NCBI GenBank assembly: GCA_029552125.1
Contig: JAKPEE010000156.1
Span: 11,088-75,087 of the forward strand
Length of the DNA stretch: 64,000 bases
Source: Bacillota bacterium
GTDB taxonomy: Bacteria > Bacillota > Dethiobacteria > DTU022
Direction: 5' to 3'
The translations under genes were made by a program, and so were the position numbers. How positions within the stretch are numbered: position 1 is the stretch's first letter; the number at the start of each line of letters is the position of its first letter. Below are positions 1-64,000 of this stretch, piece after piece. The notes beneath the pieces were generated by a model. It saw only the letters and a program-made list of their open reading frames with translations. It did not search any database and had not been told where the DNA came from.

Positions 1-17
1 GGCGGAAAAGTGAAAAG

Positions 18-920
18 TTGGCCGAGCAAAAAATAGTTGACGAAGCCATAAGGCAAGCCTATCATGTTGATTATCCAGAATTTGCCTATATTTGTGGCGG
101 TTTGCGTAAGATTGCGGTCAACCCCGGGGATCTTCGCGCCCGCAATATGCTGCTGCAAAAAGGGGTCAGGTATTATTCTAGTGTACAATTTTTTATTTAC
201 TCTTGTGCTTATTTCTTGCCTGTTGATATTTTTCTGGATATTGGAGCGAACTATGGGGAGTGTTTGTTCGCGCTTCCTTTATACAAAAAAGTAAAAGTTC
301 GCGGCTATGAGGCCAATGCCGGCCTGCTTAAATATCTTAAAAAATCAAAGACTTATAACGATGATCTTCATGATCTGGCCATCACGTGGTATGCGGTAAC
401 AAATCGTGCCGGCGAGATGATCTCTTTCTATATCGATACCGAGTGGTCCGGTAAATCAAGCGCTTTACTGATGAAAAATCAGGGCAGCGTCCTCAGGATC
501 GATGTTCCGACTACCAGTATCGACCATGAAATGAACCAGCTAGGCGGCTGTAAAATGCTCCTGGTCAAGGTGGATGTGGAGGGTTTCGAACCGCTGGTGG
601 TGGAGGGTGCGGCCAAAGTTAATCGCGATATTCCCAACATTATCTATCTGCTCGAGTTTGACAGCAAGTTTCTGATGCGTGGTGGCATCGAACCGAAGGC
701 TTTCTTTAATAAACTGGCTGCCCAGTTCCGCGTCTATAAACTTTCCTATCGCCATATCAACCCCGTCAAGGATTTTATGCATTTATCTGCACAACAGCAA
801 GGCTCATCGAGAATACATGTTGATCTCATTTTGACCAAATTTAGGGACCCCCGCATTAACAGTGTCTTCGAGCAAGAGATTGCCTCGCAAGATTTAAAAA
901 AAATATGTGGATTACTATAA
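18..920 (+). CDS. FkbM-family SAM-dependent methyltransferase
   Basis: 300-aa ORF with a TTG start. The frame stays open to the window edge, so the 5' end is uncertain. 'DIGANYGE' and 'LVKVDVEGFEP' blocks are typical of FkbM-type methyltransferases. Confidence 0.7.
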   Translation: MAEQKIVDEAIRQAYHVDYPEFAYICGGLRKIAVNPGDLRARNMLLQKGVRYYSSVQFFIYSCAYFLPVDIFLDIGANYGECLFALPLYKKVKVRGYEANAGLLKYLKKSKTYNDDLHDLAITWYAVTNRAGEMISFYIDTEWSGKSSALLMKNQGSVLRIDVPTTSIDHEMNQLGGCKMLLVKVDVEGFEPLVVEGAAKVNRDIPNIIYLLEFDSKFLMRGGIEPKAFFNKLAAQFRVYKLSYRHINPVKDFMHLSAQQQGSSRIHVDLILTKFRDPRINSVFEQEIASQDLKKICGLL

Positions 921-947
921 GCCAGGTTTAATGCTAAATATTCCCGG

Positions 948-1712
948 CTAGACTTCATTTAAAAAGTAATCACATATCTGGCGTATGATCAGGGCGCGAT
1001 TCTTGTATTTGCCGGTAACATGGTATATTCTGACATCATCGTCAAGGTAGGGATGAATATCTTTTACATTCGCTCGCTGTTCCGAGGGAAGACTCATTGC
1101 CGGCAAGCAATTAAAAGAGTCGGGGTAGAAAAAAAGTGGAACGTTACCCAGCGCAAATAAATAATAAGCCAGAGTTTGATGAGGATAACGGCAAAAAAGC
1201 AGGGGGGCCGCGTAGACAATTTTCTCGGGACTGATGGCCTCCGCGCAGATCCGGTCATAGATCATAACGCCGCTGTTCATATAATAATGGTCATTGTAAG
1301 CTACACCCTGTAGAGTTTTATTTTTGACCAAAGCATCGATGCATGCAAAAGATGTCCTGGCGTGACGGGGTGAAGTTTTCTTGATACCGCAATAACCCCG
1401 CGGTACAAGATCAAATAGGCTCTCGGCGTTCCGCCTGACGCAGCAACTGTCATCCAGGACCAGGATGCGGTCATAACCATGCTGTGTCATGTATTTCCAG
1501 GGAAAGAAAGATTTTGCCGCATAAGCAATCTTGTTGCGCCGCCCGGGCTTCTGCGGTAGCTCCGGCAAAGGCAGCTCTTCTTGCGAAGGTGGAAAGCGTT
1601 CCACGAAAAAATCAGCCCGGCATACCCGGGCATAATGTTTCATTGCCGGTATGGTATAATTCGCCCAGGGCCTATGGCCAATAGAAATGGTAATAATGGC
1701 CAGCTTCTCCAT
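948..1712 (-). CDS. Nucleotide-diphospho-sugar glycosyltransferase (GT8-like)
   Basis: 254-aa ORF. It has a DxD-like 'VLDDSC' and an 'MNSGVMIY' block reminiscent of family-8 glycosyltransferases. Family assignment is from memory only. Confidence 0.5.
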   Translation of the reverse strand: MEKLAIITISIGHRPWANYTIPAMKHYARVCRADFFVERFPPSQEELPLPELPQKPGRRNKIAYAAKSFFPWKYMTQHGYDRILVLDDSCCVRRNAESLFDLVPRGYCGIKKTSPRHARTSFACIDALVKNKTLQGVAYNDHYYMNSGVMIYDRICAEAISPEKIVYAAPLLFCRYPHQTLAYYLFALGNVPLFFYPDSFNCLPAMSLPSEQRANVKDIHPYLDDDVRIYHVTGKYKNRALIIRQICDYFLNEV

Positions 1713-1817
1713 AATTGCTCACCTTCATCTTTGCCTTATTTTCCAGCCCTGCAGCTAAATAATTGCCGCTGCGAAGAGCGAAACAACACCTCCATCACTG
1801 CGCGGTAATCAGGGCGG

Positions 1818-2762
1818 TTAAACGAAATTACTTTGTTTGCCATGCACAGCGATGGCCGCTTCCACAAGTTTTAGCGGGCGGCCCGCTTCTTTGGCCTGCC
1901 TGGCCAGAGCCCGCGTCTCTCTGGGGAAACGGCTTTGCCAATACCCCGGCTTCAAAGAATGGAGCCCGCTGCGGTCGTCCATACCGATCCCCCTGGCCAC
2001 TTGCTTGATATCAGCGCCCATTATTTCACACAGGCTGGCAATTTCGTTGATAAATGCGATTTTCATATCCATAAAGGCGTTGGCGGCAAGCTTGATCATT
2101 TCGGCAGTCTCCGGTTTTGTTACCATAAGAGGTTCTAGGGGCCATTCATAGCAACGGTAGAGTAAGCGCATAATTTTGGCAGCCCTGGCGTTAGTGACCC
2201 CGAAAATAACCTGCCGGGGGTGGCGGAAGCTTTGGAGGGTGCTGCCTTCACTTAAGAAATCGGGATTGGCTACCACATCAAACGGATAGGCGGCGTTTCT
2301 CACCTGTTGAGATTCGCGGATAATCTGCTCCAGGGCTCTGGCTGTGCCCACAGGCACGGTGGACTTGTTGATGATAATTTTATAGTTATCCATGGCCAGG
2401 CCGATAGACCTGGCAACATCGCAAAGATCATCTACCATTAAATTTCCATCCCTGTCGGAGGGGAGGCCGACGTCCAGGAAGATAACATCGCACTGCGATA
2501 TTGCCGCAGACAGGCTGGCCTCAAAATGCAGCAGCCCCTTGCTTAATGCACCGGCGATGAGATCTTCCAAGCCGGGTTCGTTGATTGGCATTTGAGCCCG
2601 GTTCAGCCGGGCAACTTTATCCGGCGACGGATCGATACAGGTAATTTTATGGCCGGCAGCCGCCAGGCAGCCGGCCACCACCAGGCCCACAGTTCCTGAT
2701 CCGATCACGGCAATCTTATTTCTAACAGTAATTCTTCTGAGCTTTCTTATTTCCATCACCAT
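1818..2762 (-). CDS. UDP-glucose/GDP-mannose dehydrogenase family protein, C-terminally truncated and active-site degenerate
   Basis: N-terminal Rossmann motif 'KIAVIGSGTVGLVVAGCLA' plus the central domain. The canonical 'GxGxGGxCxPKD' catalytic-Cys block reads 'PGYWQSRFPRETRAL'. The ORF stops before a UDP-binding C-terminal domain, and only 105 nt remain before the next gene. Confidence 0.65.
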   Translation of the reverse strand: MVMEIRKLRRITVRNKIAVIGSGTVGLVVAGCLAAAGHKITCIDPSPDKVARLNRAQMPINEPGLEDLIAGALSKGLLHFEASLSAAISQCDVIFLDVGLPSDRDGNLMVDDLCDVARSIGLAMDNYKIIINKSTVPVGTARALEQIIRESQQVRNAAYPFDVVANPDFLSEGSTLQSFRHPRQVIFGVTNARAAKIMRLLYRCYEWPLEPLMVTKPETAEMIKLAANAFMDMKIAFINEIASLCEIMGADIKQVARGIGMDDRSGLHSLKPGYWQSRFPRETRALARQAKEAGRPLKLVEAAIAVHGKQSNFV

Positions 2763-2933
2763 GGCAAGCCGTATGCTTTTTATCCCGCCTGCTAGCCTAT
2801 GGAAGGCGTTTAACAGGGGACTGATCCGGTTGGAATACTGTTTATAGCATTTGGGGTAATATCCAGCGCTATCACATTAGTATATTATTAGGGGATGATT
2901 GAGTTGGTGCCTGATCCGGCCTGGAAATTGACT

Positions 2934-4049
2934 CTAATAGTTGGCGGAGGCGAAGTCTACCAGGAATTTGGCATACTCCAGGGGATTGAGGAAAGAGCGG
3001 TATATCACCGGTTGTTCATAGGACATAAACAGGGCTACCTTGGCTGACTTGGCGTTGCATTCGATTAACCAGAGATTTAAATGCCGGTCCAAGGCAAAGT
3101 CAATACCCATATCGCCAAACATACCATAGATCTTCTCGACGTTCAGGTATACATTTAATAAAAAGTCACTGATCCGGTTATAGAGAATAAAGAGCTCCAT
3201 ATCAGAGCAGTTTGTCATCGTTTTAAACAAGTCGGTAAACTTATAGACAGCCGTGCCGGCCCGGGTTGTAGTTACAGGAGAGTTCAATGCCGCCAACCGG
3301 GCCGATATGGCCACAATCTCCAGGCGGCCCTGGCCATTCCGCTGTAGTTCAGCCCTGAAATCTACGTGCTGGCCGTTTAAGTGAAATACATCAATCGCTT
3401 CTTGCACAATGAAATTCCGGCGATTAAAAAAAGGCCGGTAAAAATCAACCAGTTGGTCCCAGCTTTCGGCCACTTCCAGCCTTAAGTGGTCATCTACATA
3501 ACTGTATTCAAATAAATTGTCCTGCCGAAGCTTAACCCGGACAACCTTCCGGCTGTACCGCCCCACCGCCGGCTTCAGATAAATTGTTTTATATTGTTTA
3601 AGCATGTCCTGCATGTCTTGCTCCTGGTGATAAAGGACAGTATGGGGCAAATGGCTCTTCATCCCCGGTATGGTGGACAGGTAGCAATAGAGCTCCCACT
3701 TGTTAAAATCATTAATGGGATTGATCGTTTTTATGCCCATGGCGGCGACCAGCTCTCTAAATTTTCTAATCTTAGGCGTGCTGCCCTCAGATCTCCGGTT
3801 ATAGATTACATCAGGAAAAGTATATTCGCCTGTATCCCATCGCTTGGTTTCTTCGTTGTAATAAGTCCCGGTAATTCTTTGTTTCTCCAAATCAACATCT
3901 TTAATTGAAAAGAAATACAAAATAACTTGCGCTTCCCGGTTTGCCTCCTGCAAACCGTTTTTATCGAAAGGCGGTTCCTGACGGCGCAGCTTTTTGATCA
4001 CTGAATTAGTTACAAATACTCCGACCAGGGGTTTATGAACATGAATCAC
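2934..4049 (-). CDS. YheC/YheD-family ATP-grasp protein (paralogue 1 of 7)
   Basis: 371-aa ORF with a GTG start. It has 'VDFRAELQRN', 'SPVTTT' and the ATP-grasp metal-ligand block 'GIDFALD...NLWLIECNAKS'. These blocks are shared with six other ORFs in the window. Confidence 0.8.
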   Translation of the reverse strand: MIHVHKPLVGVFVTNSVIKKLRRQEPPFDKNGLQEANREAQVILYFFSIKDVDLEKQRITGTYYNEETKRWDTGEYTFPDVIYNRRSEGSTPKIRKFRELVAAMGIKTINPINDFNKWELYCYLSTIPGMKSHLPHTVLYHQEQDMQDMLKQYKTIYLKPAVGRYSRKVVRVKLRQDNLFEYSYVDDHLRLEVAESWDQLVDFYRPFFNRRNFIVQEAIDVFHLNGQHVDFRAELQRNGQGRLEIVAISARLAALNSPVTTTRAGTAVYKFTDLFKTMTNCSDMELFILYNRISDFLLNVYLNVEKIYGMFGDMGIDFALDRHLNLWLIECNAKSAKVALFMSYEQPVIYRSFLNPLEYAKFLVDFASANY

Positions 4050-4433
4050 GCTAATTTAACACTCCAGGTTTAATAGTTTATCTTACATCTTTGGGCCAGG
4101 CCCGGCGTAATAGCTCTTTAAATAATACCATGATCATAAATTTATAGGGGGCAGGCGGCCTTGATGATAGAAAAGGATGCTGCCGCACAATGTTTACTAT
4201 ACTCTATGTTCTGTTTATATGTTTGGTTCCGGTGGAGTATCCTCCGGCCTTTTCCATTGCTTTCCTGGTAGAGCATCCCGGTTGGATAACGTCTACCCTT
4301 TTTTTTTGGCCTTGGAGAGTAACAGATAATGCTTTAAATAATATACTGCATCAGTAGTGATATAAAAGCAACTATAACGACTGGCATTAATTTAGCTGTT
4401 TAACGCCGGTTTGAAGGAGAATTTTGACCCTGT

Positions 4434-5579
4434 ATGTTAACCAAGCATAGCAGCACTCGGGATCCCGTTATGGCCATTCTGGTAAGCAATTTAACAGTGC
4501 AACACTTAAAAAAACAAATTGTCAATCCGCGGATTAAATTACTTTTGGAAGCCAACAAAGAGGTGAACCTTGATTATTTTTATTTTTCCATTAACCGGGT
4601 AAGGCTGCCGGAGGGCAAGATCAAGGGGGTATACTGGAATGACCGGTACAATCTCTGGCTGACTAAAGAGTACGCCTTGCCGGATGTTTTATACCTGAGG
4701 GGAGGCATCCCTTTAAGGTACCGGGATCGATTCGAGATGTTTATGGAAGTTTTAGCCAACAATAAAACCAGTATAATCAATTACCCCCGTTTTAACAAGT
4801 GGGATCTTTATGTAACAGTATCCCAGGATCAAGTCTTAAAGGACAATCTTCCCGCTACCCGGACGGTAAATAAACCGCGAGAGATCGTGAAGATGTTGCA
4901 GCATTATGATTCTGTTTACTTGAAATCGCATTTGGGCCGAAAAGGTGATTTTGTATTGCGGGTAGATAAACAGTCCAACGAATACTATCGTTACAGCTAC
5001 TACAAGCACAGCCGGAATGAGCTGGTCATCAATACGGTATACGGATTGCCGGCATTGCAGGACGAGGTTTATAAATTTTTTCGGGGCAAAGATTTTATTA
5101 TCCAGCAGGCTATAGATCTGTTAACTATTGATAGCAGGCTTGTTGACATGCGAGCGGAGCTCCAGCGGAACCGGTATGGAAAACTTGAAATTGCGGGCAT
5201 ATCGGTGCGCGTGGGCAAGCCTAATTCCCCCATTACCACTCACGATGCGGCTTATCCCTTTGACAGCTTTTTTGAAAATGAGATGCACTATCCCAAAGAA
5301 AGAGTAGAAAAGATCAGGGAAAAAGCTGAACAGTTCTTGTTCCGCGTTTATGACTGTATTGAAAAAAAGTATGGGGAATATGTTGAAATAGGCATTGACT
5401 TCGCCATAGATGCAAACGACAAACTCTGGCTAATCGAAGCCAACTCGCAATCAACAAAGAATTCACTGGGTAAAGCCTATGGCAGGGACGTGTTGTTGAA
5501 GGCTTACCGGAATATTTTGGAATACGCCAGGTATGTAGCTGAAAACGAAGCTAAAGACCGGCCATTTTTTGTTACCTAA
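4434..5579 (+). CDS. YheC/YheD-family ATP-grasp protein (paralogue 2 of 7)
   Basis: 381-aa ORF with 'VDMRAELQRN', 'SPITTH' and 'GIDFAID...KLWLIEANSQS'. AAGGAG lies 14 nt upstream of the ATG. Confidence 0.8.
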   Translation: MLTKHSSTRDPVMAILVSNLTVQHLKKQIVNPRIKLLLEANKEVNLDYFYFSINRVRLPEGKIKGVYWNDRYNLWLTKEYALPDVLYLRGGIPLRYRDRFEMFMEVLANNKTSIINYPRFNKWDLYVTVSQDQVLKDNLPATRTVNKPREIVKMLQHYDSVYLKSHLGRKGDFVLRVDKQSNEYYRYSYYKHSRNELVINTVYGLPALQDEVYKFFRGKDFIIQQAIDLLTIDSRLVDMRAELQRNRYGKLEIAGISVRVGKPNSPITTHDAAYPFDSFFENEMHYPKERVEKIREKAEQFLFRVYDCIEKKYGEYVEIGIDFAIDANDKLWLIEANSQSTKNSLGKAYGRDVLLKAYRNILEYARYVAENEAKDRPFFVT

Positions 5580-5604
5580 ACTATTGGAATGAGAGAGTGA
5601 ATCA

Positions 5605-6873
5605 ATGGCTTCTTTTGCTGCTCGACAATTATTAAAGCCGATGTGTGGGAAATGGATCAAAGGCGATCAAAATACAGTGATCAGCGGTTTTAGCAACAAG
5701 GCTTCCAAAGTTAAACCGGGGTACATGTTTTTTGACACAAAGGGAGGAAAAAGAGGCCAGCGCAACATTGCCAGAGCGATACAAAATGGTGCCGCGGCCA
5801 TTGTGGTTTCGAAAAAAAATTTTGATCAGCACCTGTTTGAAGATGAAAAGGCGCCAGCGGCAGTAATCACGGTAAGCGACGTATGGGAAGCTATTTGGGT
5901 TGTGGCCAAACTATTCCGTGATCTGCACCATATTCCGGTGGTAGGCGTTACCGGCTCATCGGGTAAAACGACAACTACGCATATGATCGCTTCAATTTTT
6001 AGCAGAAGGTGGAAAACTCATAAAACCAAAGGGAATCTGAATTTGCCCGAATATTTGCCCGCCCAGATCATGCGTTTGCAATATGGCTACCAGGCGGCGG
6101 TTTTTGAAATAGGCATGCACCGGCGGGGCCAGGTCGGCTGGCAATCAAGCATCATCCAGCCGGAAGTAGGTATTATTACCAATATTGGGATAGCCCATGT
6201 GGAATATCTGGGTAATTTGGAACAGATCATTCTTGAGAAATCAGATATTATCAAAGGCATGCCTGAACACGGCTGCTTAGTTCTAAATGCAGATAGCCCG
6301 GCCACAAAACAAATTGATTTATCAGGCTTTAAAGGAAAAATTGCCTATTTTGGCTTAAATAACAAGGCTGACTATACGGCGTCAGAAATTATGATTAGAA
6401 GAAGGGGCACATTTTTTAAAGCGGCAATAGATGGAAAACAGCATTATTTTTTTATTCCCGTTTATGGGCGCCATAATGTTTATAACGCCCTGGCGGCAAT
6501 AGCTGCGGCCAGGTACTATAATTTCGACATAGATACAATTAAAGCAGGCTTAGCCGGATTTAGCCAGCCAAAAATGAGATTGCAAATCCTGCCAGGCCTA
6601 AGGCAAAGTGTTTTAATCGATGATACGTATAATGCCAATCCTGACAGCATCATCGCCGGGCTGGAAGTGTTAAAGGAGCTTTCCGGGAAAAAAACAAGTG
6701 TTGCCGTTTTAGGCGAGATGCTTGAGCAAGGCCAATATGCCCCGGAAAACCACCGCAAAGTAGGTAGAAAAGTTGAGGAGCTAGAAATTAACTGGCTCAT
6801 TACCGTTGGGGAACTAGCCAGAGAAATTGCCGGAGCGATTAAGTCAACCAAAATAAAAAAAATGGTCCTTTGA
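5605..6873 (+). CDS. MurF-type Mur ligase (UDP-MurNAc-tripeptide--D-Ala-D-Ala ligase-like), reading frame broken near the 3' end
   Basis: N-terminal Mur-ligase domain, P-loop 'VVGVTGSSGKTTT' and 'IDDTYNANPDS'. The ORF ends prematurely just after an A8 run. The conserved C-terminus continues in the +1 frame (next feature). Confidence 0.8.
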   Translation: MASFAARQLLKPMCGKWIKGDQNTVISGFSNKASKVKPGYMFFDTKGGKRGQRNIARAIQNGAAAIVVSKKNFDQHLFEDEKAPAAVITVSDVWEAIWVVAKLFRDLHHIPVVGVTGSSGKTTTTHMIASIFSRRWKTHKTKGNLNLPEYLPAQIMRLQYGYQAAVFEIGMHRRGQVGWQSSIIQPEVGIITNIGIAHVEYLGNLEQIILEKSDIIKGMPEHGCLVLNADSPATKQIDLSGFKGKIAYFGLNNKADYTASEIMIRRRGTFFKAAIDGKQHYFFIPVYGRHNVYNALAAIAAARYYNFDIDTIKAGLAGFSQPKMRLQILPGLRQSVLIDDTYNANPDSIIAGLEVLKELSGKKTSVAVLGEMLEQGQYAPENHRKVGRKVEELEINWLITVGELAREIAGAIKSTKIKKMVL

Positions 6874-7009
6874 CAACACCCAGGAGGCGAGCACCTTTTT
6901 ACGGAAGGCGCTTCCTGGAAAATCCGTGGTTCTCGTCAAAGGTTCAAGGGGATCGCGGATGGAACGTGTAGTCAAAGCACTAACTGCTCGACATGAGGGA
7001 AGGCCATGA
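6857..7009 (+). other. Out-of-frame C-terminal segment of the preceding MurF-type gene
   Basis: My own translation of frame 2 gives 'KKWSFDNTQEASTFLRKALPGKSVVLVKGSRGSRMERVVKALTARHEGRP*'. 'VLVKGSRG..ME.VV' is the canonical MurF C-terminal block. The shift maps to the A8 run at 6855-6862. Confidence 0.75.
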
Positions 7010-7043
7010 ACATGGAAGATTTGAAGAAAGGGTAGTATGAAAA

Positions 7044-8150
7044 ATGGGACCTCTCATTTTAAATAAGCCGGTAATTGCCATAACCGGCAGTTGCGGTAAA
7101 ACAACAACGAAAGAAATGATCGCTTCAATTTTGCAAACCAGGTGGACGATCATTAAAACACTGAAAACCAGGAATCAGCCTCGACATACCAAAAAAATTG
7201 CGGAAAAGGTGGGGCCACACCACCAGGCAGTGGTCCTGGAATTCGGTATGGGAAGGAAAAATGCGGGGAAAAAACATTGCCGCTACATTCAACCCAACAT
7301 GGTTGTCATTACCAATATCGGCACCGCCCACTATGGTAAACTTGGCAACAGTATTGCTTTAACTGCGCGCCATAAATCCGCACTGATTAAGCAGATGAAA
7401 CCTGACGGGATCCTTTTTATTAATAATGACGACATCAATAGCAGACTGCTTCATACCGGAGCTTTTTCCGGTGAGATAGTCACTGTGGGAATTAAAAAGC
7501 AGGCGGACTACCGCGCCGATAAGGTTTACTATCTGGATAAAGGGATGGGTTTTCAGGCCACCCTGAATGGGAAGTGGGAGTCATTCTTCATTCCCTCTTT
7601 CGGCTGGTGTAATGTCATGAATGCGCTATTTGCCATTGCCGTCACGCACCGGCTTGGTTTTACCCTGGCAGAGATAAGATCCGGCTTAAGCAGCTATGCC
7701 GTCCCCCACCACAGAATTAATTTACACCACCTGCCCGATGGCGTATTGTTAATTGATGATACGTATAATGCCAACCCGGAAGCAGTAAAAGCGGCTGTAG
7801 ATGTATTGGTTGATCTGGGCAAAGGGAAAAAGAAAATTGCGGTTATCGGCAGCATGCTTGAGCTGGGAAATTATTCTCCAAAAGGGCACATGGATATAGG
7901 CAGATACATGGTGAAGCAGAAGATTGACTTGATTTGTGCCTTTGGTCTAAAGGCGGAATCAATTTGCAAAGGAGTAGCCGGCGCGAGAGACTGTAGTTGC
8001 AGGCATTTTATTAACCGGCATGAACTGCACGACTGGCTGGCGGCAAATATCGGGCCTTCCGTAGCGATACTGGTTAAAGGGTCAAATCGGATGAAGATGA
8101 AAGAGACAGTAGAATACCTGATTCTTCATTATACTAATCAGTCCATCTAA
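7044..8150 (+). CDS. Mur-ligase family protein lacking the N-terminal substrate domain (MurF-like middle and C domains only)
   Basis: 368-aa ORF that starts directly at the P-loop 'VIAITGSCGKTTTKEM'. It has 'IDDTYNANPEA' and C-terminal 'AILVKGSNRMKME'. Confidence 0.75.
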   Translation: MGPLILNKPVIAITGSCGKTTTKEMIASILQTRWTIIKTLKTRNQPRHTKKIAEKVGPHHQAVVLEFGMGRKNAGKKHCRYIQPNMVVITNIGTAHYGKLGNSIALTARHKSALIKQMKPDGILFINNDDINSRLLHTGAFSGEIVTVGIKKQADYRADKVYYLDKGMGFQATLNGKWESFFIPSFGWCNVMNALFAIAVTHRLGFTLAEIRSGLSSYAVPHHRINLHHLPDGVLLIDDTYNANPEAVKAAVDVLVDLGKGKKKIAVIGSMLELGNYSPKGHMDIGRYMVKQKIDLICAFGLKAESICKGVAGARDCSCRHFINRHELHDWLAANIGPSVAILVKGSNRMKMKETVEYLILHYTNQSI

Positions 8151-8275
8151 AAAAGGCAGATTATCCCCGCCTGCTAATATTTACTCTTCTCTGCACCAGA
8201 TGTCTATACGGCTCATAATCTATAGAAAAGAAACCATTACACTTTGTAAAAATATGCGGAAAGGAAGCTGGTGAT

Positions 8276-8806
8276 ATGGCAGCAGCATTAACCTGTAGCT
8301 GTTCAGGGGTATTAAAGATGCGGTTTAAGGAAATTGTGTTAGATGCAAATATCTGCCCCGGTTTTTTAATGGGCGGTAGCCGGTTATCTTTGCAGATGGA
8401 GAATCTAAGTTTTAGTTCAAAGGAAGTAAGCGCTCCACAGTATTATCAATTTGCCGAGGGAAAGGGGCTGGCTGTATCGGGGTTTGGGACTCTCACGGTG
8501 ACTGAGGAAGGCTCCAGGGAGCAACTGGATGCATTCTTTAATCTTTTTATGATTGAATCAGGGGTTGGAGCCGACAACCACGCTTCCCTGACCCTCTCCA
8601 GTATTACCGGAAATGGAGCCATCATCTCCTATGCATTATCGTTTATTTCTGACAAGGTAGATGTTACGATTATGCCTCATGATGAGCAGCATGCCGTTAG
8701 CGGGATCAATTTAAGGACTGTAAGTTCGCTGCGGCAGCATCAAGCCAAACTAATCATTTTAAAGAATGACCGCATTATAACCAGGGATTTATTGTCGGGG
8801 CATTAG
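8276..8806 (+). CDS. Hypothetical protein
   Basis: 176-aa ORF with coding-like composition and no motif I recognise. The start is uncertain; an internal Met at 'MRFKEIV' is also possible. Confidence 0.4.
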   Translation: MAAALTCSCSGVLKMRFKEIVLDANICPGFLMGGSRLSLQMENLSFSSKEVSAPQYYQFAEGKGLAVSGFGTLTVTEEGSREQLDAFFNLFMIESGVGADNHASLTLSSITGNGAIISYALSFISDKVDVTIMPHDEQHAVSGINLRTVSSLRQHQAKLIILKNDRIITRDLLSGH

Positions 8807-8920
8807 CATCCAATTATTGAGAAGAAGGGGCCTTTGATCACCGCCAACGAACAAACAGGGTGAGAAAGGCCCACCATTTGGTGCCTTATTGTCCCGGAAA
8901 GGAGTGCTGCCGGTCGTATC

Positions 8921-9562
8921 TTAGTTTTTGTCTGATGCCAGTTCCCGGCCCCAGCGCAAAAGGCGTGCGGCCGCGGATTCGCCCAGCGCGGCCAGGTCTT
9001 CGGTGACCAGGTACTCATTGGCCACGGCGTCAAAAAGGATGGAGGCGCTGGCAGGCACCTCCTGGTCCCCGGGTTCAAGGCGCAGCAGCAGCGGCAGGCG
9101 GGGCAGCGCCATCACCAGGTAGGTGTTTGCTTCTTTGCCGGGGCGGGCATTTAATTTTTCTAACAGCAACTGTTTGAACAAGCCCGGCCTGGGGCCGAAA
9201 AATTCGGCCAGAGGGTTCAGGGCGCGTTTGCTAAAAGCGGCACTATAACTGCTGCCGCCCCACAGCCGGTTGAAAGGCAGCCACTTGCCCTGCGGCGGCT
9301 TCCCGGGGGCGCCGGTCAGGTAATGCAACAGGATCAGGGCAGTAGCAGTGGGGGCCGCTTGATTTGTGTTATAGGAGAGAACCTCCCCGGTAGGCCAGAG
9401 GATGCGGTAGATGCGGCCCAGGTAGGGCAGTACGAATTCGCGCCACGACAGGGGCGGGTAGATTGATAAGGCGGCGCCGCTGCTTCGGGCCATCTCCAAG
9501 GTGTTTTTTTCGGCGAATTGCTGCCGCGCCTGCTCCAGCACGGCTTCGTAATTATCTCTCAT
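8921..9562 (-). CDS. Hypothetical protein (possibly DUF3786-like)
   Basis: 213-aa ORF. The N-terminal 'NYEAVLEQARQQF...MARSSGA' pattern resembles DUF3786 proteins as I remember them. This is not verifiable here. Confidence 0.45.
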   Translation of the reverse strand: MRDNYEAVLEQARQQFAEKNTLEMARSSGAALSIYPPLSWREFVLPYLGRIYRILWPTGEVLSYNTNQAAPTATALILLHYLTGAPGKPPQGKWLPFNRLWGGSSYSAAFSKRALNPLAEFFGPRPGLFKQLLLEKLNARPGKEANTYLVMALPRLPLLLRLEPGDQEVPASASILFDAVANEYLVTEDLAALGESAAARLLRWGRELASDKN

Positions 9563-9872
9563 CGGTATACCTCCAGTGATTTTCTATAAATAACCGGTAA
9601 CTCGAGACCACATCTGCCACTCAAGAGCTATTGCTCCCGGCGATGACAGGCGCCAGTGTTTCCAGTTAGTCGTTCTATTTTTTATGCGCCAAATACAATT
9701 TTCGCCGAAAATACTGCCGTTCCTGTTAAACGAGAAAGCATTCTTTGACCGGCGTTTGTAAAAAGAGACTACAGATAATATTTCCCTTATTGGTTGGCTA
9801 TGCTATAATAGTCCTCAACCAGATGGTATTGCAAATGAAGATTATTAGCTTTGGCGAGAGGAGGGCCGTGAA

Positions 9873-10031
9873 ATGGATAAATGGGAATGCCAGGTTTGCG
9901 GATACATCTATGATCCGTCAGAAGGGGACGACAACGCCGGCATCGCGCCGGGAACAGCTTTTGAAGATCTGCCTGATGACTGGGTCTGCCCGGTCTGCGG
10001 AGTGGGTAAAGACGAGTTCGAGAAAATTTAA
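9873..10031 (+). CDS. Rubredoxin
   Basis: Not in the ORF track because it is under 60 aa. My translation is [52 protein letters not shown]. It has the two CxxCG knuckles and the 'YIYDP' and 'F.DLPDDW.CP.CG' rubredoxin signature. GAGAGGAGGG RBS lies 6 nt upstream. Confidence 0.92.
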
Positions 10032-10422
10032 TCCTGGCCATGGCAGGTAAGCGGTATTAAGGGGGTGGCCCGAAAATAACCGGGACGCCCTTTATTGTGA
10101 AACTCTATTTATTGATTGCTATTCAGCCTGCCGTCATGCTGTCTAATGTCCTCACGGTAAAGTAAGGCTAATCCGTTAAACGCGAATTTAGCTAAAATAT
10201 CATCGCCAAGCCAGGTTGTGCGGAGGGAGCAGCGGATCTCTCCGCTTTGTTTTATCAAAATTCGTTTAGACCCCTCTGTGTTGTTGCACCGGAAAACAAG
10301 TTTTTCATCCAAACAGGCTTTTGGCAGGGTATTGCAGAAAATGTTACACTATGGAGAAAGGATATCGCCAAGGCAACGAAATCATAGATCGGGAAACATA
10401 ATCAATGGAGGAACATAAATAG

Positions 10423-12393
10423 GTGGAAAACAGATGTCGCCTCAATGGAAATGCCGATGAGGCCTGGCTGGCGCGGCTGCGCCGCGAGGTGAACCAGGCC
10501 CAGTATACTTTTGCCACCGCCCCCGACCCGGTTATCCTGGGGCTGGCGGGGCCCGGCTCGGGGAAAACCCGGGCCCTGGTTTATCGCGCCGCCCACCTGG
10601 TTAAAAGCGGCGTTGCCCCGGAGGAGATCTTGCTGCTTACTTTCACCAACAAGGCCGCCGAAGAGATGAAAGAGCGCCTCAAAAGGCTGCTGGGTTTCTG
10701 GCCGCAAGAGCTGTGGGCCGGAACCTTCCACAGTATCGGCGCCCGCATATTGCGCCGCCACGCCGCCTTGACCGGGCGCAGCAGCAATTTTACCATCCTC
10801 GACGAAGATGATAGCAGGAGCCTTTTTAAACAACTGGTGAGCGAGTTTTCACCAGGCTTAGGCGAGGAAGAGAAAAACCTGCTGCTCAAGCGCGGCTTCC
10901 TGGAGCGGGTGCTCAGCCAGGCCCGCAACTCGGGTTTAACGATTAAAGAAGTGATGGAAGAGGATTACTACTACCGCATTGAATACCTGGAGCTGGTGCA
11001 GAACCTGGCCGCACTGTACGAACAGAAAAAGAAAGAGATCAATGCCTTTGATTTCGACGACCTGCTGTTATACTGGTTGGAGCTGTTTGAACAGCACCCG
11101 CACTTACGGGAAAGCTACCGGCAGCGCTTTAGCCATGTCCTGGTGGACGAATTCCAGGACACTAACGTGATCCAGGGGCGCATCGTCGACCTTTTTGCCG
11201 GCAGCAGCTCCATCTGCGTGGTCGGTGACGACGCCCAGTCCATTTACGCCTTCCGCTTCGCCCATGTGGGCAATATTCTCTCTTTCCCGGAAAAATACCC
11301 GCACTGCCTGGTGGTGCGCATGGAGCAAAACTACCGCAGCACCCCGGAAATCGTGGCGCTGGCCAACTGCTCCATCTCCTTTAACCGGGAACAGTTGCAC
11401 AAAAGGCTGTTTTCTAAAAATCCTCCGGGCGATAAACCCTGGATTGTGGGGGCCCGCAATGCCGTGCAGGAAGCCTCTTTCGTGTCGCAGCGCATCCAGG
11501 AGTTGCACCGCCAGGGGCTGCCGCTGCGCGAGATGGCGGTGCTTTACCGCAGCAGTTATCTGGCCACTGAATTGGAATTCGCCCTGGTGCGGCGCGGTAT
11601 TCCCTACCGCACCTTCGGCGGGGTTAAATTTTTGCAAAAAGCGCATATCAAGGATGTGCTGGCCTACCTGAAAGTGATCTACAACCCTGCCGACGAAGGG
11701 GCCTGGCGCCGTATTGCCACGCTGCAGCCGGGTCTGGGGCCTTCAACATTCAACACACTCTGGTCTAAACTGCGGCAGCAGGGCGATCCCCTGGAGGCGG
11801 CCCTGCAGGGGAAGGTGGCTCCCTCCCGCGGCAAGGCGGGCTGGGAAGCTTTGTGCGCCGCCCTGCAGGCAGTGCGCACCCGGGCCAAGGAAGTGTCGCG
11901 GGCTATCGAGAGCATCATGATTGAAAGCTACGATGCTATCCTGCGTAAAAATTACCCCGACCAGTACGAAGAGCGGCTGCGGGGCATTGAACGGCTGGCC
12001 ATGTATAGCGAGCGCTTTCCGGATCTGGACCGGTTCCTGGAATCCCTGGTGCTGGAAGAATCCCTATTCGAATCGGAATCCGCGGCGGCTTCCGGCGACA
12101 GCCTGACCCTTTCCACCATTCACAGTGCCAAGGGCAAGGAGTGGGAAGCTGTTTTTATAATCGGCATGAACGGAGGGCACTTCCCCAGCAGCCGCGCCGG
12201 CGACCAGGATATCCCCGAGGAGCGCCGCCTGTTTTACGTGGCCGTAACCCGGGCGCGTCGTTTTTTAATCCTTTCCACTTATTGGGAGGACTATCACCAC
12301 TGGGGCGCCGTGACCGAGGGCCCGTCCCTCTTTTTGAAGGAACTGTCCCCGGAATGCTACGAGCCCGTGCTGCTGGATGAGTATGAGTACTGA
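10423..12393 (+). CDS. UvrD/PcrA/Rep-family ATP-dependent DNA helicase
   Basis: 656-aa ORF. Walker A 'GPGSGKTRALVYR', motif II 'LVDEFQDTN', 'QNYRSTPEI' and C-terminal 'TIHSAKGKEWEAVF' and 'RRLFYVAVTRAR'. Confidence 0.88.
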   Translation: MENRCRLNGNADEAWLARLRREVNQAQYTFATAPDPVILGLAGPGSGKTRALVYRAAHLVKSGVAPEEILLLTFTNKAAEEMKERLKRLLGFWPQELWAGTFHSIGARILRRHAALTGRSSNFTILDEDDSRSLFKQLVSEFSPGLGEEEKNLLLKRGFLERVLSQARNSGLTIKEVMEEDYYYRIEYLELVQNLAALYEQKKKEINAFDFDDLLLYWLELFEQHPHLRESYRQRFSHVLVDEFQDTNVIQGRIVDLFAGSSSICVVGDDAQSIYAFRFAHVGNILSFPEKYPHCLVVRMEQNYRSTPEIVALANCSISFNREQLHKRLFSKNPPGDKPWIVGARNAVQEASFVSQRIQELHRQGLPLREMAVLYRSSYLATELEFALVRRGIPYRTFGGVKFLQKAHIKDVLAYLKVIYNPADEGAWRRIATLQPGLGPSTFNTLWSKLRQQGDPLEAALQGKVAPSRGKAGWEALCAALQAVRTRAKEVSRAIESIMIESYDAILRKNYPDQYEERLRGIERLAMYSERFPDLDRFLESLVLEESLFESESAAASGDSLTLSTIHSAKGKEWEAVFIIGMNGGHFPSSRAGDQDIPEERRLFYVAVTRARRFLILSTYWEDYHHWGAVTEGPSLFLKELSPECYEPVLLDEYEY

Positions 12394-12555
12394 GGGGTTT
12401 AGAATCGTTTGTGCCGGATACGGGGAGACAGGAGACTTGGAGAAGAAAACAGAAGAGGCTCTCCCATGGATCCGCTTATCTGGCTGTTGGCTGCTGTATT
12501 TTCATTGTAGCCTTCGAGTTTCCGGGAATTTGTTTTAATTGGAGGAGGGATTGAG

Positions 12556-12855
12556 GTGTCATATGGTGGAGGTGCGGCGGCAGGAGGAGCCGCGGCAGCT
12601 GCGGCAGCGGCCGTGGCCGAGGCCGTCAAGGCATCGGGGGCCATTGTCAGGGTTAGTCCCGCTGATTTCTGTACTATTGTCAACCGGGCCGAAAAGCCGC
12701 TGGTGGTTTTTTCGAAGAGTAAATTTTTCAGGACAGCCTATCATTATTTAACCGGTTACAAAGGCTTTGTATTCTACACCAGGTCAAGCGGGAGGCTGCT
12801 GTTTAAAAGTGGCATCGAGATGGTTAAGGCTCAAAAAATCTGGATTCCTTCTTGA
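12556..12855 (+). CDS. Hypothetical small protein with Gly/Ala-rich N-terminus
   Basis: 99-aa ORF with a GTG start 6 nt after GGAGGAGGG. The N-terminus is 'GGGAAAGGAAAAAAAAVAEAV', followed by a globular-looking half. No recognisable family. Confidence 0.45.
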   Translation: MSYGGGAAAGGAAAAAAAAVAEAVKASGAIVRVSPADFCTIVNRAEKPLVVFSKSKFFRTAYHYLTGYKGFVFYTRSSGRLLFKSGIEMVKAQKIWIPS

Positions 12856-12973
12856 TCAGGATTGACAGAGGCAATGCGAGGAGTTGCACTGCTTTTCTCC
12901 CGTCACCCGTCTCCTGGATTCTGTCTTCCCTCCCTCACAAGCCATTGTAAACGGAAAAAACCATGCCCACTAA

Positions 12974-13002
12974 TAGACGATTCACCAGTGGTATAGTATA
13001 AT
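12974..13002 (+). promoter_or_regulatory. Candidate sigma-A-type promoter for cimA (TAGACG-17-TATAAT)
   Basis: The hexamers are read directly from the sequence with 17-nt spacing. The -10 ends 40 nt upstream of the cimA ATG. Confidence 0.35.
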
Positions 13003-13042
13003 ACCCTTAATTTTATTTTTTTCACGACAGGAGAGACAGCCT

Positions 13043-14680
13043 ATGCCCAATCTTGCCATTTATGACACCACCTTGCGGGACGGGTCGCAGCGGGAAGGGA
13101 TCTCCTTTTCCGTAAGCGACAAACTAAAAATTGCGCAAAAGCTGGATGAATTTGGCGTTTCTTACATCGAAGGGGGTTGGCCCGGCTCCAATCCCAAAGA
13201 TTTGGAATTTTTTAAACGGGCCAGGGAACTTAAGCTGCGGCAGGCCCGTCTCTGCGCATTCGGCAGCACCCGGCGCCCGCATACCGGCGTATCCGAGGAT
13301 GCAAATATTAAAGAACTGGTGGCTGCGGGAACAGATGTGGTCACCATTTTCGGCAAGAGCTGGGATTTTCACGTGCATAACGCCCTCTCTACTTCTTTGG
13401 AAGAAAACCTGGCCATGATTGAGGATACGGTGGTTTACCTTAAATCTTTGGGCCGGGAAGTTATTTACGATGCCGAGCACTTTTTTGACGGCTACAAAAG
13501 CAACCCGGACTACGCCCTGGCGACCATTAAAGCCGCGGCCCGAAGCGGGGCCGATGTGGTCGTGCTTTGCGATACCAATGGTGGACTGCTGCCGTGGGAA
13601 CTGCCGGAGATATTGAGCGCAGTAAAGCAGGCTGTGCCCGTGCGCCTCGGCATTCATGCCCATGATGATACCGGGATGGCGGTAGCCAATACCCTGCTGG
13701 CGGTGCGTCATGGCGTTGAACATATTCAAGGCACGATTAACGGTTACGGCGAGCGCTGCGGCAACGCCAACCTGTGCACCATAATTCCAACTCTGCAGTT
13801 AAAGATGGATCTGCCTGTAGTTTCTTCCGCTCAGCTTCAAGGCCTGACCAAGCTTTCCCGTTTTGTGGCCGAGCTGGCCAACATTGTACCTGCGGAGCAG
13901 CAGCCGTATGTGGGCTTTAACGCTTTCACGCACAAAGGCGGTATCCATGTGGATGCGGTCAGCAAAAGCCCCGTTACTTATGAGCATATCCAGCCGCAGA
14001 AAGTGGGCAACCGGCGGCGCATTCTCGTTTCAGAGCTGTCCGGCCGCAGTAATATTTTTCTTAAGGCGCAGGAGAACAACATCGGGCTGTTAAAAGAGCA
14101 TCCCCAGACTAAAATTGTTTTGCAGCGTATTAAAGAACTGGAGCATCAGGGTTACCAGTTCGAGGGGGCCGAAGGTTCCTTTGAACTTTTGGTTCTAAAA
14201 GCGCTGCAGGCCTACCGGCCCTTGTTCAAGCTGGAGGGGTTCCGCCTGATCGTTGAAAAAAGGGCCAGCGGCCAGCTTTACTCGGAGGCCACCATCAAGG
14301 TTCAGGTGGGGGAGAGGCAGGTGCATACCGCCGCAGAAGGTAACGGCCCGGTCAATGCCCTGGACAACGCCTTGCGTAAAGCGCTGGAGGAAATATACCC
14401 CGACTTGAAGAAAATAAAGTTAATGGATTTCAAGGTAAGGGTGCTGGACGGCGCCGGCGGGACCGGATCGCAGGTGCGGGTGCTCATCGAATCCAGGGAC
14501 GATCGCAAAGCCTGGGGTACGGTGGGGGTTTCCACCAATATTATCGAAGCAAGCTGGCAGGCCCTGGTGGACAGTATTGAATACGGCCTCCTCTGCGGCA
14601 AGCTGCCCGAACTGGATGAGGCCAAGGCGGTGCTGCGGCACTTGAAGGGGACGGAAGAAAAGGCGCAGGGAGAAGAGTAG
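13043..14680 (+). CDS. cimA: (R)-citramalate synthase (2-isopropylmalate synthase / homocitrate synthase family)
   Basis: 545-aa ORF. The N-terminal '[18 protein letters not shown]' HMGL-like barrel motif, '[14 protein letters not shown]' and a C-terminal LeuA-dimer-like regulatory domain are present. Length and N-terminus fit the CimA subgroup. Confidence 0.8.
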
Positions 14681-14748
14681 AAGCGGGAGATAGGCTCGGG
14701 AGCAGGAGGCTGGAGCATGGATGGGGTGGCGGTAATGGCCGCCTGGTT

Positions 14749-14785
14749 CCCTCTCCCCTCGTGGGAGAGCGTTAGGGAGAGGAGG
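14749..14785. repeat. Hairpin repeat 'CCCTCTCCCC-tcgt-GGGAGAG' plus GGGAGAGG tail (family copy 1 of 3)
   Basis: The sequence ccctctcccctcgtgggagagcgttagggagaggagg lies in the cimA-downstream spacer. The same 12-mer 'ttccctctcccc' and the same architecture recur at 63003-63041. Confidence 0.7.
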
Positions 14786-14870
14786 CGCCGCTGATAACTT
14801 ATTACACCGGGGGGCACGCTATAGGCAAAAGGTGAGGCCCCCTGGTGCGTGAAAATAAGGAGGTTTTTCC

Positions 14871-15926
14871 TTGAACCTGGAGAAGCTGTTCGGCAGTGTT
14901 ACCGGTATTGGCAGCCTTCCCCATACCGGTGTGGAAGAAGCATTGCAGTTGATTTTTACATACTTCCGTCAACTGCCTCACTGGCCGCAGCTGCCGCGGC
15001 GCAGCGCTGCCGAGGGGTTCGCGGCACAGTACCTGGACCCGCTGTTTCAACGCGAGTTGATCGTTACCAGGGAGGGGCGCACTGCACCATATTTTGACCA
15101 TGAACATCCCCTCTGGGAAGAGCGCTGTCTTTCGTTATTAGAGCTATTAGTGGATGAAAATCCGTCTGCCGTGGAAGAGTTCGCCTTTCCCAGGGATGCC
15201 GCCGCCGGTTTTTACGGCTTCCTTGATGCGGCAGAGCGGCTGCCCGCCGAGACAATATGCCTGAAAGGGCAGCTCAGCGGCCCGGTTACTATAGGATTCC
15301 AGGTCACAGACGCCTCGGGCAAGCCTTCCTTTTATAACCCTCCTCTACGTGAGCTTCTGGTTAAAACCCTGGCGGCCCAGGCCCGGTGGCAGGCCTCTCG
15401 CCTGCAATCTTCAGGTAGGCCGGCGCTGCTGTTTATTGATGATCCAGGACTGTACAGCTACGGTAGTTCCAGCGCTGTGGGGCTGGGCAAAGCGGAGATC
15501 CAGGCTGCGCTGGGCGAGATTATTGCGGCTGTACGCGCAACGGGCTGCTTCAGCGGCGTCCACTGCTGCGCCGGAGCTGATTGGTCGCTGCTATTTGAGC
15601 TGCCGTTGGACCTGGTCAGTTTTGACGCTTACGAATTCTTTCCTTCAATGCAGGCTTGCGCCGAAGAACTGGAAAACTTCTTAAGGAGGGGCGGCGCCCT
15701 GGCCTGGGGGATCGTCCCCACCTCGGAGAAAGCGTGGCAGGAAAGTCCCGCTTCACTGCAGCGGCTTTGGGAAGAAAAAATTGAGTCGCTGGTGCGCCTG
15801 GGAGTAAGCGAGCCGCTCCTGCGCCGGCAGTACCTGATCACACCGGCCTGCGGTACCGGGACGCTGCAGCCGGAGCTGGCCGCACAGGTTTACCGGCTTG
15901 CCGCAGGGCTGGCGGAAAGATTGTAA
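14871..15926 (+). CDS. Uncharacterised TIM-barrel-like protein (MetE C-terminal/UROD-like?)
   Basis: 351-aa ORF with a TTG start 9 nt after AAGGAGG. N-terminal 'GIGSLPH' and C-terminal 'ITPACGTG' resemble cobalamin-independent methionine-synthase-like proteins. Weak assignment. Confidence 0.4.
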   Translation: MNLEKLFGSVTGIGSLPHTGVEEALQLIFTYFRQLPHWPQLPRRSAAEGFAAQYLDPLFQRELIVTREGRTAPYFDHEHPLWEERCLSLLELLVDENPSAVEEFAFPRDAAAGFYGFLDAAERLPAETICLKGQLSGPVTIGFQVTDASGKPSFYNPPLRELLVKTLAAQARWQASRLQSSGRPALLFIDDPGLYSYGSSSAVGLGKAEIQAALGEIIAAVRATGCFSGVHCCAGADWSLLFELPLDLVSFDAYEFFPSMQACAEELENFLRRGGALAWGIVPTSEKAWQESPASLQRLWEEKIESLVRLGVSEPLLRRQYLITPACGTGTLQPELAAQVYRLAAGLAERL

Positions 15927-17018
15927 ATGGACGAAGGAGTGTTGCCTGTGAAAGAAGCACAGCTAACCGATATTTTGCTGGAGCTTTCCGAAAACGCCGG
16001 TGTGGCAGGCGACGAAGAGGGGGTAGTCGGTCTGGCTGCCCGCTACTTCCGGCAGTACACCGACCGGGTGGAAACAGACCGCTTCGGCAACCTTATCGCT
16101 TTCAAACGGGGTGAGAAAAACGGGACCGGAGAGCAGGTATCTCTGGCCGTGTTGACCCATATTGATGAAATCGGTGCCATGGTCACTAAAATTGAAGCGG
16201 AAGGTTTCCTGCGCTTTACCTCCGTGGGCGGCATCGATCCGCGAACCTTGCTGGGGCAGGCGGTGGTAGTGCACGGCCGCACACCCTTAACAGGCGTTAT
16301 CGGCGCCCTGGCACCCCACCTGCTTAGCGAAAAGGAACGAAAAAAAGAGTTAAAAATGGAGCATCTTTTCATTGACCTGGGGCTGACCCGGGAGCAGGCC
16401 CTGGAGCGTTTAAATGTAGGCGACTTTATTTCCCTGGAGCAGAAACCGTTAAAGCTGCCAACAGGCTGTATCACCGGCAAATCTCTCGACAACCGGGCCG
16501 GGGTGGCTGCGGCCATTTTTTGTGCTGCCGAACTGGCCGGAATGAAACATGATGCTGATATATATTTTGTCACTACCCTGCAGGAAGAAGTGGGGCTGCG
16601 CGGCGCCGTCACCGCGGCGTACGGCCTGGCGCCTGATCTGGCCGTGGCTGTAGATGTGACCCACGGAGAATTGCCGGGCCTTTCCAGTGGTGATGTTTTT
16701 AAACTGGGACAGGGCGTAACCATTGCCCTGGGACCGAACATTCATCCCGCCCTGTCCGGCCTGCTTAAAGAGCTGGCCCGGGAGCAGCGGATTCCATACC
16801 AGCCGGAACCGATCCCGGCCTCATCTTCAACCGATGCCTGGGCCGCGCAGGTTTCCCGGGAAGGCATTCCTGCAGCGCTGCTGTCCATTCCGCTGCGTTA
16901 TATGCACAGTGTTGTGGAGATGCTTCACCCGGATGATTTAACCGGCTGCGGCCGCCTGCTTAGCCATTTTGCCCGCAGTGTGGATCGCCGCTTTGTGGAG
17001 GGGTTAGCATGTTTTTAG
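15927..17018 (+). CDS. M42-family metallo-aminopeptidase (FrvX/YsdC/TET-like), paralogue 1
   Basis: 363-aa ORF with 'THIDEIGAMV', 'GKSLDNRAGVAA', 'TLQEEVGLRGA' and 'IPLRYMHS' blocks. Confidence 0.85.
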   Translation: MDEGVLPVKEAQLTDILLELSENAGVAGDEEGVVGLAARYFRQYTDRVETDRFGNLIAFKRGEKNGTGEQVSLAVLTHIDEIGAMVTKIEAEGFLRFTSVGGIDPRTLLGQAVVVHGRTPLTGVIGALAPHLLSEKERKKELKMEHLFIDLGLTREQALERLNVGDFISLEQKPLKLPTGCITGKSLDNRAGVAAAIFCAAELAGMKHDADIYFVTTLQEEVGLRGAVTAAYGLAPDLAVAVDVTHGELPGLSSGDVFKLGQGVTIALGPNIHPALSGLLKELAREQRIPYQPEPIPASSSTDAWAAQVSREGIPAALLSIPLRYMHSVVEMLHPDDLTGCGRLLSHFARSVDRRFVEGLACF

Positions 17019-18022
17019 AAACTCTGTCCAACCTGCCCGGCGTATCCGGCGATGAGGCCAGGGTCCGCCGGGCCATCGTCGAGATTTTAAAGGATCAGCC
17101 GCTGGAACTTAAATGCGACACCATGGGCAACCTTTATGTCCGTAAAAAGGGATCGGCCCGGGATTCGCGGGTTATGCTTACAGCCCATATGGATGAAGTA
17201 GGGCTGATGGTCATGGCGGTGGAAAAAAACGGCCACCTTAAATTTAAAGCAGTAGGCAGTCTTGATTCACGGGTTCTGGTGGCCAAGCGGGTGAAGGTGG
17301 GGCCGGACGCCGTTCCCGGCGTAATCGGGGTTAAGGCGGTGCACCTGCAGAAACCGGGGGAGCGGCGCAAGCCTTTCACCGAAGATCAGCTAACCATTGA
17401 TATCGGAGCCAGTAACGGGGAAGAGGCGGAAAAGTACGTCCGGGTTAGTGATTACGTTTCTTTCGACAGCACCTTTACCGCCATGGGTGAAGGGTATTTC
17501 CGGGGCAAGGCCTTTGATGACCGGGCCGGTTGCGCCGTGCTGCTGGAGCTTTTACTGGATCCGGAAACGCCGCCCTTCGATGCCGTTTTCACCGTGCAGG
17601 AAGAAATCGGTTCCCGCGGGGCCCTGGTGGCGGCCTATACGCTGCAGCCGCAGCGGGCCCTGGTTTTGGAAGGAACTGCCGCTGCAGACACCCCGGGCAC
17701 AGAAAGGGAGCAGTCCGGCACGGTGTTGGGCGCCGGTCCGGCTATCAGCATCATGGATAGCTCCGTGATTGTAGACCGGGAAATGCTCCGGGAGCTGGTT
17801 CATACCGCTGAAGCGGCGGGTATTCCCTACCAGTATCGCCGTTTTACCGGGGCGGACACCGATGCGGGGGCCATAGCCCTTTCCCGGGAAGGGGTAAAAG
17901 CGGCGGTGGTCTCGGTGCCCTGCCGTTATATTCATTCGCCGCATGGCGTGATGCGGGAGAGCGATTTTCACCATACGGTAGCCCTGATCCGTGCATGGTT
18001 GCAGAGTGGAACCGGGAAATAA
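17009..18022 (+). CDS. M42-family metallo-aminopeptidase, paralogue 2
   Basis: 337-aa ORF with 'AHMDEVGLMV', 'GKAFDDRAGCAV', 'VQEEIGSRGA' and 'VPCRYIHSP'. It overlaps the upstream paralogue by 10 nt. Confidence 0.85.
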   Translation: MFLETLSNLPGVSGDEARVRRAIVEILKDQPLELKCDTMGNLYVRKKGSARDSRVMLTAHMDEVGLMVMAVEKNGHLKFKAVGSLDSRVLVAKRVKVGPDAVPGVIGVKAVHLQKPGERRKPFTEDQLTIDIGASNGEEAEKYVRVSDYVSFDSTFTAMGEGYFRGKAFDDRAGCAVLLELLLDPETPPFDAVFTVQEEIGSRGALVAAYTLQPQRALVLEGTAAADTPGTEREQSGTVLGAGPAISIMDSSVIVDREMLRELVHTAEAAGIPYQYRRFTGADTDAGAIALSREGVKAAVVSVPCRYIHSPHGVMRESDFHHTVALIRAWLQSGTGK

Positions 18023-18099
18023 AGGGTACGGGTAAAGCACCAGGCCTTTTGTTTAAGCCTTTTCTGCCTGCGGACAATAAGATCTAAGGCTTTGAATAA

Positions 18100-19128
18100 A
18101 TGGTAAATGAAGGTGATAATAGCATGGAAGCGCTAATGAAAAGTTTATGTGAAGCTTATGGACCTTCCGGAGAGGAGAAGGAAATCAGGGCCTTAATTGA
18201 GAATGCGGTGAAAGACAGCGTTGACCGGATCTATACCGATAACCTGGGCAATCTTTTGGCCGTGCGCGAAGGGCCGGAGCCGGCCCTGCTGCTTTCGGCA
18301 CACATGGATGAAATCGGTGTTATCGTCACCCATATTGATGAGAACGGCTTTTTGCGTATCGCTCCGGTGGGCGGGGTAGCCCCGCACCTGCTATTGGGGC
18401 AGCGGCTGCGCTTTAAAAACGGTGCCGTGGGGACGGTTTATCATGAAAAATTAAAAGAGCTGCGCGATCTGGACTGGTCCAAGCTATACCTTGATCTTGG
18501 GGCCGGTAGTGCGGCCGAAGCTAAAAATGTAGCGCAAATCGGGGATATGGCCTGCCTGCACCAGCCTTTCGACTCGCTAAACGGCCGCTACATGGCCAAG
18601 GCCCTGGATGACCGGGTCGGCTGCGCGATCCTGATCGAGACGGCGCGGCGCCTGGCCGGGGCTCCCCTGCCTCAGGCGATCTGCTTCCTCTTCTCCGTTC
18701 AGGAAGAGGTGGGGCTGCGGGGTGCCACTACTGCCGCCTATAGTATTCAGCCTGGGTACGGCCTGGCGGTGGATGTGACCCGGGCCGGCGATACTCCTAA
18801 AGCGCCCCTGATGGAAGTATCTCTGGGCAAAGGTCCGGCCATCAAGGTTAAAGACAGCTCTGTTATCTGCAGCCCCAAGGTACGCCGCTTTATGATGGAG
18901 GTTGCTTCGCAGCATGAAATTCCTTACCAGCTAGAGGTGCTGGAGCGGGGCGGCACTGACGCCGGAGCCATACACCTCAGCCGTGGCGGGGTGCCCACGG
19001 GAGCGCTTTCGATACCCTGCCGCTATATTCATACTGCCTCAGAAATGGTAGATGCGGCGGATATACAAAATGCGGTTAAACTTTTAGAAATTCTGTGCCG
19101 CACTTCCTGGTCTGAAGGGGTTTCTTAA
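18100..19128 (+). CDS. M42-family metallo-aminopeptidase, paralogue 3
   Basis: 342-aa ORF with 'AHMDEIGVIV', 'AKALDDRVGCAI', 'VQEEVGLRGA' and 'IPCRYIHT'. Confidence 0.85.
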   Translation: MVNEGDNSMEALMKSLCEAYGPSGEEKEIRALIENAVKDSVDRIYTDNLGNLLAVREGPEPALLLSAHMDEIGVIVTHIDENGFLRIAPVGGVAPHLLLGQRLRFKNGAVGTVYHEKLKELRDLDWSKLYLDLGAGSAAEAKNVAQIGDMACLHQPFDSLNGRYMAKALDDRVGCAILIETARRLAGAPLPQAICFLFSVQEEVGLRGATTAAYSIQPGYGLAVDVTRAGDTPKAPLMEVSLGKGPAIKVKDSSVICSPKVRRFMMEVASQHEIPYQLEVLERGGTDAGAIHLSRGGVPTGALSIPCRYIHTASEMVDAADIQNAVKLLEILCRTSWSEGVS

Positions 19129-19157
19129 ACCGGGCAAATAATAACTGCCTGCACCTT

Positions 19158-19188
19158 AAAAAAGCGTCTGTATTTCCGGCGCTTTTTT
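19158..19188 (+). terminator. Rho-independent terminator after the M42 operon
   Basis: A-tract/GC stem aaaaagcgtc...ggcgcttttt followed by a T-run, 30 nt after the stop codon. Confidence 0.55.
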
Positions 19189-19215
19189 AATTTTTTCCAT
19201 TATCTGGAGAGCATT

Positions 19216-19244
19216 TTGATTTATGAAGCATAGTATGGTATACT
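19216..19244 (+). promoter_or_regulatory. Candidate sigma-A promoter for kamA (TTGATT-17-TGgTATACT)
   Basis: Hexamers with 17-nt spacing and an extended -10 TG, read directly. It lies about 95 nt upstream of the kamA ATG. Confidence 0.45.
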
Positions 19245-19342
19245 AGAATAAGTATTGACATAAGAGAAACTAATTAGAAAAGTAACACAATGGGAGGGGG
19301 TCCTCGCTGCAGCAACACTTATAACCGGAAAGGAGCGATCAT

Positions 19343-20587
19343 ATGGACTTAAAACGGAGGATTTCCTTGAACCGGGCCGGTGAATTGAAAAAAACAATTG
19401 CCGACTACCAGCGGTCACTAAAAAATATTGCCACCGGGTTCAGCCGCTGGCCGGAAATCCAGAAGAACCAGGAAAAAATAATGAAATTTTTTGGCGCCTC
19501 CGCCGCAGAGTGGGCGGACTGGCGCTGGCAGTTGAAAAACAGGATTCATACCACAGAGGTATTACAACAGTTCCTCCATTTAACCCCTTCGGAAATAGAA
19601 GAGATCAAGCGCACTGGCACACACTATCGCTGGGCCATATCGCCATACTATCTTAGCCTGATGGATCCCGATGATCCTGGCGACCCCATCCGGCGCCAGG
19701 CGGTGCCGCAACTTCTTGAATATACCGATACGTACGGTGAAAGCGATCCCATGGGTGAAGCCTATACTTCCCCGGTTCCCGCCATCACCCGCCGCTATCC
19801 GGATCGCCTCATCATTAATGTTACCAATCAATGCGCCATGTATTGCCGCCACTGCCAGCGCCGCCGCAATATTGGCGAAAAAGACCTGGCCACTCCCCGG
19901 GAGCAGATCGAGGAGGCTTTACGTTATATCCGTAATAACAAGGAGATCCGCGATGTGCTCCTGACCGGCGGCGACGGCTTTATGCTCAGCAATAAGAGTA
20001 TCGCCTGGCTGCTGGAACAGCTCGATTCAATACCGCACATAGAGATTAAGCGCTTCGGCACGCGCACCCCGGTCACTTTACCATACCGCATTGACGATGA
20101 ACTCTGTGCCATCTTGTCCCGGCACCTGCCCCTCTATGTCAACACCCACTTTAACCATCCCCTGGAAGTTACCCCCGCCGCCCGGGAGGCCTGCCTTAAA
20201 TTGGCCCGGGCCGGAGTGGCCCTGGGCAACCAGGCTGTGCTCCTGAAAGGGGTCAACAACGATCCTTATGTCATGCGCAAGCTTAACCAGGAGCTTTTGA
20301 AAATTATGGTCCGCCCGTACTACCTTTTTCACCCCAAGCGGGTTAAAGGTACTTCGCATTTCTATGTCCGGGTGGAAGAAGGCCTGGAAATCATGGAAAA
20401 ACTGCGCGGCTATACTTCCGGCCTGGCTATCCCGACCTACCTGATCAACGCCCCGCACGGCTACGGTAAAACGCCCCTTCTGCCCACTTACCTGCTGGGC
20501 ATCGGCAAAGATTCAGTAACCATACGGACCTGGGAAAACAGAGTTTTACGTGTTGATAACCGGGAAGCAGAGGAGGGCGGTTCGTAG
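19343..20587 (+). CDS. kamA: Lysine 2,3-aminomutase (radical SAM)
   Basis: 414-aa ORF. Radical-SAM cluster motif 'CAMYCRHCQRRR', 'LLTGGD' and 'GNQAVLLKGVND'. The length fits KamA rather than the shorter EpmB. Confidence 0.88.
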   Translation: MDLKRRISLNRAGELKKTIADYQRSLKNIATGFSRWPEIQKNQEKIMKFFGASAAEWADWRWQLKNRIHTTEVLQQFLHLTPSEIEEIKRTGTHYRWAISPYYLSLMDPDDPGDPIRRQAVPQLLEYTDTYGESDPMGEAYTSPVPAITRRYPDRLIINVTNQCAMYCRHCQRRRNIGEKDLATPREQIEEALRYIRNNKEIRDVLLTGGDGFMLSNKSIAWLLEQLDSIPHIEIKRFGTRTPVTLPYRIDDELCAILSRHLPLYVNTHFNHPLEVTPAAREACLKLARAGVALGNQAVLLKGVNNDPYVMRKLNQELLKIMVRPYYLFHPKRVKGTSHFYVRVEEGLEIMEKLRGYTSGLAIPTYLINAPHGYGKTPLLPTYLLGIGKDSVTIRTWENRVLRVDNREAEEGGS

Positions 20588-20657
20588 CAGGAGTTGCCCT
20601 TTACCCGGCCGGCACCCGGCCGGGCTGACCGAAACAGGGGACAGGCCCGTGGAAGCG

Positions 20658-21740
20658 ATGAGCGAACAGGTTATCTTTTTAAATGCGTTGAACCGGATCC
20701 CCTTTTTAGGCCCCGTTCGCATCGGGGCCTTAATCAGGTATTGCGGCACGGCCCGTGAAGCCTGGAACGCCGGGGCTGCACAACTGCAGCAAATACCGGA
20801 ACTGAAAGGACTGGCGGAAAAATTTCTGGAAGAGCGCCGTAAGATTAATCCCGAAGTGGAATGGCGCCGCCTGCAGTGCTTAAACATCGGCTGCCTGACC
20901 CTGGAAAGCCCCGATTACCCTTCATTATTGCGCCAGATTACGCATCCTCCGCCGATACTTTATTATCGCGGCTGCTGGGTTAATGAAACTGCAGCCATAG
21001 CCATTGTGGGCAGCAGGCGCTGCACGGCTTACGGCCGGGATATAGCCGGCCGCCTGGCCGCTGAACTGGCTCAAGCCGGAGTCACCGTAGTAAGCGGCCT
21101 GGCCCTGGGAGTGGATACGGCGGCGCACCGGGGCGCCCTGGAGGGGGGCGGGCGCACCGTGGCCGTGCTGGGCTGTGGCCTGGATCGTTGTTATCCGCCG
21201 TCCAATGGCGCTTTAATGAAGGCGATCCAGGAGAGGGGGGCGGTGCTCAGCGAGTTTCCCCTGGGCACCCTGCCTTTACCGCAGCATTTTCCCCAGCGCA
21301 ACCGCATTATCAGCGGTCTAACCCTGGGGACGGTGGTGGTAGAAGCACCGCTGAAGAGCGGTGCCCTGATTACCGCCTCTTACGCCCTGGAGCAGAACCG
21401 GGAGGTTTTTGCCGTCCCCGGCCATGTGGACAGCCCTTACAGCCGTGGCTGCCATAAGCTTTTAAAGGAAGGGGCGCGCCTGGTGGAATCTATCGCCGAC
21501 ATTTTGGAGGAGTTGCCCCTGATCCCGTTTGCGGCAGCGGCTGCGGCGGCAGGCGCCGCGGACAGTGTTTCCGGGGCAGAAAAAAACATTTTGGAGTTGA
21601 TCCCTTACCGGCCGGTGCATATGGATGAGCTCATAGCTTCCAGCGGCCTCAGCGCGGAGCGTATCGGCCCGCTGCTCCTGGAACTGGAACTAAAAGGGCT
21701 GATCCGGCAGCTTCCGGGTAAATATTTTGCCAGGCAATAA
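20658..21740 (+). CDS. dprA: DNA-processing protein DprA/Smf
   Basis: 'AIVGSRRCTAYG', 'VVSGLALGVDTAAHRGAL' and 'FPQRNRIISGL' motifs. The start is placed at the ATG for 'MSEQVIF'. The longer track ORF overlaps kamA, and an in-frame GTG at 20649 is also possible. Confidence 0.85.
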   Translation: MSEQVIFLNALNRIPFLGPVRIGALIRYCGTAREAWNAGAAQLQQIPELKGLAEKFLEERRKINPEVEWRRLQCLNIGCLTLESPDYPSLLRQITHPPPILYYRGCWVNETAAIAIVGSRRCTAYGRDIAGRLAAELAQAGVTVVSGLALGVDTAAHRGALEGGGRTVAVLGCGLDRCYPPSNGALMKAIQERGAVLSEFPLGTLPLPQHFPQRNRIISGLTLGTVVVEAPLKSGALITASYALEQNREVFAVPGHVDSPYSRGCHKLLKEGARLVESIADILEELPLIPFAAAAAAAGAADSVSGAEKNILELIPYRPVHMDELIASSGLSAERIGPLLLELELKGLIRQLPGKYFARQ

Positions 21741-21966
21741 ATTATGTTAGAATAAGGAGTCGGCCAAATCGCGGTGCCGGCCGATGCAAACGCAGGGGTG
21801 CGGCATGCCGCGCCCGGACGCATACCGGGAATACAGAATAGAGGAAACAGTGGTCAGGGGTCAGATACGGAAGACCGGGAGTTGGAGGACTTAGTATTGC
21901 ATTTTTTAGGAGAAAAGGACAAAATATTAAATTAAAAAGCAAGAAAATAATTCTTTTATCTTTTCT

Positions 21967-22015
21967 CCTGTATCCTGTATACTGTATTCATGCTTTTAAT
22001 ACAAATACATACAGT
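21967..22015 (+). promoter_or_regulatory. Heptamer repeat cluster upstream of topA (3 direct (C/A)CTGTAT plus 1 inverted ATACAGT)
   Basis: Direct copies cctgtat, cctgtat and actgtat lie at 21967-21987, and an inverted copy atacagt at 22009-22015. The cluster is 40-90 nt upstream of the topA ATG. Confidence 0.4.
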
Positions 22016-22054
22016 ACAATAGTACATGTTGCTTTCAAGGAGAGATGCTCTAGC

Positions 22055-24139
22055 ATGAACCTGGTCATCGTGGAATCGCCTGCCAAGGCCCGTACTATTG
22101 GCAAGTTCCTGGGGCGTAATTATAAAGTGATGGCCTCCCAGGGTCATCTGATTGACTTGCCGAAGAGCCAGCTCGGCATTGACATCGAAGCAGGATTTAC
22201 ACCCCGCTATATTACTATTCGCGGTAAAGGCCAGATCTTAAAGCAGCTCAAAGATGCGGGCAAGAAGGCTAAAGCGGTCTACCTGGCCGCCGACCCTGAC
22301 CGCGAAGGCGAAGCCATCTGCTGGCACCTGCAGCAGGCTTTGCAGATCGATGATAACCAACCCTGCCGGGTTGAATTTAACGAGATTACCAGGGAGGCGA
22401 TTAAGGAGGCTTTTAAACATCCGCGCCTGATCGATTCCAACCGGGTTGATGCCCAGCAAGCCCGGCGCATTCTTGACCGCCTCGTCGGCTACTTGATCAG
22501 CCCCCTGCTCTGGCGCAACATTCGCAGCGGCCTTAGCGCCGGGCGGGTGCAGTCTGTAGCGGTACGCCTGATTTGCGAGCGGGAGGATGAAATAAATAGC
22601 TTTATACCGCAGGAATACTGGACCGTGGAGGCGCTCCTGGAAAGCGGCCGGGGCGAAACCCCTTTTAAAGCGCTCCTGGAACGTTATCAACAGAAAAAAA
22701 TTGAACTGGGTCGCCGGGAGCAGGTTGATGAAGTAGTGGCGGCCTTGCGCGGCGCTGATTTCGTGGTGGATAAAGTTACCAGAACCCGCCGCCAGCGGCA
22801 CCCCTACCCGCCGTTTACCACCAGCAGCCTGCAGCAGGAAGCATCTTCCAAGCTGGGTTTCACCAGCCGCAAAACCATGTCCCTGGCCCAGCAGCTATAC
22901 GAAGGTATTAATATCGGCAAAGGCGAAACCGTGGGCCTGGTCACCTATATCCGCACCGATTCCACCCGGGTTTCCGCGCAGTCCCAGAAGGAAGCGCGGG
23001 AGTTAATCCGGGATAGCTTCGGGGCTGATTTCGTGCCCGACAACCCGCCCCACTACCGCTCCCGTAAAGGGGCGCAGGAGGCCCATGAAGCCATCCGCCC
23101 CACCTCGGTACTGCGGAAACCGGCGGACATGGAAAAGTATCTCACCCGCGACCAGTTCAGATTATATAAGTTGATCTGGGACCGCTTTATGGCCAGCCAG
23201 ATGGCCCCGGCGGTGTTCGATCAGGTCCGGATTATCATTACGGCCGGGGACTATACGTTAAAAGCCACCGGCTCGAGCCTCCTCTTCCCGGGCTTCCTTA
23301 TCCTATACCACGCTGAAGAACAGGACGCGGATACGATACTCCCGGCCCTGGAGGAAGGACAAAAACTGAAGCTGGTCGACCTGCTGCCGGAGCAGCATTT
23401 TACCCAGCCGCCTCCTCGTTTTAACGAAGCCTCCCTCATTAGAACGCTGGAGGAAAAAGGTATCGGGAGGCCCAGCACCTATGTTCCCATTATCGAGACG
23501 ATTCAAAGCCGCGGCTACGTCTTAAAGGAGAACAAAGCTTTTGTGCCGGCAGAACTGGGGTACGTGGTGGTGGAGCTACTGAAACAATATTTTCCGGAGA
23601 TAATCGACGTTGGCTTTACCGCCAAAATGGAATCTCAGCTCGATGATATCGGCGCCGGAAAGCTCGAACGCAATCATGTTCTGGATGATTTTTACCGCGC
23701 CTTTAAAGAAAGGCTGGCGGTGGCGGAACAGGAAATTAAGCGCATTGAGCTCACCGCCGAGGTCAGCGATGAAACCTGCCCGCAGTGCGGCCGCTATCTT
23801 ATTTTTAAACACGGCCGCTTCGGCCGCTTCCTGGCCTGCCCCGGTTACCCGGAATGCAAGTATACCAAGAATATCGTTAAAGAAACGGGAGTGCCCTGCC
23901 CCCATTGCGGCAAGATGCTGGTGGAGCGGCACAGCAAAAAGGGGCGGCTGTTTTATGGCTGCAGCGGTTTTCCCGAATGCCGCTTCTCGGTTTGGGATAA
24001 ACCGCTGCCGGAGAAATGCCCGCGCTGCGGCGGGTTAATGGTCGAGGCGGTGCGGCGCAAGAAAAAGACAAAGCGCTGCTCCAACCAGGATTGCGGCTTT
24101 AAAGAGCCGGTTTTAGCCGGAACAGCAGCGAAGGGATAG
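22055..24139 (+). CDS. topA: DNA topoisomerase I
   Basis: 694-aa ORF. N-terminal Toprim 'MNLVIVESPAKA', 'DPDREGEAI', active-site region 'YIRTDS' and three C-terminal CxxC...CxxC zinc ribbons. Confidence 0.95.
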   Translation: MNLVIVESPAKARTIGKFLGRNYKVMASQGHLIDLPKSQLGIDIEAGFTPRYITIRGKGQILKQLKDAGKKAKAVYLAADPDREGEAICWHLQQALQIDDNQPCRVEFNEITREAIKEAFKHPRLIDSNRVDAQQARRILDRLVGYLISPLLWRNIRSGLSAGRVQSVAVRLICEREDEINSFIPQEYWTVEALLESGRGETPFKALLERYQQKKIELGRREQVDEVVAALRGADFVVDKVTRTRRQRHPYPPFTTSSLQQEASSKLGFTSRKTMSLAQQLYEGINIGKGETVGLVTYIRTDSTRVSAQSQKEARELIRDSFGADFVPDNPPHYRSRKGAQEAHEAIRPTSVLRKPADMEKYLTRDQFRLYKLIWDRFMASQMAPAVFDQVRIIITAGDYTLKATGSSLLFPGFLILYHAEEQDADTILPALEEGQKLKLVDLLPEQHFTQPPPRFNEASLIRTLEEKGIGRPSTYVPIIETIQSRGYVLKENKAFVPAELGYVVVELLKQYFPEIIDVGFTAKMESQLDDIGAGKLERNHVLDDFYRAFKERLAVAEQEIKRIELTAEVSDETCPQCGRYLIFKHGRFGRFLACPGYPECKYTKNIVKETGVPCPHCGKMLVERHSKKGRLFYGCSGFPECRFSVWDKPLPEKCPRCGGLMVEAVRRKKKTKRCSNQDCGFKEPVLAGTAAKG

Positions 24140-24401
24140 CAGGCAAAAGAGGTGGAGGCGTTTGGTCAGTCGGCCGCATCTGGACTGACTGCCGGGTGTT
24201 AAGAATACCGGGCCGACAATTTTCAACCTATGCATACCAATATCGACTTTTTCCGTCACTTTTTGAAAAGTGCCAAAGGAAGTACACAAGAAAGTCATTT
24301 TTTAGCGCGCCCTAAAATCGCTGGAATTTTTTCAAAAAACAATCCGGCAATCACTTGCATAACTATACCGGTTATGCTACTATGTAGCAAGGTGAATCGG
24401 C

Positions 24402-25316
24402 TTGCATAAAAGGCTTGAGCGGTTTTTGACATACCTGGATGTTCAGAAAAACGCTTCACCATTAACCCTGCAAAGCTACCGGAATGACATCATGCAATTC
24501 CTGGCTTTGTTAAATCAATATGGCGAAGACCTGGGTGGTACGGATCACTACCGTATGCGCCGGTTCCTGGCCTGGTTAAAGGAACAGGGTTATAGCCGCA
24601 GCACCGTGGCGCGAAAATTGTCGGCAACTCGCACATTTTTACGTTTTGTACAAAGGGAAGGCGGGCTGCAAAGCAGTAGCTGGGCTGCCGTGGCCAGGCC
24701 GCGCCAGGAAAAAACGCTGCCGTCTTTTTTATACTACCACGAGGTGGCGGCGTTGCTGGAGGCTCCGGATTGCGGCACACTGCTGGGTTTTCGAGACCGC
24801 ACCATCCTGGAAGTCATTTATGCCTGCGGGTTGCGGGTCAGTGAGCTGGTCGGGCTGGAGCTGGCTTCCCTTCAACTGGAAGAACGGCTGGTAAAGGTTT
24901 ACGGCAAGGGGAGCAAAGAGCGCATAGTGCCCCTGGGCCGGGTGGCCGCCGCTTATCTGGAAGAATATCTGCAGCGGGTCCGGCCGGCCTTGCTAGCCTT
25001 AAACCGGAATGGCGCCACCACGGATAAAGTTTTCATCAACCATCGCGGCGGCCCGTTAAGCGATCGGGGAGTGCGGCTTATGTTTCAAAAGTATATCCGG
25101 CAGGTTTCGTGCCGGGAAAAGATTACCCCTCACTCCCTGCGCCACTCGTTTGCCACGCACATGCTGGAGCGGGGGGCTGACTTAAGGGTGGTCCAGGAGC
25201 TTTTGGGACACGTCAGCGTTTCCACGACCCAGGTTTATACCCATATTACCCGGGAGCACCTGCAGGCAGTATACCGGCTGGCCCACCCACGCCGGGAAAT
25301 TGAAAAGGGCGGTTAG
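24402..25316 (+). CDS. xerC: Tyrosine recombinase XerC/CodV
   Basis: 304-aa ORF with a TTG start after AAGGTGA. It has the N-terminal SAM-like core-binding domain and catalytic '[13 protein letters not shown]...[14 protein letters not shown]'. It sits in the canonical position before hslVU-codY. Confidence 0.9.
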
Positions 25317-25320
25317 GAAG

Positions 25321-25851
25321 ATGTTCCAGGGAACCACCATTATTGCGGTAAAAAAAGGAGAACGGGTAGCTATTGCCGGAGACGGCCAGGTGACCTTCGG
25401 CAACAGCACTGTGATCAAGCATGGAGCCCGGAAAGTAAGACGCCTTTACGATGGAAAAGTGATCGCCGGCTATGCCGGTTCCGTGGCCGACGCTCTGACC
25501 CTTTGTGAAAAATTCGAAGGGAAACTGGAAAGCTACCAGGGCAACTTGCAGCGGGCTGCGGTAGAGCTGGCCAAAGAATGGCGGACAGACCGGGTTCTGC
25601 GCCGGCTGGAAGCGATGCTGCTCGCGGCCGGGCGGGAGGCGCTGTTGCTGATTTCAGGCACAGGAGAAGTGATTGAACCGGATGACAACATTGCTGCTGT
25701 CGGATCCGGGGCGCCATATGCCCTGGCTGCTGCCAAGGCTCTGCTCCGCAACACCGACCTGTCACCAGGGGAGATTGCCCGGCAGGCTCTAAGTATAGCG
25801 GCAGAGATTTGTATTTATACTAATGATCGGATCACAGTTGAGGAGCTGTAG
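25321..25851 (+). CDS. hslV: ATP-dependent protease subunit HslV (ClpQ)
   Basis: The start is placed at '[12 protein letters not shown]', the typical HslV N-terminus. 'GDGQVT', 'GSVADA' and 'GSG' blocks are present. Confidence 0.9.
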
Positions 25852-25863
25852 AAGGGCTGGTTT

Positions 25864-27285
25864 ATGATGAGTAGCGAAGAGTTGACTCCCCGCGAAATCG
25901 TGGCGGAACTGGACCGTTACATAGTGGGGCAGGAAGAAGCAAAACGCTGTGTGGCGGTAGCTTTGCGCAACCGTTACCGGCGCAAAAAACTACCGCCGGA
26001 AATGCAGGATGAAATAGTGCCCAAGAATATTATCATGATCGGGCCTACCGGGGTCGGCAAAACAGAAATTGCCCGGCGCCTGGCCCGGCTGGTGAATGCG
26101 CCTTTCGTCAAAGTAGAGGCTACCAAATTTACCGAAGTAGGGTACGTCGGCCGGGACGTAGAGGCGATGATCCGGGATCTGGTGGAGACAGCCATCCGCA
26201 TCGTGCAGGCCGAGCGGATGCTGGAGGTTGAAAACAAAGCGATCCGCGCCGCCAACGAAAGGCTGGTGGAACTGCTGGCGCCCCTGCCCCGGAAAAGACG
26301 CCGCTCCACCAACCCCCTGGGCTTTCTGTTCCAGGCCGCGCCGGCCCAACTGGAAGATCAGGCCGCGGAAGACGCCGGTTTCCAGGAGCGGTTACGCCAG
26401 GCCCGGGAAGAGCAGCAGTTGATACGGCGGCGGCTGGAAAACGGGGAACTGGAAGGGCGGCAGGTAGAAATTGAAGTGGAAGACCGCCGCCCGCCCATGG
26501 TTGAGTTTTTTTCCGGGCAGGGTATAGAAGAGATGGGGGTTAACATCCAGGACATTCTGGGCAATATCATACCCCCGCGCAAAAAGAAAAGAAAAGTAAC
26601 CGTTGCCGAAGCCAGGAAAATTCTGAAACAGGAAGAAGCCCAGAAACTGATCGATATGGATGCAGTAATCAGCGAAGCTGTGCAGCGGGCCGAACAACTT
26701 GGTATAATCTTCCTCGATGAAATCGATAAAATTGCGGGCAAAGACTATCGAGGCGCCGGACCTGACGTTTCCCGCGAAGGCGTGCAAAGAGATATCCTAC
26801 CCATTGTAGAAGGATCTACTGTAGTGACCAAGTACGGCCCGGTCAAGACGGATTACATTTTATTCATTGCTGCCGGAGCGTTTCATATGACTAAACCCTC
26901 CGACCTTATTCCGGAACTGCAGGGCCGTTTTCCGATCAGGGTGGAGTTGCACAGCCTCACCGAGGAAGATTTTCAACGGATCCTGGTCGAACCGAACAAC
27001 GCTCTGATCAAGCAGTACATAGCCCTGCTGGAAACCGAAGGGGTGAAGCTTGAATTTACCCGGGAGGCTATTGAAGAGATTGCCGGGACAGCCTGCTTGC
27101 TGAACCAGGAGATGGAAAATATCGGCGCACGGCGCCTGCACACTATCCTGGAAAAAGTCCTGGAAGATATCTCTTTTGAACTTCCCGATCCTGAAGTGAA
27201 AACCCTGATCATAGACCGGGAATATGTCCGGAATAAATTACAAAAAATTGTTAAAAATAAAGATTTGAGTAAATACATTTTATGA
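25864..27285 (+). CDS. hslU: ATP-dependent protease ATPase subunit HslU (ClpY)
   Basis: 473-aa ORF with '[21 protein letters not shown]', Walker A '[15 protein letters not shown]', 'IFLDEIDKI' and sensor regions. Confidence 0.95.
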
Positions 27286-27306
27286 AAAAAGAGCAGAGAA
27301 AGGTAG

Positions 27307-28116
27307 GTGACCGATGTGATTTCTTCTCCTTTGCTTGAGAAGACCCGTCGCATCAACAAAATTCTACAAAAAACGGCCGGACAGCATGTAGATTTTCAAG
27401 AAGTGGCTGAAGTCCTTAAAGGCGTTATTCACGCCAACTGCTACATTGTTGACCGTCAGGGCGAAATCCTGGGATACGCCATCGTCGACGAGTTTGAATG
27501 TGAGCTGTTGGTGGGCCATGTATTGAAAGACGCCAGGTTTCCCGACGATTACAATGAATTCCTGCTGAAAAGCGAGGAATCTCGTGTAAACGTGCGTCAA
27601 AAATCTAATGACTGTGTTTTCGTCGAAACGGCAAACTGCCTCTTCACCAACAAAATTCTCACCATTATCCCCATCATCGGGGGAGGCAAACGCCTGGGAA
27701 CCCTTCTTTTGGCCCGCTTCAACGAGCTGTTCGACGCCGAAGACCTGATCCTGGCCGAAACGGGAGCCACAGTGGTAGGCATGGAGATCTTGCGCTCCAA
27801 GGCGGAAAAAATCGAAGAAGAAGCCAGGAACAAGGCCGTGGTTCAACTGGCTATCGCTACCCTCTCCTACTCGGAGCTGGAGGCGGTGGAGCATATCTTC
27901 GAAGAGCTGGGCGGTGACGAAGGACTGCTGGTAGCCAGCAAAATTGCCGACCAGTTGGGGATTACACGCTCGGTGATTGTCAATGCCCTGCGCAAGTTCG
28001 AAAGCGCCGGGGTCATCGAATCCCGCTCCCTGGGGATGAAGGGTACTTACATCAAAGTGCTTAACCCCTACCTGCTGGAGTACCTGGCCAAGAAATCAAA
28101 AACGTTTCAGAAATAA
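27307..28116 (+). CDS. codY: GTP-sensing pleiotropic transcriptional repressor CodY
   Basis: '[13 protein letters not shown]' N-terminus, GAF-like domain and C-terminal wHTH '[44 protein letters not shown]'. The start may be the GTG at 27316. Confidence 0.93.
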
Positions 28117-28143
28117 AAACAATAGTGGTTAAAATAGCTGTTC

Positions 28144-28181
28144 AAAGAGTAATTCGCTTATGCGAATTACTCTTTCTTTTT
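28144..28181 (+). terminator. Rho-independent terminator of the xerC-hslVU-codY operon
   Basis: Perfect 14-bp stem aaagagtaattcgc / gcgaattactcttt with loop ttat and tail ctttttag. Confidence 0.85.
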
Positions 28182-28332
28182 AGAATTGGGGCCTGATCCA
28201 AAAAAATGGTGAACAGAACTGCGGGCCGGGGTAACCTGAACCAGGGCGGGTAAAGGCAGGCGGCGGCAGACACGGGGTGAATAAAATTCTAAATTCTGCC
28301 TTATTTCAAGCAATAGAAGTATTTTAAAGGAA

Positions 28333-28365
28333 GGGGCTGTCCTCATTCATTTATAGGACAGCCCC
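28333..28365 (-). terminator. Terminator hairpin after clpB (GGGGCTGTCC-family stem)
   Basis: Perfect 11-bp stem ggggctgtcct / aggacagcccc, 28 nt beyond the clpB stop. The tail on the minus strand is T-rich. Confidence 0.65.
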
Positions 28366-28392
28366 GTAAATAACTTAATGTGTCTGACACTT

Positions 28393-30990
28393 TTAGTTAT
28401 TCACCTGGAAGTCCAGGGCCGCATCTTTTTTGGTCAGGGTCACGGTATCACTGTCTTTGATTTCGCCCTTGACGATTCGGTAAGAAAGCGGCGTTTCCAC
28501 TTCCTGCTGGATCAGGCGCTTCAGCGGGCGGGCTCCGAAGGAGGGATCGTAGCCCTTTCGCGCCAGGTAGGCAGCCGCGGCTTCATCCCAGGTAAGGGTA
28601 ATGCCGGCGTTTTTCTTAAGCCTTTCCGCCAGGCGCTCCAGCAATAGATCGGTTATTTTTTGCAACTGGTCCTGCTCCAGGGCGCGGAAGACAATAATCT
28701 CGTCGATCCGGTTTAAAAATTCCGGGCGGAAATGCTGCCGCAACAGCGCCATTACCCTCTCCTGCATGGCCTCAAAATCGCCGCCCCTCTCCTGGAATTG
28801 CAGGATCTCCTGGCTGCCGATATTTGAAGTCATGATCACGATGGCGTTTTTAAAGTCAACCAGCCGGCCCTTACCGTCGGTAAGCCTACCGTCTTCCAGG
28901 ATTTGCAGCAGGGCGTTGAAGACATCGGGATGGGCTTTCTCGATTTCATCAAATAAGACCACGCTGTAAGGCTTGCGCCGGATGGCCTCGGTGAGCTGCC
29001 CGCCTTCGTCGTAGCCCACATACCCCGGGGGTGCCCCGATTAGCCTCGCTACGCTATGCTTTTCCATGTATTCGGACATATCCAGGCGGATCATATTGCG
29101 TTCGTCGTCAAACAGAGTTTCCGCCAGGGCGCGCCCCAGTTCGGTTTTGCCCACTCCCGTGGGCCCCAGGAAGATAAAGCTGCCCACGGGGCGGTTGGGG
29201 TCTTTAATGCCGCTGCGCGCCCGCAGCACCGCGTTGGCCACGGCGGTTACCGCCGCCTCCTGCCCCACGACGCGGCGGTGCAGGATCTCTTCCAGCCTGA
29301 TTAGCTTTTCCCTTTCACCCTCCATGAGCCTGCTTACCGGGATTCCCGTCCAGCGGCTGACCACGCTGGCAATATCCTCCTCGGTGACCTCTTCGTTTAA
29401 AAGCATCTCTTTTTTTTGCTTCCCGGCCAGCAGCTCTTCTTCTTTCTTTAAGCGCTGCTCCGCCTCGTTTAATCTGCCGTATTTTAGCTCGGCGACGCGG
29501 TTCAGGTCATATTCCCGCTCTGCTTTTTCAATCTGGGTGCGTATTTCTTCAATCTCGCGCTTCAATTCGCGCAGCCGCCCGATGGACTCTTTTTCGGCCT
29601 GCCATTGGGCTTTCATCACTTCCTGCTCGCTGCGCAGGTCGGCCAGCTCTTTTTGCAGCTTCTCCAGGCGCTCCCTGGAGGCCGGATCCTTTTCTTTTTT
29701 CAGCGCCGCTTCTTCGATCTCCAGTTGCATCACCCGCCGCGTGATCTCATCCAGGGCCGCGGGCATGCTGTCGATTTGCGTGCGCAGGCGCGCCGATGCT
29801 TCGTCCACCAGGTCGATGGCCTTGTCAGGCAGGAAGCGGTCGGTAATGTAGCGGTCCGACAGCACTGCCGCCGCAATTAGCGCCGCATCCTGGATGCGCA
29901 CGCCGTGGTGCACCTCGTAGCGCTCTTTGAGTCCGCGCAGGATGGAGATGGTGTCCTCCACGGAGGGGGGTTTGACCATGACCGGCTGGAAGCGGCGCTC
30001 CAGGGCCGCGTCCTTTTCGATATGCTTGCGGTACTCGTCGATGGTGGTGGCGCCCACGGCGCGCAGTTCGCCGCGGGCCAGCATCGGCTTCAGCAGGTTG
30101 CTGGCATCCATGGCACCCTCGGCCGCCCCGGCGCCGACCACTGTATGCAGCTCGTCGATAAAAAGGATTACCCGGCCGGCCGACTCCTGCACCTCTTTTA
30201 AAACCGCCTTGAGCCGCTCTTCAAATTCCCCCCGGTACTTGGCCCCCGCCACCAGCGAACCCATGTCCAGGGCGATAACCTGTTTCTCTTTCAAGCCCTC
30301 GGGGACATCTCCGGCCACGATGCGCCGGGCCAGCCCCTCCACGATAGCCGTTTTGCCCACGCCCGGCTCGCCGATCAGCACCGGGTTGTTCTTGGTGCGG
30401 CGCGACAAAATTTCAATAATGCGCCGGATTTCCTCGTCGCGCCCGATGACCGGGTCGAGCTTCCCTTCGCGGGCCAGGGCGGTCAGGTCCCGGCCGTAGC
30501 GCAGCAGCGCTTCATAGGTGCTCTCCGGATTATCGCTGGTAATGCGCTGTGAGCCCCTCACCGCGCGCAGCGCCTGCAGCAGTTTGCCTCGCTCCAGCCC
30601 CCACCTGCGGAACAGCTCGACTAGGTCCGCTTCACCCTCTTCTACCAGGGCCAGCAGCAGGTGTTCCACGCTGATGTAATCGTCTTTTAAGGTCTTTGCT
30701 TCCTGCTCCGCCCGGCTAAGAACCCTGGCCAGGGCTGTATTCATCTGCAGGGTCCCCTCATAACCGTATACCTGTGGAATTTTGTCCAGCAGGGCTTCCA
30801 GATCCCGTCTGAACAGCTCCGGCGTCACTCCGGCTTGCTGCAGCACCCGGGGCGTAATGCCTTCTTTTTGTTCCAGCAGCGCCAGCGCCAGGTGTTTAGG
30901 TCCCAGGACCTGGTGATGGCGGTCAACAGCGATCTGCTGCGCCGCGGCCAGCGCTTCCCTTGTTTTTTGCGTCATTTTATTAAAATCCAT
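28393..30990 (-). CDS. clpB: ATP-dependent chaperone/disaggregase ClpB
   Basis: 865-aa ORF. It has the Clp_N domain, two AAA+ modules ('[15 protein letters not shown]' and '[15 protein letters not shown]') and a long coiled-coil M-domain between them. Confidence 0.96.
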
Positions 30991-31276
30991 AACGGTTCAC
31001 CTCTCTGCGTAAACGATTTATCTCTTCCTGCATCTCTTCCATCTGCTCCAGCAGCTCCACCACAATGGCGGCTCCGGTTAGATTAACTTTTAGCGTGTTC
31101 CACAGCCGCAGCACCCGGTAAGCGCGGCGCAGGTGCGCCGGGGTGATGCAGCCGCCTTCAATTTCGATAACGCCCAGCTCCTCCAGCCGCCTGGCCAGGG
31201 AAGGGTGCAGCCCTGTTTGATCCAGGGGAAATTTTTCTTCCTTCCCGCTATGACTGTGAATGATAATCAGCTTCAT
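30980..31276 (-). CDS. CbpM-like / MerR-HspR-related chaperone-modulator protein
   Basis: 98-aa ORF wedged between a J-protein gene (4-nt overlap) and clpB (11-nt overlap). Its size and C-terminal coiled region '[19 protein letters not shown]' fit CbpM-type modulators. Assignment is mainly by context. Confidence 0.5.
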
Positions 31277-32289
31277 GCCCGCGACCTCCCTTTGCCCAGC
31301 TCGCTTAACTTATGATAAAGCTCTTTTTCAGCTTCACTGATATGGGCGGGGATATCGATCTGTATGCGCACCAGGTGATGTCCCCGGCCGCCGCCCTTCA
31401 GGGGGAACCCTTTCTCCCGCAGCCGTAACTTGGTCCCCGCACGGCTGCCCGGCGGAACTGTTACCGTGACCGGGCCGTCCAGGGTGTTGACAGTAACCTT
31501 ATCGCCCAGGACAGCCTGTTCCGGCCTTAAAAAGAGATCGCTTTCCACCGTAGCGCCGTTTAAACGAAAGAGGGGATGGGGCAGAATGCGGACTTTTAAG
31601 TATAAATCGCCAGGGCTGCCGCCGTTCAAGCCTTCGCCTCCCTGCCCTTTCAAGCGGATCCGGCTGCCTTCCTGTACTCCGGCCGGTATTTTAACCTCCA
31701 GGGTTTTTTCCCGGGGGACTGTTCCCGTTCCCCCGCAGCGGCTGCAGAAACCTCCGCCGGTGACGCCGCTGCCCGCGCAGCCGGCACAAATGGCTTCGCC
31801 TGAAACACGCATAGATCTGATCCCGCCCCGGTAGGCTTCTTCTATGGTCAGCTCTATTTCACTTTCAATATCCTGGCCGCGCACAGGCCTCCGGGCGGTC
31901 CTGGATTGTCTAAAACCGCCCCGGCCGAAAAGCTGTTCGAAGAAGTCGCTGAAACCGCCGGCACCGAAGTCGAAATCGCCGCTGTAATAGTAATGGGTTT
32001 GGCCGGCGCCGGGCTCCTGGTACTGGTAAGTAAATTCATCGCCGTCCTGCCAGCGGCTTCCAAGCCGGTCGTACTTGGCCCTTTTTTCCGGATCGCTTAA
32101 GACCTCGTGCGCTTCATTAATGCGCTTAAACATCTCTTCCGCCTCTTTTTTCTTGTCGGCGGGCTGCAGGTCCGGGTGCCACTTGCGGGCCAGCCTGCGA
32201 TAAGCGCTTTTTATCTCTTTAGCGGTGGCATTCCGATCCACGCCTAAAATTTTATAATAGTCCTGAAATGTAGTTTTCAAGTAGATCAC
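31273..32289 (-). CDS. J-domain co-chaperone (DnaJ/CbpA-like, reduced zinc-finger region)
   Basis: '[31 protein letters not shown]' J-domain, G/F-rich linker, a short 'CAGCAGSG...CSRCGGTG' Cys cluster and DnaJ C-terminal domains. The real start may be the TTG at 32280. Confidence 0.88.
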
Positions 32290-32445
32290 CCCTTTCCCTG
32301 GAACCGGTCATCTTTCACCTGTGGCAAGCGATTTGTTGTCCTGCAACCAGTTTTCCCTATTAGAGAAAAGGCTGTCATGGAAGAGCCATGGCAGTACAGG
32401 CTAGAAGTTCCAATAACAGGCGTTATTATTAGAGTAACTAACCAA

Positions 32446-32474
32446 ATTATAGCACTATTTTAGTATATAGTAAA
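32446..32474 (-). promoter_or_regulatory. Candidate promoter of the J-protein/CbpM-like/clpB operon (TTTACT-17-TGcTATAAT)
   Basis: The minus-strand read is tttact-atatactaaaatagtgc-tataat, with an extended -10 TG. This implies a leader of about 150 nt. Confidence 0.45.
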
Positions 32475-32752
32475 CAAATAGTTTGATTATGCCAAGCAAC
32501 TTCGTGTGCCGGTGCTATTAATGCTAAACTATGGATAGTATTGATGTGCAGCCAAGAGCGAACCATATTATTCTTTATTGGAAATTGGAAGCATTAATAC
32601 CATGCCAAGGCAGGCAGGCGAAACGGCCGCCCCGGTTTGTTTCAGGCGAATTAGTAAAAGAGCAGGTTGTAAGATAAAATGTTATAATGAAGGCACCAGG
32701 TTGAGGGCTTAGAATATCCGGGAGTATAGCTTTTAAACAGGAGGGTTTAAAA

Positions 32753-33313
32753 ATGTCAAAACAAAAAATATCGGCACAGCTGCTTCTTGGACCCGTCCCT
32801 GCCGCCCTTATTTCTTGCGGCCGTGATACCGGCGAAAAAAACATTATTACCCTGGCCTGGGTGGGGGTAGTCAATTCATCCCCGCCCATGGTTTCCATTG
32901 CGGTCAGGCCGAACCGGCACTCGCACGCCATCATTGCGGATACAGGAGAGTTCGTGGTAAATATCCCCACGGTAGAACAGGTGGACCTGGTAGACGGCTG
33001 CGGTACTCACAGCGGTAAAAATATTAATAAATTTACGCACTTTGGGGTAACCCCGGTTATGGGCACCCTGAAATATGCGCCCCTGATCGATGAATGCCCT
33101 CTGAACATGGAATGCGTAGTGGAGCACACCCTGGCTTTAGGTAGCCACAGTTTATTTATCGGCCGGGTGGTGCAGGCCTATGCGGATGAATCGGCAACCG
33201 GTGAAAAGGGCAAAGTCGACTTTAACCGCTGCCGCCTGCTGGGCTACAGCAACGGCCAGTATCTCTCGGTTACGCCCCTCGATTTGAAACTGGGTTATAC
33301 GCTGAAAAAGTAA
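32753..33313 (+). CDS. Flavin reductase-like FMN-binding protein
   Basis: 186-aa ORF. 'NIITLAWVGVVNSSPPMVSIAVRPNRHSHAII' is a typical flavin-reductase-domain core. Confidence 0.75.
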   Translation: MSKQKISAQLLLGPVPAALISCGRDTGEKNIITLAWVGVVNSSPPMVSIAVRPNRHSHAIIADTGEFVVNIPTVEQVDLVDGCGTHSGKNINKFTHFGVTPVMGTLKYAPLIDECPLNMECVVEHTLALGSHSLFIGRVVQAYADESATGEKGKVDFNRCRLLGYSNGQYLSVTPLDLKLGYTLKK

Positions 33314-33402
33314 AGCGGGGCAAAGGTATACTCATGCGGCGAAGTGGCAATATTATGGCTATAATTTCGCAACTTGCCATGGAGGGAAAAGGAGGTAATC
33401 TG

Positions 33403-33588
33403 ATGGAAGCGCATGTCAACGAAGAATGTATATTTTGCGGACTGTGCGTGGACCTTTGCCCTGAAGTTTTTCAACTGGGAGAAGAGACCGCCTATGTTAC
33501 GGTTAATGAAATTCCCGAAGATTTGCTGGAATGCTGCCGGGAAGCCGCAGAAGAATGTCCTACGGAAGCCATAGAGCTGTTTGATTGA
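33403..33588 (+). CDS. Small [4Fe-4S]/[3Fe-4S] ferredoxin
   Basis: The start is placed at 'MEAHVNEECIFCGLCVDLCPEVF', with AAAGGAGG 7 nt upstream. The distal Cys lies in 'EECPTEAIELFD'. The product is 61 aa. Confidence 0.8.
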   Translation: MEAHVNEECIFCGLCVDLCPEVFQLGEETAYVTVNEIPEDLLECCREAAEECPTEAIELFD

Positions 33589-33606
33589 GGTTTAAGCCAA
33601 TCACCA

Positions 33607-33643
33607 GGGGGCTGTCCCAAAAGGGCAGCCCCTTTTGATTTTT
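33607..33643 (+). terminator. Rho-independent terminator after the ferredoxin gene (GGGGCTGTCCC-family stem)
   Basis: The hairpin is gggggctg(t)ccc-aaaa-gggcagcccc, followed by ttttgattttt. Confidence 0.8.
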
Positions 33644-33737
33644 GTATCAATTAATGGAAGGTTATTCGCACCTTAATGTAGAATTTAAATTTTTCAGATT
33701 TTTTTATCAGATAGCAGCGTTACCAAAAAGGAGGACG

Positions 33738-35582
33738 ATGATGTTCAAACGAACTTTCGGTTTTAACCGGGACTTATTCTCTTCTTTTGATTTTACCTGT
33801 TTAAGCTTGCCAGGGGAGGCAGCCGTAGCGGGACCGCTCTGCTGCAGCAGCGGTCCTGCAGCCCCGCCGGCCGAATCTCTGCTGCCGCGCATACGCCGGG
33901 CGGCGGAGGGCCCGCATACGATTACTTTTGTCGGCTCAGCCGCCGGAGGCGACGGTGCAGTGCCGCTGACCCTCTCCTGGGCGCAACTGCACCAGGACGC
34001 CCTGGCCGTGGCGGCGTCTTTGCAGGAACACGGCGTCAAGCCGGGAGATCATGTCGCGCTTCTGGGGCCGACCACCCGGCCCCTGGTGACCGCCATACAG
34101 GGCATATGGCTGGCCGGCGGCTGCGTGATAGTGCTGCCTCTGCCCATGCGCATGGCCTCCCTGGATGAGTTTATGCGCCAGACCAGGGCTCACCTGGTGC
34201 ATGGAGATGTGCGCCTGCTGCTGCTGGACCCCGACCTGGCGCCGTTCCTGGAAACCAGGCCCGGTGACCCGCCCGTGCTAATGCTTGACCGGGTCCAGCC
34301 CGGGCCGGGGCGCCCCACGGCCTCAGACTACCGGGAGGTGCCTGATGATCCGCATCGCCTGGCCATCCTCCAGTTTACTTCCGGCTCCACGGCTGAGCCT
34401 AAGGGGGTCATGTTGCCGCATCATGTTATCGGGGCCAATATCGACGGGATGGTCGAGGCGGCTAAAGTAACTGTTGATGACATCATGTTTTCCTGGCTGC
34501 CGCTCTACCATGATATGGGCTTAATCGGCCTGACCACGGTGCCGATGACTGTGGGCAGTTCCCTGGTCCTCGCTTCGCCGCAGGATTTTTTGGCCAAACC
34601 CGGCGACTGGATGCGCTGGCTGCACCAGTTTAAAGCAACCATCACCGCGGGCCCCAATTTTTCCTGGGTCCTGGCCACCCGCGCTTTAAAAAGGATGTAT
34701 GAGGAAGGGGAGCGGTTGGACCTTTCGGCGGTGCGCATTGCCTTAAATGGAGCCGAGCCGGTAGATCCTGAAGCGGTGGATCGCTTTGTGGATGCCGCCG
34801 CGCCGCACGGTTTTCGCCCCGGAGCCGTTTTTTGCGCCTTCGGCATGGCCGAAGTGGCCATCGGCGGCAGCTTCCCCCCGCCGCTGCGGGGCATGGCCTG
34901 TGACTACGTGGACCGGGCCGCTTTGGAGAAAGAAGGGATAGCGCGCCCGGCTGACCCTTCCCTTGATTCGACGCGGCGGCTGCCCCTGCTGGGACGCCCT
35001 GTGCCGGGGCTGGAAATGCGCATCTGCGATCCGGCTACCGGAGAAGAACGGGGAGAGCGGGAGGTAGGGGAGCTGGAAATCCGCGGCACCTCGGTGACCA
35101 CCGGTTATTATAACCGGCCCGACCTGACGAAGGAGCTATTTCATGACGGCTGGCTGCGCACCGGAGACCTGGCTTACTTTACCGGCGGCCCCGATGGCGG
35201 CCCTTTAGAGCTGGTGATCTGCGGCCGCATTAAAGATGTGATTATCATTGCCGGCCGAAACGTATTCCCGGAAGATCTGGAAAGGGCTATCGGCACCCAG
35301 GAGGGTGTGCGCGCAGGCAATGTTATTGCCTTCGGCCTGGAAGGCAGTAAAGGTAAAGAAGCCATCGTCGTGGTGGCCGAGGTGCGCACGGAGAAGCCGC
35401 TGGAAGTGCGGCGCGCTATCCGCAGACGGGTTATCGATGTCTGTGCGGTCCCGCCCCGGGACATCGTCCTGGTGCAGCCGGGCACCCTGCCCAAAACCAG
35501 TTCGGGCAAGTTGCAGCGCAGTCTTTGCCGCAAACAATATCTCAACAAGGAGCTAAAACTAATCGACGGCTTTGACGGCTGA
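33738..35582 (+). CDS. Fatty-acyl-AMP ligase-like adenylating enzyme (AMP-binding superfamily)
   Basis: The start is placed at the ATGATG after AAAGGAGGA; the track ORF begins inside the upstream terminator. It has the AMP-binding motif 'FTSGSTAEPKGVMLPHH', 'GPNFSW', 'GWLRTGDL' and 'KTSSGKLQR'. The FAAL subtype call is from memory of FadD32-like proteins. Confidence 0.75.
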   Translation: MMFKRTFGFNRDLFSSFDFTCLSLPGEAAVAGPLCCSSGPAAPPAESLLPRIRRAAEGPHTITFVGSAAGGDGAVPLTLSWAQLHQDALAVAASLQEHGVKPGDHVALLGPTTRPLVTAIQGIWLAGGCVIVLPLPMRMASLDEFMRQTRAHLVHGDVRLLLLDPDLAPFLETRPGDPPVLMLDRVQPGPGRPTASDYREVPDDPHRLAILQFTSGSTAEPKGVMLPHHVIGANIDGMVEAAKVTVDDIMFSWLPLYHDMGLIGLTTVPMTVGSSLVLASPQDFLAKPGDWMRWLHQFKATITAGPNFSWVLATRALKRMYEEGERLDLSAVRIALNGAEPVDPEAVDRFVDAAAPHGFRPGAVFCAFGMAEVAIGGSFPPPLRGMACDYVDRAALEKEGIARPADPSLDSTRRLPLLGRPVPGLEMRICDPATGEERGEREVGELEIRGTSVTTGYYNRPDLTKELFHDGWLRTGDLAYFTGGPDGGPLELVICGRIKDVIIIAGRNVFPEDLERAIGTQEGVRAGNVIAFGLEGSKGKEAIVVVAEVRTEKPLEVRRAIRRRVIDVCAVPPRDIVLVQPGTLPKTSSGKLQRSLCRKQYLNKELKLIDGFDG

Positions 35583-35710
35583 AAGCAGCAGTCCTGGAAG
35601 CCCGGGGTTTAGGCGACCTGGCCCCGCCGGATAGCGCAGGTTGCTCTTTCGGCGCTGGCTTTTTCCTAAAGAATAAGGAGAGGGGCAGGCTTGCAGGCTC
35701 AGGTCTGTCC

Positions 35711-36769
35711 TTACGGGAGAGGGCCGGGGAGAGGGGATGCTGGTGAAGTACTCATAATATTCTTGCGGGAAGACGGGGCCTGTTCCGCTTTGGTGACCGT
35801 AACGCCGGGCGAACCGGGATCAAGATTGATAAAGGCAGTGGCGCCGGCCCGCTTAAGCGCCTGCCTGGTCCGGGAGGGATCCAGGGTTAAAGCAATAATG
35901 GTCCCTCCGCCGCCCGCGCCGGCCAGCTTGGCCGCCAGCGCCCCATTATCCCGGGCCACCCTGATCATATAGTTGTTCCGCTCTCCCGAGAAAGAGAGCG
36001 CATCCTGAATACGGTGGTTTTCATTCATCAGGAAAGCCAGGCGCGGCCAATCCCGGTTCAGCAGCGCTTTTTTGCCCTCCCGGGCCATTTCTGCAATCTC
36101 GCGGTAGCCTCTGACAACCTGCGGCTCTCCTTTCAGCCAGCGTTCGCGCAGCGGGCGGTGAAAATTGCCGGAGTGATGCTGTACCCCGGTATGGGCGATA
36201 ACAAAGGGCAGCTCGCTGCAGAAAGAATGAAGCGGCTCCACCGTGGCGTACTGTTCAAGGTGCAGCTCCCGGTAATGCTCTTTGCTCCGGAAATCCAGGT
36301 AATTGAGGCCGCCGAAAGTAGTCATGTACGCATCCTGGTAGCCGCAATGGCAGTTCAGATAGTTTAGCTCTATGGTCCGGTTTAACTCCGCCAGATGGTA
36401 TTTATGATAGTTGCGCCCCGTATAGGCCAGCAGCGCAGACAATAAAGCGGCTATGACCGCCGTGGAACCGGCCAGACCCGCCTGCTCCGGCACCGTGGAG
36501 TGAATGAATATTTTGGCCTTCAGTTGCTCCAGGTTGAGGCAGCGCAGAACAGCGCGGGGAATATCAAAATAGTCACCCCGGCAGGCAAAATCGCTTGTCC
36601 GCTGTAAAATCACGCTGCCCCCGCGGTTTTGCAGGATAAGCTTATCCGCGGGCTCTATGGTTGCCGTAGCCGTGTTTTCGATGGAGCAGGCAAGCACCGC
36701 GCCTCCGTACCCGTCGCTGGGGTTGCCGATTATGCCTGCCCGGCCGGGGGCCCGGGCGACGATCAACAA
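35711..36769 (-). CDS. GHMP-family sugar kinase (glucuronokinase-like subgroup?)
   Basis: 352-aa ORF. It has N-terminal 'RAGIIGNPSDGYGG', GHMP motif 'PEQAGLAGSTAVIAALLSALL' and C-terminal 'GAGGGGTIIAL'. Several blocks resemble plant-type glucuronokinase as I recall it. Confidence 0.7.
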   Translation of the reverse strand: MLIVARAPGRAGIIGNPSDGYGGAVLACSIENTATATIEPADKLILQNRGGSVILQRTSDFACRGDYFDIPRAVLRCLNLEQLKAKIFIHSTVPEQAGLAGSTAVIAALLSALLAYTGRNYHKYHLAELNRTIELNYLNCHCGYQDAYMTTFGGLNYLDFRSKEHYRELHLEQYATVEPLHSFCSELPFVIAHTGVQHHSGNFHRPLRERWLKGEPQVVRGYREIAEMAREGKKALLNRDWPRLAFLMNENHRIQDALSFSGERNNYMIRVARDNGALAAKLAGAGGGGTIIALTLDPSRTRQALKRAGATAFINLDPGSPGVTVTKAEQAPSSRKNIMSTSPASPLPGPLP

Positions 36770-36851
36770 TGGTCTCCTCTCCTTTTTCCAGTTCGCCTGG
36801 GTTATAATTCTTTTTTTACCATCTTAACAAATCAGGCCTGATTAGGCAAAG

Positions 36852-38003
36852 CTATGATGATGTACTGCGAATTGGCGCCAGCCGGCTCCGCTGCCCTCCA
36901 GGGGGCGGCGGAGCGGCAATTTTTAAAGCATATTCCAGGGGATTGATATAGGCCCTAAGCAGCGCTGCACCGCCATAAGCGTTCATCAGCGATACCTTGG
37001 CCGATTGTGCATTACATTCAATAAACCAGGGGTGGAAATTCCGGTCCACACCGATATCGATGCCCAGTTCCCCAAAAGGACCATAGTGCTGCTCCAGCAT
37101 TAAGTAAATTTGGCCCAGGAGGCGGCGCAGTTTATCTTCCAGCGTGGACACGGTAGCCTGATCCAGCTTTAAAACATGGCCAAAAAAATCTTCAAAGCGA
37201 TAGCAGGCTGCATGGGTGGTGATGGGGGAGCGGGCATGGCCGACCCGCACCGGCATGCCGACAATTTCCAGCAGGCCCTCTCCGTTGCGCTGCATTTCGG
37301 CCCGCAGGTCAGCTTTGCGATCTCCGATGCTGATCAAATCGATAGGCTGCTGGATGATGACCTCCTCTTGGCCAAAAAAATTGGCCACAATACGGGGCAA
37401 ACACTTGTTGTTGGCCCGCTGGATAAACAGCCTGCCGTCATAATAGCTGTATTCCAGGAGACCTCCCGGCAGCCGGCTGACCTTCATTACCTCCCGCCCC
37501 CGGCTTCCCCGGCAGGCTTTCAGGTAGATTTTTTCATAACGGTTGAGCATGCTGGAAATATCGCTTTCCTGCCCGCGGTAGAGCCTGGTATCCGGCAAAT
37601 GGGGTTTGATTTGGGGGCTGGTGCACAAGACCCGGTATAGCTCCCACTTGTCAAAAGTGGATCGGGCGTTCACCAGGGGGATGTGCATTTTTTCGGCCAG
37701 CTTTAAAAAATCTTCCGCTTTTTTATCCAGGTGATCCGGGATTTTGCGCATGTAAATCACATGGGGGAAGGGAAAGATGCCGCTGTTCCAGCGGTTTTGC
37801 GAAGGATCATAGAACAATCCCCTGATCCTCAATTTTTCGCTGTCAATGTCTTTAAGCGTAAAAAGATAGAGCACCGGTTTAGTGTCGCTGCTTTCCCCTA
37901 CGCTAATCGGGATTTTGGCCAGGTGAGTAAACCGGTTGAGGTTGTTCTGGCTGATCAAAACACCAAGATAAACCGGCCTGCCGGCAGTTTTAGCAACAGG
38001 CAA
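36852..38003 (-). CDS. YheC/YheD-family ATP-grasp protein (paralogue 3 of 7)
   Basis: 383-aa ORF with a TTG start. It has 'ADLRAEMQRNGEG', 'SPITTH' and 'GIDIGVD...HPWFIECNAQS'. Confidence 0.8.
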   Translation of the reverse strand: MPVAKTAGRPVYLGVLISQNNLNRFTHLAKIPISVGESSDTKPVLYLFTLKDIDSEKLRIRGLFYDPSQNRWNSGIFPFPHVIYMRKIPDHLDKKAEDFLKLAEKMHIPLVNARSTFDKWELYRVLCTSPQIKPHLPDTRLYRGQESDISSMLNRYEKIYLKACRGSRGREVMKVSRLPGGLLEYSYYDGRLFIQRANNKCLPRIVANFFGQEEVIIQQPIDLISIGDRKADLRAEMQRNGEGLLEIVGMPVRVGHARSPITTHAACYRFEDFFGHVLKLDQATVSTLEDKLRRLLGQIYLMLEQHYGPFGELGIDIGVDRNFHPWFIECNAQSAKVSLMNAYGGAALLRAYINPLEYALKIAAPPPPGGQRSRLAPIRSTSS

Positions 38004-38016
38004 TTTATATTAAACC

Positions 38017-38769
38017 TCATTTCGTCTGGTATTTTTTAACTGTACTTTGCTCGATCAGGCGATGATAGCGATCAAACTTTTCGTCCAGGCCCCGGACATA
38101 TTGCGGCCTTGTATTTACTTCAAAAATCCACGGCCTGGCCTGGCGATCCAGCCCGATATCCAGGCCCAGCTCCCTTAAATGCGGATATTTTCGACATAGC
38201 GCCGCCGCCGTTTTTTCTCCGATAAAAGTAAGCAGCGCCTTTAGTCGATCGCAGGCTTGTGGCTTTAACCCGGCCAGTGTAAAGGCCTGCTTTAGCTCAA
38301 CAAGCCTGCCGCCCTGGCAGAAGTTGGTTACAGCTTTGCCCGGAGCCCTCAACCTGGCGATCATCGCCGTTACCTCCCAGCGGTTGAATGGCTTTTGGAC
38401 ATTTACCCGCAGATCAAAAGGTACATTGTTGATCGTTAACAGCTTTATGCCCTGTTGAATGATAAAGGGCGCTCCCGCGGAAATCCTTTCAACCAGGGCG
38501 GCTGCCTCCGCTACGGTCTTGCCTTTAAGAATTCGTGTATCATAGTGAATTGAGCAGGATCCTCCATCATCCAGGTTTATAGAGATAACTTTGTTTCCAC
38601 CCCTGCCGCAGTCCGGTTTTACATAAACATATTTGTATTTATTGAGCATTCTGGCTAAGTTTTCCCGGCTATACAGTTCGGTTTCGGGAATATACCGGTC
38701 AAGCCCGGGATCTTTAAGCAGCACGCCGGTTTTGGCCGTCTTGCTGCGAACCACTTGATAGGTGCGCAC
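38017..38769 (-). CDS. Short YheC/YheD-related ATP-grasp protein lacking the N-terminal domain (paralogue 4 of 7, class II)
   Basis: 250-aa ORF with a GTG start. It has 'FDLRVNVQK', 'AVTNFCQGG' and 'GLDIGLD...RPWIFEVNTRP', so the ATP-grasp core alone is present. Confidence 0.7.
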   Translation of the reverse strand: MRTYQVVRSKTAKTGVLLKDPGLDRYIPETELYSRENLARMLNKYKYVYVKPDCGRGGNKVISINLDDGGSCSIHYDTRILKGKTVAEAAALVERISAGAPFIIQQGIKLLTINNVPFDLRVNVQKPFNRWEVTAMIARLRAPGKAVTNFCQGGRLVELKQAFTLAGLKPQACDRLKALLTFIGEKTAAALCRKYPHLRELGLDIGLDRQARPWIFEVNTRPQYVRGLDEKFDRYHRLIEQSTVKKYQTK

Positions 38770-38784
38770 TTAACATCAAATCCT

Positions 38785-39948
38785 TTATTTTACCAGGTTT
38801 CTGTCTTTTTTTTGTTCTCTGCCACGGTCCTGGGATTGCCGGGAATAATAGAGGTAGCGGGCATAGAGCATCGGGTTTAGAAACGCTTTTTCGGTGGCAT
38901 CGGGATCGGCACTTTTTAATAACGACACTTTCATGGACTTGGCGTTGCATTCAAACAGCCAGATCTTGCCCTTGCGGTCAATGCCGAAATCTATGGCGAT
39001 TTCTCCGAAGGGTCCGTACGCCCGCTCCACACAGTCATAGACAGCATATAGAAAATCGTTAATCCTCTCTTTGAGCAAGGCGATCTCTTTCCTGGAGCGG
39101 TTTAAGCGGGTATGGTAAAAATCTTCAAATTGATAACTCTCGCCGTGCGTAGTGATCGGTGAGCCTTTTTGCCCCAGCCTGACCAGGATGGCTACAATTT
39201 CCAGCTCTCCCCGGGCGTTTCTTTGCATCTCCCCGCGCAAATCCATCAACTGGTTGTTGACCTGAACCAGGTCGACGGCCTTTTGGACAATGGCTTTTTT
39301 ATGGCCGGTTACCTGCTTGATTATTTTTTCTAGAGCCGGCAGAGTTGCCGTTTTTCCTGAAAAAAGACGCTCATTAAAGTAGCGATAATAATAACCTCCC
39401 TGGGGGCTCCTGGCAACCTGCACGACCTGTTTGCCGCTCCTGCCGTCTACCGCCTTGAGATAGAGGCGGCTGCTTCCCTTAAACATCTCCAGCAGTGTTT
39501 CAGCGCCTCTATATTTCCTGGTTGGCGGCAGATGTGGAGATACACGGTCGCAGCGCAATAAGGTTTGGTAGAGATTTAGCTTGTCGAAGTAAGGCTGGGC
39601 GTTAAGTTTAATCACCCCGCGCCTGTTTAATTCATGCCGCACTTTGTCAGCTTCCCGGACCAGTTCCGGTGAACCGCCAACCAGGCGGTCGTAAATAATA
39701 TCGGGTAGAGGCGAAGGGGCTGCTTCCCAGCGATGCAAGCGGTGATTGTAAATCATTCCGTCCAGCTTATCGGGGTTAAAAGAGATGCAGCCCGGTGAGA
39801 AAAGAACCAGCTTTACTCCTGCTTTACGGGCTGCTCCAGCATACAAATTTAGCCGGAAAAAACGTGATGTTTTTTGTTTTTGCAAAGACATGATCACACT
39901 GTCATCTACAAACAGGCCAACTACAGGTTTTTTTTGAGCTTGCTTCAT
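38785..39948 (-). CDS. YheC/YheD-family ATP-grasp protein (paralogue 5 of 7)
   Basis: 387-aa ORF with 'MDLRGEMQRNARG', 'SPITTH' and 'AIDFGID...KIWLFECNAKS'. Confidence 0.8.
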   Translation of the reverse strand: MKQAQKKPVVGLFVDDSVIMSLQKQKTSRFFRLNLYAGAARKAGVKLVLFSPGCISFNPDKLDGMIYNHRLHRWEAAPSPLPDIIYDRLVGGSPELVREADKVRHELNRRGVIKLNAQPYFDKLNLYQTLLRCDRVSPHLPPTRKYRGAETLLEMFKGSSRLYLKAVDGRSGKQVVQVARSPQGGYYYRYFNERLFSGKTATLPALEKIIKQVTGHKKAIVQKAVDLVQVNNQLMDLRGEMQRNARGELEIVAILVRLGQKGSPITTHGESYQFEDFYHTRLNRSRKEIALLKERINDFLYAVYDCVERAYGPFGEIAIDFGIDRKGKIWLFECNAKSMKVSLLKSADPDATEKAFLNPMLYARYLYYSRQSQDRGREQKKDRNLVK

Positions 39949-40100
39949 GAATAAGGCATCCTTATATCAGAAATGGTTACAGGCTATTATATGCCTGCTG
40001 TTGCATAAGCGTAACATACCGCTGGGCGAAAAGAGCTTTTCCCCGGTTATAGCCGCTCGATGATGAACCGTATATCGCCTTTTGAATATACTAAACTGTA

Positions 40101-40130
40101 ACTTAAAAATAAAAAACTTAAAAATAAAAA
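40101..40130. repeat. Perfect tandem duplication of the 15-mer ACTTAAAAATAAAAA
   Basis: Read directly as acttaaaaataaaaa twice. It lies in the divergent promoter region, 53-82 nt upstream of the 40183 ATG. Confidence 0.9.
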
Positions 40131-40182
40131 AGGAAACGAATCGATTACGAACCCCCTTAAACAAGTTAATGGAGATTAGGTC

Positions 40183-41301
40183 ATGAAGCCTCTAATCGGC
40201 GTTTTTGTCAATAACAGGTTTTTATTGAACTCCAAAGGTGTACTATTTGCTTCCAAATTGATGCAGGCCAATGAAGTTGCCGGCTGCTCCGTCTGTTTTT
40301 TTTCCCCGGAAGATATTGACTGGGACAGGAGAAAGATTAACGCTACTGTATTTCATTATCCCAGTGGGAGACGGGAACGGAAGCTCTGCCCTTTCCCCGA
40401 TATAATCTATGACCGGGGCACCGCTTTTCCCAAAGGGCTGCAGCGCGAGGTGGAAGCCATCCGCCGGCGGTTTAAAAATGTAGAGAAAATCCGCTTTATT
40501 AACAGCGGTAAGCTGGAAAAATGGCCGGTCATTGAAAGATTAAGGCAAATCAAAGCGGTGCTCCCTTACCTGCCAGCTACACTACTCTGCCGCCATTTGG
40601 ATGATATTAGAAGGATGTTACATCGTTTCGGCTATATTTTTATCAAAAACTCAGCGGGCAGCGGAGGGACTGCAGTTTTATCCGTGAAAAAAATGGGCAA
40701 CAAGTATCATTTATTTTTTTTCCGCAACGGGGCGCATCATCAACAAGTTTTTAACAGCGTTAACGATCTGCTTTCAGGATTGGCCGGTATGCTCGATTTC
40801 AAAAATGAAAAGTACATTGTGCAGCAGGGAATCCGCCTGGTTAAATATCACGGACGCCCTCTCGATCTGCGGATATTGTTGAATAAGAATAAATACGGCC
40901 GCTGGGTTGCCGTCTATAATCAGGCCCGGGTAGCTCCCAAAGGTGCTGTGATCACCAATCTGGCCCTGGGAGGAGAAGTAATGGACTATGCTGCCATCGT
41001 TTCAGATTTAAAAGAAAAATACCCCTATATACCGGAAGACAAGAAAATCCGGGAGGTTTGCATCGTTATTGCTTTGGCCATTGAAAAAATGTTCGGGCCC
41101 TTTGGAGAAATTGGCATGGATATGGCTGTGGATGAAAGGGGAAGGATCTGGCTTTTAGAAGCCAATTCCAAGCCCAGCAAGCTTCCCGAGGATTTTATTG
41201 AAGATACCCGCGGTGTTTCACCGCAGTTCCTTATGGTCCTGGAGTATGCCGCCATGCTTCATCGCCACAGCGCTTTAGCATCAAAAGCCAACAACTGCTA
41301 G
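40183..41301 (+). CDS. YheC/YheD-family ATP-grasp protein (paralogue 6 of 7, class II)
   Basis: 372-aa ORF with 'LDLRILLNKN', 'AVITNLALGG' and 'GMDMAVD...RIWLLEANSKP'. Confidence 0.78.
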   Translation: MKPLIGVFVNNRFLLNSKGVLFASKLMQANEVAGCSVCFFSPEDIDWDRRKINATVFHYPSGRRERKLCPFPDIIYDRGTAFPKGLQREVEAIRRRFKNVEKIRFINSGKLEKWPVIERLRQIKAVLPYLPATLLCRHLDDIRRMLHRFGYIFIKNSAGSGGTAVLSVKKMGNKYHLFFFRNGAHHQQVFNSVNDLLSGLAGMLDFKNEKYIVQQGIRLVKYHGRPLDLRILLNKNKYGRWVAVYNQARVAPKGAVITNLALGGEVMDYAAIVSDLKEKYPYIPEDKKIREVCIVIALAIEKMFGPFGEIGMDMAVDERGRIWLLEANSKPSKLPEDFIEDTRGVSPQFLMVLEYAAMLHRHSALASKANNC

Positions 41302-41315
41302 AGGTGTCTTAAACC

Positions 41316-42455
41316 GTGCCTTCTATTTTTAGTGGGATCGGATCCGCCAACCCGATCATCGGAGTTTTTGTAGGTAATACAAAACAAATCGTTCGCTCCG
41401 GTCGCAGCTTACCCCACTACGGGCCCGTAGCCAGTCTTTGCCGGGCCCTCAATGCCACAGCCTACATTTTTTCTCCCCAGGATATAGACTACCGCAAGCA
41501 TCAAATTAACGGCATCGCCTTTGACCGGAAGCGGGGACAATGGATTAGAAAAAAATATCCTTTCCCCCATATTCTTTACCTGCAAGGGGGGTTGGAAAAG
41601 CTTGACCCTAAAGAACTGGCGCGTTTTCAGCTTGCCGTAAAGTCCAGCAAAATCCGCCCGGTGAGCAGCCCCCTCGAATTCAACAAATGGGAGGTTTACC
41701 GGATTTTATACAGCAGGAGCAGTTTAAGGCCGTATTTGCCCGAAACCAAGTTATTTCGCAGTGCCGCCGCAGATCTGGAACCGATGCTCAAGCGCTACGG
41801 TGCGGTTTACCTTAAAGCCTGCCGGGGCAGGAGAGGGGAGCAGGTGATGCGGCTGGCGCTGCTCCCGGACAAAGCATATCACTGTTGTTATTTTAATGAA
41901 AAACCTGTGGCCAGCAGGCTAAAAAATTTTAGCCAAGCTGTCGAAACCATTCAGGCCTTTTTTCGCCGCCGCGGCTTTGTGGTTCAGCAGCCCATCGATC
42001 TTATCGAATATAAGGGCAAAAAAGTTGATTTACGGGCGGAAATGCAAAGAAACGGTGAAGGAGCCCTGGAGATTCTCGGTATTCCCGTTCGTGTGGCCCT
42101 GGAGAATTCACCGATTACAACCCATGCTCTAAGCTATCGTTTTGAAAAGTTTTTTTTGGAGATGATGGGTTACAACGAAGCAGCCCTGCAGGATTTAAGG
42201 AGCAGGCTTAATAGCTTGCTTTACCGCATTTATCAAAGCCTTGAGAGCAGGTACGGCCCCCTGGGGGAGATGGGGATCGATATTGGTCTGGATAAAAAAG
42301 GAAACTTATGGGTTATTGAATGCAACGCCTTATCGGCCATGGTCTCTCTGGGCAACGCTTACGAAGAGAAAACAGTATTGCGGGCCTTCGGCAATGCGCT
42401 GGATTATGCTTTATATAAGCACAGGCAGAATACGGCAGAAAAATATAAAAATTGA
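41316..42455 (+). CDS. YheC/YheD-family ATP-grasp protein (paralogue 7 of 7)
   Basis: 379-aa ORF with a GTG start 9 nt after AGAGGTG. It has 'VDLRAEMQRNGEG', 'SPITTH' and 'GIDIGLD...NLWVIECNALS'. Confidence 0.8.
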   Translation: MPSIFSGIGSANPIIGVFVGNTKQIVRSGRSLPHYGPVASLCRALNATAYIFSPQDIDYRKHQINGIAFDRKRGQWIRKKYPFPHILYLQGGLEKLDPKELARFQLAVKSSKIRPVSSPLEFNKWEVYRILYSRSSLRPYLPETKLFRSAAADLEPMLKRYGAVYLKACRGRRGEQVMRLALLPDKAYHCCYFNEKPVASRLKNFSQAVETIQAFFRRRGFVVQQPIDLIEYKGKKVDLRAEMQRNGEGALEILGIPVRVALENSPITTHALSYRFEKFFLEMMGYNEAALQDLRSRLNSLLYRIYQSLESRYGPLGEMGIDIGLDKKGNLWVIECNALSAMVSLGNAYEEKTVLRAFGNALDYALYKHRQNTAEKYKN

Positions 42456-42548
42456 TTTCGAATTACATCTTTCACCCCTGAAGATGAATATACTGTATTA
42501 TCTACCTCTCCATACTATCAGGGGTATATATTTTTAGGAGGTTTATTA

Positions 42549-43037
42549 ATGAATCAGGATCGCCAGGAGGGCAAAGACGCCCTAAAAAACCATACCGCAC
42601 TTACGTTGCGCAAAGCCGGGGAAGCGGATCTGGCTTATATTAAAGATCTGGCCCAACGGGAAATCGGCCGTATCCCCAGGAGGTTGCACAGTCACCAGAA
42701 TTACCTGGTTTATCTGCAGCAAAAACGGATCGGTTTTATCTCTTATTGCCGGTTAAACGAGGAAAAATTGTATATCTATATGATGGCCCTGGAGGAGCAG
42801 GCGCAAAACCACGGACTGGCCCGGCACATTGTGAAGTGGGTCCTGGCCCGGGAAGTTAAAATTAGCCCTGTCCAGGGCATCTTGTTCAGAGTTTATAAAA
42901 CCAATAGCCAGGCTTTGCATGCCACCCTGGAAAAGTATAATTACAAGATCATTAAAGAGCTGCCCCAGCATTATGTCCTTTACCGGGCCCTTGATCCACA
43001 AAAAGATCCGGTCAATAAAGCAGGGCAACATGAATGA
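42549..43037 (+). CDS. GNAT-family N-acetyltransferase
   Basis: 162-aa ORF. 'YIYMMALEEQAQNHGLARHIVKWVL' resembles GNAT motif A. AGGAGG RBS is present. Confidence 0.65.
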   Translation: MNQDRQEGKDALKNHTALTLRKAGEADLAYIKDLAQREIGRIPRRLHSHQNYLVYLQQKRIGFISYCRLNEEKLYIYMMALEEQAQNHGLARHIVKWVLAREVKISPVQGILFRVYKTNSQALHATLEKYNYKIIKELPQHYVLYRALDPQKDPVNKAGQHE

Positions 43038-43107
43038 TATACACCGGTGTAACCCGGGGTTAAACGGAAGCATATACTAATGAAGAAATACCGGAGGAGG
43101 TGTGTTG

Positions 43108-43239
43108 ATGAAGAGCAGGAGGAAAAGAGCCCGTAAGATTGCCGGATACCTCAAATGGAGAAAGAAATTGTCGCCGGCCCAGAAGGCCAGGCTGGCCAGG
43201 GTTATACACAAACGCATCGCGGCCAAAAAAGCACAGTGA
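43108..43239 (+). CDS. Candidate 43-aa polybasic small protein
   Basis: Not in the ORF track. My translation is MKSRRKRARKIAGYLKWRKKLSPAQKARLARVIHKRIAAKKAQ*. GGAGGAGG lies 7 nt upstream, and an intrinsic terminator lies 47 nt downstream. The competing 72-aa minus-strand ORF has no such signals. Confidence 0.5.
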   Translation: MKSRRKRARKIAGYLKWRKKLSPAQKARLARVIHKRIAAKKAQ

Positions 43240-43285
43240 AAGAGGCTTCTCCGGATAATTAGCCCAATCGAGAAGGACAGTTTGT

Positions 43286-43321
43286 AATCCCCCATGGAAT
43301 TAACCTGGGGGATTTTCTATT
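43286..43321 (+). terminator. Rho-independent terminator after the GNAT/small-ORF unit
   Basis: 9-bp stem aatccccca / tgggggatt with an 11-nt loop and tail ttctatt. Confidence 0.7.
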
Positions 43322-43473
43322 GGATTAAGTCTTTTAGGTTAATTTTAGAACCGGTCTTAACCAACGATAGTATATTTTTGGCAATACAGTTTACTATTTC
43401 AAGTAAACATAAAGAAGGATGTTGTTAAATAATGTTGAAAATTATTAAGCAAACTTAACAGGAGGTCAAGCTG

Positions 43474-44688
43474 ATGAAGAGTTCACCAAAGAAACCGTTT
43501 CTGAAGTATCCGCTGTATGTAACGCTGCTGCTTCTCAGCATGATTGCGGTCATGGCTGCTCTGCCCGGGACAGCGCTGGCTTTCCAAACGGCCTATGACT
43601 TTCGCTATCCTCTTGATTCCGGGGGATGGTTTTTGGGGCAGGCTTTTGGCGCGTGGAATAAGCAGCAAAACGCTTACCATCTGGCCGAAGATTTGCTGCC
43701 TAACAATTACGTTTCCGAGCTGCCGGTTTATGCTCCGGCCAACGGGTATGTAAGACATAGCGGCTACCAGTCCGGCTACGGTTATGTTCTGGTGATCGAG
43801 CACAGGCTTCCCGACAATACTTATGTTTGCTCAGTCCTGGGGCACTTAAAGGCCGCTAACCTGGTCCCCAAGGGAGCAGAGGTAGTCAAAGGGCAGCTTG
43901 TCGGCCGTATTTCCGCCTACCCCGCGGAAAACGGCGGTTATAACTTTAGCCACCTCCACTTTGGCATTCGCAGCGGTGCTTACAGTACGGCCAGGGATCT
44001 GGATGGAGCGTGGCGCTACCAGGGCTACTCCCCCCTCACAGCCGTACTCGCTTCCTGGTACCATCCCAGTAATTTTGTTAAGGCGCATAGCTCTCCCCCT
44101 CCGTCTCCGCAGAGCGGTTCCTTAAGGGTCTCCATCAGCCCCCAGGAGGCGGTGCAGGCAGGAGCGCGCTGGCGTATAGCCGGCACTTCCACATGGCGGA
44201 ACAGCGGCGAAACTGTCTCACAGATTCCGGCCGGCTCATATACCGTGGAGTTCCGGGATGTGTCGGGTTGGGACAGGCCCTCCAGCCAGAAGGTTACGGT
44301 AAGCGGCGGGCAGGTAAAAACAATTTCTGCCAGCTACACCAAAAAACAGGCTGCTCCGGCCGTACTGGAAGTGAGCAAAACATCGTTAAGTTTCGGCCTG
44401 ACCAGGCGGGGTAGTTATACCACTGCACAAAGTTACATTGTCGCCGGTAATAACTTGAGCGGTGCGGTGCGCATCCAGGCGCCGGCCGGCTTCTGGATCT
44501 CCACCGACCCTTACAAGGTTTCCAGTTATGGTCGGTCGATCACGCTGCAGCCGAGCAATGGATCTGTATACCAGAAGATTTATGTCAGTTTCCTGCCGAC
44601 AACAACCGGGTCAACGACCAGCTATATTACCCATTCAGCGAGCGGCGCCGCGACCAAGTATGTGCGTGTCAGCGGGTGGGGCTACTAG
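43474..44688 (+). CDS. Secreted M23-family metallopeptidase with C-terminal beta-rich domains
   Basis: The signal peptide is 'KYPLYVTLLLLSMIAVMAALPGTALA'. The M23 zinc ligands are HxxxD ('YHLAEDL') and HxH ('SHLHFGI'). About 200 aa of Ig-like-looking C-terminal sequence follow. Confidence 0.7.
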   Translation: MKSSPKKPFLKYPLYVTLLLLSMIAVMAALPGTALAFQTAYDFRYPLDSGGWFLGQAFGAWNKQQNAYHLAEDLLPNNYVSELPVYAPANGYVRHSGYQSGYGYVLVIEHRLPDNTYVCSVLGHLKAANLVPKGAEVVKGQLVGRISAYPAENGGYNFSHLHFGIRSGAYSTARDLDGAWRYQGYSPLTAVLASWYHPSNFVKAHSSPPPSPQSGSLRVSISPQEAVQAGARWRIAGTSTWRNSGETVSQIPAGSYTVEFRDVSGWDRPSSQKVTVSGGQVKTISASYTKKQAAPAVLEVSKTSLSFGLTRRGSYTTAQSYIVAGNNLSGAVRIQAPAGFWISTDPYKVSSYGRSITLQPSNGSVYQKIYVSFLPTTTGSTTSYITHSASGAATKYVRVSGWGY

Positions 44689-44700
44689 GCTTCGCTTCTT

Positions 44701-44735
44701 GGGGGGCTGTCCCAACTGATTTTGGGACCCCCCCC
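44701..44735. terminator. Bidirectional hairpin between convergent genes (GGGGCTGTCCC-family stem)
   Basis: The sequence is ggggggctgtcccaa-ctgatt-ttgggacccccccc. The stem is imperfect, with a 2-nt bulge. Confidence 0.5.
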
Positions 44736-44749
44736 ATGGCCCTGTTTGC

Positions 44750-46498
44750 TCAATAGCGCAGGCGCCAGTTTTTTTTGCTCTCTTCTTCTTTTAGTTTACG
44801 CTTAAAAGGTTTTTGCGTAGCAGTCAGAGGAATTTTATCTTTAAATTCGATAAAAGTGGGTACAGCATAGGGCGAACATCTCTCTTTGCAGAAATTGATA
44901 ATGTCGGCAGCGGTAACCTTGTTCTCGAAGCTGCTTTTTAACTGGACAAAGGCTTTAACCCGTTCGCTGCCTACCCGTTCGGGGTCGGGAACGCCGATCA
45001 CTACCGCCTGAGAGATGGCCGGGTGTTGATAGAGAACATCTTCGATTACCCTGGGGTAAACTTTATATCCGGAGACATTGATCATATCTTTGATCCGGTC
45101 TTCCAGGTAGAAATACCCGTCATTATCCATGCGGGCGATATCGCCGGTAGGCAGCCAGCCTTTGATCAGCCCGCTGCCCGGCTTAGGCCAGTAGCCTTTC
45201 ATTACCTGGGGGCCCTTGATATACATGTGCCCTGCTTCGCCTGCCCTGCATTTCCGCCCGGTTAGTTCATTAATCAATACCACCTCCGTATCCGGTACGG
45301 GAACACCGATGCCATGTTTGCGGTGGCCGCCCAAATTCATATGCGTTAACGGGCCCGCTTCCGTCAACCCGTAACCCTGGGATACCGGTATACGTGTTTT
45401 GGCGGTGAATTCTTTGCGTACTTCTGCAGGGAGGTGAGAGGCCCCGGATATAATTCGGCCCGGAAAACGGGTTAGCTTTTTATCGCGCAGCGCCAGCAGT
45501 TGCGTGGGGACAACGCTGGTCAGAAAAGGGCGATGTTTTTTCATCAGCGAGGCAATGTTGTCTACATCCCGGGGATCTTCCACCAGGACAATTTTCAACC
45601 CCCAATAAATGGCCGACAGCATGACCCAGTCACCATAGGAGTGGAAGAGCGGCACGGCAATAATTACCGTACCTTGCCCCCGGATTTGCCCCTCATAATG
45701 GCTCAGCATCCAGGGCAGCCCTTGCAAGACATTGCAAAAACGATTGTAGTGTGTCAACATTACTCCTTTGGGCCGGCCGGTAGCACCGCCGGTGAAAGCC
45801 AGGTAGGCCAGATCTGTGCGGGGCTCAAGCATGGGCCGTGGCATGGGCCATAGCTGCCTGTTGATCAGGCCGGAAAAAATATAGCTTCTTTTTAACGGCA
45901 ATGGATACATTGGCTGCCCCGAAGCGATTTCGCCGATTGAAGTTACGATTACACTTCGCACACTGGTATGAGGCAGCACTTTTTTCATCTGCTGCAGGTA
46001 TTCATCGGTGATGATCAGTATCCTGGCGCCCGACTGGGTAAGCTGCTGCTCGAGCTCTGCCAACTGGAGCAGGGTGCTGCACGGCACATGAATCGCTCCA
46101 GCTTTAAGGATGGCAAAAGCACTGATCACGTACTGCGGGCAGGTGGGCAGTACCGTGGCGACCCGGTCTCCCTTCCTCACTCCAAGCCCGGCCAGGGCGG
46201 CGGCCAGGTTATCGCTCTTAAGCTTTAGTTCTGAATAATAAAGCTTGCTATTGTGAAACTCGAGAGCCACAGACGCGGGATGTCTTTCTGCTGCCTGCTC
46301 CAGTATGGCATAAAGGGGCAGCCGGGGATAGGGCGCCAGGCTTTGCGCCAGCCGGTGCCGCCCCATCCGGTAATTTTTAAACCACGGTTTATCCTGGGTG
46401 TCTTTAACCAAAATAGCGCCTCCCGGAGCTTTTGCTATCCTCATTTTACTCATAGTTTGCCAAGATGTACCACCGGCCTGGGTATCAATTGCCGGCAT
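44750..46498 (-). CDS. Acyl-CoA synthetase (AMP-forming, long/medium-chain type)
   Basis: It has 'AFTGGATGRPKGVMLTHYN', 'GYGLTEAG', 'GWLPTGDIA' and 'ATQKPFKRKL'. The start codon is uncertain, and several in-frame Met lack a clear RBS. Confidence 0.8.
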   Translation of the reverse strand: MPAIDTQAGGTSWQTMSKMRIAKAPGGAILVKDTQDKPWFKNYRMGRHRLAQSLAPYPRLPLYAILEQAAERHPASVALEFHNSKLYYSELKLKSDNLAAALAGLGVRKGDRVATVLPTCPQYVISAFAILKAGAIHVPCSTLLQLAELEQQLTQSGARILIITDEYLQQMKKVLPHTSVRSVIVTSIGEIASGQPMYPLPLKRSYIFSGLINRQLWPMPRPMLEPRTDLAYLAFTGGATGRPKGVMLTHYNRFCNVLQGLPWMLSHYEGQIRGQGTVIIAVPLFHSYGDWVMLSAIYWGLKIVLVEDPRDVDNIASLMKKHRPFLTSVVPTQLLALRDKKLTRFPGRIISGASHLPAEVRKEFTAKTRIPVSQGYGLTEAGPLTHMNLGGHRKHGIGVPVPDTEVVLINELTGRKCRAGEAGHMYIKGPQVMKGYWPKPGSGLIKGWLPTGDIARMDNDGYFYLEDRIKDMINVSGYKVYPRVIEDVLYQHPAISQAVVIGVPDPERVGSERVKAFVQLKSSFENKVTAADIINFCKERCSPYAVPTFIEFKDKIPLTATQKPFKRKLKEEESKKNWRLRY

Positions 46499-46621
46499 TG
46501 CAAAAAATCTTGAAATAATGCAACGGAGGGGTATGCGTATTTCTTATTTAGTCCTATACAGAATCCTGCACTTTTTGGTATGATATTGAAGATATTTTAT
46601 TTTCAATATGGAGGTCTTGTT

Positions 46622-48802
46622 ATGTACAAGTTGGGGCGGCGAGGCATGATCTTGCAGGGCCGGCGAGGTGACATCAGCATCAGGCGCAACAGCTTCGGCA
46701 TCCCCTGCATCCGGGCCGGAAACTTTGCGGACTTGCTTTACGGCCTGGGCTGGGTCCACGCCCATGATCGCCAGGTGGCCATGGAGCTGACCAGGTTGAT
46801 TGGCAAAGGAGTAGCAGCTGAACACCTTGATCCCGCCCTGCTGGGCGTGGATAAAGTGATGCGCCGCTATAACCTGTGGGGTGATGCCTCATCCCAGGCG
46901 AGGCAATTGAGCGGGGAAGCCCTGGAACTGCTGGAGGCTTACTGCGCCGGGGTCAATAAGCGCTTTGCCGCCGGGCGCCCCTTTGAATTTAAACTAATCG
47001 GGCACACTCCCCAACCCTGGACGCCGGAGGACTGTATTATTGCCACCAAGATGATGGGCATCGTGGACCTGACCGAAACCCAGGGCTGGATGGAAAAATT
47101 TATTGTGCAGATGTTGCAGAAAGGGATTCCCTTAGCCCAGATTAAAGAGCTCTTTTTTCACCTCAGCGAAGAGCCCGGTGAAGAATACCTGCAGATAATC
47201 AGCCAGCTTAAGCTGCCCGAACCCTGCGTTCCCGAAACGATACCGTGGGCGGAGATACCACGCTTCCAGTGCAGCAACAGCTGGGTCGTCTCCGGAAAGA
47301 AAAGCGTCTCTGGAAAGCCTATTCTCTGCGGCGATCCCCACCTGGACACCAGCCGCCTGCCGGCCATCTGGCAGGAGGTTATCCTGCAGGCGGATGATTT
47401 TTATTTTATCGGCGCCACGGTTCCGGGGATCCCCGCGCCGGCCCTTGGCCGCACCGGAGACCTGGCCTGGTCGGCCACCTACGGCAACATGGATGTGGTC
47501 GATTATTTCATTGAAGAGGTTAAAGACGGCCACTACCGAAAAGGGGAGCGCTGGCTGCCCTTCCGGGTAAGGGAAGAGACGTTTAGGGTGAAAAAAGGGG
47601 AAGCGGTAAAGGTGCGCTATTATGAAAATGAGCACGGCGTCCTGGAGCAGGAGCTTCAAGGCGACGGCTATTACCTCTGCTTTGCCTGGTCGGCGGCGCG
47701 GGATTGCGGGGCTGAATCGGTGGAAAAGATGCTGCAGATCTGCCGCTGCCGCACGGTGAAAGAGGCCATGGACTGCTTCGCCGGCCTTGATTTTGCCTCT
47801 TTCAACTGGGTCATCGCCGACAGGCAGGGCAATATCGGCTACCAGATGAGCGGCCGCTGCCCGGTCAGGGCGCCCGGGTGGAGCGGCCTGCTGCCTTTCC
47901 CCGGCTGGGATGAACGATTCGACTGGCGCGGCTACCATGATCGCAAGGACAACCCTTCCTTGTACAACCCGCCGGAGCAGTTTATCGCCAGCGCCAACCA
48001 GGACGTCAACGAATATGCGCCCATGAAGGTGAACAACCTTTCCATGGCGCCCTACCGCTCCATGAGAATCAGTCAGCTTTTAGCCGCGCGGGACGATCAC
48101 ACGGTGGAAACGATGAAGCAGATGCACTACGATATCTACTCGCTGCAGGCGGAGCGTTACATGGAGCTGCTGTTGCCGCTGCTGCCCGACAATGAAAAGG
48201 GGAGGCTGCTCAAGGAGTGGGACCTGCGCTACAGCTCCGATTCCCGGGCGGCGACACTTTTTGAAAACATTTACCGCGAAATCGGCAAGGCTGTTTTCGG
48301 TGAACTCAATTTCGGCCCAGAGGTCCTGGAATACCTGGTCGAGGAGACAATCCTCTTTCATGATTACTACTGGAATTTTGACCGGGTTATTTTTAATGAA
48401 AACTCCGCCTGGTACAAAGGTAAAAAACGTGAAGAAATTTTAAAACAAGCGGTGGAGCGAGGCCTGGCGGCGGACCCGGAGCCTTACGGCGCCGGGCGCA
48501 AGATTATGCTCAAAAACCTGTTTTTTGGAGGGCGGCTCCCTAAATTTTTAGGCTTTGACTACGGGCCGGTGGAGCTGATTGGCGGCCGGGCTACCATTTC
48601 GATCAGCCAGATTTACAAGTCCAACGGCCGCGAGGCCACGTTCTCGCCGACCTATCGTTTTATTACCGATTTTCAAGAAGAGTGCATCCATTCCGTGCTG
48701 GCCGGCGGGCCTTCCGACCGCCGTTTTTCCCGCTGGTATAGCTCGGGTATCCGGGACTGGGTGGACGGCAATTATCACACTTTAAAGGCCGGATGCGATT
48801 AA
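46622..48802 (+). CDS. Penicillin-acylase-family Ntn hydrolase, no signal peptide
   Basis: The start is placed at the ATG for 'MYKLGRRG', after GGAGG. It has 'GLGWVHAHDRQ' and a putative autoprocessing/nucleophile site 'QCSNSWVVSG'. The N-terminus is not hydrophobic. Confidence 0.8.
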   Translation: MYKLGRRGMILQGRRGDISIRRNSFGIPCIRAGNFADLLYGLGWVHAHDRQVAMELTRLIGKGVAAEHLDPALLGVDKVMRRYNLWGDASSQARQLSGEALELLEAYCAGVNKRFAAGRPFEFKLIGHTPQPWTPEDCIIATKMMGIVDLTETQGWMEKFIVQMLQKGIPLAQIKELFFHLSEEPGEEYLQIISQLKLPEPCVPETIPWAEIPRFQCSNSWVVSGKKSVSGKPILCGDPHLDTSRLPAIWQEVILQADDFYFIGATVPGIPAPALGRTGDLAWSATYGNMDVVDYFIEEVKDGHYRKGERWLPFRVREETFRVKKGEAVKVRYYENEHGVLEQELQGDGYYLCFAWSAARDCGAESVEKMLQICRCRTVKEAMDCFAGLDFASFNWVIADRQGNIGYQMSGRCPVRAPGWSGLLPFPGWDERFDWRGYHDRKDNPSLYNPPEQFIASANQDVNEYAPMKVNNLSMAPYRSMRISQLLAARDDHTVETMKQMHYDIYSLQAERYMELLLPLLPDNEKGRLLKEWDLRYSSDSRAATLFENIYREIGKAVFGELNFGPEVLEYLVEETILFHDYYWNFDRVIFNENSAWYKGKKREEILKQAVERGLAADPEPYGAGRKIMLKNLFFGGRLPKFLGFDYGPVELIGGRATISISQIYKSNGREATFSPTYRFITDFQEECIHSVLAGGPSDRRFSRWYSSGIRDWVDGNYHTLKAGCD

Positions 48803-48831
48803 ACCTAAGGTAAAAAAAGGAGAGGAACAGT

Positions 48832-49989
48832 TTGACCTTAAAAAAAAGACTGACCTTTGTAGAAGCAGCCTGCATCGTCACCGGTTACGGGGTGGGTGGA
48901 GGAATCATGGCCGTGCCTTACCTGGCATCGCTAAACGGCGCCGTCACCACCCTGATCGTCCTGGTGGCGGCCTACCTGTTTTCGGCGCTGCTGCATTTGA
49001 TGATTGCGGAAATGTGCGCCGGCGAAAAAGAGTCCCTGCAGGTGGTGGAGCTTTTCCGCAAGTATCTGTTTAAAGGGCGTTTCGAAAACCTGCTGGCGTG
49101 GCTTTTCTTCGGGCTGCTGGCGTTAATACTATTTACCAGCATGGCTGCCTATATTGTCGGTGCCGGAGAAATAGTGACCAATCTAACCGGCCTGCCGTTG
49201 TGGGCCGGTGAACTGCTCTTTTATGGCCTGGCTGCAGGGGTGGTCGCTTTTGGCCTGAAAGTTTTAGGCATCAGTGAAAAATATGCGATTGCCGCCATTG
49301 CCGTCATCTTTATTATTCTGACCGCCGGAACAGCCGGGGTGCCTTTACAGGCCGTGCCCCTGTTCATGCGGCCGGGCAACGCCACCCTGGCCTTATTCGG
49401 CATGATCATGTTTTGTTTTTCCTCTTTCTTCTCCATACCACAGGCGGTGGAGGGGCTTTCCTGGAATAAAAAGCTGATCCCCAAAGCGGTGCTGGCAGGG
49501 ATAGGCTTAAATATGCTGTTTGTGGTCCTGGTTACTTTTTGCGCCCTGGCCGCCTCCGAAGAGGTGACCGAAGTAGCCATTATCGGCTGGACCAGCGCCA
49601 TGGGCCGCTGGGCGCTGATCCTGGGATCTGTTTTCATCTTTCTGGCCATGCTGACCACATACTGGTCGGTCTCCTATGCCCTGGTGGTAATCATCAAAGA
49701 GCGTCTCGGCTGGTCTGAGCGGCTTTCGTGGCTGGCAGCGACCCTGCCCACGCTAGGGCTGGCCCTGGCCGGGCTGGCATCATTTCTCGAGTTTATGCGC
49801 ATAGTGGGCGGCGGCATAGCCGTAGTAGTGGCGCTGCTCTTAATACCGGCTTACCGCCAGTTCCGGGCGCAACACTCTACCGCGGGGGCCTTAGAGTGGA
49901 GTATCGGCCTCTGGGGCGGTACCGCCTTTCAAATCCTGGTTATAGCCGGTTACCTGCTGACTGCCGTCGGCTCATTTGTGCAGATTTAA
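48832..49989 (+). CDS. Amino-acid permease-like integral membrane transporter
   Basis: 385-aa ORF with about 11 hydrophobic spans and a TTG start after AAAGGAGAGG. N-terminal 'ACIVTGYGVGGGIMAVPY' resembles aromatic/hydroxy amino-acid permeases. Confidence 0.55.
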   Translation: MTLKKRLTFVEAACIVTGYGVGGGIMAVPYLASLNGAVTTLIVLVAAYLFSALLHLMIAEMCAGEKESLQVVELFRKYLFKGRFENLLAWLFFGLLALILFTSMAAYIVGAGEIVTNLTGLPLWAGELLFYGLAAGVVAFGLKVLGISEKYAIAAIAVIFIILTAGTAGVPLQAVPLFMRPGNATLALFGMIMFCFSSFFSIPQAVEGLSWNKKLIPKAVLAGIGLNMLFVVLVTFCALAASEEVTEVAIIGWTSAMGRWALILGSVFIFLAMLTTYWSVSYALVVIIKERLGWSERLSWLAATLPTLGLALAGLASFLEFMRIVGGGIAVVVALLLIPAYRQFRAQHSTAGALEWSIGLWGGTAFQILVIAGYLLTAVGSFVQI

Positions 49990-50062
49990 TAACTTTAAGG
50001 GTCAGACACTTCAAGTTTTCGTCCAAAGATTCTAATAAGCACTTATAAACGGCGGTTTTGAG

Positions 50063-50095
50063 GCCCTTCACCCGAAAAGGTGGGGGGCTTTTTTG
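50063..50095 (+). terminator. Rho-independent terminator after the permease gene
   Basis: 10-bp stem gcccttcacc / ggtggggggc (two G-U pairs) followed by tttttt. Confidence 0.7.
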
Positions 50096-50253
50096 CGTAA
50101 AATCACCCGGTTTGGTGACGTGAACATGGCTATGGTTTCAATAAAATAAAGAAAACGCTGCCCGCTGAGAGGGGGGTGTCTTTGAAAAAAATCATAAGAT
50201 GCTCGCGGTGCTTTTTGGCAGCCCACGATTACACCTCGAAGGAGGATTAGTTT

Positions 50254-50658
50254 ATGGAAAACAAATTGACAGTACATCCAAAATCATGTGCCGCAAAAGC
50301 GGGCAGGCGTTTTCTGATCTTGCTTCTATCCTGTGTCCTGATTTTCGCTCTCAGTGCTTGTGGCGGACAAAAAACAACAGGTAAAACGGAAGCGATTAAG
50401 CCGGTTACGGTGGTGGAGTGCGAGCCGGAACCGCAAGCCCTGCAAACCGCAAACGAGGCTACCGCCATTGCCCTGCGGCAGTATGTCTACGCAAGGCTTT
50501 TGACCGAAGCTTTTCTGACGGCGGACACCTCCGCAATAACCGCAGAGAAACTGTCTGAAATGGCGGATGAGCTCCTCCTTGCGTGGGAAAACGCCGAATA
50601 CTTTTCTTCCACTGCAATGGACTCACGGATCAGGCTGTCCTGCTGCTTTTCCGATTGA
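50254..50658 (+). CDS. Putative lipoprotein
   Basis: GAAGGAGG RBS is present. The signal sequence has the lipobox 'LIFALSAC|GG'. 134 aa, with no family recognised. Confidence 0.5.
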   Translation: MENKLTVHPKSCAAKAGRRFLILLLSCVLIFALSACGGQKTTGKTEAIKPVTVVECEPEPQALQTANEATAIALRQYVYARLLTEAFLTADTSAITAEKLSEMADELLLAWENAEYFSSTAMDSRIRLSCCFSD

Positions 50659-50676
50659 CGGCAAGGAGGGATAACT

Positions 50677-51360
50677 ATGTACTGTAAACACTGCGGAACC
50701 GCTTTGTCGGACGATACCCATTTCTGCACCGGATGCGGAACCCAGACGGGCAACCCGCCGGACAGCCGTCCTCCTGCGGGGGGCGGGCGCATCGGCTACT
50801 CCGAGCGCATCCATGATCCGGCCTTCGCCCGCTATCTTAAAAACACTAGCCGCTGGTCTGCCCTTTTTTCTATAATACTGGCCATTGCCGCGGTCATTGG
50901 CTTATATATCTACGGCGAAACCAGCCGTGAGATGGAAAATCCCCAGGCACTGTTCATCGGCCTGGGCATCGGAGGAATGTTTTTGCTGATTGCGCTCTAT
51001 TCCATCATCTCCAGAAAAACAAGTAAAACCTGGGACGGCGTGGTGGTTGACAAAACCATCAAGCAGAAAAGCCGCCGCCATGACACCGGAGATAATGATT
51101 CCACCATCCACTATTACACCGAATATGCCGTTATCGTTCGGGATGAGCGGGGCAAAACCCACCGGATGACCGCCGAGGATGATGACGCGCGGTACAACTA
51201 TTTTCAAGTGGGCGACCAGGTGCGCCATCACGGGGGGCTCAATTCCTATGAGAAATACGACAAATCGCGGGACAGCATTATCTTCTGCAAAGCCTGCGCC
51301 ACGCTGTGCGACATAGGCGATGACATCTGCTACCGGTGTAAATGTCCGCTGCTTAAATAA
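50677..51360 (+). CDS. Zinc-ribbon membrane protein
   Basis: It has an N-terminal 'CKHCGTALSDDTHFCTGCG' ribbon, two predicted TM helices and a C-terminal 'CKACATLCDIGDDICYRCKC' ribbon. AAGGAGGG RBS is present. Confidence 0.55.
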   Translation: MYCKHCGTALSDDTHFCTGCGTQTGNPPDSRPPAGGGRIGYSERIHDPAFARYLKNTSRWSALFSIILAIAAVIGLYIYGETSREMENPQALFIGLGIGGMFLLIALYSIISRKTSKTWDGVVVDKTIKQKSRRHDTGDNDSTIHYYTEYAVIVRDERGKTHRMTAEDDDARYNYFQVGDQVRHHGGLNSYEKYDKSRDSIIFCKACATLCDIGDDICYRCKCPLLK

Positions 51361-51590
51361 AGGAAGGTTTCAGGCGTATCTCTACCCGCCCCTCAAACGA
51401 CCGGGAAAATAATCGAGCTGAGCAGCAAGGTCAACGGCTTTGGCGATGAGGTCACGACCATTCGGATAGATGGGATGACGCATCAGGAGTTTGCGCGCTG
51501 CTATGCGACACTCACCGCACTATCCGGGTGGACGCCGGACGGCGAAAGCAATATGCCGTGGAATTCCTATGATGCGGTAAATCCCTGTGT

Positions 51591-51617
51591 GAACACCCTA
51601 AAAGGGTGCTCTTTTTT
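51591..51617 (+). terminator. Orphan intrinsic terminator-like hairpin
   Basis: The stem is gaacaccct-aaa-agggtgctc (9 bp, 1 mismatch) followed by tttttt. It lies 230 nt after the nearest upstream stop and 100 nt before the response-regulator gene. Confidence 0.6.
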
Positions 51618-51718
51618 CTTGATTACTGCCAGCCAGGGCTGGTGGTGGCGGAAGGCTTTTTTTTGCTGTAAAATGAAGATGTTCGCAATCAGCCGGCCGT
51701 GAGAGAGGATGGGGTCCG

Positions 51719-52396
51719 ATGGATCTTCTGCTTGTCGAAGACGATAAAACCATCGCCATGGGCATCGAGTATGCCTTAAAACAGGAAGGGTTCACCCCGC
51801 TGGTCTGCCATACCGCCGCCGCCGCGCAGGAAGCAATTAAGAGCAGGAAATTTGCGCTGATTATTTTGGATATAGCCCTCCCCGACGGTGACGGATTCGC
51901 GCTGTGCCGGGCTATCCGCGAAGCGGGAGATACACCAGTAATCTTTCTCACCGCCCGTGATGAAGAAGTAAACGTGGTCATGGGCCTGGACCTGGGCGCG
52001 GATGATTATATAACCAAACCTTTCCGGGTCAGAGAGCTGCTATCGCGCATAAAAAGCGTGCTGCGCCGCTACCAGGCTCAACCGCAACAGAAGCAGGAGA
52101 TTACCCTCGGCCCCCTGCTCATCAATACCGCGGAAGCCAGGGTTTACCGCCATCATGAAGAGATTCCGCTCACCGCCCTGGAATACCGGTTGCTTTTAAT
52201 TCTGGCCCGTAACCGCGGCCGGGTATTGACCCGCAATCAAATCCTGGAAGGAATCTGGGATGTGGCCGGTAATTTTGTCAATGACAATACCCTTACCGTT
52301 TACATCAAGCGGCTGCGCGAAAAAATCGAGGAAGATCCGGCCCGGCCGCAGATCATTAAAACTGTGCGCGGCTACGGCTACAAGGCGGGTGACTGA
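51719..52396 (+). CDS. OmpR/PhoB-family response regulator
   Basis: The receiver domain has 'LLLVEDD', 'LDIALPDGDG' and 'DDYITKPF'. The winged-helix output has 'LTALEYRLL' and 'IKTVRGYGYK'. Confidence 0.92.
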   Translation: MDLLLVEDDKTIAMGIEYALKQEGFTPLVCHTAAAAQEAIKSRKFALIILDIALPDGDGFALCRAIREAGDTPVIFLTARDEEVNVVMGLDLGADDYITKPFRVRELLSRIKSVLRRYQAQPQQKQEITLGPLLINTAEARVYRHHEEIPLTALEYRLLLILARNRGRVLTRNQILEGIWDVAGNFVNDNTLTVYIKRLREKIEEDPARPQIIKTVRGYGYKAGD

Positions 52397-52397
52397 A

Positions 52398-53627
52398 GTG
52401 CCCATCCTGAATAACCCTGAGGCGAGAAGGCTTTTTGCCGTGATGGCCGTTTTTTTTGTTTTTATGCTGCTTTTGGCTGCGGTTTTCAGCTATGCCGGTA
52501 TGAGCTATTACCTGCAGGCTGCCGGCGAACATTTTGCGGCGGTAGCCGGCGCGGTTATGGAAAGATACCCGCAGGCGGAAGAGGCAGTGCTTAAGCAAAT
52601 CAGGGGGGCGGACGAAGAAACTATTTCCCGGGGGAAAGCGTTGCTGTCCCGGTACGGCCTCACCGCCAGGGAGCTTCTTCCGGCCACAGCTTTAACCCGG
52701 CAAATTTTTTGGGTTAACCTGTTTCTGTTTTTCCTGCTGGCCCTCCTGGCCTGCGGGATCCCCGCCTGGCTGGTATTTCTTTTTTTGAAAAAGCAGTACA
52801 GCCGGATTAGTGAGCTTACTGTTTACGCCAGCCGGATTAACAGCGGCGATTACTCCCTCGATATCCGGGATAACCGGGAGGGTGAGGTCAGCCTGCTTAA
52901 AAACGAAATCTATAAGATTACCACCACGCTGCGGGAACAGGCGGAGTCGCTGCAGCGAGAAAAGACAGCCCTGGCCGATTCCCTGGCTGATATCTCTCAC
53001 CAGCTTAAAACGCCGCTCACTTCACTTTTTGTCCTGACGGATTTGCTCGATGACGAGCAGCCGGCCGAGGTGAAGGCCGGTTTTCTCGACCGCATCAGGG
53101 CGCAGTTGCAGCGGGTGGAATGGCTGGTCAGCTCCCTGTTGAAGCTGTCGAAGCTGGACGCCGGCGCCGTAACATTGAAAAAAGAAGAGGTGAGCGTGGA
53201 GGAGCTGATCGAGATAGCACTGCAACCGCTGCAGATTCCCCTGGAGATTAAAAGGCAGCAGCTTTCCATACACGGCCAGCCCGGCGCCCGGTTTAAAGGG
53301 GACCTGGCCTGGACCGCGGAAGCCCTGCTCAACATTGTTAAAAACTGTATCGAGCATACTCCGGAAAAGGGCTTCATAGAGATCACTTATACTGAAAATC
53401 CTCTTTATACGGAAATCATCGTCGCCGACAACGGCGCAGGAATCGATGCCGCAGATCTGCCCCATATCTTTGACCGTTTTTACAAGGGTAAAAACGCTGG
53501 TGAAGACAGTGTCGGCATCGGCCTGGCTATGTCCCGGGCCATCATTACCCGGCAGGGCGGCGAGATCAACGTGGTAAGCCCAGGCGGGGGCGGCACTACG
53601 TTTACCATTAGATTTTATAACCGCTAA
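52398..53627 (+). CDS. Sensor histidine kinase (two TM helices, HAMP-less short sensor)
   Basis: The start is placed at the GTG 1 nt after the regulator stop. It has H-box 'ISHQLKTPLTS', N-box 'NIVKNCIEHT', and G-boxes 'DNGAGID' and 'GIGLAMS'. Confidence 0.88.
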   Translation: MPILNNPEARRLFAVMAVFFVFMLLLAAVFSYAGMSYYLQAAGEHFAAVAGAVMERYPQAEEAVLKQIRGADEETISRGKALLSRYGLTARELLPATALTRQIFWVNLFLFFLLALLACGIPAWLVFLFLKKQYSRISELTVYASRINSGDYSLDIRDNREGEVSLLKNEIYKITTTLREQAESLQREKTALADSLADISHQLKTPLTSLFVLTDLLDDEQPAEVKAGFLDRIRAQLQRVEWLVSSLLKLSKLDAGAVTLKKEEVSVEELIEIALQPLQIPLEIKRQQLSIHGQPGARFKGDLAWTAEALLNIVKNCIEHTPEKGFIEITYTENPLYTEIIVADNGAGIDAADLPHIFDRFYKGKNAGEDSVGIGLAMSRAIITRQGGEINVVSPGGGGTTFTIRFYNR

Positions 53628-53675
53628 CCCGGATTTTTTATTGTGCTTGTTGCTGCTTTCCTGTTCCCTGCCTGT

Positions 53676-53732
53676 AGGTGACTAAACTGTCACCTGAACA
53701 GTCACCGGGCAGTCATTTTAGACAGATAGAAT
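53676..53732 (+). promoter_or_regulatory. Candidate response-regulator boxes plus -10 upstream of the ABC operon
   Basis: Direct repeats ctGTCACc (53687), caGTCACc (53699) and caGTCAtt (53710) occur at 11-12-nt phasing. An inverted copy aGGTGAC lies at 53676. TAGAAT lies at 53727-53732. Confidence 0.45.
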
Positions 53733-53763
53733 GAAGACATCAACATTAAAAGGAGCTGCGTCC

Positions 53764-54447
53764 ATGGATATTTTAAAAGTTGAGCATCTGTCTAAAGTGT
53801 ACGGAACAGGCGCTACCGCGGTCAAAGCGCTGGATGATGTCACTTTCAGCGTCAAGCGGGGCCAGTTTGTGGCCATTGTCGGCGCCTCGGGATCCGGCAA
53901 GTCGACCCTGCTGCATATCATCGGGGGCGTGGATCGTCCTACCGGCGGCCGGGTGCTCATCGAAGACATCGATATCTACCGGCTCAGCGAAACCAACCTG
54001 GCCATTTTCCGGCGTCGGCAGGTTGGGTTAATCTACCAGTTTTACAATCTTATACCTATACTCAATGTGGAAGAGAACATTACCCTGCCGCTGTTGCTGG
54101 ATCAAAAAGCAGTAGACAGGCCCTATCTGGATGAGACCCTGCATACCCTTAATCTCACCGATCGGCTGCACCATCTGCCCCACGAGCTCTCCGGCGGGGA
54201 GCAGCAGCGGGTTTCCATCGGCCGGGCTTTGATCAACCGGCCCGCCCTGGTCCTGGCCGATGAACCCACCGGCAACCTGGACAGTAAAAATTCGCAGGAG
54301 ATCGTCGAGCTGCTAAAACTGTCCAACCGGCGCTATCACCAGACCCTGATCATGGTCACCCACTCCCACGAGATCGCCCTGCAAGCGGATCGCATGATCA
54401 CCCTGGCCGACGGGCGGATCGTCAAAGACGAGGTGATCCGGCCGTGA
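53764..54447 (+). CDS. ABC transporter ATP-binding protein (MacB/BceA-like)
   Basis: The start is placed at 'MDILKVEHLSKVYG', with AAAGGAG 7 nt upstream. It has Walker A 'GASGSGKST', signature 'LSGGEQQR' and Walker B 'LVLADEPT'. Confidence 0.92.
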   Translation: MDILKVEHLSKVYGTGATAVKALDDVTFSVKRGQFVAIVGASGSGKSTLLHIIGGVDRPTGGRVLIEDIDIYRLSETNLAIFRRRQVGLIYQFYNLIPILNVEENITLPLLLDQKAVDRPYLDETLHTLNLTDRLHHLPHELSGGEQQRVSIGRALINRPALVLADEPTGNLDSKNSQEIVELLKLSNRRYHQTLIMVTHSHEIALQADRMITLADGRIVKDEVIRP

Positions 54448-57065
54448 ACATCCTGAACAAGCTCACGCGGCGCACCCTAGAGCTCAATCGAAGGCGAACC
54501 ATTGTCACTATCATCGGGATCATCCTCTCGGCGGCAATGATCTGCGCCACCATTACCATCGCGGCCAGCTTCCAGGACCTCTTCGTGCAGAGCGCGAAGC
54601 AGACCGATGGGAATTTTCATGCCACCTTTTATGACGTCAACCCGGAGCAGGTTAAGTATATCGCCGATAACGCCTATACCGAAGTTTCCATGCTCAGCCG
54701 GAATCTCGGCTTTGCCCGCTTCGACCAGACCACCAGGGAATACCGGCCATATTTCTATGTCAAAGAGTATGACGCTACAGCCTTGAGGCATATGCCGATC
54801 AAGCTGACTGCCGGGCGCTACCCGGAGAAGGCTGGAGAGGTGCTCATCTCGGAGGAGGTTCTCGAGAGCGGTGGAAAAGCTTACCGCATCGGGCAAACGA
54901 TTACCTTCGATTTCGGAGAGCGGCTCGACCAGGAGGGAGAGCCTTTAGCCGCGGAACAACCCTTTGATGAGACAGAACAATTTGTAACCACGTCCACCAG
55001 GGCTTATACAATTACCGGGTATATCGCCAAGCCGCATTTTGAACATTTCACCAGTATCCCCGGGTTTACGGTAGTGGCCTACCTGGATCCGGACGCACTC
55101 GGCGCAGATGAAGCGGTTAATGTCTCCATCCTGGGGAAAAAACCACGCCAGATCTACGACCGGGTGCCGGAGATAGCCGCAAGCGCCGGGGTGCTGGATT
55201 ACAGTTACAACAACGAGCTTTTGAAATACCTGGGCATTTCCAGAAACGAGCGGGCTGTGGCCATGCTCAACTCCGTCGCCGCCATCGTGATCCTCCTCAT
55301 CGCCGTCGGCTCGGTGACGGTGATTTACAATGCCTTTGCCATCTCGGTAAACGAGCGGAAGAAACAGTTCGGCCTGCTGGCCTCCACCGGCGCCACCCCC
55401 GGCCAGATCCGGAATACCGTATTCTTTGAAGGAGCAATCCTGGGGCTGATCGGCATTCCCCTGGGGATCATTTCGGGCATCGGCGGCATCGGGGCAACCC
55501 TTTCCGTGGTCAATCGCCTTTTGATCGGCGCCATGTACAGCGAGGATATCACCCTCCGGTTGATCGTCTCGCCCGTTACCGTCCCGGCCACGGCCGCTTT
55601 TGTGGCCCTGATCATCTTCATTTCCGCCTATATTCCGGCCAAAAGGGCCGCCGCTACCTCGCCCATCGAGGCGATCCGGCTGAGCGGAGATATCAAGATC
55701 GAGAGGAAAACGGTAAAAACCTCCCGGCTGGCCCGTAGGCTTTTTGGCATTGAGGGAGACCTGGCCTTGAAAAACATGAAGCGCAACCGCCGCCGCTACC
55801 GGGCCACGGTCTACTCGCTATTCATCAGCATCGTGCTTTTTATCTCCTTCTCCACTTTCGTCGACTATGCCTTTACAGGCACCGGCCTTTACTTCAAGGA
55901 CATCCCTTTTGATATCATGGTTGACGTCTATGACCTCTCACCGGAGGCGCAGAGTGATATTTATGAACAGGTGTGCGCCCTGGAGGGAGTGGAGAGGTGC
56001 GCCGCCATCAGGAATATTTATACCGAATCCTGGCTGGAGCGGGAGCAGTTCGGGCCTTACCTGCAAGAGAATTACCTCGATAATTATGCACTAACCAGGG
56101 AAGGCCGCTATCAATACTACTTTCATCTGGTGGTGCTCGGCGAAGCTGAATTTATTGCCTACGCTGCGGCAAATGGGCTTACCGCCGCAGAATTCCGGGG
56201 CACTGAAAACTTCAGGGGAATCCTCGTCAATAAAAGCGATAGTTACATGCCGGAAGCCCCGCTGGCCGAGTATGAACCGCTGCAGTTGAAAAAGGGCGAT
56301 AAACTGGCGCTGGCGGGAGTGCCTCTAGATCCGGATAACCCGGAAATAATTCCTCCCTCTTTTACAATGGAGATCGGCGCCGTAACCGATAACTTCCCCC
56401 TCGGGGGGTCCTCCCCCGGCATCGGGGCTGCCAACCTGGTTGTCTCCGAGGAGATCTTCGAGGAGATAAGCCTGCTTATGCTGGAGCAGAGCGAGCACCT
56501 GATGTATGACGACCGCGAGCATCTGCAGCTTTATCTAATTGCAGACAGCAGCGCCGGCCTGGCGGACCAGATCCACACTATTTGCGAAAATTATACGGAC
56601 AGCCGGATCTACATTCAAGATGTGAAGGCCCTGCAGCAGGAGGCGAAGCGCATCAAAACAGCATTCTCCATCTTTCTCTACGGCTTCATCACCCTGATCA
56701 CCCTCATCGGCGTCACCAATATCTTCAACACCATCAGCACCAACGTGGCCCTGCGCCGCCGCGAATTCGCCATGCTTAAATCCGTGGGGCTGACACCGGA
56801 GGGTTTTAACCGGATGATCAACTATGAAAGCATCTTCTACGGACTGAAAGCTCTCCTCTACGGCCTGCCGGTTGGCATCCTGTGCAGCATATGGATGTAT
56901 AACAGCTTCGGCCATATGTTCGAGTTTGCCTTTTTCCTGCCGTGGCGAGAGATGGCTTACTGCGTCGCCGGCGTCTTTATCATCGTCTCCATGACCATGC
57001 TGCACGCCTCGGCGCGGCTGAAGAAAGAAAACATCATCGACGCCCTGCGCCAGGAAAACCTTTAG
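54444..57065 (+). CDS. FtsX-family ABC transporter permease (duplicated FtsX module, 873 aa)
   Basis: GTGA start/stop overlap with the ATPase gene. There are two FtsX-like 4-TM bundles (about aa 270-400 and 750-870), each preceded by a large soluble domain. Confidence 0.85.
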   Translation: MNILNKLTRRTLELNRRRTIVTIIGIILSAAMICATITIAASFQDLFVQSAKQTDGNFHATFYDVNPEQVKYIADNAYTEVSMLSRNLGFARFDQTTREYRPYFYVKEYDATALRHMPIKLTAGRYPEKAGEVLISEEVLESGGKAYRIGQTITFDFGERLDQEGEPLAAEQPFDETEQFVTTSTRAYTITGYIAKPHFEHFTSIPGFTVVAYLDPDALGADEAVNVSILGKKPRQIYDRVPEIAASAGVLDYSYNNELLKYLGISRNERAVAMLNSVAAIVILLIAVGSVTVIYNAFAISVNERKKQFGLLASTGATPGQIRNTVFFEGAILGLIGIPLGIISGIGGIGATLSVVNRLLIGAMYSEDITLRLIVSPVTVPATAAFVALIIFISAYIPAKRAAATSPIEAIRLSGDIKIERKTVKTSRLARRLFGIEGDLALKNMKRNRRRYRATVYSLFISIVLFISFSTFVDYAFTGTGLYFKDIPFDIMVDVYDLSPEAQSDIYEQVCALEGVERCAAIRNIYTESWLEREQFGPYLQENYLDNYALTREGRYQYYFHLVVLGEAEFIAYAAANGLTAAEFRGTENFRGILVNKSDSYMPEAPLAEYEPLQLKKGDKLALAGVPLDPDNPEIIPPSFTMEIGAVTDNFPLGGSSPGIGAANLVVSEEIFEEISLLMLEQSEHLMYDDREHLQLYLIADSSAGLADQIHTICENYTDSRIYIQDVKALQQEAKRIKTAFSIFLYGFITLITLIGVTNIFNTISTNVALRRREFAMLKSVGLTPEGFNRMINYESIFYGLKALLYGLPVGILCSIWMYNSFGHMFEFAFFLPWREMAYCVAGVFIIVSMTMLHASARLKKENIIDALRQENL

Positions 57066-57082
57066 AAACCAAGGGGAGCAAA

Positions 57083-57116
57083 GGGAAGCAAGGGGAAGAT
57101 CCTTTTGCTTCCCTTT
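57083..57116 (+). terminator. Rho-independent terminator after the ABC permease
   Basis: The stem is gggaagcaagggg-aagat-ccttttgcttccc (13 bp including 2 G-U) followed by ttt. Confidence 0.7.
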
Positions 57117-57210
57117 CCCGGATTAACCTTTATAATCTAGGGTATAATCCAGGTTTAAGCACAGGTGGGAGGGATTAATCCTGCGACGATTAGCGTTACT
57201 GGTTCTAATA

Positions 57211-58479
57211 GTGCTATGGCTGTGCTGCCAGCCGGCAGCTTACGCCCTGGAGAGCCCCGCCGGGCTGGGCGGGGACGGGGGCGAGGCGATGATCCTGGTT
57301 GAGGAACACAGCGGCAAAGTGCTCTACGAGAAAAACGAAAGGCAGCTTATGTACCCCGCCAGTACAACCAAAATAATGACGGCGCTGCTGCTGCTGGAGC
57401 ATGTGGCACCGCAGGAAACGGTTACCGTGGGGGAAGAGATTTTATTAATCGGTCCGGACAGCAGTAACGCCGGGTTAGCGGTGGGCGACAAGATCAGCGC
57501 CGCTGATCTGCTTGGCGCCATGCTGATCCCTTCCGGGAATGACGCCGCCTATGCCGCCGCCGTCTATATTGCCCGGCAGGCAAGCGCCCGGCCCGGGATG
57601 CCCACCCCGGAGGCCCTGCAATATTTTGCCAACATGATGAATGACCGGGCCCGCGGGCTGGGTGCTTTAAATACACACTTTGTCAATCCCGACGGCTACC
57701 ATCATCCCGATCACTATTCCAGCGCTTATGATTTATCGTTGATTTCCCGGGCAGCGCTGCAAAACGAACTCTTCCGCAGGGCGGTGCAGGCCCCGGTTTA
57801 TGAAGCGACCATCATACGCCACGGCGAGCCGCTTTCCTTAACCTGGTATAATACCAACCTCTTGCTGCACCGCCAGATGCCCCAGTATTATCCCCGGGCG
57901 ACCGGCTTGAAAACCGGCTATACCCCCCAGGCCGGATCAAACCTGGTGGCCACGGCTACCGACGGCGAGCTCGATCTGCTGGCAGTGATCCTGAACAGCA
58001 GCGATGAAGGCCGCTGGCAGGAGGCCGTGGCTTTATTCGATTACGGCTTCAGCCATTTTCAGTCATTCTCTGTGGTCGAGAAAGGGCAGGTTGTGGCTAC
58101 AGCAGCCTTATCGGGCCAGTCCAAGGGGGAGAAAGCGGAAGTACCCGCCCTGGCCGGCACGGGTTATGAAGACATACTATCAGTAGAGGAAATTTCGCGC
58201 CTTGAGCAGATTATCACCTGGGACAGCAGGCTTCTATCCGGCAAAGACAAGACCAGGTTGAAAGCCCCTTTAAAGGAGGGGCAGGTTATCGGCCTGGCCA
58301 GGTATATTCTGGATGGCCAGGTCTTGTTTGAGACAGAGCTTTTAAGCGGCTCTGCAGTAAGAGCCCGTTTTCCCTGGGAAAAATATTTGGCCCCCGCACT
58401 GCTGCTGCCGCTTTTGTTCGTTATAATTAAGCGCAGGCAGCGCATCGCTTCACCTTCCCGGCGGCGTCGTAGATTTTGA
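57211..58479 (+). CDS. Serine-type D-Ala-D-Ala carboxypeptidase (PBP5/DacB-like, S11)
   Basis: It has SxxK 'ASTTKIMT', SxN 'PSGNDAA', 'KTGYT', a PBP5 C-terminal domain and a C-terminal membrane anchor. The true start is probably about 30 nt upstream at a non-canonical codon (see findings). Confidence 0.88.
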   Translation: MLWLCCQPAAYALESPAGLGGDGGEAMILVEEHSGKVLYEKNERQLMYPASTTKIMTALLLLEHVAPQETVTVGEEILLIGPDSSNAGLAVGDKISAADLLGAMLIPSGNDAAYAAAVYIARQASARPGMPTPEALQYFANMMNDRARGLGALNTHFVNPDGYHHPDHYSSAYDLSLISRAALQNELFRRAVQAPVYEATIIRHGEPLSLTWYNTNLLLHRQMPQYYPRATGLKTGYTPQAGSNLVATATDGELDLLAVILNSSDEGRWQEAVALFDYGFSHFQSFSVVEKGQVVATAALSGQSKGEKAEVPALAGTGYEDILSVEEISRLEQIITWDSRLLSGKDKTRLKAPLKEGQVIGLARYILDGQVLFETELLSGSAVRARFPWEKYLAPALLLPLLFVIIKRRQRIASPSRRRRRF

Positions 58480-58784
58480 AAGATTTAGCGTTTATTTAGC
58501 CTCGCGGCTTTCCCCCCGGGGACCGTGCCAGGGCACGGAAATTATCGCTCTAGTTGAACCTGGCCCGCGCCGCCCTATACTCAAGACAGTGCCGGGAAAG
58601 CCGGCTTGGCTTCTTCGATTTTGCCGTGGTGTTGGGAACATTTTTCTACTTCACCGTGCGGGCGTTCCTGAGCAAAAAATTAGGCCAATGGCGGTGCCAT
58701 GGCCAAACTATTGAAAGGCCGGAAGCCGCCGTGCAGCAGCTTCCGGCTTATTGATTAAATGCTATTACTGCTAAAGGATCCTGC

Positions 58785-58889
58785 TTAGGAGAATCCTTTC
58801 CCTTTCAAGGCGATCGCAATAAAATATGCGGTGCCGCCCCAGAAGACGGCTATTCCGACAAACAGCATGACCCATGCTCCGGCCGACAT
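58785..58889 (-). CDS. MetS-like small subunit of the NSS transporter (34 aa)
   Basis: Not in the ORF track. The minus-strand translation is MSAGAWVMLFVGIAVFWGGTAYFIAIALKGKGFS*. It is a single TM helix. GAGGTGA RBS lies 5 nt upstream. The ORF lies 39 nt downstream of the NSS gene. Confidence 0.7.
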   Translation of the reverse strand: MSAGAWVMLFVGIAVFWGGTAYFIAIALKGKGFS

Positions 58890-58928
58890 ATTATTCACCT
58901 CGCTAGATAATATTGCCAAACACACAGA

Positions 58929-60425
58929 TTAATTTTGTTCTTCCATATATTCGTCGGCTTCTCCGGCCGTCTTAAGCTTGCTAAGGATAAAAGCGATAAC
59001 CGGCAGAAGGATGACCATGACCCAGCCCACATTGAGGGCCCACTGGGGGTAGCCCCCGTAAGGTACTTTTAGATCTATAACCAGGTTATAAACCAGGATA
59101 AAAATCAGGGCGGCAGGAGTGAGGTATTTCACGCAGAAGTCAAACCATCCTCCCACCTTGATTTCCGAGAGCCCGTTGACGTGATCGCGGATCTTTTTCG
59201 GCCCGATTATCCACCCCAGCACGATACATTCCACTAAACCGACAACGATCAGACCGTAGCTGTTTACAAATTTATCGACAATATCGAGCCAGTGCAGCCC
59301 GCCGTCGGTGACAAATATCAGGCCAATGAGAAAACCGGGAAGCGAAACAGCCGCTACCGCGGTGCTGCGCTTCAGATTCCATTTATCCATAATGGCGCCG
59401 ATACAGCCTTCGACCAGGGAGAACTGCGAGTCAATAGCCAGCGTAATCAACAGCAGGAAGAAGAGGACGCCAAAAAAGGGCGCACCGGGTAAAAGGTTGA
59501 TCACTTTCGGATAAACCATAAAGGCAAGCCCGAGGCCGCCGCTGCCGGCTACATCCGCTACCGCTGCACCCTGCTGGGCGGCCATATAGCCCACTGTGCT
59601 GAAGATGGCCAGGCCGGCCAGAAAAGCAATGCCCGCGTCAGCCAGGGAGGCGATAAAGACGTTGTTTGCTATTTCCGCATCCCGGGGCAGGTAGCTGGCG
59701 TAGGCTATAAGTACGCCCATGCCTACACTTAGAGAGAAGAACACCTGGCTGTAAGCGTCTCTCCATACGGCCAGATTGCTCAAGGCGGCAAAGTTGGGAC
59801 TCAGATAATAATCAAGGCCAGCGGCGGCGCCCTCCAGGGTGAAGCCGCGGATGGCCAGGACTATCAGCAGGATCACCGGCATGGTCGCGGTAACCATAAC
59901 CACCTTGCCCACACCGGTAACACCGCTATACACAATGGCTACAACCATGATCCAGCCGATAAGAAAGGAAATTAAGACGGGAATATTAATCCTGCCGAGG
60001 ACACCCGGCCCCTCTGATACTCTAAGGAAATTTAAGAAAAATCCGGTAGTGTCTTCTCCCCAGGACAGATTTAGCGCGTGCACCACATAGTTAATCGCCC
60101 AGGCCATGACTACACCGTAATAGGTAATAATGACAAATGAAGCAGCGTTTCCCCACCAGCCCACCATCTCCAGGCCTTTCCCGGCACGCCGGTAGGCAAT
60201 GGGGGGTGCGCTCATATACTTGTGGCCGATTCCGAATTCCAACAACATCAGGGGAATGCCCGCTGTTAAAAGGGCAAAAATATAAGGAATTAAGAATGCA
60301 CCACCACCATTCTGGGCCACCATGTAGGGGAAACGCCAGGCATTGCCCAGCCCGACTGCCGATCCCAGCACGGCAAAAATAAATGCCCCGCGCCAGGACC
60401 AGTTTTCACGCTTCTTCAAAACCAT
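58929..60425 (-). CDS. Sodium-dependent transporter, neurotransmitter:sodium symporter (NSS/SNF) family
   Basis: It has 'GSAVGLGNAWRFPY' and about 12 TM helices. The start is placed at the ATG for 'MVLKKRENWS', and the TTG two codons later has better RBS spacing. The longer track ORF start lacks support. Confidence 0.88.
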   Translation of the reverse strand: MVLKKRENWSWRGAFIFAVLGSAVGLGNAWRFPYMVAQNGGGAFLIPYIFALLTAGIPLMLLEFGIGHKYMSAPPIAYRRAGKGLEMVGWWGNAASFVIITYYGVVMAWAINYVVHALNLSWGEDTTGFFLNFLRVSEGPGVLGRINIPVLISFLIGWIMVVAIVYSGVTGVGKVVMVTATMPVILLIVLAIRGFTLEGAAAGLDYYLSPNFAALSNLAVWRDAYSQVFFSLSVGMGVLIAYASYLPRDAEIANNVFIASLADAGIAFLAGLAIFSTVGYMAAQQGAAVADVAGSGGLGLAFMVYPKVINLLPGAPFFGVLFFLLLITLAIDSQFSLVEGCIGAIMDKWNLKRSTAVAAVSLPGFLIGLIFVTDGGLHWLDIVDKFVNSYGLIVVGLVECIVLGWIIGPKKIRDHVNGLSEIKVGGWFDFCVKYLTPAALIFILVYNLVIDLKVPYGGYPQWALNVGWVMVILLPVIAFILSKLKTAGEADEYMEEQN

Positions 60426-60628
60426 TCCCTCCCTAAAATGTTTATATATAATAGTGCTTGTTATGCTGCAGACACGTTTATGTGTTAGCTGCAGCATCAA
60501 GGCGAATAATACTTAATGGTATTCGCTTTAAATGCTATTTTCCCTTTTTATTTCGACAAAATTGTATATGGTTTGATAAATTTGCTGTCTGGCGCCTCTG
60601 GGCCCAGGAGCTACTTCGTTGAAAATTT

Positions 60629-61531
60629 TTAACGGCGAGAGGAAGCGGTTTCCCCTGACAAGATGCGGATAGCCTGCATGGCTGCGCGGCAGCCTTCGGC
60701 AGCGGCAACCACTGCCTGCTTAACCTGCGGGCAGAGAACGTCTCCGGCGGCAAATACGCCTGGAATGGCGGTTTGCATGTTTTCGTCCACTATAAGGCAG
60801 CCGTATGCATCGGTGGGCAAGACGCCGCCCAGAAAGGCGGTGACCGGCCGGTTTCCGTAGAGGTAGATAAAAACCCCTTTTACTTCCAACTGAATTTCCC
60901 TGTCGCCTTGCTGCACCACCAATCCGGTGACTGCTTTTTCTCCATTAATCTGCGTTACCCTGGCTCCGGTTACAGGAGTAATCCCTTCCGGCAGGGTCGC
61001 CGGGGGCTCTTTTTTCCTGGTAACAAAGTAAAGCGGCGCAGCGAAACGGGTCAAGAAGCGGGCTTCCTCCACGGCCTCCTCGTTGTCGCCCACCACCGCC
61101 ACGGCCTTGCCGCGAAAAAAGGCGCCGTCGCAGGTGGCGCAGTAAGATACGCCCCTTCCGGTCAGGGCATCTTCGCCCGGCAGAGCGGCAGCCCGGCCCA
61201 TGCTGCCGGTGGCGATGATTACCGTGCGGGTCTCAAACAGATCACCGGCAGTGTAAATTTGTTTAAGCTCCCCTTCCAGGTTGACCCCGGTAACCCGCTC
61301 CTGTTTAAAGCGGGCCCCAAAAGATTGAGCCTGCTCCCGCATTATTCTAACCAGCTCCACACCGGCCACTCGCGGCACCCCGGGATAGTTGTCGACCTGG
61401 CCGGCCATGCCCAGCGCCCCGGATGTAACTCCTTTGTCCAGCACCAGGGTCTTCAATCCAGCCCTGGCGGCATAGATTGCCGCCGCGCTCCCGGCGGGGC
61501 CGCCGCCGATAATGACCACATCTTCAGGCAT
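60629..61531 (-). CDS. trxB: Thioredoxin-disulfide reductase-like flavoprotein
   Basis: It has FAD motif 'VVIIGGGPAGSAAAIYAARAG', redox centre 'CATCDG', NADPH motif 'VAVVGDNEEAVEEA' and 'GVFAAGD'. The start is placed at 'MPEDVV', 9 nt after GAAGGAG. Confidence 0.85.
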   Translation of the reverse strand: MPEDVVIIGGGPAGSAAAIYAARAGLKTLVLDKGVTSGALGMAGQVDNYPGVPRVAGVELVRIMREQAQSFGARFKQERVTGVNLEGELKQIYTAGDLFETRTVIIATGSMGRAAALPGEDALTGRGVSYCATCDGAFFRGKAVAVVGDNEEAVEEARFLTRFAAPLYFVTRKKEPPATLPEGITPVTGARVTQINGEKAVTGLVVQQGDREIQLEVKGVFIYLYGNRPVTAFLGGVLPTDAYGCLIVDENMQTAIPGVFAAGDVLCPQVKQAVVAAAEGCRAAMQAIRILSGETASSRR

Positions 61532-61597
61532 GGAGGTCAACTCCTTCATCAAACCTGTATGTTTGCAGCATACCCATTTGGGGGCAGGGGCATACGA

Positions 61598-61635
61598 CGC
61601 CTGGTGCCGGTGGTTCTATTTGCCGGCACCAGGCG
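61598..61635. promoter_or_regulatory. Perfect 13-bp inverted repeat (CGCCTGGTGCCGG-N12-CCGGCACCAGGCG) upstream of the trxB-like gene
   Basis: Read directly from the sequence. It lies 67-104 nt upstream of the proposed start, with no T-tail on either strand. Confidence 0.5.
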
Positions 61636-61713
61636 GAATCAAGAATGTTGGCATTGCTGATAGTTGCTCAGTTGTAAATGTTATAGATGCTTCCCGGCGG
61701 ATAGAAAACGATA

Positions 61714-61758
61714 GGCCAGGCGGTAGCAGCTGCTTTTTCGATTTCGGCCCGCCTGGCC
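61714..61758 (-). terminator. Probable terminator of the EamA-family gene
   Basis: 10-bp stem ggccaggcgg / ccgcctggcc with a 25-nt loop containing the palindrome agcagctgct. The minus-strand tail is tatcgttttc. Confidence 0.5.
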
Positions 61759-61869
61759 CTCCTTTACTCAAGGGGGCATGGTCGCGTTCCAAAAGGCTTA
61801 TTAAGGGAATTTCGGGGGATTTAGGCGTGGAAGCCGCCTACCACATTAGGTGAGGACTGGGACAGGGCA

Positions 61870-62772
61870 TTAGCCGGGCGTGGCGTTTTTTTCCGGGGCC
61901 GGCGCAGCATGGCGCGCCCGGGTAATCAGGACAGCACCAGTCAACACAGCGATGCCGCCGGCAGCTTGAAGCGGTGTGAGGCGATCCTGCAACAGAATTA
62001 CCGCGCTAATCGTCGTAAAGAGCGGCTCGGTCATGCTTAAGATTGAAGCCCGGGCCGGCCCAAGGATCTCTATACCCCTGAAGAAAGCAAAGATGCCGAT
62101 GATCGTCGAAAAAAAGACCAGGCCAAGTGCAGGGAGCCAGGCCGCAGCCGCGAAGGCAAAACTGATTTTTTCTGTAAAAAGGCTAACTACAAGGATGCCG
62201 GCGCCGGCAAATAAAGAGACAAAAGTGCTGGTAATCAGTGGCGGCGTGCTTTTTAGAACTCTGTTTCCCATGATAATATAGGTTGAATAAACCAGGGCCG
62301 CGCTGAGAGCTAAGACGATGCCAGTTCCGTTAATGCGGCCGTAGGAAGTGCCCAGGATTAACAGAACGCCGACAAACGAGACGGCGGCGGAAACAACCAT
62401 CATCCGGGTCGGTTTGTCGCGGTCAATAATTGTAGCTAAAATGACCACGATCAGGGGATAGGTGTATAACAGCAGCGACGCCAGAGATGGGGCAATGTAG
62501 CGTACTGCTGAAAAATAAAATGCAGATTGCAGAGTGTAACAGACTCCGCCAAGCAGGAAGAAGTAAAACAGATCGCTTCGTTTCAGGGCAATGCGGCGAT
62601 GCTTGATCAAAACATAAACCAGGAAAATCACCGCTGCCAGGGTGAAACGGATTAACAGCAGGGTCGTAACGTTTATATTACTCTGATAGGCGTAAAGGGC
62701 GAAGATGGGAATCATGCCAAAACCAAAGGCTGACAGCAGTACCAGCGCCACCCCTTTTAAATATTGCTGCAT
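61870..62772 (-). CDS. EamA/DMT-family transporter
   Basis: 300-aa ORF with 10 predicted TM helices arranged as two 5-TM EamA-like halves. Confidence 0.8.
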   Translation of the reverse strand: MQQYLKGVALVLLSAFGFGMIPIFALYAYQSNINVTTLLLIRFTLAAVIFLVYVLIKHRRIALKRSDLFYFFLLGGVCYTLQSAFYFSAVRYIAPSLASLLLYTYPLIVVILATIIDRDKPTRMMVVSAAVSFVGVLLILGTSYGRINGTGIVLALSAALVYSTYIIMGNRVLKSTPPLITSTFVSLFAGAGILVVSLFTEKISFAFAAAAWLPALGLVFFSTIIGIFAFFRGIEILGPARASILSMTEPLFTTISAVILLQDRLTPLQAAGGIAVLTGAVLITRARHAAPAPEKNATPG

Positions 62773-62933
62773 CGCGTGCTTTCTCCACTGATAAACATTT
62801 ATGGCCTGATCATACCGGATTATATTTGTTTTGGCTACCGGAAAAATGTTTTTATGAGCGGATGGCTGTACTCTACAATTCTATTTTTCAGATGTGGCCG
62901 GGTGGGCGCCCTGCGCCTCCTGTACAGGTTTAT

Positions 62934-62964
62934 GGGGCTGTCCCAAAAGGTCAGCCTCTTTTGT
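62934..62964 (+). repeat. Orphan copy of the ferredoxin-terminator 30-mer
   Basis: The sequence ggggctgtcccaaaaggtcagcctcttttg matches 33608-33637 (ggggctgtcccaaaagggcagccccttttg) at 28 of 30 positions. No plus-strand gene lies upstream of it. Confidence 0.75.
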
Positions 62965-63004
62965 GCAGCCCCAGTTTTACGGATTCATTGCGTCAACGGC
63001 AATT

Positions 63005-63041
63005 CCCTCTCCCCCGGTGAGAGAGGGCCAGAGAGAGGGGG
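63005..63041. repeat. Hairpin repeat 'CCCTCTCCCCC-ggt-GAGAGAGGG' plus GAGAGAGGGGG tail (family copy 2 of 3)
   Basis: It has the same leading 12-mer ttccctctcccc and the same architecture as 14747-14785. Confidence 0.7.
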
Positions 63042-63096
63042 AAAGGAAGTCTGTTGCTCTGGCATGGGCCGGGAAAAGCTGCGCCCCCCCACCCTG

Positions 63097-63119
63097 CCCT
63101 CCCCCACGAGGGGGGAGAG
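63097..63119. repeat. Hairpin repeat 'CCCTCCCCC-acgag-GGGGGAGAG' (family copy 3 of 3)
   Basis: It is a related C-rich/G-rich hairpin in the same orientation, 56 nt after copy 2. Confidence 0.6.
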
Positions 63120-63314
63120 TATCGGTTAACGGATTGTTTTCTGTAAATCTGCCTACTATAGTTGTTGGTGCCGTTTATCCTGTCTAAACACTTTCTCCTG
63201 GCTTCTTGCTTCCCTTAGTTCTCCCAAAGCCTCCTTTCCCTCTTCTCCTTTATCCTATATTCTGTCTCCGCCTTAATCTCCCCCGCCCTGAGTGAAATAG
63301 CCGGATTTAAAGGC

Positions 63315-64000
63315 TTAAGCCCTGATTTCCTGCCGCATGAAGATAATATAAGCGGCAGCGAAACAGATCAGGGTAGCGGCGATTAAGCCGGCCAGGTGAG
63401 GCCAGATCAACAGCAGGCTCTGCCCGAAAGACAGCGGCGCCCTAATCGCACCATACAACTGATCAAGCATAACCAGGCCCAGGCTCCTCACGGAGGGATT
63501 GAGCAAGGTTATCGTAGCTTCATCATAAAGGGCAATGGGCGATAGCCGGCTCAGCCCCTGGTATAGCCGGGCATTGGCCATGATTTGGTTGATATTGCTC
63601 GAATCGGTAACCGGAATAAGGGCATCAGTAATGGCCCCGACAAGGAAGACGGCAAACAGGGAAAAAAACAGCCACAGGGCCACGCCCGCCAGGGCCGATG
63701 TGGTGGTCTGCCGAAACAGAACGGAGAAAAGAAGGGAAAGGGCCAGCCAGAACGAAATGTAGATCACGCTCAGGGCCAGGTAGGCCAGGATGCGTAGAAG
63801 CTCCCCCAGGGTCGGCGGGACCCCAAAAACAATCAATCCCAACCCCCCCGTGAGAAAGCCCAGCCCGAAAATAACCATGGCTAGAACCACTACCCCGGCA
63901 ATAAATTTGCCGTTGATTAAAGCATCCCGGTAAATCGGCTGCGAGAGGACATGGCTTAAAGTGCCCCGGTCCCGCTCGCCACTGATAGCATCAAAGCCCA
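63315..64000 (-). CDS. ABC-2-type transporter permease (5' end outside window)
   Basis: My reading shows the frame stays open from the track start (GTG 63890) to the window edge. It adds '...GFDAISGERDRGTLSHVLSQPIYRDALINGKFIAGVV', a typical ABC-2/NosY-like N-terminal block. Multiple TM helices follow. Confidence 0.7.
   Translation of the reverse strand, partial: GFDAISGERDRGTLSHVLSQPIYRDALINGKFIAGVVVLAMVIFGLGFLTGGLGLIVFGVPPTLGELLRILAYLALSVIYISFWLALSLLFSVLFRQTTTSALAGVALWLFFSLFAVFLVGAITDALIPVTDSSNINQIMANARLYQGLSRLSPIALYDEATITLLNPSVRSLGLVMLDQLYGAIRAPLSFGQSLLLIWPHLAGLIAATLICFAAAYIIFMRQEIRA

Follow-up and report, generated by a model that had tools for sequence, protein, structure and literature searches.

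Near the left end of the 64,000-nucleotide stretch of DNA from an uncultured Bacillota bacterium analysed here (the window), two YheC/D-family ATP-grasp ligases, AG1 and AG2, are accompanied by two MurF-derived ligases, MurF1 and Mur2 (Table 1). On a modest balance of probability, we take the ligases of this region (Locus A) to be one case of a recurrent Bacillota neighbourhood that lies outside housekeeping peptidoglycan synthesis, namely a non-housekeeping, Mur-pathway-like amide-ligase module, with a chemistry that we infer, that decorates a sporulation-associated glycan. The pairing of YheC/D with MurF-like proteins recurs across genomes; we know of no YheC/D protein, and of no member of either Mur clade (below), that has a demonstrated substrate.

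Table 1. Features of Locus A and of the second YheC/D cluster, in window coordinates
Feature	Position	Strand	Basis
FkbM-family methyltransferase	1-920	+	PF05050 and TIGR01444 matches (TIGR01444 E 8e-16)
Predicted GT-A glycosyltransferase, GT8/GT64-like, 254 aa	948-1712	-	Domain matches of homologs only
NDP-sugar 6-dehydrogenase without C-terminal UDP-binding domain	1818-2762	-	PF03721 and PF00984 present, PF03720 absent
AG1, YheC/D-family ATP-grasp ligase, 371 aa	2934-4049	-	PF14398 E 1e-64
SigmaK-type motif AC-N17-CATAGAGTA upstream of AG1	4200-4227	-	Exact pattern match
AG2, YheC/D-family ATP-grasp ligase, 381 aa, first gene of AG2-MurF1-Mur2 operon	4434-5579	+	PF14398 E 9.6e-67
MurF1, MurF-like ligase, N, M and most of C domain, 422 aa to premature stop	5605-6873	+	TIGR01143 305.8 bits
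A8 homopolymer with +1 insertion, MurF1 frameshift site	6855-6862	+	Window 'aaaataaaaaaaatgg' vs L007 'aaaatcaaaaaatgg'
Out-of-frame 3' end of MurF1, WSFDNT...VVLVKGSRGSRMERVV...	6863-7009	+ (+1 frame)	Translation
Mur2, MurF-like ligase, M and C domains only, 368 aa	7044-8150	+	PF08245 and PF02875
SigmaK-type motif upstream of 176-aa ORF	8195-8222	+	Exact pattern match
Conserved ORF, 176 aa	8276-8806	+	Ortholog in L007, 89% identical, dN/dS 0.245
Second YheC/D cluster, five ATP-grasp paralogs, no Mur ligase	36852-42455	.	tblastn and PF14398 matches
SigmaK-type motif in second YheC/D cluster	39985-40012	-	Pattern match

AG1 and AG2, which an earlier note on this DNA had described as divergent paralogous ATP-grasps of the YheC/YheD type, are 34% identical to one another (E 2e-67) and match the PF14398 ATPgrasp_YheCD profile with 219 and 225 bits, respectively (cutoff 26.8), so both parts of that description hold. 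All catalytic motifs are intact in the two proteins, AG1 retains the family-invariant catalytic residues, and dN/dS values calculated against an 88%-identical relative (L007), in which the synteny of Locus A is fully conserved, are 0.15 for AG1 and 0.13 for AG2. The closest orthologs of AG2 (49-52% identity, L008-L013) have no Mur ligase within 10 kb.

MurF1 starts 25 nt past the end of AG2 and matches Mur_ligase_M, Mur_ligase_C and the TIGR01143 murF model (cutoff 288.6), and the MurF-type ORF reported close behind the second ATP-grasp is thus indeed present. Its N-domain has no PF01225 match, and its intact 467-aa ortholog in L007 aligns with E. coli MurF (1GG4) across residues 3-462. The earlier note had read the gene as a single intact ORF ending 35 nt before the second ligase; its MurF-type character stands, but the ORF stops at 6873, the 'VLVKGSRG' tail lies in the +1 frame after the A8 run, and the 35-nt spacing is obtained only when the frameshift is disregarded. 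The first ligase is therefore not intact in this strain, and the frameshift is fixed in the population, its sequence being identical across four independent metagenome assemblies (L001-L004). It is a single recent event. Compared with L007, codons of the tail differ synonymously in 11 cases and non-synonymously in 8, with only synonymous changes in the KGSR core, and dN/dS for MurF1 is 0.146.

Mur2 was said to have no N-terminal domain, and this is correct: its alignment to MurF begins only at about residue 102 and no upstream in-frame extension is possible. It scores 267.3 bits against TIGR01143, under the cutoff, and belongs to a large family of about 365-aa proteins. Its AF2 model has a pLDDT of 93.6 and MurF as its best fold match (TM 0.86). 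The gene is intact (dN/dS 0.166) with all motifs; the Mur motifs present are the P-loop, DDTYNANP, KGS and a conserved Lys aligned to the one that is carbamylated in Mur ligases. The 176-aa ORF that follows has no Pfam or NCBIfam match and no similarity to the small ORFs of related loci.

Are these two ligases simply housekeeping MurF proteins? Members of the MurF1 family (about 460 aa; a distinct family, to which MurF1 belongs at 48-60% identity) score 323-341 against TIGR01143, compared with 439-448 for canonical MurF, and those of the Mur2 family, which have about 365 aa and lack the N-domain, reach 252-267, below the cutoff. No MurF1/Mur2 locus has an adjacent mraY, which is present at 9 of 10 control MurF loci, and a YheC/D gene is nearby in only 1 of 80 control loci. 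MurF1 and Mur2 form dedicated clades that are separate from canonical MurF, and these comparisons, together with the fixed frameshift in one of the two, support the view that they are not of the housekeeping type, in agreement with the earlier proposals that both ligases are non-housekeeping and that the ATP-grasp and Mur genes lie outside any dcw context. Nor is their adjacency strain-specific, as YheC/D genes lie within 10 kb of Mur2-family genes in 8 of 9 lineages and near MurF1-family genes in 5 of 6, the MurF1 and Mur2 pair is conserved in four lineages, and in L084 Mur2 and YheC/D are fused in frame. A Mur ligase is found within 10 kb at only 2 of 77 YheC/D loci; the coupling is thus the mark of a subtype rather than something that YheC/D genes show in general. 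The dedicated, split amide-bond pathway proposed earlier keeps its non-housekeeping clades and its recurrent adjacency, but must accommodate a frameshifted first ligase and the rarity of the coupling among YheC/D loci.

Locus A forms the right half of a cluster for glycan biosynthesis whose gene order, read from L007, is GT2/GT1 fusion, GT4, FkbM methyltransferase, GT8/64-like transferase and dehydrogenase remnant. The FkbM gene, correctly identified as such in the earlier note, has its first 7 nt beyond the window's left edge, and its full 308-aa product was called on L002 and L007 (dN/dS 0.17 against the latter). The ORF at 948-1712 (dN/dS 0.18) has no direct Pfam or PDB sequence match, and its 'GT8-like' label holds transitively through its homologs (153 representatives; among the 40 scanned, GT64 is found in 10, GT8 in 9 and an FkbM domain in 3). 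The dehydrogenase, rightly called degenerate for its missing UDP-binding domain, is also truncated in L007 (337 aa), has the highest dN/dS in the locus (0.34) and is probably a remnant. Purifying selection is evident in all of the core genes (dN/dS 0.13-0.18). Uronic-acid-forming dehydrogenases and glycosyltransferases recur in MurF1/Mur2 loci, and a glycopeptide product would fit the flanking glycosyltransferase, methyltransferase and uronic-acid genes.

The window contains five sigmaK-type promoter motifs where 1.04 are expected (five were reached in 0 of 100 shuffles). Of these five, four are intergenic in its two YheC/D loci, and three of the four stand immediately in front of a gene. The AG1 motif is conserved in L007 (at 9775-9802) and falls within a part of the intergenic alignment that is conserved as a block, and the motif upstream of the 176-aa ORF has an identical sequence in L007 (at 13767-13794); upstream of the AG2-MurF1-Mur2 operon, neither a sigmaK-like nor a sigmaE-like motif is found. 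CotE, SipL, YkvP_N (YkvP-type) and A_ENA genes are neighbours in relatives, where MurF1-family genes adjoin four YheC/D genes, a COOH-NH2 ligase and CotE. The CotE/SipL/YkvP-type neighbours and the sigmaK-type motifs together suggest a link to sporulation; sporulation of this organism is an assumption, because no classical spo gene lies within the window. The B. subtilis genes yheC and yheD are members of the sigmaE regulon with SpoIIID as an activator, and the YheD protein is part of the basement layer of the coat (PMC517825, PMC7725329).

The dedicated, ATP-dependent module would consist of two catalytically intact YheC/D ATP-grasps, a full-length MurF-derived enzyme (MurF1 family) and a MurF-derived enzyme without the N-domain (Mur2 family), and its probable role is to furnish an envelope or spore glycan with a peptide decoration. 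All four enzymes would convert a carboxylate to an acyl-phosphate that is then joined to an amine. The ATP-grasps would attach amino acids singly or assemble short peptides, and the MurF-like enzymes would then place an amino acid or a dipeptide (in some relatives a D-Ala-D-Ala-like one) onto the carboxylate of a growing sugar-linked peptide, the acceptor probably being a UDP-uronic-acid or glycan precursor. The result would be a glycopeptide decoration that the mother cell makes at a late stage and that is destined for the spore envelope.

Several known systems resemble parts of this scheme. Firmicutes neighbourhoods of YheC/YheD, CotE and COOH-NH2 ligase were reportedly predicted, from comparative genomics, to make or modify spore-coat or wall peptides (Iyer et al. 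2009, Mol Biosyst 5:1636). They share the ATP-grasp family of Locus A and have tandem paralogs, as does the window's second cluster, and MurF1 relatives lie directly beside one of them; unlike them, Locus A lacks CotE and COOH-NH2 ligase and has two MurF-derived ligases and glycan genes instead. CphA fuses ATP-grasp and Mur-ligase folds. Cyanophycin synthetase CphA1 thereby makes non-ribosomal amide bonds with an ATP-grasp and a Mur-ligase-like domain, and may be compared with the L084 fusion, but the domain order of that fusion is reversed, the Locus A genes are split, the TIGR02068 model gives 80 and 48 bits where its cutoff is 850, and CphA1 ranks only 43rd among the structural matches of Mur2; the many divergent paralogs suggest a heteropeptide rather than a CphA1-like homopolymer. 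PgsB/CapB (poly-gamma-glutamate) and MurT/GatD, like Mur2, have a Mur-ligase fold without the canonical N-domain outside the MurC-F series. Unlike PgsB/CapB and MurT, Mur2 is MurF-like by sequence and fold, its scores against MurT models are at most 23 bits (cutoff 800), no PgsB/CapB model is among the NCBIfam matches, and no PgsC/PgsA or GatD partners are found at Locus A.

A further analogy is with Ddl and MurF, which in the last cytoplasmic stem-peptide steps likewise pair an ATP-grasp ligase with a MurF-type ligase, and which share with Locus A the full-length MurF1 alignment, the Mur2 fold and all Mur motifs. The analogy, drawn earlier, gains support from Evansella vedderi, where a true Ddl gene directly follows a Mur2-like gene and an Asp/Glu racemase is also in the locus. 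A racemase occurs again in L084, an S11 DD-peptidase follows Mur2 in L087, and an L-amino-acid-ligase-type ATP-grasp lies near a Mur2-family gene in L173; such partners suggest peptidoglycan-like chemistry. Could MurF1 and Mur2 then be MurF isoenzymes that load a different ATP-grasp-made dipeptide or depsipeptide onto UDP-MurNAc-tripeptide, to serve the spore cortex, the germ-cell wall or, as in van clusters, tolerance of antibiotics? The above-cutoff MurF1 score, the alignment that includes the N-domain, the Ddl, racemase and DD-peptidase genes, and a 2-hydroxyacid dehydrogenase and aminotransferase that adjoin a Mur2-like gene in Paenibacillus elgii would all agree with this, but we consider it unlikely. 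The Locus A ATP-grasps are YheC/D and not Ddl, both Mur ligases depart from canonical MurF in their N-terminal regions and clades, the gap to canonical MurF is about 100 bits, adjacent Mur-pathway, mraY or dcw genes are lacking, and the genes that consistently accompany these ligases are those for glycosyltransferases and uronic acids rather than for peptidoglycan.

It is quite unlikely that the YheC/D (and perhaps the Mur-like) ligases instead modify spore-coat proteins with amino acids, at side chains or C-termini, as RimK, TTL and LysX do on their substrates, with no glycan-linked peptide. The AG2 model (AF2 pLDDT 92.3) has as its nearest Foldseek neighbours amino-acid-, peptide- and protein-ligating ATP-grasps that include RiPP ligases, LysX/ArgX, RimK and TTL, but these matches are weak (TM 0.45-0.55, identity at most 14%) and Ddl and GshB are equally among them. 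CotE and SipL adjacency in relatives and the coat location of YheD (PMC7725329) would suit protein modification, as would the 176-aa ORF with its own sigmaK-type motif, which could be a substrate but is not conserved in other loci. The linkage to nucleotide-sugar and glycosyltransferase genes is strong and repeated, and, to our knowledge, no Mur ligase acts on proteins.

TupA-like and Campylobacter CPS amidoligases, whose proposed reaction joins an amine or an amino acid to the carboxylate of a sugar, are likewise ATP-grasps in polysaccharide loci with a uronic-acid-forming dehydrogenase (PMC12632600, PMC11800379). With such known or predicted decoration of surface polysaccharides, the recurrent uronic-acid dehydrogenases, and a striking frequency of alkaliphiles among the hosts of the closest homologs (Dethiobacter, Evansella, Alkaliphilus, Desulfofalx alkaliphila, Ca. 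Contubernalis alkaliaceticus, Caldalkalibacillus), a vegetative, acidic, teichuronopeptide-like secondary cell-wall polymer of uronic acid and peptide, serving alkaline or ionic adaptation with no spore link, would fit the hosts equally. We nevertheless regard it as very unlikely, given the sigmaK-type motifs enriched at YheC/D loci, the CotE, SipL, YkvP_N and A_ENA neighbours in relatives, and ATP-grasps that match PF14398 and not the TupA-type PF14305; the TupA-like and Campylobacter systems, whose products are vegetative surface glycans, have no Mur ligases, and the alkaliphile bias may merely mirror phylogeny.

With its frameshifted MurF1 and truncated dehydrogenase, the module of this strain is probably impaired or else relies on Mur2 together with genes in other parts of the genome, and its function may even be lost here; that Locus A (GC 43-48% versus about 55% in the flanks) is a decaying, horizontally acquired island that no longer makes its product, as the fixed frameshift and the relaxed dehydrogenase might indicate, is however the least likely reading, since synteny with L007 is fully kept, ligase dN/dS is low, the frameshift is single and recent with a conserved tail core, and Mur2 and both ATP-grasps are intact.

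The second YheC/D cluster of the window, which adds to what the earlier note described at Locus A, is a related context separate from Locus A, and catalytic residues are kept in all five of its paralogs.

As far as can be tested at the sequence level, neither MurF1 (the MurF-like ligase gene that follows AG2, the second of the two YheC/D ATP-grasp genes of Locus A) nor Mur2 (the shorter MurF-like ligase gene behind it) appears to be a housekeeping MurF. MurF1 matches Mur_ligase_M, Mur_ligase_C and the TIGR01143 murF model, and it aligns with 1GG4 across residues 3-462 with no PF01225 match detected by Pfam in its N-domain. The members of its family (~460 aa, 48-60% identity) have no PF01225 match, and identity to MurF1 falls sharply to <=40% in the canonical MurFs that carry it. 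A neighbor-joining tree places Mur2, MurF1 and canonical MurF in three clades that are apart from one another, and their TIGR01143 scores are 252-267, 323-341 and 439-448 bits, respectively (cutoff 288.6). Judged by the identity gap and the tree, the two genes are not recent duplicates of a housekeeping murF. The window contains no further Mur ligase, and mraY was not present beside any MurF1 or Mur2 locus examined; MraY is directly downstream in 9 of 10 control canonical MurF loci, and a YheC/D gene is nearby in one of 80. These control loci come from a metagenome scan with the Mur2 alignment, in which the matches listed were canonical MurF at <=35% identity; because the conserved motifs of Mur2 occur in all MurFs, the scan filled with canonical MurF and is unusable for counting Mur2 contexts. 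The earlier note had claimed that the ligases are not housekeeping and lie outside any dcw cluster, and the separate clades, the lack of mraY neighbors and a MurF1 frameshift fixed in four assemblies (below) support this.

Mur2 is 37% identical to MurF1 and, as had been described, lacks the N-terminal domain; it starts at the P-loop with no in-frame upstream extension, and its alignment to Pseudomonas MurF begins at residue 102. All of its catalytic motifs are kept, and its TIGR01143 score is under the cutoff (267.3 bits). The best fold for its model (pLDDT 93.6) is the central plus C-terminal domains of MurF (TM 0.86), followed by MurC and MurE, with MurT ranked 37th and CphA1 43rd. The Mur2 family is large (~365 aa proteins of Bacilli and Clostridia-type taxa), and annotation pipelines call its members 'MurF'. 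Against the cyanophycin synthetase model TIGR02068 (cutoff 850) the scores are just 79.9 and 48.2 bits, and that enzyme is fused, whereas the ATP-grasp and Mur genes of the window are separate; L084, a homologous locus of another genome, is the one place where the two are joined. MurT models give 48.5 and 23 bits for the two ligases (cutoff 800), and PgsB/CapB models are absent from all 25 Mur2 matches and from the best 25 of 30 MurF1 matches.

The MurF-type gene that the earlier note placed after AG2 does begin there, 25 nt downstream, but it is not one ORF: it stops at 6873, and the tail quoted for it, VVLVKGSRGSRMERVV, is out of frame, lying in the +1 frame at 6863-7009 past an A8 run. This run carries a +1 insertion that truncates MurF1, and four metagenome contigs, independent of one another and ~100% identical to the window, have the run unchanged; a sequencing or assembly error is therefore ruled out. 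In the fully syntenic contig L007 (MAG JAKOVL010000131, ~88% nucleotide identity) the same position reads aaaatcaaaaaatgg (A4-T-C-A6) and the MurF1 gene is intact at 467 aa, and other members of the MurF1 family differ in sequence there. The A-run is lineage-specific, which rules out a programmed frameshift or conserved slippage site, and the frameshift is itself a lineage-specific insertion. The core of the MurF1 tail differs from that of L007 by synonymous changes only, so the frameshift is either recent or bypassed; candidate explanations for the site are recent loss, a contingency role for a slippage-prone run, and rescue by transcriptional slippage. Truncated MurF1 scores 305.8 bits with TIGR01143 and the intact ortholog 341.1. 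That the frameshift is fixed in the population argues against essentiality.

Coordinates of features in the window and in the Evansella vedderi locus, with dN/dS between window and L007
Feature	Position (strand)	dN/dS	Remark
FkbM methyltransferase		0.17	first 7 nt beyond window edge
GT-like ORF		0.18	
Truncated NDP-sugar dehydrogenase	1818-2762	0.34	
AG1, YheC/D ATP-grasp	2934-4049 (-)	0.15	
sigmaK-type motif	4200-4227 (-)		upstream of AG1; conserved in L007
AG2, YheC/D ATP-grasp	4434-5579 (+)	0.13	
MurF1	from 5605 (+)	0.146	
A8 run	6855-6862		
Mur2	7044-8150 (+)	0.166	
sigmaK-type motif	8195-8222 (+)		upstream of 176-aa ORF; conserved in L007
176-aa ORF	8276-8806 (+)	0.245	
UvrD		0.19	neighboring comparison gene
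sigmaK-type motif	24549-24576 (-)		intragenic
Second YheC/D cluster	36852-42455		five divergent paralogs, 21-39% mutual identity; catalytic residues intact in all
Flanks of second cluster	35711-36769 and 42549-44688		GHMP (galactokinase-like) kinase, GNAT acetyltransferase, M23 peptidase
sigmaK-type motif	39985-40012 (-)		upstream of YheC/D gene of second cluster
sigmaK-type motif	43052-43079 (+)		between GNAT and M23 peptidase genes beside second cluster
E. vedderi Asp/Glu racemase	12602-13624		fused to acylphosphatase domain
E. vedderi Ddl	16182-17252		directly 3' of Mur2-like gene

The ORFs named in the earlier note are all present in the window, and AG1 and AG2 are indeed a divergent pair of paralogous ATP-grasp genes (34% identity, E 2e-67). 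PF14398 (ATPgrasp_YheCD) matches their products with 218.7 and 225.3 bits (gathering threshold 26.8) and was the only Pfam family reported at E<=0.01, the TupA-like family PF14305 giving no match. Residues K164, D238, R240, R259, D322, D326, E335 and N337 are invariant in 31 YheC/D homologs, and the catalytic residues are kept in all seven YheC/D paralogs of the window, AG1 and AG2 included. By sequence AG2 has no match in the PDB; its AF2 model (pLDDT 92.3) has an ATP-grasp fold, and the solved folds nearest to it, at a TM of just 0.45-0.55, are RiPP ligases, LysX/ArgX, GshB, Ddl/VanA, RimK and TTL, that is, amino-acid- or peptide-ligating enzymes. The second YheC/D cluster of the window is without a Mur ligase. 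The divergent intergenic region between AG1 and AG2 has a T9 run at 4282-4292 that is unlike L007 in length and sequence (CCTTTTTT).

Is the YheC/D-Mur adjacency found beyond this strain, as the idea of the earlier note requires? From the Mur side it is and from the YheC/D side it mostly is not. Nearly all of the 77 genome loci with YheC/D genes have 2-7 tandem paralogs, and a Mur ligase lies within 10 kb in only two of them, L007 and Evansella vedderi. Mur2-family genes are near YheC/D in eight of nine lineages (the window with L007, E. vedderi, L084, HGW-Firmicutes-13, Ca. Contubernalis alkaliaceticus, Desulfofalx alkaliphila, Halobacillus halophilus and L174), the exception being Paenibacillus elgii. 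At 10001-12358 of L084 the reading frame of the Mur2-like ligase continues through a complete YheC/D domain, interrupted by a single in-frame stop (codon 620); this is a fusion of the Rosetta-stone type. The pair MurF1 plus Mur2 is found in four lineages. The MurF1-family genes of Phosphitispora and of one MAG adjoin a COOH-NH2 ligase, four YheC/D genes and CotE, and the Thermincola MurF1-family locus has no YheC/D gene within 8 kb. The MurF1-family genes of Thermincola, Phosphitispora and a MAG (L088, L089 and L090, ~6500-9400) share an upstream block of YbaB and two small proteins, one of which has a hydrophobic segment.

The E. vedderi locus is the most informative for the chemistry. Its genes are, in order, an NDP-sugar dehydrogenase, a GT2/GT1 fusion, a GT1, a GT-D, a pyruvyl transferase, a methyltransferase, an ORF without Pfam match, three YheC/D, an Asp/Glu racemase-acylphosphatase fusion, another YheC/D, a Mur2-like ligase, a bona fide Ddl (PF07478 and PF01820), a further YheC/D and a second NDP-sugar dehydrogenase; the racemase and Ddl are thus surrounded by five YheC/D genes and by glycosyltransferases. 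Acylphosphatase-domain matches were also seen in two Halalkalibacter YheC/D loci (L014, L022). A racemase ortholog is immediately upstream of the L084 fusion, an S11 DD-peptidase is directly 3' of Mur2 in Ca. Contubernalis (L087), and in the H. halophilus locus there are a further Mur ligase and an ATP-grasp of the L-amino-acid-ligase type. L174 and L087 carry DegT, GFO/IDH/MocA, hexapeptide-acetyltransferase and dehydrogenase genes, a set typical of amino-uronic-acid sugar pathways, and L174 also has a YkvP_N-type glycosyltransferase. The interpretation that we favor, at somewhat better than even confidence, is a non-housekeeping amide-ligase module that follows Mur-pathway logic within a glycan cluster; its product would probably be a peptide attached to a sugar or glycan that bears a carboxylate, destined for the spore envelope. 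We infer the reaction order, the acceptor and the cellular destination of its product. The substrates of MurF are UDP-MurNAc-tripeptide and D-Ala-D-Ala; the only hints, indirect ones, that the ligases might use them are the Ddl and S11 peptidase genes beside the relatives' Mur2-family genes. A rival that we consider unlikely reads the same genes as parts of a specialised pathway for peptidoglycan precursors, at loci that are free of mraY.

The classical sigmaK consensus is AC-N17-CATAnnnTA. Motifs of this type occur five times in the window, where 1.04 are expected and not one of 100 shuffles gave as many, and four of the five are intergenic and within the two YheC/D loci. L007 has three (0.27 expected), the third of which precedes the GT2/GT1 gene. 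Upstream of AG2-MurF1-Mur2 there is no sigmaK-like motif with <=1 mismatch; a sigmaE-type pattern, even with one mismatch, and a sigmaK-type pattern with a 16-nt spacer had no match, and nothing informative came from a general scan for sigma-70 promoters and terminators. The sigmaE regulon of B. subtilis includes yheC and yheD, which SpoIIID activates (PMC517825), and YheD is a basement-layer protein of the spore coat (PMC7725329). A further unlikely rival would have the module modify coat proteins; the recurrence of these ligases beside YheC/D, Ddl, racemases, DD-peptidases and uronic-acid or glycosyltransferase genes points to a Mur-like peptide on a non-murein sugar.

Alkaliphiles are over-represented among the organisms that carry the closest YheC/D and Mur2 homologs (Dethiobacter, Evansella, Alkaliphilus, Desulfofalx alkaliphila, Ca. 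Contubernalis alkaliaceticus, Caldalkalibacillus and Salipaludibacillus). These many alkaliphilic hosts prompt another unlikely rival, in which the product would be a vegetative polymer resembling teichuronopeptide; the enrichment of sigmaK-type motifs at these loci speaks against it.

For two decades YheC and YheD have figured in lists of ATP-grasp proteins of the spore coat, and we know of no substrate assigned to them. Iyer et al. reportedly predicted in 2009, by comparative genomics, a role for YheC/D ATP-grasps in making spore-coat or wall peptides. Glycan-decorating ATP-grasp amidoligases are already known (PMC12632600, PMC11800379). A pair of dedicated MurF-derived clades that is linked to YheC/D genes and has Ddl, racemase and DD-peptidase as partners appears to be under-described, and we found nothing on it in the searchable literature. 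A bolder form of the favored interpretation, which we regard as rather unlikely, is that endospore-forming Bacillota have a second Mur-like cytoplasmic line, in which YheC/D and the two MurF-derived families would build a D-amino-acid stem peptide (D-Glu/D-Asp, D-Ala-D-Ala) on a UDP-uronic-acid sugar and glycosyltransferases would put the peptide-sugar into a spore-envelope glycan. If true, the outcome would be a glycopeptide polymer that resembles peptidoglycan yet differs from murein, and the YheC/YheD coat proteins would gain a substrate. The name 'MurF' given to Mur2-family and many MurF1-family genes hides separate clades outside cell-wall clusters, and such paralogs should not be taken as cell-wall redundancy or drug-target duplication. 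The window copy is partly degraded, and the cultured E. vedderi DSM 9768 and H. halophilus, which carry the module, are better experimental entry points.

The upstream neighbors reported in the earlier note were an FkbM methyltransferase and a degenerate dehydrogenase, which are both there, and a 'GT8-like' transferase. The last, a 254-aa ORF, has no direct Pfam match and none in the PDB; among 40 scanned of its 153 representative homologs, ten match GT64, nine GT8 and three an FkbM domain, so the label is valid only transitively. In the window as in L007, the NDP-sugar dehydrogenase has no UDP-binding C-terminal domain; it has a relaxed dN/dS and is either a long-lived remnant or a two-domain protein with a new role. 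In L007 a GT2/GT1 fusion and a GT4 lie upstream of FkbM, so the left edge of the window cuts a larger cluster. Both YheC/D loci (1-8000 and ~38000-44000) have a GC content of 43-49%, vs 52-62% in the rest of the window, a difference that may come from horizontal acquisition or from a compositional bias in the genes themselves. The weakest rival, a decaying island, is prompted by this GC difference (43-48% vs ~55% in the flanks), the MurF1 frameshift and the truncated dehydrogenase, and faces the selection signal, which like the family assignments and the context statistics comes directly from computation (table).

The 176-aa ORF directly after Mur2 has no family match, has its only counterpart in the close relative L007 and is not similar to the small ORFs that flank related loci; its product may serve as a substrate or accessory protein specific to this lineage. 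A 99-aa ORF at 12556-12855, without Pfam match, encodes a poly-Ala/Gly tract at its N-terminus and shares 94% identity with its L007 counterpart (dN/dS 0.20).
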